NCBI RefSeq assembly: GCF_044704955.1
Contig: NC_091979.1
Location: 200,446,001-200,510,000 of the forward strand
Reading direction: 5' to 3'
Length of the DNA stretch: 64,000 nt
Source of the DNA: Pristiophorus japonicus
Lineage: Eukaryota
This document shows positions 1 to 64,000 of the stretch, in pieces (the stretch's first letter is position 1; each line of letters begins with the position of its first letter). Both the position numbers and the translations under genes were made by a program. The notes below the pieces were generated by a model. That model was not told the DNA's origin, did no database searches, and was given only the letters and a program-made list of their open reading frames with translations.

Positions 1-746
1 AGGAAAAGGGAAGGTGCAACGAGACCTGGGTGTCATGGTACATCAGTCATTGAAGGTTGGCATGCAGGTACAGCAGGCGGTTAAGAAAGCAAATGGCATG
101 TTGGCCTTCATAGCGAGGGGATTTGAGTACAGGGGCAGGGAGGTGTTGCTACAGTTGTACAGGGCTTTGGTGAGGCCACACCTGGAGTATTGTGTACAGT
201 TTTGGTCTCCTAACTTGAGGAAGGACATACTTGCTGTTGAGGGAGTGCAGCGAAGATTCACCAGACTGATTCCCGGGATGGTGGGACTGACCTATCAAGA
301 AAGACTGAATCAACTGGGCTTGTATTCACTGGAGTTCAGAAGAGTGAGAGGGGACCTCATAGAAACGTTTAAGATTCTGACGGGTTTGGACAGGTTGGAT
401 GCAGGAAGAATGTTCCCAATGTTGGGGAAGTCCAGAACCAGGGGTCACAGTCTAAGGATAAGGGGTAAGCCATTTAGGACCGAGATAAGGAGAAACTTCT
501 TCACCCAGAGAGTGGTGAACCTGTGGAATTCTCTACCACAGGAAGTAGTTGAGGCCAATTCACTAAATATATTCAAAAGGGAGTTAGATGAAGTCCTTAC
601 TACTCGGGGGATCAAGGGGTATGGCGTGAAAGCAGGAAGTGGGTACTGAAGTTTCATGTTCAGCCATGAACTCGTTGAATGGCGGTGCAGGCTAGAAGGG
701 CTGAATGGCCTGCTCCTGCACCTATTTTTTATGTTTCTATGTTTCT
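1..746 (+). mobile_element. CR1 LINE (HER1-like), 3' part of ORF2 plus 3' UTR; continues off the left edge
   Basis: ORF 14..649 has CR1 ORF2 C-terminal motifs (RPHLEYCVQFWSP, TRGHSL, FFTQRVVNLWNSLP). It ends in a stem-loop and a (TATGTTTC)n tail and is nearly identical to 50330-51045. Confidence 0.95.
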
Positions 747-1354
747 AAATATCTGGAGCACTCATTTGAAACTAATTTCAGCATAAAGAATACCGTAGAA
801 ATTCTGTTGGATTTATTTTCAACAAAGCCAGTTTTAATGTTCATAAAATTATTCTCGTTACAGTTCCTCAGTAAAACTGGACTGCAACAATCAACTTTGT
901 AGGAGTTCCTTTGTCAGTGCCATCTCCTCGTTCTCCACCAAAAACAAAAACCAATAGAATTCCATGTGGTATAGTATTCTTGGAAAAATTGAACAGTTTC
1001 ACTTAATTCTAATTCTTTCTTCCCCCTCAAGTTTTCACTTTCGACCCCTTTCCCGACAGCCTCAGCTCTCCTCCTGAAACACTCTGCACCTTTAATTTCC
1101 TGATGCTGTTCTTTGAAGTGCTGCATGGAAGTGCAACTTAAACTCGCTTCCTGAGAATTTACCTTAATTTCCTGCTAGGAAGAACTCGAGCATCCACTTG
1201 ACACACTCCCCTGAATGGGCAGTCACTGGGCAAACATTTCAGATACTAGCTTTGTTCCATCACTCCGTGGCACTCTGCAATATGTTTTACGAGCAACATA
1301 CCTCAGATATACTTTTAAAGGGATAAAGATCCAAGGTTTGTAACAAAGCAGGGG

Positions 1355-1800
1355 AAACACAGGAACAGGAGTAGGCCATTCAGCCCCTCGAGCCTGTTCC
1401 ACCATTCAATTAGATAATGGCTGAGCTGTACCTTAACTCCACCTATCCACCTTGGTTCTGTAACTCTTAATATCCGTGCTTAACAAAAATCTATCAATCT
1501 CAGTTTTGAAATTTTCAATTGGTTCCCAGCCTCAACGGTTTTTTGGGGAGATAAAGTTCCAGATTCCCACTACCCTTTGTGTGAAGAAGTGCTTCCAGAC
1601 ATCATCCCTAAATAGCCTAGCTTTAATTATAAGGTTTATGCCCCCTTGTTCTACATTCCCCCACCAGAGAAAATAGTTTATCTCTAGCTACCATTTCAAA
1701 TCCTGTAAACAACTCAAATTAGATCAACCCTTCATCTTCTAGACTCAAGGCAATTCAAGCCTCATCCATGCAACATATCATAATTTGAACACTTTTAGCC
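1355..1800 (-). mobile_element. Old CR1 3' fragment
   Basis: Reverse complement of the CR1 3' terminus (acaggagtaggccattcagcccctcgagcctg) followed by a degenerate ORF2 end. Confidence 0.75.
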
Positions 1801-2687
1801 CTGGTATCATTTATTTAAATCAGGTCAATAGCTGATGTCATTGTGAACATGTGCCCAATTAACAGCAGGTGAATTAACACCATTGCCACAAAGCATGCTA
1901 ACCACCATCACTCAGTATTAAAAAACATTGGAACCTTTACTGATAAATGATTTTTCAGTCTACGGTGTATTTCTGTTTATTTACTGGATTAAAACAGATT
2001 CTGTTAAATAATGCCACACAGCCTGGGTTGGGAGACAATCTCACAGTCCAAACAAGTGCTGTAAACACCTATAAACTCTGTTCACGGGAAAGAGACAAAA
2101 GCTATCTCTTATGGCTGGTAATTCACCAATTAATGAGATTTCAGGGCAACAGGTAATCTCCAATGGGTGACCGACAGCTTTGGAAATGGGAGATATCTTT
2201 CACGCCAGTCTGCAGCAGATCTTCAGTCCTGTCTGTTCCATTGTATTGCAGCTCATGTAGAAGTGAGCACATGAGGAACCCATAAACAAAACCTCACATA
2301 CAAGTCATGTTCTGGTGCTTGTCAAGGTTTTGGTATTCTTAGGCACAAAATATTCCATGATTTAGTATTTTTGTGTTGGAGGAGGGGCAAATTAAAGGAT
2401 CTGCTATACGAATTGTCTGCTCCTGTTTAATTTTTAATAAACACAGTTGTATTTATAGCTTAAGTCTCGCTGTACAGCTGATGTATTCTTCTGCAGTCTG
2501 AAGGAGAGTAGAACCAAGAAGGCTCCAACCGATAGCGGTGAGCATCTTATAGTAAAAAAGGCTCTATTTGACCCCTGGGCAACACAAAATTGCCAGATTC
2601 ATGAACTTAAGTTCATACAGAAATGATCCTTGGCATGGAACACAAGCAAAATATCTGGTGGAAGGCACCAATATTGTAACATCTTTA

Positions 2688-2909
<222 letters not shown>

Positions 2910-2959
2910 TCAAACTGTCACAGGATGGGAGAATGGAAAGCACCAGTTCCAACTGTCAC

Positions 2960-3120
2960 AGGAACATCCAGTCGTGCCCCGGTAAGTGCCCCCAAAGGAA
3001 GTGGAGTGTGGGAAATTGCACTCCGCTTCCATTGAGGGGTGGCAAGGCCAATTCTGCGGCGGGAGCAGTACTTCCACGCTGGGGGCTAAAATTCCCTGCC
3101 CCAGAAGGTTACCGCCCCCA
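2960..3120. mobile_element. GC-rich MITE-like fragment
   Basis: Internal hairpin ggaagtggagtg...cactccgcttcc; composition resembles the other non-autonomous elements in the window. Confidence 0.4.
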
Positions 3121-3833
3121 AGATGGGAGCCTGTGCGGGGAGGCAGAGGGAAGATGAGGGGAGACAGGGGGGGGGGGGGCGGGGGATGGAGGGGAGTGGT
3201 GGAGGTAGGGGAGCGGAGAAACCCAGGGCAGGGGACAGGAGGGGCCACATTGCAGCGAAGGTGGGGGGGGGGGGGGGCGAAGTGTGTGTTGGAGGAGCGG
3301 GCCTGGGGGCTCTGTGCCTCGGTGCGGGGAGTGTTCAGAGTGGGGTGGACAGGTTGACTGTGCAGATGGCGGTTGGTGGATGTGGTGTGGTTGGCTTTGT
3401 GGGGGCGTGGCTCCAGGGTGGCTGGGGCTGGGGGCTCGACATCCAGGGGTGGTCGGCATTTTGGAAGAATTCTGATGGGCCGGAGCGGGTTGGGTGCGGA
3501 GGGAGTGTTCCTGGTGTTGGGTGGGTCCAGAGACGGAGGGTGGCATGCTCTTGGGATGGGGGGGTGGGCTGTTTGGGGCTGGGATTGGGAGAGACTTCTT
3601 CACTCGGGGAGTTGTTGGCCTGTGGGGTTCCCTGCCGCGGAGAGTTGTTGATGCCAGTTCATTGGATGCGTTCGGGAGGGAGTTGGATGTGGTCCTTGCG
3701 TCTGGGGGGGTCGGGGGGATGTGGAGGGGGGAGGTGCTGGGGTGGATGATCAGCCATGATCTTGTTGAATGGCGGTGCAGGCTCGAAGGGCCGAATGGCC
3801 TACTCCTGCACCTATTTTCTATGTTTCTATGTT
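3121..3833 (+). mobile_element. Internally deleted, A->G hypermutated CR1 LINE copy
   Basis: 3302-3467 aligns without gaps to 48181-48346 (32 A->G, 1 G->A). 3468-3833 matches the CR1 3' end and tail. Confidence 0.92.
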
Positions 3834-4216
3834 GTACACTGAACAGTGAATGTCCCAATAACACAGTGCATCATTGGATTATGTAGGGTTTCTGGTACAA
3901 GCAATATTCTAACAGAAAGACAAATGTATTTCACAAATACCTCTCAATCCACGTCCAAGACCGTATATCTTATTATCCTGAAATACAGTGGGGACATTGC
4001 TCCCCTTCCCCAGCAAATTATTTGCCCGTCCCTTTTTCACGATTTTTCACGAAATTCACCATGTTACAAGCTGGTCTATTAATATCAGCTCAACAAATTC
4101 CTTTATTAATTATTTGTATAGATTGCAACTGAGCAATACAGATAAGTGACGCTTTCAGTTCTTTTTATCTGCACAGTCACACAGCAATCTACAAAGGAAT
4201 TTCATCCATACTATAC

Positions 4217-4293
4217 CTTGCTTTCTTGCTTTTCTCTGAGTTGGTAAGGATATTCCACCCTTTCATTACAGGCATAGCACAGGCAGCCACAGG
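4217..4293 (-). CDS. NDUFS1: NDUFS1 exon 5
   Basis: tag|CCT...GCA AG|gt, 77 nt. Encodes [26 protein letters not shown]. Confidence 0.97.
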
Positions 4294-5586
4294 CTAAGAA
4301 AGCAAAAGACAACACAATTGGTAGTCAACTAATATTATCAACAGATTAGTATATTGAGTCTGTGGGAGCGAAAGTCCGCATTATCCGAGTAATTATTTGA
4401 TTTTTATTTCTCAACCTAAAAATTTAATATTCCTGCTGGGCAGTCTGTAGGATCAGCACATGATGTGTTGTAAACAGGCCTAAAAACAAAGTATAATAGT
4501 AGAATGTGGAAGAGTCAGCTATATTTGTAATAGTCTGGAATATGTCCGCTTGGTCACTTGTGTTTAGGGGAATGGAAAGAATTAATAATGGAAATTAGGT
4601 CACTTCTGGTTATGGCAATAAAATTAAGAGTTAAATGCATGTTTGTTAGGTTTATGCTGTTATTCTGTTGTCATTTGTATGCATCGTTGATGTACTTTAA
4701 TTTGTTAGTGGTATGTACGGAATGAAGTGATCAAAGGTAAAATTTGGTGTAAGAGTTCAACAGTTCATGCTGGAATTGAGAGAGTATGATATCTCAGAGC
4801 TCTCACACTGGTTTTGGGCAGTATGGAGTTTCAATAAAGTCCTGATCCTGCATTGCTACAACTGTGTGTGTGTGTGTAATCTGGCAGTTAAAGTAACAAG
4901 ATGAAAAAGAAAGTAGTTCAACAGAGCCCAAGAGTAACAAATATATATCTATAAATTGTTTTCAACATGATTTTGAGGGGGATCCAATGCTTATATTATT
5001 TTCTGATCAATTCATTTTAAGGGGGTGGTCTTGCTTTTGATCTGTCTTAAAAGTAAATCTATTTCAAAAGTTATTAGCTTTTACTTCTTAGGTATGTTAA
5101 GATGTTTTATGTTGATAATCTTTTGATGGTGACAGGTGTGTAATGCCCCTGCCACTGACAGCACAGTATCAGCTGGCAAATCACACTTCTTGGTATTCGA
5201 AGGAGAGGGGACCAGTGGGCAGGTGAGAGAGGGAGCGCAAAGAGAGGGAAGCAAGAGAACCGAGACCAAAAAAAATAGCGTAGCTTCAGTGGGGGAAGCA
5301 GCATTGGTACAATGGTTCAAAAGCCCTTCTACTTTACTCCAATATGCTCCAATTCTTATTTCTCAAACTAAAGATCAATCATTTATCCCTCTGGTAGATA
5401 AGTCCGTACTCTCAGCTCTTTTCCTGTGGGATGATTGTTTCCCTGGCACAGAGATCCTCTCTTTAAATTGCCCTATTTCATGACGAATGCAATTTATTTT
5501 CTGGTACCATCGCTTTGTATTTCCCATCCTTTCCACTGCATGCATCCAGCTAGGAGTTCATTATAAAATACAAACTCTCCCGTTAC

Positions 5587-5694
5587 CTTAGGAGCCTTTT
5601 CGATCTCCACCAGGCACATTCGGCAATTCCCAGCGACGGAGAGCCTGTCATGGTAACAAAACCGGGGGATCTGTATGCCAACTTTTTCGCAGGC
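5587..5694 (-). CDS. NDUFS1: NDUFS1 exon 4
   Basis: cag|GCC...AAG|gtaacg, 108 nt. Encodes [36 protein letters not shown] (2Fe-2S ligands). Confidence 0.98.
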
Positions 5695-6059
5695 CTGTAA
5701 TCAGAAAAGACACCAAACTTGTCACACTACTTCCCGAGTTATGTTCCATTTTACCTTTCTTTGGCACGTTTTCTTGCTTAAAATGGGGAGAAGTGCTCAG
5801 CTAATGACAGATGCATTGCATTGCGTTACATGGCACAGAGCCACTGCTGCACCGTGTCAACTGGGGCACTACAATTGTCTGTGGGATATTACATCTGACT
5901 ATCATCCAGGTGACTCCTGCAGGGAAGTACTTGTATGCATGTGGATGTTGATTAAGGTCAAAGAAAACAGGCTGAACTGTGATCTCGCTTCTGCCCTGCC
6001 CCCTTACCTCATCCCCCGCAATGGTGAAGCAATCCGGCAATTAAAGAAAATAAACAAAA

Positions 6060-6478
6060 TAACTTGCATTTATATAGCACCTTTCACAACCTCAGGATAT
6101 CCCAAGTGCTTTACAGCCAATGAAGTAGTTTTCAAGTGTAGTCACTTTTGTAATGTAGGAAACGTGGCAACCAATTGGCATACAGCAAGGTCGTTCAAAC
6201 AGCAATGTGATAATGACCAGATCATCTGTGTTAGTAAGGTTGGTTGAGGGATAAATATTGGCCGGGAGAACTCCACAGCTCTTCTTCGAAATAGTGCCAT
6301 GGGATCTTTTACGTCCCCCCTGAGAAGGCAGACGAGGCCTCTGTTTACCGTCTCATCCAAAAGGTGGCACCGTTGACAGCGTAGCACTCCCTTCGTACTG
6401 CCTGGAGCGTCAGCCCAGATTTTGTGCTCAATGCCCTGGAGTGGGCCTTGAACCCACAACCTTCTCACTCAGAGGCAA
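6060..6478 (-). mobile_element. DeuSINE (SacSINE1-like tRNA SINE with L2-type tail)
   Basis: Deu core (cttcgaaatagtgccatgggatctttt...gtctcatcc), B-box-like ttgaacccac and the ttgcatttatatagc tail. Confidence 0.85.
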
Positions 6479-7009
6479 AGCTCAGTCTGCCCACAGTAGA
6501 GGAACGGCCACTTAGGTTGAAGTACTTGAGGACTGCCCATGAATCACCATCTCCAGTCAAGAGGCCGAAAAGGACAAAAAACCCGTACGCCACTGAACTA
6601 TCGGAAAATATTTCCAATTTTATGTCCGAGGCTAATGGCCCATTCACACCATCATGTCAGTTTCCTGGTCTGTCGTTAGCTCATTTATTTTTTGCTGCAC
6701 TAATTATTTGTCTGAAACTCTCTCATTCATTTTACTATCCCCTATACCTATTTAAAATCAAGTCTTTGTGGACAAAGTTCTTATATTTTCCATATGGGCA
6801 GCACACTGCCTTGAGGTTGGTCATATCTGAGGGTACTGACTTTGACACCCTTATCAGCCACTTAATAAACACGGAGTTGTTTGCAATATGTAAAATAAGA
6901 AATTAAATCCGGTAAAATTTCATTCAAAACTCACGTCACCATGAACTAAATTGTTTACTTTCTGGCAACCCTTTCTGAATAGTGAAAATGCACTCGTAAT
7001 TTGAATATA

Positions 7010-7620
7010 GGAACATAGCAACAGTAGGCCATTTAGCCCCTCGAGCCTGTTCCACCATTCAGTGAGATCATTGCTGTCCTGTGACCTTTGCCCCATATCC
7101 CTTAATACCTTTGGTTAACAACAATCTATCTCATTTAAAATTAACAATTGACCTAGCAAAATCATGAGGGGTCTGGACATAGTAGATCGATAGAACTGTT
7201 CCAATTGGGAGAAGGTTCTAGCACCAGAGGACACAGATTTAAGGTGATTGGCAAAAGGACCAAAGGTGACATAAGAAAAAACTTTTTTTACACAGCAAAT
7301 GGTTAGGATCTGGAATGAACTGCCTGAAAGAGTGGTGGAGGCAGACTCAATCACTGCTTTCAAAAGGGAGTTGGAGAAGTACCTGAAATAATGTTTTTTG
7401 CAGGGCTGCAGGGAAAGAGTGGGGGAGTGGGGCTAGCTGAGGTGCTCTTGCAAAGCCAGCATGCGCTCAATGGGCTGAATGGCCTTCTTCTGTACTGTAA
7501 CTATTCTATGATTCTAGCATCAATTGCCGTTTGTGGAAGAGAGTTCCAAACTTCTACCACCCTTTGAGTGTAGAAGTTTTTCCTAACTTCACTCCTGAAA
7601 GACCTGGCTCTAATTATTAA
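7010..7620. mobile_element. Two nested CR1 3' fragments: a plus copy (7159-7513) inside a minus copy
   Basis: TSD ctagca at 7153-7158 and 7514-7519; both CR1 termini are recognisable. Confidence 0.75.
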
Positions 7621-7988
7621 ACTAGGATATGTGGCTCGCGACCCCATTTACCATTTAAATAATTGTGACCACTGAGCAGCCAGGGTATCCAAAATTAGGC
7701 CTGTGGAGCTCAGAATGCCCTTTCCCCTATCAATCCAGCTCACAAAGCCCAGGCAACTAGGTCCTATTTATGACTTGGAAACTCCAGGGACACAGGATCT
7801 AATGGCAACAAACATTAGCAATGCGCTTAGTACCAAAAGTGTCAACCACTCCCAGTAGTTTTATTTGTCTCTCGGTTTCCTCTCCTGCCAAAATAAATCA
7901 CTAGAAATCTCCTCTTAACCCTTTTCAGCATGACCCAAGTCTAAATCCACAGTGCTTGAATATATGGACACACAGTCAGCTACTGTAC

Positions 7989-8080
7989 CTGTAGGATAGT
8001 GGTTCCAGGCTCCACCATTACTGGCTTGCCATCAATAAACACCTCAACCAGATTGCTAGCTGCTGTAGCAGTAGTACGAA
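7989..8080 (-). CDS. NDUFS1: NDUFS1 exon 3
   Basis: cag|TT CGT...CTA CAG|gt, 92 nt. Encodes [31 protein letters not shown]. Confidence 0.97.
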
Positions 8081-8189
8081 CTGAAAAACACAAGACGAGA
8101 GCAACGAGCAGTTTTGTGATACCGGCAGGGAATCACTACAAAGACATGCATTGAAAAGTGTCATTTTTGAACTGCAGTACGTAAAGAAA

Positions 8190-8640
8190 GACTTGAAAAA
8201 CTTGGATTTATATAGCGCCTTTCACGACCATCGACGTCTCAAAGCGCTTTACAACCAATTAAGTACTTTTTGGAACGTAGTCACTATCGTAATGTAGGAA
8301 ATGCGGCAGCAAATTTGTGCACAGCAAGCACCCACAAACAGCAATGTGGTAATGACCAGATAATGTTTTTTTGTTATGTTGATTGAGGGATAAATATTGG
8401 CCAGGACACCGGGGATAACTGCCCTGCTCTTCTTCGAAATGTCATGGGATCTTTTACTTTTACTTCAAAAAACAGACGGGACCTCGGTTTAACGTCTCAT
8501 CCGAAAGACAGCATCTCCAACAGTGCAGCGCTCCCTCAGTATTGCACTGGAGTGTCAGCCTAGATTTTTTTGCGCTCAAGTCCCTAGAGTGGGACTTGAA
8601 CCCACAACCTTCTGACTCAGAGGCAAGCCACAGCTGACAC
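8190..8640 (-). mobile_element. DeuSINE (SacSINE1-like)
   Basis: Same consensus as 6060-6478. Confidence 0.85.
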
Positions 8641-9189
8641 ATAAGTGAACAATGCATTTGGTTTCTGTCACTTGAGCTGCGTTTGCCAGACAAGGAAACT
8701 GCCACCAAGTGACTTGTTCTGCGGGGGGGGGGGGGAGAGGGTAAGTTGGATAAAATGTAAAAAAAGAAAGCACTTACATTTATATGGTAAAAAATGTCAG
8801 GGATATGGGAAAATGAGCAGAGGAGTGGGACTAATTAGATAGCTCTTTCAAAAAGCAGACACAGGTAAGATGAGCTAATTGGCCCCCTTTTGTGCTGCAC
8901 TATTCTATGATTATAGCACCTTCCATGACCGGAGGACGTCCCAAAGCGCTTACAGCCAATGAAACTGGTCACTGTTGTAATGTAGGAGATGCAGAATTTC
9001 CCACCAACAGCAACGTGATAATCACCAGATAAATCTGTTTTACTGACGTTGGTTAAGGGATAAATATTGGCCAGAACACTAGAGAGAACTCCCCATCTCA
9101 TCTTTGAAATAGTGCCGTGGGATCTTTTACATCCACCCGAGGGGGCAGACGGGGCCATGGTATAACCGAAGAAACGACGGCCAGTGCTG

Positions 9190-9860
9190 GGGAAAATTTG
9201 GGCCTGAAACCTGGCACCAAGTTCATTTTCTACAGAACAGTAGTAATACTTGTCCTCCAATATGCTTCACAGACATGGACTATGTACAGTAGAGGCACCT
9301 CAAAGCACTGGAGAAGTACCACCAACGTTGCCTCCGCAAAATCCTGCAAATTAATTGGCAGGATAGGCGCACCAACGTGAGCGCTCTCTCAGGCCAACAT
9401 CCCTAGCATCGAAGCATTGACCACGCTCGATCAGCTCCGATGGACAAGCCACATTGTCCATTTGTCCAATAGTAGACTCCCGAGACTAGCACTCTACTTC
9501 GAGCTATGTCACGGCAGGCGAGCCCAGGAAATGCGTCAAGGACATCCTCAAAGCCTCCATGAAAAAATGTAACATCCCCACAGACTCTTGGGAATCCCTG
9601 GCCCAAAACTGCTTAAAGTGGAGGTCAAGCATCCGAAAAGGCGTCAAACACTTCCCGGGATCTTTGCGAAGGCCAAGTACAAACCGGGGAGAAGCATATG
9701 ACACATCAAGCACTCCACCCACCCGTCCCTCCAACCACTATCTGCCCCATCTGTGACAGAGACTGTAGATCCCGCACTGGTCTCATCAGTCACCTTCGAA
9801 CCCATTTTAATGTGGAAGCAAGTCATCATCGACTCTGGGGGACTGCCTAAGAGAGAGAGA
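9190..9860 (+). mobile_element. RTE-clade LINE 3' fragment
   Basis: Homologous to 38060-38730; ends gggactgcctaagagagagaga. Confidence 0.8.
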
Positions 9861-10131
9861 ATAATTTTTTGAAATTGTTTTAGATTAAAGTTAGAAAGCA
9901 CTTGCATGTATATAATGCCATATCATATCCCTCTCAAACATTTCAAAAATGAATTACTTTCAAGTGCAGTCACTGTTGTTACACAGCAGCCATTTTACAT
10001 GTCAAGATCCCACAATCAGCGATGAGATGAGGATGGAATATTGGCCAGGACACCGGGAAAGTCTCTGCTCCTCTTCAAATAGTGCCAAGGGATCTTTAAA
10101 CAAAGTAACAGGCAGATGGGGCCTAGGTTTA

Positions 10132-10792
10132 AGGGGCCCTAAAATGCAGCCTTTCTGGGTGCGTACGGCACACTCCCAAAAATGCCCCACAAATTTAGGC
10201 ATGCACTATCCATCCCATTACCAAAAAAGAAATTTTGACAGATCGTACGAATGCGAAAGTAAAGGGCCTCCACGGGTGAAGATTTGGGCTACTTGCCCAA
10301 CTCCTGCCCAGCACAAGGCCTGCTTTTACCAGTGTAAGAGTTTTAAAAGATAGAAAAAATTAATTTTATGACAGATTTTTATATTAAAAACCTGTCCATT
10401 AAGTAGTTTATTTTTGACACTAATAAAGCATATTAAAATATATATATTTTTTTTTCTAAAACATTTAATTCAATTTCTAGAATTTTAAATAGTTGAGGTG
10501 TTTTTAAAAAAAAAAAGTATTGTGTTTTCTTTGTTTTTGCGTGTATTCCCATTCTTAGTGATGGGATCTCCATGGAAAAGGAGCTACCATTATTATCAAT
10601 GAGAAAATACGTCATTTCGATTGGTGGTCCGACCCACACGATCCCAGGATGCGCTTACGCTCCTGGAATGCGTGGGCCTCTGGACTGGGCTGCGCATCTA
10701 GGCCTCGGAGCGGAAGTGATCGTTCCTCCAGGACCACCAGGTATTTTCTTTTTTTTTTGCAGTTGGAGGCCTCCACCCGCAATTTCTGTGCC
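10132..10792. mobile_element. Non-autonomous DNA element (MITE) inserted in a DeuSINE
   Basis: GC-rich ends and AT-rich core; homologous in opposite orientation to 30533-31205; splits a SINE (9895-10130 / 10795-10915). Confidence 0.6.
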
Positions 10793-11456
10793 AAGGACTC
10801 ATCTTAAGGATGATGCAGCATTGATGTGTCATCCTAGATTATTTTCTCAAGTAATGAAATAGAGCTTGAACCCATGACTTTCAGATTTAGGGAATGGAGT
10901 GCTACCAACTGATGAGCACCAAATTACTTTAAAAAAAGAATGATCTATACAACATTAGAAGTCGTGAGAGAACCACCTCAGCCTTTTGGCTTATATTACA
11001 GAATTAACTTCAAGAATTGTAATATTTAATAACTCTCCTCCCCCCACAGAGATAAATAATAAAACAAATTGAAAAAAATATTCCTCAGCTGAGGCTCCAA
11101 GAATGCTTCCCATCAAATTACTGCTTAAAATGTTATGTTCATAAAGGTGTGGGGTGTCAGCAGGGCAAAAGTAGAACAGCCTCAACTCCCAGGAATAGTA
11201 CGGTCCTACACTGCCCTAGAAATCAGCCCAAGGTCATGTATCTGATGCAAGGTAATGCTCTTCCAACATTGTAGGGACAATTAACAGGAGGAGAGGGGGA
11301 AGAGGTGAAGTAGTTTAGGGAGGGAATTCCAGAGCTTGGGGCCTTGGCAGCTGAAGACACGGCTAGAAACCTTAGTAAGCTCACACACAATGCTGATAGT
11401 AGTACAGTGAAACGGCTGACAATGGGGTAACATCTCGTCCCTACTACTTTTCCTAC

Positions 11457-11538
11457 CATTGTTCTTTGCTGCCAGGATATCTTTGGCAGACTGTGAAACG
11501 CCCGTTAGCGTCCTGCGCATCAGAGGCAATCGCAGCAT
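11457..11538 (-). CDS. NDUFS1: NDUFS1 exon 2 coding part (mitochondrial presequence); exon acceptor at 11547
   Basis: cag|GTCACCATC ATG; MLRLPLMRRTLTGVSQSAKDILAAKNN G|gtagga. Phase 1 joins exon 3 in frame; basic presequence starting MLR. Confidence 0.9.
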
Positions 11539-11847
11539 GATGGTGACCTGAATGAAAAGCAAAAGGGTTCAGTTAGAATCAAGTGACTGGTGGGCACCAA
11601 AGGGATAGACACACACAATAAGTTTCTCTTTGTTTGGTTTAAATTAGACTTTATGCTTAAAGAATTCCAATAGCTATGCCTCCTTGCAAGGGGACATATG
11701 CAAATTTGTTTTCTTGATAATGATACCGGGGCGACTCAGCATTAGCCTCATTTGATTTATATTTAGGTGTCAGACTTGGTTCAGTGGTAGCACTCTCACC
11801 TCAGAAGGTGGTGGGTTCAAGCCCCATTCCAGAGGCCTGAGCACATA

Positions 11848-12993
11848 ATAGAAATATAGAAATAAGGTGCAGGAGCAGGCCATTCGGCCCTTCCAGCCTA
11901 CACCGCCATTCAATAAGATCATTGCTGATCATTCAACCTCAGTACCCCTGTCCTGCCTTCTCTCCATACCCCTTGATCCCCTTGGCTGTAAGGGCCATAT
12001 CTAACTCCCTTTTGAATATATCTAACGAACTGGCCTCAACAACTCTCTGCGGAAGGGAATTCCACAGGTTAACATCTTTGAATGAAGAAGTTTCTCCTCA
12101 TCACAATCCTAAATGGCTTACCCTTTATTCTTAAACTGTGGCCCCTGGTTCTGGAACTCTCCAGCAACGGGAACATTCTTCCTGCCTCTAACCTGTCTAA
12201 TCCCATCAGAATTTTATATGTTTCTATGAGATCCCCTCCCATTCTTCTAAACTCCAGTGGATACAAGCCCATTTTGATCCAGTCTCTCCTCATATGTCAG
12301 TCCTGCCATCCCAGGAATCAGTCTGGTGAACCTTCGCTGTACTTCCTTAAAAAGAAAGAACGTTCTTCCTCAGATTAGGAGACCAAAACTGATCACAATA
12401 TTCCGGGTGAGGCCTCACCAAGGCTCTGTACAACTGCAGTAAGACCTCCCTGCTCCTATACTCAAATCCTCGAGCTATGAAGGCCAACATGCCATTTGCC
12501 TTCTTCAACGCCTGCTGTACCTGCATGCCAACTTTCAGTGACCGATGTACCATGACACCAGGTCTCGTTGCACCTCCCCTTTTCCTAATCTGTCACCATT
12601 CAGATAATATTCTGTCTTCCTGTTTTTGCCACCAAAGTGGATAACCTCACATTTATTCACATTATACTGCATCTACCATGCATTTGTCCACTCACCTAAC
12701 CTATCCAAGTCACCCTGCAGCCTCTTAGCATCCTCCTCACAGCTCACACCACCACCCAGCTTAGTGTTATCTGCAAACTTGGAGATATTACATTCAATTC
12801 CTTCATCTAAATCATTGATGTATATTGTAAATAGCTGGGGTCCCAGCACTGAGCCCTGCGGCACCCCACTAGTCACTGCCTGCCATTCTGAAAAGGACCC
12901 ATTTATCCCGGCTCTCTGCTTCCTGTCTACCAACCAGTTCTCTATCCACGTCAATACAGTAACCCCAATACCATGCGCTTTGATTTTGCACAC
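11848..12993 (-). mobile_element. CR1 LINE, 5'-truncated (RT to 3' end)
   Basis: [21 protein letters not shown] and KFADNTK motifs; 3' terminus at about 11850. Confidence 0.92.
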
Positions 12994-13565
12994 CAAACGC
13001 ACAAGTCTGCACAAACTGATTTTTGAGCAGCTACAGGTTAGATATTTAAACAATGATTCAAACTTTACGTTTTATGAAGTTATCAGTATAGAATGGAGTA
13101 TGACAGCATCTATTCACAGTCTACACAACTTAGCTTCTGCACAATAAAAACAAGAGCGGTCAACAATGAGGGAATGTTATGAAAAATAACAGCGAGACAG
13201 ATCAGAACCCAATTTAAAGAGCGGGGGGAGAGGAGACTGTGTTTACTTTGCAGAGTGAGCTACATTAAAACAGCTCACCTCATCAAACTAGATCAATTAA
13301 TAAATAACATACACACACACCACACAGGCTTATTGGTCAGCGCTAACATGGCTGTCGAGACCGCCAGGTAATGAAGTCTCCCGGCTCTCACCCGGGATAC
13401 CGACAGGGACTCCCGTCAAGGGCAAAGCCCACAAGCCCGAGCGCAACCCTTCGCACTTCTCACGGTACACGGCACGTTGTATCAAAAGTCTGCAATTCGC
13501 CCCGCAGAAACGCCAATTACCGGTCGAAAGCAATAAGAAGCGGTTCCCAGGGATGCTCTCGTTAC

Positions 13566-13680
13566 CTGGACGCTAGTTGGCCTTCTCAACCAGAACAGCG
13601 ACATGGCTTGATGGCGGCTCGGCTCCTTCCGATAACGGTTCGGCAATTTCCGGCTCTTTCTGGAACGACGCAAATCATGA
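13566..13680 (-). other. NDUFS1: NDUFS1 exon 1 (5' end approximate)
   Basis: CAG|gtaacg donor at 13566/13565 inside a CpG island, directly upstream of exon 2. Confidence 0.7.
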
Positions 13681-14008
13681 ACGTTACACGTTTCGAACTT
13701 ATTTTCCTCCCTCTCGTCGTAAATACTAGCAATTATCTTTAAAACCATCAAATAAACACATCAAAACGGTTCAACATAAAATCGTTATGTTCGGAAAAAC
13801 CCGTATGCGGCTTCGGTAATTTTCGTGAGTTTCCGAACCCGGACCGATCTACTTTAATGTTCAATTTATCAGAGCTCGCTGTTTAAAGAATCGCATTATT
13901 AAAAAGCGTGTACTGATCTTTATTTTTAAGTGGAGTTTTATTTTATTGGAGCGCCACGCGAGGGCCTCGGTCGATGGCGGGGTCAACCGGGCCATTTCCG
14001 GCGTGCCA

Positions 14009-14043
14009 TATAAAGGCGGCACGCGAAATTTCCGGTCTCTTTT
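14009..14043 (+). promoter_or_regulatory. TATA box and TCT/5'TOP initiator of EEF1B2
   Basis: TATAAA at 14009-14014; CTCTTTT at 14037-14043, about 30 nt downstream. EEF1B2 is an established TOP mRNA. Confidence 0.8.
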
Positions 14044-14113
14044 AACGGCTGCCGCGCGTGTAGTTGCTGTGGAGTCTCAAGGTTGCGCTCGCTCGCAAAC
14101 CCGCCGCCATCCC

Positions 14114-14137
14114 CAATCAATCAATCAATCAATCAAT
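14114..14137 (+). repeat. (CAAT)6 microsatellite in the EEF1B2 5' UTR
   Basis: Read directly from the sequence. Confidence 0.9.
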
Positions 14138-14149
14138 CCATCCACCGCC

Positions 14150-14229
14150 ATGGGGTTCGGGGACTTGAAATCCGCCTCCGGCCTGAAGCTGCTCAACGAC
14201 TTCCTGGCGGACAGGAGCTACATCGAGGG
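14150..14229 (+). CDS. EEF1B2: Elongation factor 1-beta, coding exon 1
   Basis: Kozak gccATGG; [27 protein letters not shown]; 80 nt, donor gtgggt. The seven exons total 675 nt (224 aa plus stop). Confidence 0.96.
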
Positions 14230-14562
14230 GTGGGTAAGGTGGGACGAGGGGGCCGGGTGGTGTCTGCGGGGCCTTGGCCGAGTGAGCGAAAGGCAGAGGC
14301 CGAGGCATAGGGCGGCGAGAAACTCATTAAAGCGGATAGCGTTATTTTCCGTCTTGATATGCGTTCTCTCTTCAACGCCGCCCCAACTCTCTCCCCTCCT
14401 CTTTTCCCCCCCGGCCCCCGGGCTCTCCTCCCCTCCCCCACTCTGGCTCCCCCGGTCCCGATCCCATCTTCTGCCCTCCTGTCTTTCCTATCAGGGAACA
14501 AACTTTTATATGGTTGATAATTGCCTTTGTCTTTTTTTTTAATTGCTTTTATTTGATTAAAG

Positions 14563-14685
14563 GTATGTTCCATCACAAGCTGACATCGCTGTGTTTGAAG
14601 CTCTTGGTACTCCACCTTCGGCTGCCTTCTTCCATGCACTTCGGTGGTACAATCACATCCGGTCCTATGAAAGCACAAAGTCTAG
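14563..14685 (+). CDS. EEF1B2: EEF1B2 coding exon 2
   Basis: 123 nt; [40 protein letters not shown]; ag/gt boundaries. Confidence 0.97.
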
Positions 14686-15086
14686 GTATGATGTACTTGA
14701 TGTGAACTGTACATATTTGCGGATACAAGAAAGGTTAATTTTATATGGTACTTTATTGTGACTTGAAGTACTTCTCATACTAGTGAATAACCTTCAAATA
14801 GTGACTATTATAGGCATTTTGACGGTGAGTTTATTATGAAGACTGCAAAGCTATAGATGACTATTTTGAATATTGAGGTATATTACCCAGGAGAATGCTG
14901 TTGTTCAAATAGCCTAAGGATATTTATCATTCATACAAAGAGGTCGGTGTGGTCAGTTTAACAGTTCATCCAACGGATATCACCTGAAACAATTTATTAT
15001 TCCCTCACTGGTTCAAGCCTAGATTATTTGGTTAAATTCTGGAATGGGAGTTATTAAAAGCTGAGTGCTTCAGGTTCATCATGGGA

Positions 15087-17250
15087 CATAGAAACATAGA
15101 AAAGAGGTGCAAGAGTAGGCCATTCAGCCCTTTGAGCCTGCACCACTATTCAATATGATCATGCAACTTCAGTATCCCATTCCTGCTTTCTCTCCATACC
15201 CCTTGATCCCTTTAGCCGTAAGGGCCACATCTAACTCCATTTTGAAAATATCCAATGAATTGGCCTCAACAACTTTGTGGTAGAGAATTCCACAGGTTTG
15301 CAATTCTCTGAGTGAAGAAGTTTCTCCTCATTTCGGTTCTAAATGGCTTACCCCTTATCCTTCAACTGTGACCCCTGGTTCTGGACTTCCCCAACATCAG
15401 GAGCATTCTTCCTGCATTGAACATGTCCAATCCCATCAGAATTTTGTGTTTCTATGAGATCCCCTCATTCTTTTAAATTCCAGTGAATATAAGCCTAGTT
15501 GATCCAGTCTTTCTTCATATGTCAGTCCTGCCATCCTGGGAATCAGTCTGGTGAACCTTCGCTGCACTCCCTCAAATAGCAAGAATGTCCTTCCTCAGAT
15601 TAGGAGACCAAAACTACACAATATTCAAGGTGTGGCCTCACCAAGGCCCTGCATAACTGCAGTAAGACCTCCCTGCTCCTGTACTCAATTCCTCTCACTA
15701 TGAAGGCCAACATGCCATTTTCTGTCTTCACTGCCTGCTGTACCTGCATGCCAACTTTTAATGACTGATGTACTATTGCACCCCTCCTTTTCCTAATCTG
15801 TCACCATTCAGATAATCTGCCTTTCTATTTTTGCCACCAAGGATAACCTCACATTTATCTACATTATACTGCATCTGCCATGCATTTGCTCACTCACCTA
15901 AACCTGTCCAAGTCATCCTGCATCCTCCTGACAGCGCACACTGCCACCCAGCTTGGTGTCATCTGCAAACTTAGAGATTCCTTTGTCCAAATCATTAATG
16001 TATATTGTAAATAGCTGGGGTCCCAGCACTGGACCTTGTTGTACCCCACTAGTCACTGCCTGCCATTCTGAAAAGAACCTGTTTATTCCTACTCTTTGCT
16101 TCCTGTCTTCCAATCAGTTCTCTCTCCATGTCAATACATTACCCCCAAAACCATGTGCTTTAATTTTGCACACTAATCTCTTGTGTGGGACCTTGTCAAA
16201 AGCCTTTTTAAAGTCCAAATACACCACATCCACTGGTTCTCCCTTGTCCACTCTAGTAGTTACATTTTCAAAAAATTCTAGAAGATTTGTCAAGCATGAT
16301 TTCACTTTCATAAATCCATGCTGACTTGGACTGATCCTGTCATTACTTTCCAAATGCGCTGCTATTACATACTTTATTCCAACATTTTCCCCACTACTGA
16401 TGTCAGGTTAACTGGTCTATAATGCCCTGTTATTTTTCTCTCCCTCCTTTTTTAAAAAGTGTTGTTACATTAGCTACCCTCCAATCCATAGGAACTGATC
16501 CAGAGTCTACAGAATGTTGGAAAATGACCACCAATCCATCCACTATTTCTAGAGTCACTTTCTTAAGTACTCTGGGATGCAGACTATCAGGCCCTGGGGA
16601 TTTATCGGCCTTCAATCCCATCAATTTCCCTAACACAATTTCCTGACTAATAAGGATTTCCTTCAGTTCCTCCTTCTCGCTAGACCCTCGGTCCCCTAGT
16701 ATTTCCGGAAGGTTATTTGTGTTTTCCTTAGTGAAGATAGAACCAAAGTATTTGTTCAATTGGTCTGCCATTTCCTTGTTCCCCATTATAAATTCACCTG
16801 ATTCTGACTGCAAGAAACCTACATTTGTCTTCACTAATCTTTTTCTTTTCACATATCTATAGAAGCTTTTGCAGTCAGTTTTTATGTTCCCTGCAAGCTT
16901 GCACTCATACTCTATTTCCCCCCTCCTAATTAAACCCTTTGTCCTCCTCTGCTGAATTCTAAATTTCTCCCAATCCTCAGGTTTGCTGCTTTTTCTGGTC
17001 AATTTATATGCCTCTTCCTTGGATTTATCCGTAATTTCCCTTGTTCGCCACGGTTGAGCCACCTTCCATGTTTTATTTTTACGCCAGAAAGGGATGTACA
17101 ATTGTTGAAGTTCATCCCTGTGATCTTTAAATGCCTGCCATTGCCTATCCACCGTCAACCCTTTAAGAATCATTCGCCAATCCATCCTAGCCAATTCATA
17201 TCTATACCATCGAAGTTTGCTTTCTTTACGTTCAGGACCCTAGTCTGAGT
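15087..17250 (-). mobile_element. CR1 LINE, 5'-truncated, in EEF1B2 intron 2
   Basis: KSPGPDSLHP, QHGF...SCLTNLLEFFE, YLDFKKAFDKVPH and KFADDTK motifs; catagaaa tail at about 15087. Confidence 0.93.
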
Positions 17251-17694
17251 TAACAGTGTACTTTGTATGGCCTTGATTCTTTAACTCTTATTAGTTGTCC
17301 AGCCAAGTTTCATAGTTGGTGGGAAGCACTGTTTAGAGAATGCATATTAGAGATTTATTTCAAGACTGCACTCCTACCCTGCACAAACTTGAATGTTACT
17401 TGACTTTAACGGACAATGTGTGACCCGGGCTCTCTGTTGAGGATGTCACTTCAGTTGATCTAAAAGGAGGACAACCCACCTGTGCTGCTTTGAGATGGAT
17501 TAGATTTCGATAGAATAAAAAACTGAACACATTTTAAGATTGTAAGAGAAGTTTCATAGAACTTTGGAACTGTTCATTCAGGCTGATGTTGATTTCCTTT
17601 TTATTGGTCATCTCACTAGTGTGAATAGATAATGTAGATGATAACTCCTGACTTCCAATTAGTTGTAACTTGATAAAATCTTGCAAACCAGACC

Positions 17695-18630
17695 ATTCAC
17701 AACCATGCCGTCCAATTTAACCGTGAGATGAGCTTCCAACCACATCTGCTCTGTCACCATGACTCTACTGCCATCTCCATAACATTGCCTGTATGTTCCT
17801 GCCTCGGCTCCTCTACTGCTGAAACACTCATCCATACTGTTGTTACATATAGGCTTGATTATTTCAATGCTCTCCTGGCAGGTCTCCTATAAACTTGAAC
17901 TCCTATAAAGCTCATTCTGCCATTCCCATTTACACCTCTTCTGGACTCATCTTTTGTTTCTTTACTTATCCCATTTCCTTTTGCTTTGTATAATCTTACC
18001 TTTTTTCATTTCATCACTCCTGCCTTCCACCCTGTCACACACTTTCCATTTTGTGCTTTCCTCCCCTCCCCCCATTCCCTACACTTGCTTAAAATCTTAC
18101 ATCTCTAACTACTTCCAGTTCTAATGAAAGGTCATCGACTTGAAACGTTAACTGTTCCTCTCTCCACAGATGCTGCCTGATCATCTGAGTATTTCCAGCG
18201 TTTTCTGATTTTATTTCTTAGAAAACTGCTTGCACCAAGTCCTGCTCACTCATCACCCCTGTGCTCGCTGATCTATATTAGCTACCAGTCTGGCAATGCT
18301 GCGGTCTTAAAATTCTCATCCTTGTTTTCAAATCCCTTGACTGCCTTGTCCAGCCCCATCACCGTAACCTCCTCCAGCCCTTCAACACTCAGGGATCTCT
18401 GCCCTCCTCCAATTCTGGCCTTTGGCTGCCTGGGCCCTAATCTCTGGAATTTCCCCCCTGAACTATTCTGAGTGCCTCCTCCTTTTTAAAACACTCCTTT
18501 AAAACCTTCTGAGACCCAAGTTTTTGGTCACCTGTCCTAATGACTCCTAATATGGCTTGATGTCAAACTTTATTTGATAACACACCTGTGAAGCACCTTG
18601 TGATGTTTTACAAAGGTGCTATATAAATAA
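17695..18630 (+). mobile_element. L2 3' fragment interrupted by a Penelope-like terminal-repeat fragment (about 17920-18220)
   Basis: L2 end (cctgtgaagcaccttg...aaaggtgctatataaat); Penelope-type tract gaaaggtcatcgacttgaaacgttaactg...cacagatgctgcctga. Confidence 0.65.
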
Positions 18631-19591
18631 AATGTTTTTGGTCAAATACAGCTGTTTGTGCCCTCTAATTGTAGAGCATGCTTGCTGTACTCTAAACCTT
18701 CAATGTGCACTCATCCCTTCTGGCATATGACCAAAGCCAACTTTATGCAGTTTTCACAGCAATATGGAAGGAATTTGGTTCTGAAAAGGCTGTTAAATAT
18801 TACTAGAATCCCTTAAGAACAAAAGTTATTCATCACTGCAAATCAGTGGCCCCAGTTATCAAAAAGACCCAGTACTCTGGTCTGAGCTCGGCATTGCAAA
18901 ACCATGGACATGTACTCCACTTTTATAGCTGTGACTTCAACATACTATTTCTTTCCAAATGCCTTTCCATTGAAAGTGGAGGGCCTACTGTTAGTCCAAA
19001 GTCTCTCTGTACTAGCTATTTAATTTGTGGGTTGCTTGCAATACACTAGAAATGTGCACTATTAAAGTGGCAGCAACCTTTTTGCCTTGGGATCTATATT
19101 AAAGTAAATTTCCAAAAATATTCTCGAGACAATTCTAACTTATTGCCCTTTTAAAAGTCTTTTGCTGCCCTGCTGCAAATCACTTATCCCATAAAGAAAG
19201 ACTTGCCAGTATACAACACCTTCCACAAACTCAGGACACCCAAAACACTTTACAATGAATAAAGTACCTTTGATGTGTGGTCACTGTTATAATGTAGGAA
19301 AAAATTGAGCTGAACTGTTGATCGTGAAGGAAAATTAGATGGTGATTTGTGGGGGGAGGGGGCTGAGATTTTCTATCGCAAATAATTTTATCAATTTTGT
19401 AGATTTGGCGACGGAGTTAGATGTCGTCTTGCATTAATTTTGGGAAACATTGGAACTGGATGTGGTGAGATTGCAAAAGCTGAATTACTGGCGATTTAGA
19501 TTATGGTGTAAATCCAAACCAGAATGTTTTAGCCCCAATTCTGGTGTCTGCCTAATTCTTGATTGCAATTCTGACCTTTAACCTCTGACAG

Positions 19592-19715
19592 CCTTCCAGG
19601 TGTTAAGCAGCCTCTTGGTAAATATGGGCCACAAAACGTAGCAGATACAACACCAACAAAAGCAGTGGCAGACGATGACGATGACATTGATCTATTTGGA
19701 TCTGATGATGATGAG
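19592..19715 (+). CDS. EEF1B2: EEF1B2 coding exon 3
   Basis: 124 nt; [13 protein letters not shown]...[15 protein letters not shown] (acidic region). Confidence 0.97.
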
Positions 19716-20270
19716 GTGGGTTCTGTGCCAACAGATTTACCAGAGCTGGACCTGTGCTATCATGTGACAGCATCCCTCCAAGCCTGAAAATGTTACCCAT
19801 ACTTTTGTTATATGAAGTAGTGTGAATATTTTAGATACCCTATCTTAATATTTTTAAATGCCAGTGCTCTTAAGTTAATACATTGGTCAGAGTGTAGCAT
19901 TGGATGGATTCACACCTTTATTATACTTCAAACCGTAAACCTCAAACTCTACTATTAAAATGTATTAATCTCTCTGAGTAACAGTATGATGTGAAACTAA
20001 GTATCTCCAACTGGCAATTCCAAAACTGTTGTCGCAAAATTTTACTTAGAATTTGTAGGTTCACTTACAAAATTGAAGCTATTGAGTACATGTAGAAGAT
20101 CCAGGTTTGTGTCTGATCTCTCAGGATAGTGAAGGCTGGCTGATCATTAGAATTGGCAGAGGCTTGAAAATATGTCTGGGGTGAAGAGACAAATCATAAT
20201 CCCTTAAATAGGTTGTCATGTTCATCCTGCCAAATTAATTTTGGCTTGTTTGTGATTTCCTAGTATCTGA

Positions 20271-20352
20271 GACTGGTTTTCATGATGATTCTAATTCACC
20301 ATCTTTCGGCTGAATTCATGATTATACTGTAAACTATCTGACAAAACCAGTC
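20271..20352 (+). ncRNA. SNORD51: C/D box snoRNA SNORD51 (U51), copy 1, intron 3
   Basis: Terminal stem gactggtttt/aaaaccagtc; C box ATGATGA at 20282; guide TTCACCATCTTTCGG plus D' CTGA, complementary to 28S CCGAAAGAUGGUGAA; D box at 20338-20341, about 76 nt upstream of the 3' splice site. Human EEF1B2 hosts SNORD51. Confidence 0.93.
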
Positions 20353-20417
20353 AAATTTCCTTGTATGTTGAAGTTCCATTATGAATATCATTGACTATTT
20401 ATATCTATCTCTTACAG

Positions 20418-20484
20418 GAAAGTGCAGAGGCTCAGAGGATCAAGGAAGAACGTCTAGCTCAATATGAAGCTAAAAAATCCAAGA
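20418..20484 (+). CDS. EEF1B2: EEF1B2 coding exon 4
   Basis: 67 nt; ESAEAQRIKEERLAQYEAKKSK. Confidence 0.97.
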
Positions 20485-20519
20485 GTATGTAATAATTTAG
20501 TATAACATGGTCTGGAGTC

Positions 20520-23500
20520 AACATAGAAATTTACAGTGCAGGAGGCGGCCATTCCGGCCCATCGTGTTCGTGCCGGCCGACAGAGCCACATGGCCCTTGG
20601 TCAGCAGCCCTATACCTATGAACAATGACAGAAAAGCAAAGAGCACCCAGCCCAACCAATCCACCTCGCTGCAACTGCAACACCTGTTAGACTAAAACAT
20701 TCTACACTCCACCCCAACCGGAGCCATGATCTACTGGGAGAGGCAAAAACCAGATTAAAAACCCAGGCCAATTTAGGGAGAAAAAATCTGGGAAAATTCC
20801 TCTCCGACCCATCTAGGCGATCGAAACTAGTCCAGGAGTTCACCCCGGCTGTATTCTATTTCCTGCAATACTTGCCGTTATTTCTGCTCCGTCCAACAAA
20901 AGGTCATTCAGTCTAATCCCAATTACCAGCTCTAGGTCCGTAACCCTGCAGGTTGCTGCACTTTTAAGTGCTCATCCAACCAACTCTTTAAAAAGTGGTG
21001 AGGGTTTCTGTATTCACCACTCCTCCAGGCAGCAAATTCCAGATCCCCACAACCTTCTATGTAAAGAAGCCCCCCTCAAATCCTCTCTAAACCTTCCACT
21101 AACAACCTTAAAACAATGCCCCCTCATAACAGACACCTCCAACAATGGAAATAGACCCATATCTACTATTTCCAGGCCCCTCAATATTTTGTACATCTCA
21201 ATGAAGTCTCCTCTCAACCTCTGTTCCAATGAGAACAAACCCAGCCTATCCAATCTGTCCTCATAACTAAAATTCTCCATTCCAGGCAGCATCCTAGTAA
21301 AACTCCTTTGCACCCTCTAGTGCAATCATGTCCTTCCTATAATACAGTGACCAGAACTGCACGCAATACTCCAGCTGTGGCCTAACCAATGTATTATACA
21401 ATTTAAGCATAACCTCCCTGCTCTTGTATTCTGTGCCTCGGCCAATAAAGGCAAGCATTCCGTATGCCTTCTTAACCACCTTATCAACTTGGCCTGCTAC
21501 TTTCAGGGATTTGTGGACAAGCACTCCAAGGTCTCTTTGTTCATCTATACTATTAAGTGGCCTACTGCTTAATGTGTATACCCTTTCCTTATTGGCCCCC
21601 TCAAAGTGCATCACCTCATACTTCTCTGAATTAAATTCCATTTGCCACTGCTCTGCCCGCTTGACCAGTAGATTGATATCCTCCTGCAGCCCATGAGTTT
21701 TCTCCATTATCAGCCACACAGCCAATTTTAGTGTCGTCCGCAACCACCTTAATCATACTCCCTATATTCAAATCTAAATCGTTGATATATACCACAAAAA
21801 GCAAGAGTCCCAGTACTGAGCCCTGTGGAACCCCACTGGAAACATTCTTCCAGTCACACAAACATCCATCAACCATTACCCTTTGTTTCCTTCCTCCAAG
21901 CTGATTTTGGATCCAACTTGACACTTTGCCCTGTATCCTATGGGCTTTAACCTTCATGACCAGTCTACCATGTGGGATCTTATCAAAAGTTTTGCTAAAG
22001 TACATATATACTACATCGTATGCACTACCCTCATCGACCCTCATGGTTACCTCTTCAAAAAATTCAATCAAGTTAGTCAGACATCATCTTCCCTTAACAA
22101 ATCTGTGCTGACTGTCCCTAATTAATCCTGGTCTTTCCAAATGTAAATTTATCCTGTCTTTCAGGTTTTTTCCCCAATAATTTTCCCACCATCGGAGGTT
22201 AGGCTGACAGGCCTGTAATTACTTGGCCTATCTCTTTCTCCCTTCTTAAACAAAGATACTACATTAGCAGTCCTCCAATCCTCCAGCACCATGCCTAGAT
22301 CCAAAGAGGACTGGAAATTGACGGTCAGGGCCCCTGCTATTTCATCTTACTTCACTTAACAGCCTGGGATGCATTTCATCTGCGCCTGGGGACTTGGCTA
22401 TTTTCAAAACTGCTAAACCCCTTAATACTTCCCCTCACACATTTATTTCATCCAGAATATCACACTCTTCCTCGATTGCAGTATTTGCATTGCTCCTTTC
22501 TTTTGTGAAAACAGTTGCAAAGAATTTAAGAACTCTCCCAACATCTGCCTCCACACAAAGAATACCCTCATGGTCTCTAATAGCCCTACCCTTTCTTTAG
22601 TTACCCTCTTCATATATTTATAGAACATCTTGGGGTTTTCCTTAATTTTACTGGCCAAGAATTTCTCATGCTCACTTAGCATTCCTAATATCCTTTTTAA
22701 TTTTGCCTTGTAACTTTCTATATTCCTCTAAAGATTCTATAGTATTTAGCTGTTGATATATGACATAAGCGTCGCTTTTTTCTTAATCCTCCCCTGTAAA
22801 TCCCTAGACATCCAGGGGGCTCGAATTATTTTTCTCAACCTTTTTCTTTTAAGGGCATATGTTTTGGCTTGAGCCTTCCGGATTTCCTCATTTAAATGCC
22901 TCCCACTGTTCCGACACTGATTTACCAACAAGTAGCTGTTTCCAGTCCACCATGGCCAAATCACTCCTTAACTTAGCAAAATTAGCTTTTCCCCAATTCA
23001 GAACTTTTATTGCAGGCCACTTCTTGTCCTTATCTATAACATGACGGAATTATGGTTACTGGCACCCAAGTGCTCTCCTACTATAATACCCCTTCAACCT
23101 GTCCAGCTTCATTCCCCAAAACTAAATCCAAGACCTCCCCCTCTCATGTTGGGCTTGCTACATACTGACTTAAAAAAAAGTTCTCTTGAATGCATTTCAA
23201 GAATTATGCATCCTCTATCCCTTCACACTATTTACCCCAATCAATATTTGGATAGTTAAAAACCCCTACTATTACTTCCCTATGGTTTTTGGACTTCACA
23301 GCAATTTGGCTACATATTTGGTCCTCTATCTCCCTCCCACTGTTTGTTTGGGAGTCTATAATACATGGCCAGCAGTGTGATTGCCCTTTTTTTAATTTTT
23401 CAATTCGACCCATATGGCCTCATTTGATGATCCCTCTAACATAACATATCCCTCCTCGCCGCTGTAATATTTTCTTTAATCAGTACTGCAACCCCCCCTC

Positions 23501-23665
23501 CCTACATTTTTTACCCCCCCCTCTCTTGTCTAAAAGTCCTGTAGCCAGGAATATTGATCTGCCAAACCTGCCCCTCTTTCAGCTATGTTTCTGTAATGGC
23601 TATAATGTCATACTCCCAAGTGTCTACCTGTGCTCTTAGCTCATCTGCTTTATTCGCTATACTCA
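20520..23665 (-). mobile_element. CR1 LINE (second subfamily), degenerate EN-RT ORF2 with long 3' UTR
   Basis: GVFNYPNIDW (EN), [17 protein letters not shown] and RPQLEYCVQFWS motifs, with frameshifts. Confidence 0.9.
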
Positions 23666-24559
23666 AGAATGCTTAATTTTTATAAACTAAAAGATGACTA
23701 CTTTGAAAAGGCTCCCTAACTGGTTGTAGTATGGGGTCTTGCATCATGCCTCACTGCTGGTGTTAAATGTATAAATTACCAGCATTGTGCTAATACTGTG
23801 GCAGATATGATTATCACAATATATGTCTTGTTCTTCAGATCCTTTGCTCAGAAATCCACATAGATACACTCCCATAGAGCAAAACCCTCAAGTTCAGATA
23901 GCTGTGTGGGTTGGCAGCAGCCAAGACTTGGACACCCAAGTGTGTGGGGTAATACAAGAGTTAAATAGTTAAAATAGCACAGCTAAGCAGAATGAATGAG
24001 TCCATTGGTCTGCAGAGTGGGAGGAATCTGAGCTTCCTGTGATAGTCTGCCACTCCAGGGCCCATTGACTACTCGCCAGTTTAATTCAAGTACTGGTTAC
24101 TGAGCATGCCACGGAGGGTTAATACTAAAGCAGAATTGTTAATGCTGAAGGAAACGCTGCTCTAAGTTCGACTTTTCCCTTTTGTTAACTGAGTTTCAAC
24201 TCCGTTGCAACTGACTGTTTAGCACAATGGTCAAAGATTACAGTGACTGCAAAACCTTCTTGCAGCCACGCTAGGTATTTCCCCACTAGTATTTCAGTAA
24301 AGCATTTTGGGCATGTGAAATGCTATTGTCTATTTGAACTGAAAACATCCAATGGTACAATTAGGGTGTTGATTTTGTCCATGCAGATGTTTTGAGAGTT
24401 TAAGCGCAGGTGAAGTGTTGGTGCCAGAAGTGTGATTTTTAACGTTTAAAGAAGCATTTTGGCTTAATTTTTAAGTTATTGCTATACTGAAGATGCCCAG
24501 TAACTTGCACCGTTAAGTGGATTTATACTCTGATAGCTGTACAATGAAAAACTTGGAGC

Positions 24560-24637
24560 TTGGTTTTAATGATGATTCCAATTCACCATCTTTCGACTGA
24601 ATCAATGATGTGAATTCATCTAATCTGACAAAACCAA
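24560..24637 (+). ncRNA. SNORD51: SNORD51 paralogue, copy 2, intron 4
   Basis: Stem ttggtttt/aaaaccaa; C box ATGATGA at 24569; guide TTCACCATCTTTCG(A) plus D' CTGA at 24597; C'-like ATGATGT; D box CTGA at 24625. Confidence 0.88.
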
Positions 24638-25180
24638 TCTGTTTTAATGTGCTGGGCAAAATTGGGAGAGTTTTTAAAAACAGTATTGTTCGAGTTTGTA
24701 GATATTGGAAATGTAAATTAAATTATGTCTTACTATGTAAATAGTGTATTTGTTTTTGCAATATGTGTGACTACTTTGTATGCCTAGACTATTCAAATTC
24801 AATTTGCACTTCTATTAATTTAAAGCATTTTAAATGGCAGTTTTTATTTTTAAATGGCAGTTTTGATTCTCAAATGTAAATATATCTGGGATTCAGATTT
24901 TGAAGTAACTGCATGGAGTAGTTGAAGTGAATTGCATAAGATGCCTTTTAAAAGGAAACTAGATCAGTACATGGCATAGAAAGGAATAGAAGGGTATATA
25001 GGGTTAGATGAAGTAGGGTGGGTGGAGGCTTGTGTGGAGCATAAAGACTGGCCTAGACTATTTGGGTCAAATGGCCTAATTCTGTCCAGTAAATTCTATG
25101 CATAACTGTACTTGTGTATGTACTTGGAAGTGAGTCCTTGCAATTAATTACCACATTTAATTTGTGATATTTGCTTTTAG

Positions 25181-25306
25181 AGCCAGCACTCATTGCTAAA
25201 TCATCTATTTTGCTGGATGTGAAACCATGGGATGATGAAACTGACATGTCCAAACTGGAAGAATGTGTACGTTCAGTGTTAATGGATGGCTTAGTTTGGG
25301 GTTCCT
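25181..25306 (+). CDS. EEF1B2: EEF1B2 coding exon 5
   Basis: 126 nt; [41 protein letters not shown] (GEF domain). Confidence 0.98.
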
Positions 25307-26375
25307 GTGAGTATAATTTGATTTGCACTTCACAGCAACATTGCAAATAGACACAGTCTCTTGTGTTGCTATTGTATTATGTGAGACCTGCACTAATGTT
25401 GGCAGATTCGTGAAGCTTGGGACTTGTTGGGCCAGCTTTTGGCAAGATCCATTTTTAGTGGGTCTTTTAGGCTGCCAGTTTTGGCAAATCCAAGTATTTC
25501 TATATTTGGCTTCCAGCTGGTTGTTTGACCTGCATTATAGGTGTTGTCAGTTCCTGCACATCATAAAGTCCCCTTCTGATTGCAAGTTGAAGCTGTCCAC
25601 AAGGTTTGCACCCTTCCATTGCCAGGTCTCCTTGATTATCCTACAGTTTAAAGCAGAGACATTGACTATGCTTGGATAATGTGCAATTAGTTCCTAGCAA
25701 AATTTCATTGACATTTCTATCCATTTTGGTGGATTTTCACATGGGTGATTCTAGCTGCATGTAGATTAATACGATTTCTTTCAAACCAAGTCTTTAGGTT
25801 GGATTTTAATATTCCATATCCATGTATTATAATGGGCTTAGTTCATGTCTTTCATTACAATATAAATAGGATGGAACTTGTAAATTATGGTGAAATATCC
25901 TGGAAATAGATGCATGATTCAGGACAACTGAATTCTTCCAGCCTCATGTACAGTTTCTTGATGGACAAGTAACAAAGCTGTACACAAGCTGGAAAGCTGG
26001 CTGCCTTTCAGTATTTATGCTGAGGGCTGTCATTTGTTTAAATTCCTGAACTGCAGTTTCTGACGAGAAATAGTTGCATATGGAAATGTAGTTGATAGAC
26101 AATCCATGAACATGCAGGAAGGCAGGCTTTGTTTTCTTCTAGATTGCTCAGATTTTCTACATCTCATTGTTGCCTTGGTTTTCATAGCTGGAGGTGGGAT
26201 TGATTTTACTTCCAGATTACAAAATAAACTGACAGGAAAGGGCTAATTTTCATGCATTTGTGGTAAAACCATTGCCTTTGAGAGTTGGCTTCTCTGCTGT
26301 CAGTTGGGTTAAATCTGATATGGGAGGGTTTTTGTTTTGAATATCTTTTTCTTCAGCTTGTCTGTTTCATTACAG

Positions 26376-26443
26376 CCAAGCTAGTTCCAGTGGGCTATGG
26401 CATCAGGAAGCTACAGATTCAGTGTGTGGTTGAAGATAACAAG
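26376..26443 (+). CDS. EEF1B2: EEF1B2 coding exon 6
   Basis: 68 nt; [22 protein letters not shown]|gtaaga. Confidence 0.96.
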
Positions 26444-28128
26444 GTAAGAATGTGGTTTCAGTCACTGGTTAGTGAACGCATTTCTCCTGATAATTTCAAC
26501 TGAGTGCTACTAGTTTCTTTACCTGAAGTAGACGTAGTTTCATTACTAAAACTCTTGGCTACTGCTAATACTTGTAAGTCTGTACTAAAAATATTGTGTG
26601 CATGTATGCAATTTTTTTAAAGCTTGCTTTACTGCATTTTGCTAATGGATTGTTGGCAATTGAGAAAACACTTGGAGTGCTAAACTGATATTGCAGAAAA
26701 TATTAGGCATCTGATCAGTTTGTCATTCATCGAAGTGCCCATTATTTCTTTGAGTAGCCAAGTCTTCCAGAGGTCTTTATGGGCATTCTTAAAACCTGTT
26801 TTCCCAATTTCCCTTGGCATTACTGGCTTTCTGGATTTTCAAGCATTTAGTGGTTCAAAAAGACATTTTGTCAACTGCTCTTTTGGAATATTGAACCCGA
26901 ATCATGTATGAGTGAAGGTGGCCTATTTAAGAATGAAATGCTTCTGTAAATTCAGTTTTGGGCTGTTCCTCGGAAGCTTCAAGGCAATTGGGAGAATTAA
27001 GTGACCGTGTTTTCCTTTCAATGTGATTTTTGGAGATGGCAGTTACAGGTATTTCTGATTTGCTGCTGAATTGGGTAGGCTTGAATAAAATGTTATGTAG
27101 GCAACCTCCAAGTCGATGTTAAATTTCAGTGCTTGAGGCACCTTTCTCAAGTATTGCATGTGTAATTTATTTTTCTTTTCCCTTAAAGCCTTTTTTCAGT
27201 TTTCCTTATGTTCTGTCCAGTAAGGCAGTATATTTGGGGCTGTGTCAGATGTGGATGCTGAAATTGGTGTATGGCTTGGATCAGATTCCATAGTGCTGTT
27301 CCAACTGCTGAGATTGCACGTGCTTGTCATCAGGAACCTGTTTATAACATGGATGTAGTGCTCTATGAAGCAATATGCTCCAAAATGAAAACACCTGTTT
27401 TGGTGGTTCTAGTGCATACGTTTACTCAAAGCAAGACTTAAGCCATCAAGATGAGTTGGATATGTATGTGGTGGTGTGTAAATGGTAACATTCCCATCAA
27501 GTCTGGGAAGCTGAATCTGATGGCTGTAGCCTCCATATTGTCATACCTGTGTAATGTGCTAATTACAAATCAATGCCAGAATTGTTTGTGATTTCCCAGT
27601 GTCCTTAAGGTCTGGGGAAGAAATTGGAGGTGCAGAATTGGGAGTGGGTACATGTTTCAAAATAGATTTTTTGTTTTTTAAAAAAAGGTTCATTTATCTT
27701 CTTTTTGAAGATACATTGTGGTGCCTACAATTATCCATGAGTTGCTGCTCCTTATTGAGTTGGACTTTCTGAATTTCTTGCCTACAAATTGGTAGATAGG
27801 ATCACTTGCCTGTTGTATTTTCTAGTATGATAGTGGTGCACAAGTATGAAACTGGATTCCAAATGACACTTCGATTGTTGTCTAGAATGAAAATCAATGG
27901 GAGGGGGAAGGGTCAACAAATTGGTTAAGATGTTAAATAATATTTCCTGTTTGAATTCATTGTGAAGAATTAGCTGTTTACCACAATTCTCATCAGTGGA
28001 TAATCTAATTTTCCTATTGCTTACACAAATATTTGTTATTGCTTGTGCTCTGAATCCCAAACCTGGACATTGTGAACTCTCATTGCAGTTTACATCTTAG
28101 AATATTCTAATTGAATATTTCTTTTCAG

Positions 28129-28215
28129 GTGGGAACAGATTTGCTGGAAGAAGCTATCACTGCATTTGAAGATTACGTGCAGTCTGTTGATGTGGCAGCC
28201 TTCAACAAAGTGTAA
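28129..28215 (+). CDS. EEF1B2: EEF1B2 coding exon 7 (terminal)
   Basis: cag|[28 protein letters not shown] (TAA at 28213-28215). Confidence 0.97.
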
Positions 28216-28236
28216 AACAGCAACTAATGAACACTT

Positions 28237-28242
28237 AATAAA
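28237..28242 (+). terminator. Proximal polyadenylation signal of EEF1B2 (second AATAAA at 28607-28612)
   Basis: AATAAA just after the stop, with GT-rich sequence downstream. Confidence 0.7.
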
Positions 28243-29589
28243 ATTTGATGTGCAGAACTTGATCTGGTCATTGTCTTCTTGAGGTGGGTTTTGTGGGACT
28301 GAACTCCAGATGACCAAGGAAGCTGATCAGGAGATCAAAGAAGTCTGCTGTGGAGTTTTTTTTGCACTGATTGGGTCCTCTGGACTTTACATTTGTAGCA
28401 AAAATGTTGTTGTAAAGTTGCACATCATGTTGGGGTCTCCATTCATACTGCACAAGGTGCATGAAGGTGTGACCGTTTCCAGAATTGGTTATTTACATGG
28501 TTTGTGAAAAGAGATGGAATTGAGTGTTTTCCTTCCTGTCGAACCTCAAACTGCAGCACAATTTTGACACTGCAATTTTATTCCTATAGTGTGGTTTCAA
28601 CTGTACAATAAACAGCAGCTGTTAATTTCATTTGGAGACTTTGATCAAGTTCAGTGTGTCTGTTCTCTCATTCATGATGCACAAGATGTTCAGGGCAATC
28701 TCTGATGTGGAGATTCTTTTTAAAGCTAGAAATAGTCTCTGCCAGTAAACCAAAATGGTCTAAACTGTTGGGTTGAAAATTTGAACTGCTTATTGGTATG
28801 AAAGGCAAAGTTTTGTATGGATGTAAACTAATTCTGTGCTGTTACTACAACAGACTGATCTGGTCTGGAATAGATACTTTTCTACATCAGGAATTGAAGA
28901 TTTTTTATTGCAACTCTGATCCCTCTTCAGAATTATATCACATTTTATTAGCTTTAAATCAATGATGAAATTGGCATCAGGCAATCAGCTGTAGATGAAA
29001 TCTTTGGAATGAAGGGGGTTTCCCCAACATTTTTGTATTAAAATTAAATGTAATGGTAAACCATTAGCGAAATACGGCACTGATTTGAAGTGGGAACTTT
29101 TCAGAACTTGCATTTATATCATGCTTTTTAATATCCTTGGGATATTCCATTGCACTTTAGACTTCAAATGTAATTAATTGAGCTGAAGTCAACGGAGTGG
29201 TTTAGATTAAAGCAGCTGCTACAATATACAGAGCAAAATCCCACAGCAAGTGAGATAATTGACCAGCCAAACTGTTGGGTGTTGATTTGAGGAATACATA
29301 TCGGCCAGCACAATGAGCTTCCTGCTATTCGCATAGTGCTGTGGGGTAGCTATTCGCATAGTGCTGTGAAGTATTTTACGTCCACCTTGATTTAATGTTG
29401 CATCCGAGAGGGAACCCGGGGTTTGACTATTCTGGTAAAGTGGTGCTGTGGGTCAAGCTGATGCAGTACTGAAGTCGAATATGACAGAACTGGTTTCACT
29501 TGCAAACGTGTGGTTGCTTCTGCTCTTGGTACAGTGTGTTCCATTAACCCAAATTTTTCTGGTATATGGGATAATTTAGTTTGGGGCAA

Positions 29590-29942
29590 GTGTGCAGTTT
29601 TGCCTCCTTATCCGAGGAAAGATGTCCTTGCCTTAGGTGGTGCAACGCAGGTTCACTAGATTGATTCCTGGGATGAGAATTGTCCCACTGAGTAAATTGG
29701 GCCTATACTCGAGTTTAGAAGAATGAGGCAATCTGACGCACAAGATTCTGAGGGGTTTGATGGGATAGATGCTGAGGTTGCTTTCCCTAGTTGGAGAGTA
29801 TAACTAGGGGGCATAGTCTCAGGATAAGGGGTTGGCCACTTAAGACTGATGAGGAATTTCTTCACTCAGGCTTGTGAATCTTTGGAATCCTCTGCCCCAG
29901 GTTTGAAGGGCTGTATGGCCTACTCCTGGTCCTAATTATGTT
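29590..29942 (+). mobile_element. Degenerate CR1 3' fragment
   Basis: gtgcagtttt...ggttcactagattgattcctggg; gaggaatttcttcactcag; tggcctactcctg. Confidence 0.7.
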
Positions 29943-30532
29943 AAGTGCAGATGAATCCAAAGATAATGCATCTGGGTGGGGCCAAGTAGATTTGCCAACA
30001 TTACCATCCTGCTATTTGTTTTATGGAATTGTAGTGAAATATTGGTTGGTGTTGGAATGGTGCACGTAGCATTCTTTTGGCTGGGGCAGTTGTTGGGAAT
30101 AGTACAATCTACTTCAATGTTCCTGGACTTGGTATGGAAATGAGGAATGGCTAAGATGCTTGAGGGCTACCCATCAGCTCTGGAACTACTCACCAGCATG
30201 AGTCTTTACTTTTAGGAAAATAAGTCACATAATTGGACCATTAAAAAGCTAGCTAGTTTAACTGTCAGAATATGTTGCATTCTCCTATACTCTTGACCAG
30301 AGGTTCCCAAATGTTGCTCATTTTCCACTCATGCACATATTTGGAGATTTGTAACCCTGCTTTCTGAAAGTATTTTTGTATAGAACAAGAAATTTTATTT
30401 TCTAGGCTAGCTTATTGCTGAAGACAGAAATTAACATAAAAAGCACAGTACCACTAAATTAACTTGACCAATAAGAGTATTTGATGACTTGCTGTTTGTG
30501 AGCAGGATAAGCCTGTTAAGTTTGTGCAATAT

Positions 30533-31205
30533 GGGCCCAGAAATCCTGGTTGGCTGCTTCCCATGGGCGATCAGGTTTTAAAAAAAAACCTGAAGCTGCT
30601 GCACCCATGTGACTTCCTGGTCCTGAGTCCTCCACTGACTACGTGCATGTCAGGACGTAAGCAGGGCTGGAGCTGCAGTCACATGGCTCTGGGCAGCCAA
30701 TAGGGTAAAGTATGTTCCCATAACAGGAATTCAGTAAACTGGAGTTCCCATTATTATGAATGAGAACCCTCTCGCCCCCCCACCTCCCTTGAACGCATTA
30801 ATAAATACACTACATATTTAACATTAAATTCGTTATTTATATACTTAAACAAGTTCCTGATTTTTAAAGTTTTTTAAGTTGTGCTTTAAAATAAATTTAA
30901 TGTAGTGGGCAGGGTTTTTAAACAATTTTTATAATTTTATTTATTTTTCAAGTGTTTCAAAACTCAACACCTGTAAAAGTAGGCTATGCGCCTGCTTTTA
31001 TCAGGCACAAGAGTTTTCAGGACATTTGCTGGGAAAAATGTGGGTAAATACCGCAATCTTGCCCATGCAAATGTCCTGGCTGCCAAGAGCTTGACAGATT
31101 CGGAAAAGCTGGTTTTCATTGCATGCTCTCTGCTTTTGCAATGCCTTCCAGGGTCCGTACACACTCTGTACCGACCTGGTAGGCCCCATGATTTTGGGAG
31201 GTCAA
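30533..31205. mobile_element. MITE-like non-autonomous element
   Basis: Shares segments in reverse orientation with 10132-10792; GC-rich ends, AT-rich core. Confidence 0.6.
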
Positions 31206-31480
31206 CCACATCAATTTATGCACTGCTGACTTCCATACATGTTTTTGATGCAAGTGAAGAAAAAACACCGTGTGTACATTGAGGCAGTGGTCAAGTATTT
31301 TAAGTGTTTTGGACAATTTGCAGAGCTCTTTGAATTATGAGCCTGAACTCGAGGTACAATTTTCAGTTTCACCAGCACTATCAAATTCTTTTAGACTTGT
31401 GACAATATTGGCCCTTTGCTACAAAGTCCTGAAAATTGGCTTCAAACCCATATAAAATCCTGCAATTCATTTGCCTCTTT

Positions 31481-31895
31481 CAGGTGTCAGCCTTGGTTGT
31501 GGTTTGTCTCGCCTCAATGTTAAATGGTTGTGGGTTCAAATTCTGTTCCGGAGACTTGAGTGCAAAAACTAGGCTGACACTCCCAGTACAGTATTGAGGG
31601 AGTGCTGCACTGTCGCAGGTGCCATTTTTTTGATATGAGATGTTGAACAGGTTCAGTCCTTTCCTTGGGTGGCTATAACTGATCACTTAGCACTATTTCA
31701 AAGAGCAAAGGAGTTCTTCCCCAATGTCCTGGCCAATGTTTATTCTTCAACCAAAATCATTCGATTATCTGGTCATTATTACATGCTGTTTGTGGGACCT
31801 TGCTGTTTGCAAATTGGTTTCCTATATTCCAGCAGGGACTACTTAAAAAGGGGCGTCACGAGGTCGTGAAAGGCACTATATAAATGCAAGTTTAT
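31481..31895 (+). mobile_element. DeuSINE (SacSINE1-like)
   Basis: gggttcaaat B-box, gagggagtgctgcactgtc core, aggcactatataaatgcaag tail. Confidence 0.8.
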
Positions 31896-31959
31896 TTTTC
31901 TTTTGGGAAAATATTTTCTGAATTTTGTACAAAGCTTAAGAATTTCTCCAGAATCGCAT

Positions 31960-33070
31960 CTTTAACTTCAGCGACTGATATTTCAATGTCTGGAACAATC
32001 TTGCACCAAGTAGCTGCCAAACAGCTTTTCAGAAAAGCTCAATACTTTTTGTGCACAATGAAAATGTTGAGTTATTACTCTGCAAAGAACTAAGTTCACT
32101 GAAATTATTGTTTATGTTGGCCAAATTAGTCCAATAAATCCTGGAAGCGGTCGAGGTAGTGATGATTCAGTTGATCTGAAACTGCTCCCATGAGTTTAGA
32201 TTCTTACGGCCATCAAACTTGACATAAGATAGTTGCTGGTATTATAATCCTTTCTCTTCGCATTACAAGGTGAGTTCAGTGGTCGATCTATTAGAAAGTT
32301 CAGTTATAGCAGCAGTCAGTCTGACAGCTCTTACGGTGTTGATTTTTGCAGCAAGCGCCTCCCTGTGCGTGCAACCGTTCCACCATACACTGTATGGTGA
32401 ATACTCGCGTCAAGTCCGATACCAGTCATGACTTAATTTTTTTAACCTCGTCATGTATTGGGTGTCATTTTTAACGACTCGGCAGTAATTCTCGTTGGGA
32501 CAGAAGGGCAACGAGGAGAAAATGTTTGATCGCTGATGTATCGAACAAAAGCTATAATTTGTGCCGCATTGGCAGTCTATACTCGTTGATTTGTATTGCG
32601 AAGAAAGGACGTTTCCTTATTGCTTCAGCTAGCTGCTCCTTGATGTCTCCAGCCATATCAGCAATTCTGCAGTTTAGTTCGTGGTGTCAGAGTTTGGGAT
32701 GAGACTTCGTTGGTCAGCAGATTTCTTTTTCCATACTATTGATGCCATTTCAATTGCTGCTAGCAGTCAAAGACTTTCGTAAATAGTCAGAGACGTTCCA
32801 CTTGCTATTTGGTATGAGACAGCATCGGATGCTGTAAGTATTTTGGCAGACTTTCAATTCTCATTATCTGCCCTTTCAGTTGAGAGCTATTTGGGTGAAA
32901 AAATCTGCTGGTTTAATGAGCAAGATGTTCGGTCTCCAAAGTAGCAATTTAGTTTGCTATCCTGAGTAAGACCGTCGACAGAACCAACACATTGCGGCTA
33001 AGGATCTTTTAGAATCAGTAATTGTGAATTCTAAATCCAAGCAGGAAGCATCATGTTTACTACCTTTGTT
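31960..33070 (-). pseudogene. Fossil hAT transposase of the Charlie/Buster (ZBED8/SCAND3-like) group
   Basis: Minus-strand translation across stops and frameshifts gives KHDASCLDLEFT, PQCV, LETEH, KPADFF, VSYQIA, LAAIEMASIV, RIADMAGDIKEQLAEAIRKRPFFAIQINE, AQIIAFVRYI and CTHREALAAK. Confidence 0.85.
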
Positions 33071-33759
33071 GCCGACGATTTGTTCCTTTACAGGGATCAA
33101 CTTTACACTTCAAAAAACGCGCTCACCCTTTAGTTATAACATGTGGTATCTAGGAACACTGAGGTAGCTGAGCACACTTGTCGATGATGCTTTAGTACTA
33201 TGCATCAGTAATCGTAAAATCTGAGAGAAAAAAAACCCATGTGGTGTTCATAACGGTGAGAGGATGAGTAGTTGGGTGAACTTTGGTGCTTTGCTATTAT
33301 CTCAGCCGATCCTTATCATCTCCTTCCCTCCTCCCAAATTTTATTGTGCCTGTCCCCAGTTTGAGAACCTTTGCTCTAGTCCATTAATGTGGAGTAATTT
33401 TAAAGAATGCACTAACCTCTATCCGGACAGCTGGTCTTCAAACCATGCATGGTTTCAAATGGAGATGGCCAGATTGAATTTGTACATTACACTCAGGAAT
33501 GCTGAGGTAGATGAAACATTTTAAAATTGATCCTCCAATGCTGTTGGCAGGTGATGTTCTGACCAAGGACCCACCTGCTCTCCACTGATGCTGATTGACC
33601 TGAGTGTTTATCATTTTCAGTTTTGTTTCGGATTTCTAGCATCGGCACGCTGCGTTTTTCGTTTTTGCTTTTTAGGCAGATATTCTTGCCTGTCTTTGAA
33701 GTGTTGAGCAGAGTGGGCGTTCCTCCCTGCCTTTTAGAAACACGAACTGCTTGTGCAGG

Positions 33760-33914
33760 ATCCCTTTAATGGTGGGCGCGGCCATGCTTTGGCGTCGGCG
33801 GCCACTAAATGGTCTCTGTCCCTTTAAAAGTGGCCAGGAAGTAGAGAAGCAAGGAGTTGAACTCTGACCGTGAGAGTGGAAGCACATTAAGCGTGCTGGA
33901 AATACACGGTAAGG
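33760..33914 (+). promoter_or_regulatory. Putative CpG-island promoter and non-coding first exon of an unidentified gene
   Basis: GC/CpG-rich; CCTTTAAAAG at 33821; CAGGAAGT ETS site; donor ACG|GTAAGG at 33908/33909 followed by G-runs. Confidence 0.55.
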
Positions 33915-35215
33915 GGGAGGGGGGTTGGGGACGATATAAACCGCGCGGGGGGGTGGGTGGGTGGGAAGCGGCCGGTGGGTTGGGAGAGATGAATGTGGGC
34001 GGGAGCGCTCATTTAGTAACGCTTTGCAATGTTACTTTAATGTTGCAACTTGCATGGTGTCAGTTTCTATGTCTTCGAAACGCTGAGGGAGCAGATTAGA
34101 GTTTGTTTTGGCGAAAAAGTGCGAGCCCTACTGTGGAATCAAGTGCACTGTGCTCAACTTAATATAGATGCCCCCAAAATGAATTGAATTTATTAATATG
34201 CTTGACCTGCACACTGGATTCTGAACACCGCCCGCCCCCCCGGTCTGTAAGCTGTCAATGTCTGGGACGGAGTGGGGTGGGCGGGGGGGGGGGGGGGCGG
34301 TGGTAAAGACTGTTGCAAGTGATACTCATGGTGAGCAAGAGCATTCCCACTTACATACGCGTGTATTTTCTGAAGAGTATTTATCAAAACGGGACAATTT
34401 CTAAATTTAAAAACACAACGAGCAGTTATTGCTAAACATTTCAGTTCTGAGCCTGTTCACATGCAACACTTAAGCTCTCCTTCACAACCTGCAACTGAAT
34501 GTATTTAAAAATATATTGTTGGTAAGCCCTAAGCGACTCATTTTGTCCTTTCAAACACCTAATATATAGTCCAGATTTATCAGTCGCTCTGAAGATTGAC
34601 CAGTATTCGCAAATTTGTCAGATTAGGCTTATTTCGAATTAAAAATGATATATTTTGAATTAATCCCATTTACCTTTTTCCTTTAAAGTCATTGTTTTGA
34701 AAAACGTTTTTCTGAAAATTGTTAACATCTTTTCTTCAAACCTCTGGTTTCCTTCTGCATTAACTGGAGTGAGGGCTGCAGTAGCAAGTTAGCTTACTGT
34801 ATTTGCATTCTTGTGTTAAATTGCAGAGCCCTCCTTAATGCTGTTGAAAAGATGGCAGGGATCCAGTGACGGCTCTGGGAGTTTTGCAATGTCCGGGGTT
34901 GTCTATTAGAATTGTGCCCTTATTGATGTTGATTACATCTCCAATTTTATCCTGAAAATTCTGTTGGTGAGGATTGAAAAATTATGGTCAGGTACTGCTG
35001 ATTTAGCGTCCGGCTCAGTGGATCTTAATGTGTATGCAAATTGACAAGTAGCCCCTGCACTAATCATCACCTCTGGTCCAGTTTATAGGGGTAATCTGGT
35101 ATTGCAGAAGTTACACATTTAGCCTGGCTTTAAAATAGACCATTTTAATGCATTAGTCAGGCTCCAAGGTTTGTGATTTGTTCCATTTCCTGCATCTGAA
35201 TTGTGGGGTTGAAGA

Positions 35216-35655
35216 AAAGACTTTCATTTATATGACGCCTTTCACAATCTTGGGACGTCCCAAAGCTCTTTACAGCCAATGAAGTACTTTTGAAGTGCAG
35301 TCACTGTATTGTAATGTAGGAAATGTGGCAGCCAGTTAGCGCACAGCAAGGTCCCACAAACAGCAATCTTGCTAATGACAAGATAATCTGTTCTTGGGTG
35401 TTGGTAGAGGGATAAATATTGGCAAGCACACCGGGGAAAACTTTCCTTCTCCATTGAATAATGCCATGGGATCTTTTACATCCACCTGAGAGCAGACAGG
35501 GCTGCTTAATGTCTCATCCAAAAGATGGCACCTCTGACAGTGCAGCATTCCCTCAGTGTCGACCTGGATTATATGCTCAAATCTCTGAAATGGGACTTGA
35601 ACCCACAACCTTCTGACTCAGGTGAGAGTGCTTTCACTGAGCCATGGCTAACACA
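35216..35655 (-). mobile_element. DeuSINE (SacSINE1-like), full length
   Basis: Same consensus as 6060-6478. Confidence 0.85.
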
Positions 35656-36411
35656 TGGTCGAGACATAAGATTGTCTCAAGTCTGTGCCTTGATGCAAGT
35701 AGTGGATGCTCTACATTCTGCAATATACCGTGTCATGTATTATGTCTGGGCGATATGTTGAAAGCCATGTGGTGGGACTTGCATTCAACAAGAAGTTTGC
35801 AAGGAAGTTACAATTGGCACAAGTGTAATACCATGTCCTACATTGCAATCAGATATTCTCGCCTAACAATTGGATTTTCTTTTTGCAGTGTGTCAGCACT
35901 GGCTCAATGGCCTGCTTCTTTAACCATTCTATGCTTCTAAATTAAATTAATAGTGAATTCAGGAGAAGCTTTATCCAGTGAGTGGTTAGAATGTGGAACT
36001 CACTACCACAAGGAGTAGTTGAGGTGAATAGCATAGATTGATTTAAGCAGAAGCTATATAAGTGAGGGAGAAAGGAATAGAAGGATATACTGATGGGGTT
36101 GGGAGGAGGCTGGTGTGGAACATAGACTAGTTGGGCTGAAATGTCTTTCTGTGCTGTAGATTATATGAATATTCAATCAATTTGAGGAATGTTAGCATTG
36201 GGGAATAGCACACTGCATTTGTAGCATCTGTTATTGCCATTAAGTTCTTTCGGGTTAGATATACATAGAGCATGTTTAAATGTATAACTTGAAGTCCCTT
36301 TACTTTGCTGCAACAATGTGGCTTAGGCACTCAACAGATGCAATTTTTGTGGACACAGCTGACCCCAATTGTTTACGTATCAACAACATATTTTGATGTT
36401 GGCTATATGTA

Positions 36412-36620
36412 ACATCAACAACTTGTATTTATATAGCGCCTTTAATGTAGTGAAACGTCCCAAGGCACTTCACAGGAGTATTATGTGATTAAAAATTTGA
36501 CGGGAACGAGCTGTAAGTAGAAATTAGCACAGGTGACCAAAAGCTTGGTCAGAGGTATATTTTAAGGAGTGTCTTGAAGGAGGCGGAGAAGTTTAAGCTG
36601 GGAGTTCTAGAGCTTGGACT
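36412..36620 (-). mobile_element. L2 3' end fragment
   Basis: caacaacttgtatttatatagcgcctttaatg...ttttaaggagtgtcttgaagg. Confidence 0.7.
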
Positions 36621-36747
36621 TCAACCATTGGCTTTCCTTGGTTGTTGGATCAAAGAATGGCCTGCAGCTGCTTGCTCTCCCAATGAGCTGGAGCTAGTCT
36701 GACATTTTGGGATTGAGGAAAACATGATGAAACTTACTTTCACTTTT

Positions 36748-38980
36748 TTTTATTCATTCATGGGATGTGAGGAAGGCCAGCATTTATTGCCCATTCTTAA
36801 TTGTCCTTGAGAAAAGGTGGTGGTGAGCTACCATTGCTGTGGGTCTGGAGTCATCAAGGACACCGAGGCAGTCAGGGCCCGCTGGAAGGAGCACTTCGAA
36901 GATCTCCTCAATCGAGACTCTGCCTTTGACTCGAGTGTCCTCGACTCCATTCCGCAGCATGCTGCCCGCCACCACCTCAGTAAGGCCCCAACACTGCACG
37001 AGGCAGCTTAAAAAAAAAAAACCAAGACTATGGGAGCGGATGGAATCCCTGTTGAGGCACTGAAGTTTGGCGGAGAGGCACTGTTGGCGCGAATGCATGA
37101 CCACCTCTCTCTCATCTGGAGGGAGGAGAGCATGCCGGGAGATCTTGGAGTTATAGTGATTGTGACCATCTTTAAAAAAGGGGACAAGTCCACTGTGGCA
37201 CCTACAGAGGAATCTCCCTGCTATCAGCCACTGGGGAAGTTGTTGCTAGAGTCCTCCTCAACCATCTTCTCCCTGTGGCCGAGGAGCTCCACCCGGAGTC
37301 ACGGTGCGGATTTCGTCCCCTACGGGGAACAACGGACATGATTTTTGCAACGCGACCAGCTGCAGGAAAAATTCAGAAAACAGCGCTAGCCCTTATACAT
37401 GGCTGCCTTCGACCTTACAAACGCCTTTGACACTGTCAACTGCGAGGGTCTATGGAGCATCCTCCTCTGTTTTGGATGCCCTCTAAAAGTATGTCACCAT
37501 CCTCTGTCTGCTCCTCGATGACAAGCAGGCCGTGATCCTTACCAACGGATCCATTACAGACCCAATTCACGTCCGGACCGGGGTTGAGCAGGGCTGCGTC
37601 ATCGCCCCAAGCCTCAATCTTCCTCGCTGTCATGCTCCAGCTCCCCACTGGAGTGGAACTAAACTACAGATCCAGTGGGAGCCTGTTCAACCTTCGCCAT
37701 CTCCAGGCCAGGTCCAAGACCACACCAATCTCTCGTCGAACTACAGTACAGGGACGACGCCTGCGTCTGAGAACATAGAGGCTGAACTCAAGGACATAGT
37801 CGACGAATTTACTGAGGCGTACGAAAGCATAGGTCTTACGCTAAACATCAGTAAGACAAAGGTCCTCCACCAGCCTGTCCTCGCCGCACAGCACTTGCCC
37901 CCCCCCCTCCCCCAGTGGAGATTCACACGCAGCCCTGGACAATGTGGATCACTTCCCTTAGCTCGGGAGCCTCCTATCAACAAGAGCAGTTATTGATGAG
38001 ATCCAACACCGCCTCCAGTGTCCCAGTGCAGCCTTTGGCTGCCTGAGCGAGAGTGTTTGAAGACCAGGCCCTCAAAACTGTCACTAAGCTCATGGTCTGC
38101 AGGGCTGTAGTAATACCCGCCCTCCTGTATTGTTCAAACATGGACCATGTACAGTAAACACCAAGTTACTGGAGAAATACTAATGATGTCTGCGCAAGAT
38201 CCTACAAATCCCCTGGGAGGACAGATGCACTAATGTTGGCGTCCTCGACCAGGCCAACATCCCCAACATTGAAGCACTGACCACACTTGATCGGCTGCGC
38301 TCGGCAGGCCACATAATTCGAATGCCAGAAACAAGACTCCCAAAGCAAGCGCTGTACTCTGAACTCCTTCACAGCAAACGAGCCAAAGGTGGGCAGAGGA
38401 AACATTACAAGGACACCTTCAAAGCCTCCTTAATAAAGTGCAACATCCCCACTGACATCTGGGAGTCCCTGGCCAAAGACGGCCCTAAGTTGAGGAAGTG
38501 CATCCGGGAGGGCGCTGAGCCCCTAGAGTCTCGTCGCCGAGAGCATGCAGAAATCAAGCACAGGCAGCGGAAAGAGCGTGCGGCAAACCAGTCCACCCAC
38601 CCTTCCCTCAAACTATCTGTCCCATCTGTGACAGAGACTGAGGTGGCTGTACAGTCCAATACGGGAACCAAAGAACTCATGCTAAGAGTGGAAGTAAGTC
38701 TTCCTCGACTCCGAGGGACTGCCGATGATGATGGATCTGGAATCACACAAAGGCCAGACCGGGTAAGGGACAGTACCCTAAAGGACATTAGTGAATCGGA
38801 TGGGTTTTTACAGCAATCTGGTATGTGGTCACCATTACTGATGCTGGCTTTTTATTCACTATTTATTTAATTAACTGAATTTAAATTCCCCAGCTGCCGT
38901 TGTGGGATTTGAATGTGTTTTCAGATCATTAAGGTCTCCGGATTACTAATCCCGTAACATAATCACTATGCTACCGTATC
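36748..38980 (-). mobile_element. tRNA-headed SINE (LINE-derived tail at 36748-36830) interrupted by an RTE insertion
   Basis: Minus-strand head GGTAGCATAGTG...ATTCAAATCCC (A/B-box-like); the tail matches the LINE 3' ends at 44925 and 62550. Confidence 0.7.
36854..38732 (+). mobile_element. RTE-clade LINE, 5'-truncated
   Basis: RWKEHFEDLLN, GADGIPVEALK, GVEQGCVIAP and RLPKQALYSEL motifs; (GAT)n tail; approximate 13-bp TSD gggtctggagtca / ggatctggaatca. Confidence 0.9.
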
Positions 38981-39059
38981 CATAGTTGCAGTAATTTTAA
39001 AAAATCTTTCTAGATATGCTTTCAATTTTGATCACACTGTTACCATTCATTCGGTCTAC

Positions 39060-39590
39060 TTTATATATCACTGGTTAGGCCTCCGCTAGAATATTGTGTC
39101 CAATTCTGGACGCCACACTTTAGGAAGTGTGTCAAGGCCTTGAGGGTGCAGAGATTTAATAGAATGTACAAGCAGTGAGGGACTGTGGAGAGACTAGACA
39201 ACCTGGGATTGTTTTCTTTGGAGTAGAGAAGGTTAAGGGGAGATTTAATAGCGGTGTTCAAAATTATTTTGATAGTTTCTCCTTACTTATTCTGTTTCCA
39301 CTGGCAGGAGGGTTGGTAAACAGAGAACACAAATTTAAGGTGACTGACAAAAGAACCAGCGGGAAGATGAGACATGTTTGTTGCAGCACATTATGATGTG
39401 GAATACATGGCCTGAAAGGGTGGTGGAAACAGATTCAGTAGTAACTTTCAAAAGGGAATTGGTTAAGTACTTGAAAAGGAAAAATTTGCAGGGCTCTGAG
39501 GAAAAAGCAGGAGAGTGAAATTAATTGATGCCTCTTTCAAAGAGCTGGCAAAGGCATGATGGGCCTAATGGTCCCTTCTGTGCTGTATGA
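39060..39590 (+). mobile_element. Old CR1 3' fragment
   Basis: ctggttaggcctccgctagaatattgtgtccaattctgg (VRPxLEYCVQFW) and a CR1 3' end. Confidence 0.7.
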
Positions 39591-39879
39591 GTGGAAAATG
39601 GCTAGAATGTTGTGATTGCGAACATTCTCTGTCTATTGTGTGGTGTGGGTTTAGAATGTTTATGCTGTGAACATTCTCCATCTATTATGCAATGTGGGTT
39701 TGGAATGCCTATACGGAGACAAAATTTCAAAAGAAGGTGCCTACAATTTAGAATATGCTGTAATTTCAATAAATTATGAAAAAATAGGAAAAAAATTGAT
39801 AAGGCACTGATGTGCTAACCCAGCCTTGATATATAAACGAATGAGGCTGACCATCACTCCAACTGACAAAGGTAAAAAG

Positions 39880-40290
39880 TCCAGTTCACCCATCATTTCC
39901 CCCTCACCCCAGATGCTCGCCGATGTACATTGGCTCCCGGTCCAGCAGTGCCTCAAAATTAAAATTCTCATCCTTGTGTTCAGATCCCTCCATGGCTTCG
40001 CTGCCTCCTATCTAACATCTTCCAGCCCTACAACCCTACGAGATCTCCGCACTTCTCCAGTTCTGGCCATGCTTCAGCCGTCTAGGCCCCAAGTTCTGGA
40101 ATTCCCTCCCTATACCTCTTTTTCTACTTCTCTCCTCCTTTAAGACGCTCCTTAAAAAGTACCTCTTTGGCCAAGTCTGTCCAACTGTCTCCTTATGTGG
40201 CTTGATGTGTAATTCTGTCTGAAAATGCTCCTGTGAAGTGCTTTGGAACGTTTTACCATGTTAAAGGTGCTATATAAATGCAAGTTTCTG
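39880..40290 (+). mobile_element. L2 3' fragment
   Basis: HWLPV...KILIL motif; aaaggtgctatataaatgcaag tail. Confidence 0.75.
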
Positions 40291-40629
40291 ATTTTGAGCA
40301 AGATGCTCCCTTGCATAGCTATTGGTCAAACAGTTGAGCATTTGATTTGGATTTTAATCCAGGTTTGTTTTCAGGGAGCACAGGGGCAATGGAGGCACTG
40401 CAGTAAAATTCAATTATCACTGGCCTGGGTGGATGAATTTAGTCTAGTTCCTGTCCTGAATGCTGTACAGTGATCCTGCTGTTCGTGTTCTTGTGTGTTA
40501 GCTGAGGACAGGAGTGGGTTCTTCTGGATAGCTGGATGGCTTTCACCATTGAATAACCTGTTTATTTGTTGTTCATGCCCATACTTGAAGAATGGCTGGC
40601 TGAGGTGAGGACCAACAGACAAATCCATC

Positions 40630-41060
40630 AAACATAAGAAATTGGAGAAGGAGTCGGCCAATCTGGCACCTTGATCCTGCTCCGACATTTAATAAGATTA
40701 TGCTGATCTGATCATGGACTCAGCTCCACTTCCCTGCTCGCTCCCCATAACCCTTTATTCCCTTTATCGCTCAAAAATCTATCTCTGCTTTAAATATATT
40801 CAATGACCCAGCCTCCACAGCTCTCTGTGGAGGTTGGGTCATTGAATATATTTAAAGCAGAGATTTACAACCCTCTGAGAAGAAATTCCTCCATCTCAGT
40901 TTTAAATGGATAGCCCCTTATTCTGAGACTATGTCCCCTAGTTTTAGTTTACCTTATGAGTGGAAATATCCTTTCTGCTTTCGCCTTGTCGAGCCCCCTC
41001 ATTATTTGTTTCAATAAGATCACCTCTCATTCTTAACACCAATGTGTATAGACTCAACCT
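40630..41060 (-). mobile_element. CR1 3' fragment containing a 40-bp inverted duplication
   Basis: cataagaa terminus; palindrome at 40781-40864. Confidence 0.75.
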
Positions 41061-42269
41061 ATCTTCATAAGTCAATAATACAGCTTCGGGCGACTGATCA
41101 TTCGATATCCTGTGTAGTGGTCTTGTGGTCTGTTTTATGGATTGGTCCGATTACTCTGCAGAACTGTGTCCTTGATCTTAGTAAAAAGGCTTGTTTTATG
41201 CCCTTGCTGGTAAAAACATGCTTTTCAGTAACTTTCCATTTTCTCTCCCATGCTACAGCTTCTGATATTTACAACTGCTCAGACTTTCAAGGCCTTGCAG
41301 CTGTCTTATCTTTAACCTTCTAGACAGTCTGCTGTATAAGGTTTTTTGAATGTGGTCAACCCAGCATAGAATCATAGAAATTTACAGCTCAGAAGAAGGC
41401 CATTTGGTCCATTGTGTCTGCTGGCCAAAAAAGATCCATCCACTTTCCAGCTCTTGGTCCACAGCCCTGTTGGTGGCCCTTCAAGTGCACATCCAAATAC
41501 TTTATAAATGCGATGAGGGTTTCTGCCTCTACCACCCTTTCAGGCAGTGAGTTCCTGAGTTCCAGACCCCCACCACCCTCTGGGTTAAAAAAAGTTGTCC
41601 TCAACTCTCCTTTTAATCCTTCTACCAATTACTTTAAATCTAAGCCTGCTGGATATTGACCTTGCTGCTAGGGGAAATGGGTCCTTCCTATCCCCACGAT
41701 CTGTTTAGTAAGATAAAGGACACACGCTCCCTTGAACAGTCAGTTTAACAGTTCCTTTAACCAAATTCAGCTCCAGGGCTCTAATCAGTCCTTTAGTTTC
41801 CTTAAAACTGATGTTGAAGGGTCCAAAAATAATTCACTGTAGATGGAATAAAAATAAATAAATTGTACGTGCACGGGAACCGGTAAAGTTCAGGTCACCT
41901 GGTCTATCAGTCGTAGCCCTCGTTCCCTTCCATGGGCACATTTCTCAGTTTTGCTCTCTGCTTCCCCACTGCAACGAGGGTAGGACGTCACGAGTTGTGG
42001 ATGCGTGAGTTTGCATATCTCGGTTTTAACTGATGAACAGGAGCTGCCATTGGTGCTAATATAATTTATGCTAAGTTCATTTTATCTTAAATTCTGTTTT
42101 AGATCCTGTGGCATAATTCCTTTGTGGCATCTGTTGGGTGATGTGATGGCAGCATATATATCACCTTTCACAACCTCACCATGTCCCAAACCACTTTACA
42201 GCCAATTACTTCTGTAGTGTAATTAAATACATAATATTTCATTTTTTTTCTCTTGGTAATTGATCAACT

Positions 42270-44570
42270 GTTTGAGGGTGACAAATAAAGGGCAGATGTA
42301 GCAAGCCCAACATGGGAGGGGGTGGTTCTGGATTTAATTTTAGGGAATGAAGCTGGGCAGGTTGAAGGGGTATCAGTGGGATAGCATTTAGGTGCTAGTG
42401 ACCATAATTCAGTTAGATTTAAGGTAGTTATGGAAAAGAACAAGGATAGACCAGGAATAAAAGTTCTAAATTGGGGAAAAGCCAACTTTGCTAAGCTGAG
42501 GTGATTTAGCCATAGTGGACTGGAAACAACTACTTGAATGTAAATCGATGTCAGAGCAGTGGGAGGCATTCAAGGAGGAGATCCGAAGGGTTCAGATCAA
42601 ATATGTGCCCTTAAAGAAAAAGGGTGGGACTAATAAATCTCTAGCCCCTGGATGTCGAGGGACATACAGGGTAGGATAAAGGGAAACTTATGACTGATAC
42701 CGAGGGCTAAATACTGCAGAATATCTGGAGGAGTATAAAAAGCCAAGGGGTGAAATTAAAAAAGCTATTAGGAAAGCAAAGAGAGAGCATGGAACATTCT
42801 TGCCAAGTAAAATCAAGGAAAACCCAAAGATGTTTCATAAATATATTCAGAGCAAGAGGATAACTAAAAGGGTAGGACCTATTGGGGACCATAAAAGTAA
42901 CTTGTGTGGAGGCAGAAGATGTGGGTATGGTTCTTAATGAATACTTTGCATCTGTTTTCACAAAAGAAAGGGGTGATGCAGACACTGCTGTCGAGGAAGA
43001 GGAATATGAAATATTAGATGAAATAAACAGTGAGGAGGTATTAAGGGGTTTAGCAGCTTTGAAAATGGATATGTCCCCAATCCCAGATGAAACGTATCTC
43101 AGGCTATTAAGTGAAGCAAAAGAGGAAATCGCAGAGGCTTTGACCATTTTCCAATCTTCTCTGGCTTCAGGTGTGGTGCCAGAGGACTGCAAATGTGGTA
43201 CCTTTGTTTAAGAAGGGAGAAAGGGATTGACCGAGTAATTAGAGCAGTCAACCTAACCTCAGTGGTGGGAAAATTATTGGAAAAAACCCTGAAAGATAGG
43301 ATAAATCTTCATTTAGAAAGACACTGACAGTCAGCACGGATTTGTTAAGGGAAGGTTGTGTCTGACTGACCTGGTTAAATTTTTCGAGGAGGTAACCATA
43401 ATGGTTGATGAGGGCAGTGCATATGATGTAGTGTATATGGATTTTAGCAATGCATTTGATAAGGTCCCACATGGCAGACTGGTGAAAAGTAAAAGCCCAT
43501 GGGATCAGGGCAAAGTGGCAAGTTGGATCCAAAATTGGCTGAGGTAGGAAACAAAGGGTAATGGTTGATGGGTCTTTTTGTGACTGGAAGGATGTTTCCA
43601 TTGGGGTTCTGCAGGGCTCAGGACTGGGTCCCTTGCTTTTTGTGCTATACATCAATGATCTAGACTTGAATATAGGGGGTACGATTAAGATACTAAAATT
43701 GGCTGTGTGGATGAAGAAAGCCGCGGACTGCAGGAAGATATCAATCAATTGGTCAGGTGAGCAGAACAATGACAAATGGAATTTAATCTGGAGAAGTGTG
43801 AGGTAATGCATTTGGGGAGGGCTAACCAGGAAAGGGAATACACATTAAATGGCAGGACAGAGGTGTAGAGGAACAAAAGGACCTTGGAGTGCATGTCCAT
43901 AGCACCCTGAAGGTAGCAGGGCCGGTAGATAAGGTGGTTAAGAAGGCATACGGAATGGTTGCCTTTATTAGCTGAGGCATAGAATATAAGAGCAGGTGAG
44001 TCATGCTTGAACTGTATAAAACAATGGTTAGGCCACAGCTGGAGTACTGTGTGCAGTTCTGATCACCACATTACAGGAAGGACTTGATTGCACTAGAAGG
44101 TACAGAGGAGATTTACGAGGATGTTGCCAGGAATGGAGAATCTTAGCGATGAGGACAGATTGGATAGGCTGGGTTTGTTTTTCTTGGAACAGAAAAGGCT
44201 GAGGGGAGACCTCATTGAGGTGTATAAAATTGAAGGGCCTAGATATAGTAGATAGAAAGGGCCTATTTCCCTTTGGCAGAGGGGTCAACAACCAGGGGGC
44301 ATAAATTTAAAGTAATTGGTAGAAGGTTTTGAGGGGAAATTTCTTGTGAAAGGGTTGTGGTGGGTCTGGAACTCACTGCCTGAAAGGGTGGTAGAGGCAG
44401 AAACCCTCACCATATTTAAAAAGTAATTGGATGGACACTTGATGCCCTGTAACCTGCAGGGTTACGGACCTAGAGCTTGAAAGTGGGATTAGACTGGATA
44501 GCCTCTTGGCTGGCATGAACACGATGGGCTGAAATGGCCTCCTGTGCTGTAAACTTCTATGACTATGATT
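42270..44570 (+). mobile_element. CR1 LINE (second subfamily), degenerate
   Basis: LNEYFASVFTKE, YMDFSNAFDKVPH and LFVLYINDL motifs; ctatgactatgatt tail. Confidence 0.88.
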
Positions 44571-44919
44571 CTGTCGCTGAGATTCTGATTTGTAGTTGAA
44601 AAAGGACATTCTTGCATCAGAAATTGTACTCCTCCCGGTCCTCCCACTCCTGAACCCGGGTCTCCTTCCTCCCACTCCGGGTCCTCCCACTCCAGGTACT
44701 CTTCCTAGGTTACCACTTACATATTTTGGTTTATTGATGATAGCACTACATAGAATGTACAGGACAGAAACAGGGCATTCGTCTGTCTATGTTTATGCTC
44801 CACACTAGCCTCCTCCTTCATCTAACCCTATCAGCAATTCCTACTATTCTTTACTTATGTACTTATCTAGTTTCCCCTTAAATGCATCTATGCTCTTTGC
44901 ACCAGACACTCCATGTTGT

Positions 44920-47807
44920 TTTTTAATATTCGTTCATGGAATGTGGGTGTGGCTGTGATGATCAGCATTTATTGCCCACCACCGTCTCAAAGACAATAAG
45001 GATGGTGAGCTGCTGCCTTGAACCACTGGAATCAGTGTGTGAAGGCACTCCCACAATGCTGTTAGTGAGCGAGGTCCAGGATTTTGACCCAGCGACGATG
45101 AAGGGAGATATATTTCCAAGTCAGGATGGTGTGTTACTTGGAGGGAAAGTTGCATAATGGTGCTCCCATGTAGCTGCTGCCGTTGTCCTTCTAGGTGGTA
45201 GAGGTCACGGGTTTGGGAGTTGCTGCCGAAGAAACCTTGGCAAATTGCTGCAGTGTGTCTCGTGGCAGCCACGGTGTGCTGATGTTGGAGGGAGTGAATG
45301 TTTAAGGTGGGGTGCCAAATCAAGCAGGCTGCTTTGCCCTGGATGGTGTCAAGCTTCTTGAGTAGTGTTGGAGCTGCACTCATCCAGGCAAGTGGAGAAT
45401 ATTCCATCACAGTCCTGACTTGCGCCTTGTAGATGGTGGAAAGGCTTTGGGGAGTAAGGAGGTGAGACCTAATCTTGCAGCTACAATATTTCTGTGGCTG
45501 CTCCAGTTAAGTTTCTGGTCAGTGGTTACCCACGGGGTTTGAATGTTGGGGGATTTAGCGGTGGTAATGTCGTTGAATGTCAAGAGGCAGTGGTTAGAGT
45601 CTCGCTTGTTGGAGATAGTCATTGCCTGTTACTTGTGTGGTGCGACTGTTACTTGCCAGTTTTCAGGCAAAGCTTGAATGTCATCCAAGTCTTTTTGCAT
45701 GTCACCATGGACTGCTTCATTATCTGAAGAGTTGCAAATGGAACTGCACTTTGCAATCATCAGCGAACATCGACACTTCTGACCTTATGGAGGGAATGTC
45801 ATTGATGAAACAGCTGAAGATAGTTGGGCTTAGGACACTGCCCTGAGGAACTCCTGCAGTGATGTCCTGGGGCTGAGATGATTGACCTCCAACAACCACA
45901 ACCATCTTCCTTTATGACTCCAGCCAGTGGAGAGTTTTCCTATTGACCAGTTTTACTCGGGCTCGTTGATGCTACACTCGGTCAAATGCTGCCTTGATGT
46001 CAAGGGCAGTCGCTCTCACCTCACCTCTGGAATTCAACTCTCTTGTCCATGTTTGGATCAAAGCTGTAATGAGGTCTAGAGCTGAGTGGTCCTGGTAGAA
46101 CTCAAACTGAGCATCGACAAGGTTGTTGTAAGTGCCGCTTGATAGCATGGTCGACAACATCTTCCATCACTTTGCTGCTGATTTGAGAGCAGACTGATGG
46201 GGCGGTAATTGACCGGATTGGATTTGTCCTGCTTTTTGTGGACAGGACATATCTGGGCAGTTTTCCACATTGTCAGGTTGTAGGGGTTGTACTGGCTAGA
46301 GGCGCGACTAGTTCTGGAGCACAAGTCTTCAGCATGACAGCCAGGATGTTATTGGAGCCCATAGCCTTTGCTATATCCAGTGCACTCAACTGTTTCTTTA
46401 TCACATGGAATGAATCGGATTGGCTTCTGTGATGGTGGGAACCTCAGGAGGAGGCTAAGATGGTTCATCCACTCAGCACTTCTGGCTGAAGATGGCTGCA
46501 AATGCTTAAGCCTTGTCTTTTGCACTCGTGTGCTGGGCTCCACCATTGTTGAAGATGGGGATATTTGTGGAGCCGCCTCCTGTTGTTTAATTGTCCACCA
46601 CCATTCACGACTGGATGGGGTAGGACTGCAGAGCTTTTATCTGATCCGTCTATCCATGGATTGCTTAGCTCCGGCTATAGCATGCTGCTTCCACCATTTT
46701 AGCAAGCATTGTTAGTCCTGTGTTGCAGCTTCCCCAGGTTGGTACCTCATTTTTAGGTACACCTGGTGCACTTCCACACTCCTCACTGAATCAGGGTTGG
46801 TCCCCTGAATTGGTGGTAATAGTGAAGGATATGCCAGGCCATGAGGTTGCTGATTGTGGTGGAATACAATTCTGCTGTTGATGGCCCATAGCGCCTCATG
46901 GATGCCCAGTTTTGAGCTGCTAGATCTGTTTTGAAACTATCCTAGTTAGCACTGTGGTAGTGCCATACAACACAGTGGAGGGTGTCCTCAGTGTAAAGAC
47001 AGGACTTCGTCGCCACAATGACTGCGGTGGTCACTGCTACCAGTGCTGTTATGGATAGTTGCATCTGCGACAAGTAGATTGGTGAGGATGAAGTAAAGTG
47101 TGTTTTTCCTCATGTTGGTTCTCTCTCCACCTACTGCAGGCCCAGTCTGGCAGCTATGTCTTTCAGGATTCTGTCAGCAGTGGTGCTACCAAGTCCCACT
47201 TAGTGTTTGGCATTGAAGCCCCCCACACAGAGTGCATTCTGTGCCTTTGCTACCATCAGTGCTTCTGCCAAGTGGTCAACGTGGAGGAGTTCTAATTCAT
47301 CAGCTGAGGGAGGGTGGTAGGTGGTAATCAGCAGGAGCTTTCCTTGCCCATGCTTGACCTGAAGTCATGAGACTTCATGGGGTCAGGAGTCAATGTTGTG
47401 GACACCCAGGGCCACTCCCTCCTTTGCGACTGTATACCATGGTGACCTGAGGAGTCTGAGACGTTGGTTGAAATGTATGATTCTGTTAGTATGATTGTCA
47501 GGCTGTTGCATGACTAGTCCATGGAACAGCTCCCCCAATTTTGACAAGTCGCCATGTTAGTAGAGTTGAGTGGGCTGGGCGTGCTGTTTTCGTGTCTGAA
47601 GCAGGGTGGTCCGTCTGGTTTTATTTTTATTTGTTAGAACTGAGTGGCTTGGGGCATTTCAGAGGACAGTTAAGAGTCAACTACATTGCTGTGGGTCACA
47701 TATAGGCCAGACCAGGTAAAGACAGCAGATTTCCTTTCCTGAAGGACATCAGTGAACCAACTATGTTTTTCTGACACAAATAGTTTCATGGTCACTATTG
47801 CTGATAC
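44920..47807 (-). mobile_element. CR1/L2-group LINE with EN-RT ORF2 and no visible ORF1; 5' UTR continues at 55319-55356
   Basis: Endonuclease start near 47560; [35 protein letters not shown] and MEYSPLAW motifs. Confidence 0.85.
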
Positions 47808-50800
47808 TGTTATATATGTAAACCTTGTAAATACCTTGTTTAACCACCAGAGGGCTCATCCCCTGGAGTGCCAAGGGATCCCACAAACCCTTGGCAGCAC
47901 AGGTATATAAGGAGGCCTCACATGCTGGAGAGGCACTCTGGAGACCTGCAATAAAGGACTACGGTCACACACTACTTTGAGCCTACAGTATCTGGTCAGA
48001 CTCTTTATGGCAGGGTGATGGGAACCAATGCAGGGAGACAGAGGGAAACAAAATGGAGACAGAAGCAAAAGACAGAAAGGAGATGAGTAAAAGTGGAGGA
48101 CAGAGAAACCCAAGGCAAAAAACAAAAAGGGCCACTTTGCAGCAAAATTCTAAAGTGTCTAAGTGTGTTAAAAAGGCAAGCCTGAAGGCTCTGTGCCTTA
48201 ATGCGAGGAGTATTCAGAATAAGGTGGACGAATTAACAGTGCAGATAGCAGTTAACGGATATGATGTGGTTGGCATCACGGAGACATGGTTCCAGGGTGA
48301 CCAAGGCTGGGAACTCAACATCCAAGGGTATTCAACATTTAGGAAGGATAGAAAGGAAGAGGAGGCAGGGTGGCGTTGCTAGTTAAAGAGGAAATTAATG
48401 CAATAGTAAGGAAAGACATTAGCTTGGATGATGTGGAATCGGTATGGGTGGAGCTGCAGAATACCAAAGGGCAGAAAACGCTAGTGGGAGTTGTGTACAG
48501 ACCTCCAAACAGCAGTAGTGATGTTGGGGAGGGCATCAAACAGGAAATTAGGGGTGCATGCAATAAAGGTGCAGCAGTTATCATGGGTGACTTTAATATG
48601 CATATAGATTGGCGAACCAAACTGGAAACAATACAGTGGAAGAGGATTTCCTGGAGTGCATAAGGGATGGTTTTCTAGACCAATATGTCGAGGAACCAAC
48701 TAGGGGGAGGCCATCTTAGACTGGGTGTTGTGTAATGAGAGGGGATTAATTAGCAATCTCGTTGTGCGAGGCCCCTTGGGGAAGAGTGACCATAATATGG
48801 TGGAATTCTACTTTAGGTTGGAGAATGAAACCGTTAAGTCAGAGACCATGGTCCAAAACTTAAAGAAGGGTAACTTTGAAGGTATGAGGCGTGAATTGGT
48901 TAGAATAGATTGGCGAATTATACTTAAGGGGTTGACAGTGGATGGGCAATGGCAGACATTTAGAGACCGCATGGATGAACTACAACAATTGTACATCCCT
49001 GTCTGGCATAAAAATAGAAAAAGGAAGGTGGCTCAACTGTGGCTATCAAGAGAAATCAGGGATAGTGTTAAAACCAAGGAAGTGGCATACAAATTGGCCA
49101 GAAATAGCAGCGAACCCGGGGACTGGGAGAAATTTAGAACTCAACAGAGGAGGACAAAGGGTTTAATTAGGGCAGGGAAAATAGAGTACGAGAGGAAGCT
49201 TGCAGGGAACATTAAAATGGACTACAAAAGCTTCTATAGAGAGAAAAAGCTTGTAAAGAGAAAAAGGTTAGTAAAGACAAATGTAGGTCCCCTGCAGTCA
49301 GAATCAGGAGAAGTCATAACTGGGAACAAAGAAATGGCAGACCAATTGAACAAGTACTTTGGTTCGGTATTTACTAAGGAGGACACAAACAACCTTCCGG
49401 ATATAAAAGGGGTCAGAGGGTCTAGTAAGAAGGAGGAACTGAGGGAAATCCTTATTAGTCGGGAAATTGTGTTGGGAAAATTAATGGGATTGAAGGCCAA
49501 TAAATCTCCAGGGCCTGATGGTCTGCATCCCAGAATACTTAAGGAGGTGGCCTTGGAAATAGCGGATGCATTGACAGTCATTTTCCAACATTCCATAGAC
49601 TCTGGATCAGTTCCTATGGAGTGGATGGTAGCCAATGTAACCCCACTTTTTAAAAAAAAAAGAGAGAGAAAACACGGAATTATAGACCGGTCAGCCTGAT
49701 ATCGGTAGTGGGTAAAATGATGGAATCAATTATTAAGGATGTCATAGCAGCGCATTTGGAAGGTCCAAATCAGCATGGATTTTTGAAAGGGAAATCGTGC
49801 TTGACAAATCTTCTGGAATTTTTTGAGGATGTTTCCAGTAGAGTGGACAAGGGAGAACCAGTTGATGTGGTGTATTTGGACTTTCAGAAGGCTTTCGACA
49901 AGGTCCCACACGAGATTAATGTGCAAAGTTAAAGCACATGGGATTGGGGGTAGTGTGTTGACGTGGATTGAGAACTGGTTGGCAGACAGGAAGCAAAGAG
50001 TAGGAGTAAATGGGTGCTTTTCAGAATGGCAGGCAGTGACTAGTGGGGTACCGCAAGGTTCTATGCTGGGGCCCCAGCTGTTGACATTGTACATTAATGA
50101 TTTAGACGAGGGGATTAAATGTAGTATCTCCAAATTTGCGGATGACACTAAATTGGGTGGCAGTGTGAGCTGCGAGGAGGATGCTATGAGGCTGCAGATA
50201 GGTTAGGTGAGTGGGCAAATGCATGGCAGATGAAGTATAATGGAGATAAATGTGAGGTTATCCACATTGGTGGTAAAAACAAAGAGACAGACTTATCTGA
50301 ATGGTGACAGATTAGGAAAAGGGGAGATGCAATGAGACCTGGATGTCATGGTACATCAGTCATTGAAGGTTGGCATGCAGGTACAGCAAGAGGTTAAGAA
50401 AGCAAATGGCATGTTGGCCTTCATAGCGAGAGGATTTGAGTACAGGGGCAGGGAGGTGTTACTACAGTTGTACAGGGCCTTGGTGAGGCCTCACCAAGTA
50501 CAGTTTTGGTCTCCTAACTTGAGGAAGGACATTCTTGCTATTGAGGGAGTGCAGCGAAGGTTCACCCGACTGATTCCCGGGATGGCAGGACTGACATATC
50601 AAGAAAGACTGGATCAACTGGGCTTGTATTCACTGGAGTTCAGAAAAATGAGGGGATCTCATAGAAATGTTTACAATTCTGACGGGTTTAGACAGGTTAG
50701 ATGCAGGAAGAATGTTCCCAATGTTGGGGAAGTCCAAAACCAGGGGTCACAGTCTAAGGATAAGGGGTAAGCCATTTAGGACCGAGATAAGGAAAAACTT

Positions 50801-53800
50801 CTTCACCCAGAGAGTGGTGAACCTGTGGAATTCTCTACCACAGGAAGTTGTTGAGGCCAATTCACTAAATATATTCAAAAAGGAGTTAGATGTAGTTCTT
50901 ACTACTAGGGGGATCAAGGGGTATGGCGAAAGCAGGAATGGGGTACTGAAGGTGCATGTTCAACCATGAACTCATTGAATGGCGGTGCAGGCTCGAAGGG
51001 CCGAATGGCCTACTCCTGCACCTATTTTCTGTTTCTATCTATGTTTCAAGACATAACAACTGGCAAGGAGATACAGATGTCGAACCCCAATGCAACAATG
51101 CAGAGAACCGTGGGCATCCTGGAGAAATTTTCGGAGGGAGATGATTGGGAAACCTTCGTGGAGCGACTCGACCAATATTTCGTGGCCAACGAGCTGGAAG
51201 GAGAAGCGAACGCTGCCAAACGAAGAGCGATTCTCCTCACCGTTTGTGGGGTGCCAACGTATGGCCTCATGAAAATTCTGCTTGCTCCAGCGAAACCCAC
51301 AGACAAGTCGTACGATGATTTTTGCACACTGGTCCGGAAGCATCTAAACCCGAAGGAAAGTGTTCTGATGGCGAGGTATTGGTTCTACACGTACAAGAGG
51401 TCTGAAGGCCAGGAAGTGGCGAGCTATGTCGCTGAGCTAAGGCGCTTTGCAGGATATGGCGAATTTGAAGGATACGTGGAGCACATGCTCAGGGACTTCT
51501 TTGTACTTGGCATTGGCCATGAACTTTTGACTGTAAAGACACCAACCCTGACTGTAGAAACACCAACCTTGAGTAAAGCTATAGCGATAGCCCAGGCCAT
51601 CATCGCCACCAGTGACAATACCAAACAAATCTCAGCACACAAGTGCTGTTGCAAGTACTGTGAACAAAGTAGTAATGTTTTTTACAAATCTTAACATACA
51701 GGGCAGGACTCGCATGCCTGCAGTTGCACGTACACAGGTGTCTGAATCCACCATCAAGGGTGGTGAATGCAAGGCCATTAACACTTTGTTGGTGCTGCGG
51801 AGGTGATCATCGCTTCCATTCATGCCGCTTCAAAGGATAAGTTTGCAAGGGCTGTGGAACAATGGGACACCTCCAATGTATGTGCAGGTGAGATGCAAAC
51901 CCTGCTAATCCTGCAAACCACCATGTTGCAGAGGAGAACCGATCCACGGTGGATCACAACGAACCAGAGCCTCAGACTGAGGAGGCAGAGGTATATGGGG
52001 TGCACACATTTACCACAGTGTCCCCCGATAATGCTGAAGTTTGAATTAAATGGGCTCCTGGTGTCAATGGAGCTTAGCGCGGGCGTGAGCCAGTCCATAA
52101 TGAGCAAAAAGACTTTCGATAAACTGTGATGCAGCAAGGCCTCAAGGCCAGTCCTGACTCCAATTCGTACTAAACTGAGAACGTACACATAGGAACTGAT
52201 ACCCGTAATTGGCAGTGCTACAGAAAAGGTCTCCTACGATGGAGCGGTGCATAAATTACCACTCTAGGTGGTACCGGGTGATGGCCCCACGTTGTTCGGC
52301 AGGAGCTGGCTGGAAAAGATACACTGGAACTGGGACGACATCCGAGCGCTCTCGTCCGTCGATGACACTTCGTGTGCCCAGGTCTTAAACAAGTTCCCCT
52401 CGCTGTTCAAACTGGGCATCGGGAAGTTCCAAGGCGCAAAAGTGCAGATCCATTTGATTGTGGGGGCGCGACCCATCCATCACAGGGCGAGAGCGGTACT
52501 GTACATAGAGAGCGTAGATCGAGCTGGACCGGCTGTAACGAGAGGGCATCATTTTGCCAATCGAATTCAACATGTGATCCAGTCCAATTGTTCCAGTCCT
52601 CAAGGAAGACGACACCATCAGTTACTTAGAATCTGTGGCGATTACAATCAATCGTTTCTCCCTGCAGGTCAATACCCGCTACCAAAGGCAGACGATCTTT
52701 TTGCGACATTGGCAGGAGGAAAAACGTTCACGAAGCTGGATTTGACCTCTGCCTACGTGACGCAGGAGCTGGAGGAATCATCGCAGGGCCTCACCTGCAT
52801 CAACACGCGCAAAGGTCTCTTCATTTACAACAGATGCCCGTTTGGGTATCGATCAGCCGGGGTGATATTCCAGAGGAACATGGAAAACTTGCTGAAGTCG
52901 GTCCCGCGCACCGTGGTCTTCCAGGATGACATCTTGGTTACAGGTCGGGACAGGGTCGAGAACCTGGAGGAGGTTCTTAGTTGGCTTAATCATGTGGGGC
53001 TCAGGTTAAAACGCGCGAAGTGCGTTTTCCTGGTGACTGAAGTGGGGAGAAAAATCGCGGCGGACAACATCAGGCCCATCGATTCGAAGACTGAGGCAAT
53101 CAAGAACACGCTGAGACCACAGAACCGTGACGGAGCTGTGGTTGTTTCTTGGACTCCTGAACTACTTTGGTAACTTTTTACCGGGTCTCAGCACACTGCT
53201 AGAACCACTACACTCTTTACTGCGTAAAGGAAATGAAAGGACATGGGGTAAAAGCCAAGAAAATGCCTTTGAGAAAGCTAGAAAGCTGTTATGCTCAAAC
53301 AAATTGCTTGTGTTGTATGATCCATGTAAGCGTTTGGTACTAGCATGTGATGTGTCGTCATAAGGTGTCGGATGTGTATTGCAACAAGCTAATGAATCTG
53401 GGAAATTGCAACCGGTTGCTTATGCATCCAGAAGTCTGTCTAAGGCTGAGGGGGCCTACAGCATAATCGAAAAAGAAGCAATAGCATGTATTTATGGGGT
53501 AAAGAAAATGCATCAATATTTGTTTGGGCCTAAATTTGAATTGGAAACTGACCATAAGCCACTTATGTTCCTCTTCTCTGAAAGTAAGGAGATTAACACA
53601 TCCAGAGATGGACGCTTACGTTGTCCGCATACAATTACGCCATCCGTCACCGGCCAGGCACAGAAAACTGTGCCGATGCTCTCAGTAGGCTGCCATTGTC
53701 CACCACAGGTGGAGATGGTGCAGCCCGCAGACTTAGTTATGGTAATGGAAGCATTCGAAAGTGAGCAATCACCTGTTACCCCCCCCCAGACAGATTAGAA

Positions 53801-55313
53801 CCTGAACGAACCCCTTACTGTCCTTAGTTTAAAAAAAACCTGTGTGTTCCACGCGAGTTGGTCTAGTGTCCCGTTAGACAAGCAGGAAGAAATAAAGCCA
53901 GACCAGCGGCACAGCGATGAAATGTCCATACTGCCTTCTGTGGGGTAAAAATGGCAGCGACACTTTCATTAGTGACCTCCACTGTACCTACCCAGGTATT
54001 GTAATGATGAAAGCGATAGCCAGATCCCATGTGTCATGCCCTAGTATCGATGCAGACTTACATGTGTGCATGCAGGACTCTTAACACATGTTCCCAGTTA
54101 AGCAATGCACCCAGAGAGGTGCCACTAACTATGGTTCTGGCCCTAAAACCAGGGTTCATGACGACTGTGCAGGCCCATTCTTGGGAAAAATATTCCTTGT
54201 GGTTGTAGATGCGTATTCCAAATGGATTGAATGTGAGATAATGTCTGCAAGCACGTTCGTTGCCACCATTTGAAAACCTGCAGGCCATGTTTGCCATGCA
54301 CGGCCTGCCTGATGTCCTTGTAAGTGACAATGGGCCCTGCTTCACCAGGGCCGAGTTCAAAGTTCATAACCTGCAATGGGATCAAATATGTCACTTCGGC
54401 CCCGTTCAAACCAACGTCCAATGGTCAGGCAGTGCAAACAATCAAGCAGAGCTTGAAGAGGGTAATTGAAGGCTCACTGCAGACTCGCCTATCCTAAATC
54501 CTGCTTAGTTACTGCACAGGACCCCACTTGCTCACTGGGGTTCTGCCTGCTGAACTCATAAGGGCACTAAAGAGAAGACCACCCTGATCTACACGAGCCG
54601 GTAGAGAGCAGGCGCCTTCAACAGAATACATATGATCGTGCAAATGTGTCACGTGAAATTGAGATTAATGATCCTGTATTTCTGTTGAACTATGGACAAG
54701 GTCCCAAGTGGCTTCCCGGCACTATCGTGGCCAAAGAGGAGAGTAGGATATTTCAGGTCAGACTTTCAAATGGGCTCCCCTGCAGGAAACATTTGGACCA
54801 AACCAAACTAAGATTCACGGACTATCCAGAACAACCCACAATAGAGTCTACCTTTTCTGACCCCCTCCCCCCAACACACACACACCAGTGGCAATAGACT
54901 CGGCGGTTGACCACGAAGCCGATCCCATCACCCGCAGCAGCCAGCAGGACTCGCCACGCCCAGCAGGCCAACACAGGAGCCCAGCGAGAGCCCAACAAAC
55001 GATTCACCAAAACCAGCATTTGCACCGAGACGATCAACCAGGGAAAGGAAGGCCCCAGATCAACTCGCATTGTAAATAGTTACACTATTGACAAGGGGGG
55101 AAGGTGTTATATGTAAACCTGTAAATACAGTATTTAATCACCAGAGGGCTCATCCCCTGGAATCCCAAGGGATTGTGGGATCCCTTGGGAGCACAGGTAA
55201 ATAAGGAGGCCTCACAAGCTGGAGAGGCACTCTGGAGACCTGCAATAAAGGACTACGGTCACACACTACTTTGAGCCTACAGTATCTGGTCAGTCACTCT
55301 CCAATACATAACC
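47808..55313 (+). mobile_element. Full-length Gypsy LTR retrotransposon, inactive
   Basis: 5' LTR 47808-48008 plus 51046-51058; 3' LTR about 55104-55313; TSD GATAC (47803-47807, 55314-55318); PBS TGGC at 51061; PPT aaggggggaagg. Gag with zinc knuckles, then PR, RT (LDLTSAY, FQDDIL), RH and IN (AGPF, VSDNG). Confidence 0.93.
48009..51045 (+). mobile_element. CR1 LINE (near-complete ORF2) inserted in the Gypsy 5' LTR
   Basis: CLNARSI, GITETW, GDFN, GKSDH, KSPGPDGLHP and KFADDTK motifs; CR1 3' tail; LTR sequence resumes afterwards. Confidence 0.95.
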
Positions 55314-55857
55314 GATACAAGCTTTTTATTCCAGATTTATTGACTTAACTGAATTTAGTAGTAGCAAGTTCCACATTCTAACCACTCCCTGGGTAAATAA
55401 ATTTATCCGGAGTTCTTGGTGGTTTATTAATGACTTATCTTATTTATGGCCCCTTGTTTTGGACTCCCCACAAGTGGAAACATGTTCTCTACATCTACCC
55501 CATTTGTTTTCAGTTGGTGGTAATAGTGATGAAATTAACCAGAAACCCCACTGCAGTTTGGTTAAAAATAACCTGACAATACTTGCACAGGGCATGGTGT
55601 ATGAACAGGCACAGGCCAAAGGGAAGCCTGCATCGTGTGAAGACAAAGGACTTCACTCTGTGACAGAGCAGCACTGGCTGGGACAAGAGTGGATGGTGGG
55701 GATTGAAGGATGGTAATCTGATTGGCTGGTTGATGGGGCTGCTGACAGGAGAGTGGATAGTGGTTCTGGCTGAGTTCAAGCGTGATGTAGGGCAAAAAAT
55801 TTTATAATGGAAATGTTAATCGGTTCAAATCTAGGGATTCAGTTTGAAACAGTAAAA

Positions 55858-56212
55858 GACTTGCATTTATATAGTGCCTTTCACGACCACAGGACAACCC
55901 AAAACACTTTCTAGCCAATTAAATACTATTGAAGTGTAGTCACTCTTGCAATACAGGAAACGCGGCAGCCAATTTGTGCACCGCAAGCTCTCACAAACAA
56001 CAGTGTGATAATGATCAGATAATCTGTTTGTGATGGTGGTTGAGGGATTAACATTGGCCAGGTGAGCTCCTTATCTGAATGATGGAACCTCCGACAGTGT
56101 GGCACTCCCTCAGTACAGCACGAGAGTGTCAGCTTAGACTATTACACTCAAAACTCGAGCGGGGCTTGAACCCACAACCAACTGACTAAGACTAGAATAT
56201 TACCACTGAGCC
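55858..56212 (-). mobile_element. DeuSINE (internally deleted)
   Basis: Head and tail as at 35216-35655. Confidence 0.75.
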
Positions 56213-56899
56213 ATATATACTGCTCTATTAAATACATACATTTTTTTTAGCATGTAGCTTCCCTGATAAATGCACAACCTGGTACGGCATTGAGCCAAGT
56301 TTGATCCCAGTTCTGCAGTGACTTGGGTAAACACAGCCAGGTTGGCAGAAAGGGCTCATTACACTTCAGCTAGGGAAGTATCAGATAAGTCAGGGTCCTG
56401 ATCACAGTCCAATAATTCCTACCTAAAAGAACACACATGGACATTAGGATGTGATGGGCTATTTAGTAAAACAGCCTGCCAACATTCACCAGATGAAAAA
56501 TTTGCATTTATATCATGATTTTCACAAAAAGCCAATTCTGCCAATTTTTTAAGTTAAGTAACTGTAGGCAAACCAGGCAGCAACATTCTGTAAATGTTAA
56601 ATAACCACTTCAGGCGTTTTTATTTTGGTGATGTTGAGTTAAGGGAGGAATGTTGGCCAGGATAATGGAAGAAATTGCTTCTGCTCTTCAAGTAGTGCCA
56701 TGGGTTATATCCCATCACCTGAACTGGCCATTAGGATTCAAGTTTAATGTCTCAGCTGAGAGATGACACCCCAGAAAAGGCTGTCGGTCTTGATTATTGC
56801 CAAAACCTTCTGATGTGGGGACAAATGTGCTACCACTGCATCAGGGCAAGCACTCTTTAAGCTCACAAATGTAAAATATACATCGTTTATTATATATCT

Positions 56900-57410
56900 G
56901 GAATACTACATTCAGCTCCTCGGGAAGGATAAATTGGTCTGGGAGGAGGTGCAGTGCAAATTCACCAGAATTAAGAGGGTTAAATTATGAGGATGGGTTG
57001 CATAGACTAGGCTTGTATTCCCTTGAATATAGAAGATTAAGGGGTGATCTAATTGAGGTATTTCCGATGATTAAAAGGATTTGTTAGGGTAGATGGAGAG
57101 AAACTGTTTCCTCTTGGGAGAGTCCAGAACGAAGGGGCATATCCTTAAAAATAGAGCCAGGTCATTCAGGGGTGATGTAAGAAAGCACTTCTTCACATAA
57201 AAGATAGTGGAAATCTAGAAAACTCCCAAAAACTGAGGCTGGGAGTCAAATGAAAATTTCAAAACTGAGATCAATAGATTTGTTAGGTAAGGGTATTAAG
57301 GGTTATGGAACCATGGTGGGTAGATGAAATTAAGATATAGATCAGCCATGATCTAATTGACTGGTGGAACAGGTTTCAGGGGCGGAATGGCCTACCCTTG
57401 ATCTTGTGCT
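56900..57410 (+). mobile_element. Old CR1 3' fragment
   Basis: agaagattaaggggtgatctaattgagg; gatcagccatgatct...tggcctac. Confidence 0.7.
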
Positions 57411-57743
57411 ACTGCAGAACCATATTTTAGTACAGGTCTGTCCCTTGAGAGAAGAGGGAGAGTAATTGGGAGGTGGGGATGTTACTTGTCAGAATTTCTT
57501 TTACTATATTTCCACAGAGAGGATTTGAATGTTTTTAGTTTTTAAAGCAAAGTGAATTTGCACATTTAGGAAGGGGTGGGGGCACCGAGGTGGTTAATTA
57601 CATTACATAGAATATTCGACACAAACAGGCCATTCGGCCCAACCAATCCATGCTCCACTCAAGCCTCATCCCGTCTTTCCTCATCTAAATCTATCAGCAT
57701 AACCCTCTATTCCCTTTGCATTCATAAGCTTGTCTAACCGCCC

Positions 57744-60700
57744 TGTGATATATTCTTATGACATCACTAACACAGCACACTACACAAGATGGCTCCTTGA
57801 CAGAAAACTGTCATCATGTGACCTTGCCACATGATCCTTTATTATTTACATCAGTAGTTGCATTACCACAGTAGTCTTCTAGGTGGAGCGGTAGCCCACT
57901 AGGGGGCGCTCCTATACTTCTCCCTCCCTAATAAAGAAGTAATCACAACAAAATAATAATTATACATAACTTGCATGGTATACATAAGACATAGAGCTAG
58001 AATTTGCAGTGGCTCACCGCCCAGTTTCTGGGTGGTATTAGCCGTTTTGGATGATAACCGGGTTGGCGAGAAATTGCCCAGCTGAGTTATGCCGGCGGTT
58101 TCGAAATACCGCTGGGGAGCGGACCGCCAGTGTGCACCGTTCACAGATCGCCATGGTGTGATATTTGGCTCAGCGGTGACCTGTAGGTAAGTATTAAAGC
58201 CCAGGAGACTCAGCGTGCGTAGCTGTGCAAAAAAAAAAGGTAAGTAATTTGTTTTTTTACTAATTATTTTAAAATTCTGTTGTGATTTAAGTTAAAAGGG
58301 TCCTAAGAATGTGTCTCTCTCTGATTTTTTTAATGTTTTTTGAAAAAATATTGTTTTTCTCCTAGGCCCAACCCAGGGTAAATTTGTGGTAAATTTATTA
58401 ATTGTCGCTCATTTTCTTTAAGAACTGCCCAATTGACCCAAAGTTCACCTTTTTCACCGAGAATCAGGGTGCAACACTCATTTTTTTTGCTGGGCAGATT
58501 TTTTTCTTTTTTTGGGGTGGGGGGAGTTTTTGCCAGTGATAATCATGGGGATCTTAGCGGTCTTTTGGGCAGCAATCGGGTGCTGGCGGATTGTTAGGAA
58601 ATTCCAGCCAATGGACTTATTTTTCCATATTTACAAATCAAATGTAACCACTGGTTTTCTGTTCGAAGTGGATACCTTTTGCTCTCGAACGGAACTTTCC
58701 AAACTAAGCTGTAGAATTTAGACTCATTGGGCTGATCCTGAGGAGTTTTTCTCCAGGGGCAACCCTTGATCTACTTGTGGACTCTGTTCAACCTCAGAGG
58801 GTTTGTCTGCTTGACTTGGACTCGGACTTAAATTCTGACATTCTCCTGGACTTGTTTCTAGTACATTTGATCTAGGATTTGCTACTAGTACTCTAATTGT
58901 AACAAGACTATCTGACTCAGCAGAAATAATAGAATAATTCCAACTTTCAACTCCTTCCACATCTGTAGGTAAAATATGATCAATGTGAACAAACCTAACC
59001 TTTGCATGATCAAACATCTTGACCAAATATGTGTGAGGGCCACATATCTTCACTACTCTTCCTGGTAACCACTTTAACCATTTATGGTAATGGTTCTTCA
59101 CTCTAACCTGACAATTTCACACTTTTCTCTCTTGCTCTACCTCTATCATGATTCTCTCTCTCAATTATTTCTCTTCCACTGACTCTGCCAAGTTTGCCTT
59201 TAACAACGAGAACCTGGTTCGTGGCTGTCGTTTGAGAAACAACTCTGCTGGTGTTCTACCAGTAGTTGTATGAGGAGTATTATGATATGTAATTAGTAAA
59301 TTTGCCAACTTATGGTCGAATGACAATTTCTATTTCCTTGAATTTGAATCCAACATTTGTTTGATGAGGGCACGTTTTACAATTTGTACTATGTGCTCTG
59401 CTGCACCATTTGAAGCAGAGTGGTACGGTGGAACTCTGGTATGTTTCTGCCCGTGAACTGTGCAAATTCTTAACAACATTTCGGCCCATTATCAGATACA
59501 CTTTCTTCTGGGAGGCCATATGAAGAAAATGATCTTCGCAAATTGTCTAATGTTTTACTTGTTTTCCGCATCGGAAACACCTCTACCCACTTCGAATGAT
59601 TATTAATCACAATGAACAATTGTCCTTCTAGCTCAGCAAAATCTATGTAACCTTTGCCACACCCTGGGAGGCCATTTCCATGTCAATAATGGTACTGATG
59701 GTGGTTTCTTGCTTACCGATTGACATGTTGTACACTGACGAATGGTGTACTCTATATCTTTAAACCTGGCCACCATAAGTAACTGCATGCAAAGCTCCTC
59801 ATAATTTGGACCTGAATTTATTTGGTATAACCATTCTTGCATCCCACGATACAATCTTTATCAACTGATAATTAATTCCTACAAACAAAGTATGGATGAA
59901 TATCTTCCTCTGATACTTAGTTTGGCCAGCCATTTGCTATATAATCATGCACCTTTGACATAACTGGGTCACGTTTGGTTGCTCTACCAATCTCTTCAAC
60001 TGTGACTGGCAGTTCATCAATATATGAAAAATAGAACACTTCTTCCCTATTGGGTGTAACGTGTGATGCGGATGGCAACCTGGACATAGCATCAGCATTA
60101 CCATCTGACTTGCATACAACAACAATGGGTGTAGCCCAGTTACTTAGATGTACCTTAGAGATAATGTTCTCAGTCTCTAGTCTTGAGTTCTTGCTGAACT
60201 TTCTCCTTGGGTGCGTATAGTACAGAACATGGCTTGCAGTAAATTGGTCTTGCGTCCTTCTGCACTCTGGCACTCTCCTTGAAGTCTTGGATCGGACTGC
60301 CTGTTTCGCAGAATATCTTCGGATACTGCTTGATGACGACATATTTTGATGCAAATTTCATTTCCACACGCAAAATTTCATTCCAATCCAGCTTCAGTGA
60401 TCCCAACCAATTTCTACCTATCAAGGCAGACTTGTCTTCTGCCACTACTATTAGAGGCAAGCTCTGAAATGGATCCTTGTATTTCACCAGTATGGTGATA
60501 GGTCCTACAACAGGGATTTTCTCTCCGGAGTAGCCTCACAGCTCTATCTTGGATTTCTCCAGTCGAAAATCATGTAACTTGTCTAAACATAGTGATTCCA
60601 GTACTATGCTCTCAGATGCACCAGTGTCGATTTCCATGGGTATCCTGGTTCCTGCAACGTCTACTTGGATGACGATATTTCGCGAATCGCTGTTGGATAC

Positions 60701-61830
60701 CCTCTTGCTCCTGATGACTTGTATCTTCAGAACCTCCTCGTCCTGTTGCTTCTCTTCAATGTTATGTAATGTCAGGCGATTTCTACTTGTAGCATTGGAA
60801 GTCGGTTTACTCTTCAGTCGGCATGCCTTCAAGATGGCCAGTTTTCTTGCAGAAGAAACATTCTGCCTCACACATGGACAGCTTTGAGCAATGTATTGTC
60901 CCAGGCACGATAGCATGACTTCAATGTGCTGTTACCATGGCCAGTTGCTGAGGCCTTGGGGGCCCTACTGCCTTTTACTTCTAACCTGCAGGTGATTCAC
61001 CTCGGTTGTCTGAAGACTCGAGAGTATTGGTCGGCCATCGACATAGCTGTCTGACAAGCTGAATCAAAAGTCAAGTTAGGGGTTGTCAACAATTTTCCTC
61101 TGATTGCTTCATTTTTCATCCCACAAACAAAGTGATCACACAATGCTCGGTCCTGAAAATTTCCGAAATGACAGTGACTGGATAGTTTCGTTAAAACTAC
61201 AATGTTCTCACAGATACCCTCGTCAATTAATTGATCTTGTGTTCCAAAACAATAACTTTCAGCAATTTCCAGGGGCTCAGGACTTTAGTGCTGTTCTAAC
61301 TTGGTTAGCATCTCTGTCAGTGGCATGCTCTGGCTTGATGGGAACAAGCACATTTTTCAGGTTTTCATATACCTCGAAGCCTGCTTCATTCAAAAAAAAT
61401 AGCCCGTTTTCTTTCTAAAACAACCCTGTTACGGTTTTCATCATCGGGATCTTCGACGATACTCTTTGCGGTGAAAAACATTTCTAGCCGCTCCACATAT
61501 GTTCCATGGAACTCGCCCAAGCACCCTATTATTCCCAGAGGCACTGTGGTAATGTCAACAGTTCATCTAAGTGTACTTGTAATTTACTTTGGATTTTTAG
61601 CTGTTCTGCAAAACAAAGAATCTCTCAAAGCCACTTTGTCAGTTGGCTGGATCATCCACCAACAAAAATCTCAGCTAGGGAATCCGATTATCCTATCTTC
61701 ATCGCCAATGTGATATTTTTACGACATCACTAACACACCACATTACGCAAGATGGCTCCTGAACAGAAAACTGTCGTCATGTGATCTTGCCACATGATCT
61801 TTTATTATTTACATCAGTCGTTGCCTCACA
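57744..61830 (-). mobile_element. Gypsy LTR retrotransposon, second family, RT/RNase H deleted
   Basis: LTRs at 57744-about 57918 and 61709-61830 (truncated); PBS TGGCGATGAAGATAGGAT (15/18 match to the tRNA-Ser(GCU) 3' end as recalled); PPT near 57918-57928; PR MEIDTGA; IN zinc finger and C-terminal WLPGRVVK. Confidence 0.88.
57992..58610. mobile_element. MITE inserted in the second Gypsy element
   Basis: Imperfect TIRs agctagaatttgc / ggaaattccagc; AT-rich core. Confidence 0.55.
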
Positions 61831-62185
61831 TTTGTGTTGAACTTCATTTGCTAATTATATGACCAGTCTGCAAGTTTATCAATGTCCTCCTGTAATTTGT
61901 TGCAGTCCCCCTCAGTGTTGACTCGCCCCAATTTAGTGTCATCTGCAAATGTAGAAATTGTGTGTTTGATTTCAAAGTCTAAATTTTTAATATAAATTGG
62001 GAACAGCATTGGTCCCAGCACTGATTCTTGTGGAACACCATTACCCACCTTCTGCCACTGTGAATAGCTGCCTTTTACCCCTAGCTGCTTTCTGTCTTTA
62101 AGCCAGCTAGCGATCCATTCTTCTACTTGTCCCCTGACCTTGTTCAGCAGTCTATTATGGGGTACCTTATCAAAGGCCTTTTGGA
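61831..62185 (-). mobile_element. CR1 RT fragment (host of Gypsy 2; its 3' end lies at about 57600-57743)
   Basis: FQKAFDKVPH, GVPQESVLGP and FADDTKL motifs. Confidence 0.8.
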
Positions 62186-62544
62186 ATAAAATTGTTAATT
62201 GAAGTTGCATTATCCAAAAATCTTAAACAAGCAATTTGTTAGCTTGTCTCAATTAATGAGAAGCATCTGGGTCCATTGTGTTAGCAAGTCTTTGATTTCT
62301 TCTGAACAGATAGATTTTTTTTAAACCTAGACGTGACACATCACTTAAATCAAATACTGCAAGGATAGTCAGGTTCTGCAAAGGCCAAAGATGTTCAAGC
62401 TTTAAACAGCAAGTTGCAATGGGCAAGCTTTAGCCAGGCTAAGTGGTTTAGCATGCAAAAGGGTAGTTGGGTGTCTTTAATTTAAGTTAAGCACCCTGCA
62501 CTGATGTGGGGAAGTGAGGCGTGTTTTTAAAAAAAAAATTAAAA

Positions 62545-63465
62545 AAAATTGTTTATGGGATGCGGGGTCGCTTGCAAGTACAGCATTTATTGCCCTTACC
62601 ACCACCACCTTGAACCGCTTCAGTATTAGTGAAGGTACTCCTACAGTGCTGTTAAGGAGGGTGTTCCAGGATTTTGATCCAGCGACGATGAATGAATGGC
62701 GATACATTTCCAAGTCAGGCTGGTGTGTAACTTGGAGGGGAATTTGCAGGTGATGGTGTTTCCAAGCGTCTGCAGCCCTTTTCCTTCTAAGTGGTAGAGG
62801 TTGCGTATTTGGGAGTTGCTGCCGAAGAAGCCTTGGCGAATTGCTGCAGTGCATCTTGTAGATGGTACACAATGCAGCCACCGTGTGCCGGTGGTGGAGG
62901 AAGTGAATGTTTAAGGTGGTGGATGGGGTGCCAATCAAGCAGGCTGCTTTGTCCTGGATGGTGTCGAGCTTCTTGTGTTGTTGGAGCTGCACTCATCCGG
63001 TCAAGTGGAGCGTATTCCATCACACTCCTGACTTGTGCCATTTAGATAGTGGAAAGGCTTTGGGGAGTCAGGATGTGAGACACTCACTGCAGAATACCCA
63101 GCCTCTGACCTGCTCTTGTAGCCACTGTATTTCTGTGGCTGGACCAGTTAAGTTTCTGGTCAATGGTGACTCCCCCCACCGCCCCAGGATGTTGATGGTG
63201 GGGGTTCAGCGATGGCAATGCTGTTGAATGTCAAAGGGTGGTGGTTAGACTCTGGCTTGTTGGAGATGATCATTGCCTGGCACTTGTGTGGCACGAATGT
63301 TACTTGCCACTTAGCCCAACCCTGGATGTCGTACAGGTCTTGCTGCAAGCGGGCATGGACTGCTTCATTATATGAGGAGTTATGAATGGCACTGAACATT
63401 GTGCAATCATCAGTGAACATCCCCATTTCTGACATCATGAAGGGAAGATTATTGATGAAGCAGCT
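62545..63465 (-). mobile_element. 3' fragment of the same LINE family as 44920-47807
   Basis: MFTDDCT, VRSVMEYAPL and KLDTIQDKAA motifs; shared cagcatttattgccc terminus. Confidence 0.85.
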
Positions 63466-63714
63466 ATTAATTGTTTTGTATAATGTGAAGATAAGCTGAA
63501 CTATATTTTAAACTAAATTAATCTGATCGCGGCTGTTGATCTGCATGTTCACTTACTGTGAAATATAACTGTTTAATGACTTGTCTCTGTATTACTGAGT
63601 GTTTCCTTTGTTCCCTCTTCCAAGACATTGAAGATACATATGTGAAAGACAAAATTATCCATTTCAGATCACGAGAGAGCCAGTACACCCCTGGGTTACG
63701 CTGGCAAATATCCA

Positions 63715-63835
63715 AGGCTCAGTTGGTGGGACTCTCTCCTGAGTCAGAAGGTTGCCCACTCCAGGGACTTGGGGCACAAAATCTAGGCTGCTGATACTCC
63801 AGTGCAATATTGAGGGAGTGCTGCACTGTCAGAGA
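63715..63835 (+). mobile_element. DeuSINE head fragment
   Basis: ggctcagttgg...ctgagtcagaaggtt...gagggagtgctgcactgtc. Confidence 0.65.
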
Positions 63836-64000
63836 TTCTGGGGACAAAATTGTCTCCCTCTCTTCCTTTCCCCACCCCTTCCTTAAGGTCCATTATAATG
63901 GAGTGGTAAGGCCTTTTCGACCGGGGGCAGGCGGATGGGCTGACCCATCAGAAATTGCCCCTGGGCCGGGAGCAGCGGAAACAGGGCATGCGTCGACCCC

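What the first reader, a model, noticed from the sequence alone, without database searches (positions are those of the whole stretch)
3121..3833. ADAR-type A->G hyper-edited LINE RNA fixed in the genome
Seen: this G-rich tract in NDUFS1 intron 5 is a CR1 copy. A hand alignment of 3302-3467 to 48181-48346 (166 nt, ungapped) gives 32 of 50 As changed to G, with only 1 G->A and about 10 other differences. A->G rates by 5' neighbour are T 8/8, A 10/13, C 6/12 and G 8/14. The same bias runs through 3468-3760 against the CR1 3' end. Known: ADAR hyper-edits dsRNA (I is read as G) and prefers 5' U > A > C/G, whereas APOBEC editing gives sense G->A. Inference: an inosine-rich CR1 transcript was reverse-transcribed and integrated in the germline. 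That would be a DNA record of ADAR anti-LINE activity that also creates new G-run/G-quadruplex sequence in one step.
Basis: partly seen in the sequence, partly recalled or inferred. Interest (0 to 1): 0.92.

Follow-up and report, generated by a model that had tools for sequence, protein, structure and literature searches.

The report
Retroposon family founded by hyper-edited RNA
This G-rich stretch is one copy of a family of roughly two thousand small jumping elements whose founder was a LINE RNA with about two thirds of its A's changed to G, most likely by the RNA-editing enzyme ADAR, so an editing event in one RNA appears to have been written into the germline and then multiplied.

Summary
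The A>G bias is real, but it did not arise at this locus. 3122-3833 is the body of a non-autonomous CR1-derived retroposon: tandem-repeat array, unedited 160-nt head, two fused CR1 pieces about 2.3 kb apart in the parent, and a CR1 tail. It has 612 and 1,067 exact motif hits in G000, about 1,200-2,300 copies.

Family versus parent CR1: A>G 145/227, G>A 5/211, T>C 1/150. By 5' neighbour: T 28/29, A 57/71, C 30/43, G 29/63 (p about 1e-6). The last 89 nt are spared (1/17). No half-edited copy turned up among 120, which points to one edited founder.

Four independent hyper-edited CR1 copies occur elsewhere, one on the antisense strand, with pooled 5' T/A > C/G. At one motif there were 2 edited versus 57,138 unedited hits.

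Best reading: ADAR hyper-edited a CR1 RNA, it was reverse-transcribed into the germline and became a master element (0.83). No inosine, dsRNA partner or source locus was shown, and the 3' G preference is not significant.

The parts
2906..2962 (+). Remnant (about 1.5 units) of the family's 5' tandem array of 37/38-bp units; this copy is 5'-truncated inside the array
   Evidence: other copies carry 0 to 130 units (up to 4.8 kb in L159). No sequence upstream of the array was shared among the 5 long arrays followed to their start.
2963..3121 (+). GC-rich head of about 160 nt, not CR1-derived, not edited, no tRNA or Rfam match; origin not found
   Evidence: Keeps 4 TpA and 13 ApA among 35 A, whereas the body has 0 TpA in 620 nt. 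ARAGORN 0 genes; Rfam only one chance hit elsewhere in the element. All 20 of 56 variant-junction hits read were family members.
3122..3470 (+). Hyper-edited CR1 5' piece: the stretch before ORF2 and the start of the ORF2 endonuclease
   Evidence: Family vs parent consensus A>G 84/126, G>A 4/100. The parent frame has a PF03372 endonuclease match. The edited frame is still open but recoded.
3468..3747 (+). Hyper-edited CR1 3' piece (end of ORF2 and 3' UTR), fused to the 5' piece at a short microhomology; about 2.3 kb of ORF2 deleted
   Evidence: A>G 60/82 before the tail. Deletion about 2,325 nt measured on the window copy 48017-51046.
3748..3833 (+). Almost unedited CR1 3' end with predicted stem-loop and octamer tail repeats; inferred recognition site for the CR1 reverse transcriptase
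   Evidence: 1 of 17 A changed vs 12.3 expected from body rates matched for 5' neighbour; 0 of 200,000 simulations as low. Fold.
2754..2840 (-). NDUFS1 exon downstream of the insertion
   Evidence: TIGR01973 positions 79-107; PF10588
4201..4290 (-). NDUFS1 exon upstream of the insertion (matched stretch; exact splice sites not mapped)
   Evidence: phmmer vs PDB, NDUFS1 residues 89-118, E 3e-11
48017..51046 (+). Unedited near-complete ORF2 CR1 copy used as reference; a different subfamily from the family's true parent
   Evidence: RVT_1 matches E 5e-12 and 7e-9; alignments

Best explanation
A CR1 LINE-containing RNA formed a long duplex, probably with an antisense CR1 (inferred), and was hyper-edited by ADAR at about 70% of its adenosines outside the 3' end. 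CR1 reverse transcriptase copied it, reading inosine as G (established chemistry, inferred here), and inserted it in the germline. An internal deletion of about 2.3 kb at a short microhomology and joining to an unedited head plus tandem array gave a short composite source element (structure shown; order of these steps not known). The 3' 89 nt stayed intact, so autonomous CR1 could mobilise it in trans (inferred from stringent 3'-end recognition). It then produced about 1,200-1,400 copies reaching the head and about 2,300 reaching the 3' part, 5'-truncated at variable points. The window copy is an ordinary member, antisense in an NDUFS1 intron. The same editing hit other CR1 RNAs rarely, of the order of 1 in 10,000-30,000 insertions, and left dead-end copies.
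For: Spectrum of family vs parent consensus: A>G 145/227, T>C 1/150, G>A 5/211, C>T 4/115 (Fisher p about 1e-43 and 1e-48). Control: 47 unedited parent loci average 2.6% A>G, maximum 13.5% for one distant subfamily. Direction: the A alleles lie in an endonuclease frame with a Pfam match, and the G alleles recode it. 5' neighbour T 28/29, A 57/71, C 30/43, G 29/63, chi2 p 1e-6; order T>A>C>G in 25 of 25 single-copy reference pairs. This matches the ADAR 5' G depletion in PMC4365171 and PMC8586724 (passages). One founder: in 120 copies, G>A at edited sites is 238/12,876, equal to native G sites 402/21,424 (p 0.87), and no copy has more than 6. Recurrence: L152 A>G 131/239, L153 113/235, L144 36/90, L154 T>C 38/62 (antisense). 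Pooled 5' neighbour on the edited strand T 78/118, A 97/150, C 59/139, G 78/196, p 8e-8. L153 is edited over about 600 nt and then stops abruptly (5/76 in the last 300 nt), as a partial duplex would give. Retrotransposition marks: variable 5' truncation, octamer tails, different flanks. Edited head and body contigs occur in runs X1 and X5 (organism A, two studies) and X6 (labelled organism B); head and edited body are not seen in X9 (organism C).
Against: No RNA, inosine or ADAR assay. The 3' G preference is not significant (G 51/69 vs 62-72% for other bases, p 0.58). No dsRNA partner was found: the parent pieces have no self-complementary 10-mer and the source locus was not identified. No unedited precursor with the same junction was found (0 exact hits for one motif). 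Parent loci were fetched with motifs holding A at some edited sites, which fixes a few of the 227 A positions; the unbiased window copy gives the same picture. L152 and L153 were found with a motif that forced four G's, which slightly inflates their T/A rates. Tail sparing is not absolute: L152 is edited in its last 75 nt (6/13). ADAR genes were not searched for in G000.
Confidence: 0.83

Rival explanations
1. Polymerase error during insertion: under low dATP, second-strand synthesis puts G opposite template T, giving sense-strand A>G in one burst with no deaminase.
For: It would also be one-stranded, single-event and tied to reverse transcription (own knowledge of nucleotide-pool hypermutagenesis). 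The 3' G preference of ADAR is not seen.
Against: It does not predict the T>A>C>G order at the 5' neighbour. It explains poorly 60-97% conversion with almost no other errors, a sharp tract boundary inside one insertion (L153), and sparing of the head and tail. The passages of PMC3185545 seen gave no example of this kind.
Confidence: 0.07
2. Adenine deamination on DNA or on the DNA strand of the RNA:cDNA hybrid (ADAR acting on the hybrid, or another deaminase) during insertion.
For: L154 carries T>C on the CR1 sense strand (38/62), which deamination of first-strand cDNA would give. Its 3' end could not be traced past an LTR insertion, so its transcript orientation is open.
Against: The family and 3 of 4 independent copies have sense A>G, which first-strand cDNA deamination cannot give. 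Deoxyinosine in DNA is normally repaired (own knowledge). L154 is equally explained as an antisense CR1 piece inside another edited transcript.
Confidence: 0.05
3. One reading: this locus is itself the direct insertion of an edited transcript.
For: The window copy has a few more A's than the family consensus (A>G 132 vs 145).
Against: All 132 of its A>G sites are family alleles. Its reversion rate at edited sites (2/114) is no higher than at native G (5/190). Its divergence (2.8% non-CpG) is typical of the family (2.4% +/- 0.6), and it is 5'-truncated, so it is not the source.
Confidence: 0.02
4. Slow GC-biased change (biased gene conversion or selection for G-richness) in a master element.
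For: Copies show mosaic haplotypes and several shared T>G variants.
Against: It predicts T>C as often as A>G; observed 1/150 vs 145/227. No intermediates in 120 copies. The head and tail are untouched.
Confidence: 0.02
5. Sequencing or assembly artefact.
For: G-run lengths vary between copies, and homopolymer errors may contribute to that.
Against: Over 1,000 loci on both strands of many contigs with different flanks. The same G alleles occur in contigs of three public runs from three studies (X1 may be the assembly's own sample). Copies show normal CpG decay at the newly made CpGs.
Confidence: 0.01

Closest known systems
ADAR A-to-G hyper-editing of retroviral RNA recorded in DNA (RAV-1, Felder 1994; avian leukosis virus, Hajjar and Linial 1995; as cited in PMC8586724, passages seen)
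   Same: Dense sense-strand A>G with 5' G depletion, fixed by reverse transcription.
   Different: Those are single viral clones. Here the substrate is a non-LTR CR1 RNA, it is germline-fixed, and one product became the source of a family of over 1,000 copies.
APOBEC DNA editing of LTR retroelements fixed in vertebrate genomes (PMC4866542, passages seen)
   Same: A burst of strand-biased deaminase changes fixed in genomic copies.
   Different: That is G>A from C-to-U on cDNA, and their filter kept G-to-A and excluded A-to-G alignments. Here it is A>G with an ADAR-type context, in a LINE.
Hyper-edited repeat RNA in transcriptomes (PMC4365171, passages seen)
   Same: Clustered A>G in repeats, with G depleted 5' of edited sites.
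   Different: Those are RNA-only. They also show 3' G enrichment, which is not significant here.
SINEs sharing a 3' tail with a partner LINE, e.g. shark HE1/HER1 (PMC3747384, passages and table row seen)
   Same: Non-autonomous, with a LINE-derived 3' end and presumed stringent recognition.
   Different: No tRNA, 5S or 7SL head was detected. The body is internally deleted, hyper-edited CR1. No sequence comparison with HE1 or HER1 was possible.
SVA-type composite retroposons (PMC3287187, search listing only)
   Same: Composite non-autonomous element with a variable tandem array, mobilised in trans.
   Different: Unrelated parts, CR1 partner and octamer tail rather than L1 and poly(A). The resemblance is in layout only.

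Membership tests
ADAR hyper-editing signature | A>G dominant and confined to one strand | tested here: met
   145/227 vs T>C 1/150 and G>A 5/211
ADAR hyper-editing signature | 5' neighbour preference U > A > C > G | tested here: met
   0.97, 0.80, 0.70, 0.46. Independent copies pooled 0.66, 0.65, 0.42, 0.40.
ADAR hyper-editing signature | G enrichment 3' of edited sites | tested here: inconclusive
   3' G 51/69 is the highest rate but p 0.58; near-saturation lowers the power.
ADAR hyper-editing signature | Long double-stranded RNA substrate | tested here: inconclusive
   No internal inverted repeat in the parent pieces; source locus not found; tract boundary in L153 is only indirect.
ADAR hyper-editing signature | Inosine in RNA and dependence on ADAR | not testable with these tools
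   Only contigs were laid; no RNA reads or knock-outs.
APOBEC DNA editing | Sense-strand G>A clusters | tested here: not met
   G>A 5/211
LINE parent (CR1 clade) | ORF2 with endonuclease and reverse transcriptase | tested here: met
   PF03372 E 1e-10 in L111; RVT_1 in the window copy
LINE parent (CR1 clade) | Short 3' tandem-repeat tail instead of poly(A) | tested here: met
   Octamer tail in family and parent copies
LINE parent (CR1 clade) | Placement in the CR1 clade by RT phylogeny; esterase-type ORF1 | not tested
No tree was built. The ORF1 fragment gave no Pfam hit.
SINE (Pol III type, e.g. HE1) | tRNA-, 5S- or 7SL-derived head | tested here: not met
   ARAGORN 0; no Rfam match in the head at E up to 5
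Non-autonomous non-LTR retroposon | Dispersed copies, variable 5' truncation, 3' end shared with an autonomous LINE, no RT of its own | tested here: met
SVA | Alu-like part, HERV-K-derived part, poly(A), L1 partner | tested here: not met
   Body is CR1-derived and the tail is an octamer repeat; SVA features recalled.

The most novel reading that the evidence does not exclude
ADAR acts as a germline mutator that creates new transposon families. The source lineage went through more than one round of editing (TpA is fully gone from the body; several shared A>G variants mark sub-lineages and no shared T>C does), selection kept the reverse-transcriptase recognition tail intact, and the edited sequence helped the element spread, for example by leaving no preferred ADAR sites or by diverging about 20% from CR1-directed silencing in a few steps.
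Probability: 0.3. Interest if true: 0.92.

Novelty: new variant of a known kind. Interest (0 to 1): 0.8.

Why it matters
[quoted passage not shown] This genome appears to hold a natural case for a LINE system: rare hyper-edited CR1 insertions whose rate can be counted, and one edited molecule that founded a family of over 1,000 copies. That makes RNA editing a heritable source of new DNA: parent to family, CpG 11 to 40, G-runs 19 to 49, canonical G4 motifs 0 to 4 per copy. It also suggests a cheap genome-wide screen. The spared 89-nt tail gives a candidate map of what CR1 reverse transcriptase needs. No effect on NDUFS1 is shown or expected.

Tried and rejected
Unedited precursor with the same internal junction: 0 exact hits for one motif; weak evidence.

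The two copies with A at one edited head-proximal site: L045 was read and is an ordinary edited member; L061 went into the 120-copy set without standing out.

Window copy as a less-edited intermediate: rejected.

Ongoing editing at each new insertion: residual A>G 87/7,148 vs T>C 69/13,839 looks significant (p 3e-8), but with rare variants only it is 43/6,478 vs 69/13,839 (p 0.15), so it is not shown. The excess comes from shared variants.

Head origin: no match outside the family in the DNA held, and 20 of 56 variant-junction hits read were all family members.

True 5' end or promoter: 5 long arrays traced, no shared upstream sequence. Target-site duplications: no convincing one in 30 loci searched close to the head; copies with long arrays were not properly tested.

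A second edited motif from another subfamily returned only L144 again. A parent-free scan for TpA-free G-rich windows found only this element in the 64 kb window. The 3' remainder of L154 was not found beyond the LTR element.

Small-share sequencing runs were not used as evidence. PMC190828 (Kim 1996) is not held. A search for an undeleted edited founder continuing into ORF2 was not run.

Full report
Observation. Window 3302-3467 against 48181-48346 gives 32 of 50 A changed to G, 1 G>A and 10 other differences (p 8e-9). The bias runs on through the 3' piece against all four CR1 3' ends tried. The host gene is NDUFS1 on the minus strand, with exons near 4201-4290 and 2754-2840 flanking the element, so the element is antisense in an intron. 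The intron number rests on recall.

It is a family. A search of G000 with 3121-3833 scored 40 of 4,842 candidates; the 39 besides the window itself match nearly the full length at 89-92%. The copies share an upstream head and a 37/38-bp tandem array of 0 to 130 units. The head/body junction has 612 exact hits and an edited 25-mer near the 3' end has 1,067. Of 30 copies sampled by the first motif, 14 hold the second exactly. Of the 30 loci sampled by the second, 29 are family members, 18 of these reach the junction, and 9 of the 18 hold a 20-letter form of the first motif. That gives about 2,300 copies at the 3' part and 1,200-1,400 at the head. Copies are 5'-truncated at variable points and end in octamer repeats. 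They differ from their consensus by 2.4% +/- 0.6 outside CpG (59 copies). All 132 A>G sites of the window copy are G in the consensus. Contigs with the head and edited body occur in runs X1 and X5 (organism A) and X6 (labelled organism B), but not in X9 (organism C), which shares the tail (4 of 24 listed runs laid). X1 may be the assembly's own sample.

Anatomy. Array remnant 2906-2962, head 2963-3121, CR1 5' piece 3122-3470, CR1 3' piece to 3747, tail 3748-3833. The two pieces lie about 2,325 nt apart in the window's own long CR1 copy and join at a short microhomology, not at splice signals. The parent has endonuclease and RT matches. The head has no tRNA or Rfam match and was found only in family members.

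Spectrum against the parent. I fetched 30 loci for each parent piece (of 1,325 and 245 hits), dropped 9 and 4 tandem duplicates, and built consensuses from the 10 best of 21 and of 26. The fetching motifs held A at some edited sites, a small bias. Against the consensus of 30 position-sampled family copies: A>G 145/227, G>A 5/211, T>C 1/150, C>T 4/115. The 47 parent loci themselves average 2.6% A>G. Outside the tail, editing by 5' neighbour is T 28/29, A 57/71, C 30/43, G 29/63 (p 1e-6), and the order holds in 25 of 25 single-copy reference pairs. The 3' neighbour shows no significant effect (p 0.58). The last 89 nt have 1 of 17 A changed against 12.3 expected. The body keeps no TpA in 620 nt (31 in the parent), while the head keeps 4 TpA and 13 ApA, so the head was not edited. 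The A state is ancestral because it lies in the endonuclease frame, which the G state recodes.

One founder. In 120 copies, A at edited sites (238/12,876) equals background G>A (402/21,424), and no copy is half-edited. A few A>G variants are shared by sub-lineages (one site split about evenly; others in 4-15 copies), and no T>C variant is shared by 4 or more. Rare variants, however, show no significant A>G excess (p 0.15) and haplotypes are mosaic. A second round of editing is possible but not shown.

Independent edited copies. L144 turned up among the 30 loci: another subfamily, with 26 sites A where the family has G and 10 the reverse. A motif just upstream of the family's junction, with four forced G's, gave 2 hits; its mirror with four forced C's gave 1; the unedited form gave 57,138. 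All three hits are real: L152 A>G 131/239, L153 113/235, L154 T>C 38/62. Pooled with L144 on the edited strand, 5' neighbours give T 78/118, A 97/150, C 59/139, G 78/196 (p 8e-8). L153 is edited over about 600 nt and then almost not at all, and its flanks match adjoining parts of one host repeat. Allowing for edited copies that miss the motif, I infer a rate of about 1 in 10,000-30,000 CR1 insertions, from very few events. Tails are spared in L144 and L153 but not in L152, so an edited tail does not forbid a first insertion.

Mechanism. Shown: the spectrum, context, single founder, structure, copy number and recurrence. Inferred: a duplex with antisense CR1, ADAR as the enzyme, inosine read as G by the CR1 reverse transcriptase, trans-mobilisation through the intact tail, and the order of editing, deletion and head capture. 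Since the head is unedited, editing either preceded its capture or was confined to the CR1 duplex. Rivals are polymerase error under nucleotide imbalance (0.07), deamination on DNA (0.05; L154 would fit), this locus as the primary event (0.02), GC-biased drift (0.02) and artefact (0.01).

Known and new. The 5' G depletion of ADAR is described in PMC4365171 and PMC8586724; the latter cites hyper-edited avian retroviruses (passages). PMC4866542 screened for G>A and filtered out A>G (passages). PMC4982230 calls the role of ADAR in subfamily evolution undetermined (passage). PMC3747384 covers stringent 3' recognition and HE1/HER1 (passages, table row). PMC3185545 (passages) added nothing on this point. 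PMC5224506 and PMC8677026 (ADAR restricts L1) and PMC3287187 (SVA) were seen as listings only. Ten searches, judged by titles and abstract starts, listed no paper on a retroposon family founded by a hyper-edited RNA. The library lacks most subscription journals, I opened no supplements, and Repbase/Dfam were not searchable, so this is limited evidence of novelty. Earlier scan notes report single ADAR-like edited L1, LINE and LTR copies in other genomes (unchecked; two searches found nothing). Single edited copies may therefore be widespread; the amplified family is what sets this case apart.

Verdict. New variant of a known kind; interest 0.8.

Noticed in passing
L144:1345-1688 (G000 C1, + strand): Independent A>G hyper-edited 3' fragment of another CR1 subfamily, between two other CR1 copies; editing fades toward the tail.
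   Followed up: yes
L152 (G000:C1:72115259-72118286, - strand): About 870-nt CR1 3' piece, A>G 131/239, edited into the tail, with long G-run expansions at edited sites.
   Followed up: yes
L153 (G000:C2:172863627-172866654, - strand): About 890-nt CR1 piece edited over its first 600 nt or so, with a sharp boundary about 300 nt from the 3' end; inserted into another repeat.
   Followed up: yes
L154:1455-1724 (G000 C2): CR1 fragment with T>C 38/62 (A>G on the antisense strand, ADAR-type context), abutting an LTR. A nearby A-poor GC-rich stretch is unidentified.
   Followed up: partly
L235-L241 (G000:C4:132.27-132.65 Mb): Seven family copies spaced about 60 kb apart, apparently within a tandem segmental duplication; similar hits on small contigs C2034, C3831 and C4279.
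   Followed up: no
L099-L108 (G000:C1:20.07-20.15 Mb) and L062-L066 (G000:C1:0.3-3.2 Mb): Near-identical CR1 copies repeated with shared flanks (about 8-kb tandem unit in the first set).
   Followed up: no
L159 (G000:C1:7528400-7536000): The family's 37/38-bp array reaches 130 units (4.8 kb); the element disperses, or seeds, a minisatellite.
   Followed up: partly
L032/L125 (G000 C1, about 22.046 Mb): Family copy inserted at the centre of a palindromic element; the two flanks are reverse complements.
   Followed up: no
window 50909-51694: Open frame of an LTR-retrotransposon-like gag region (recalled resemblance) directly after the long CR1 copy.
   Followed up: no
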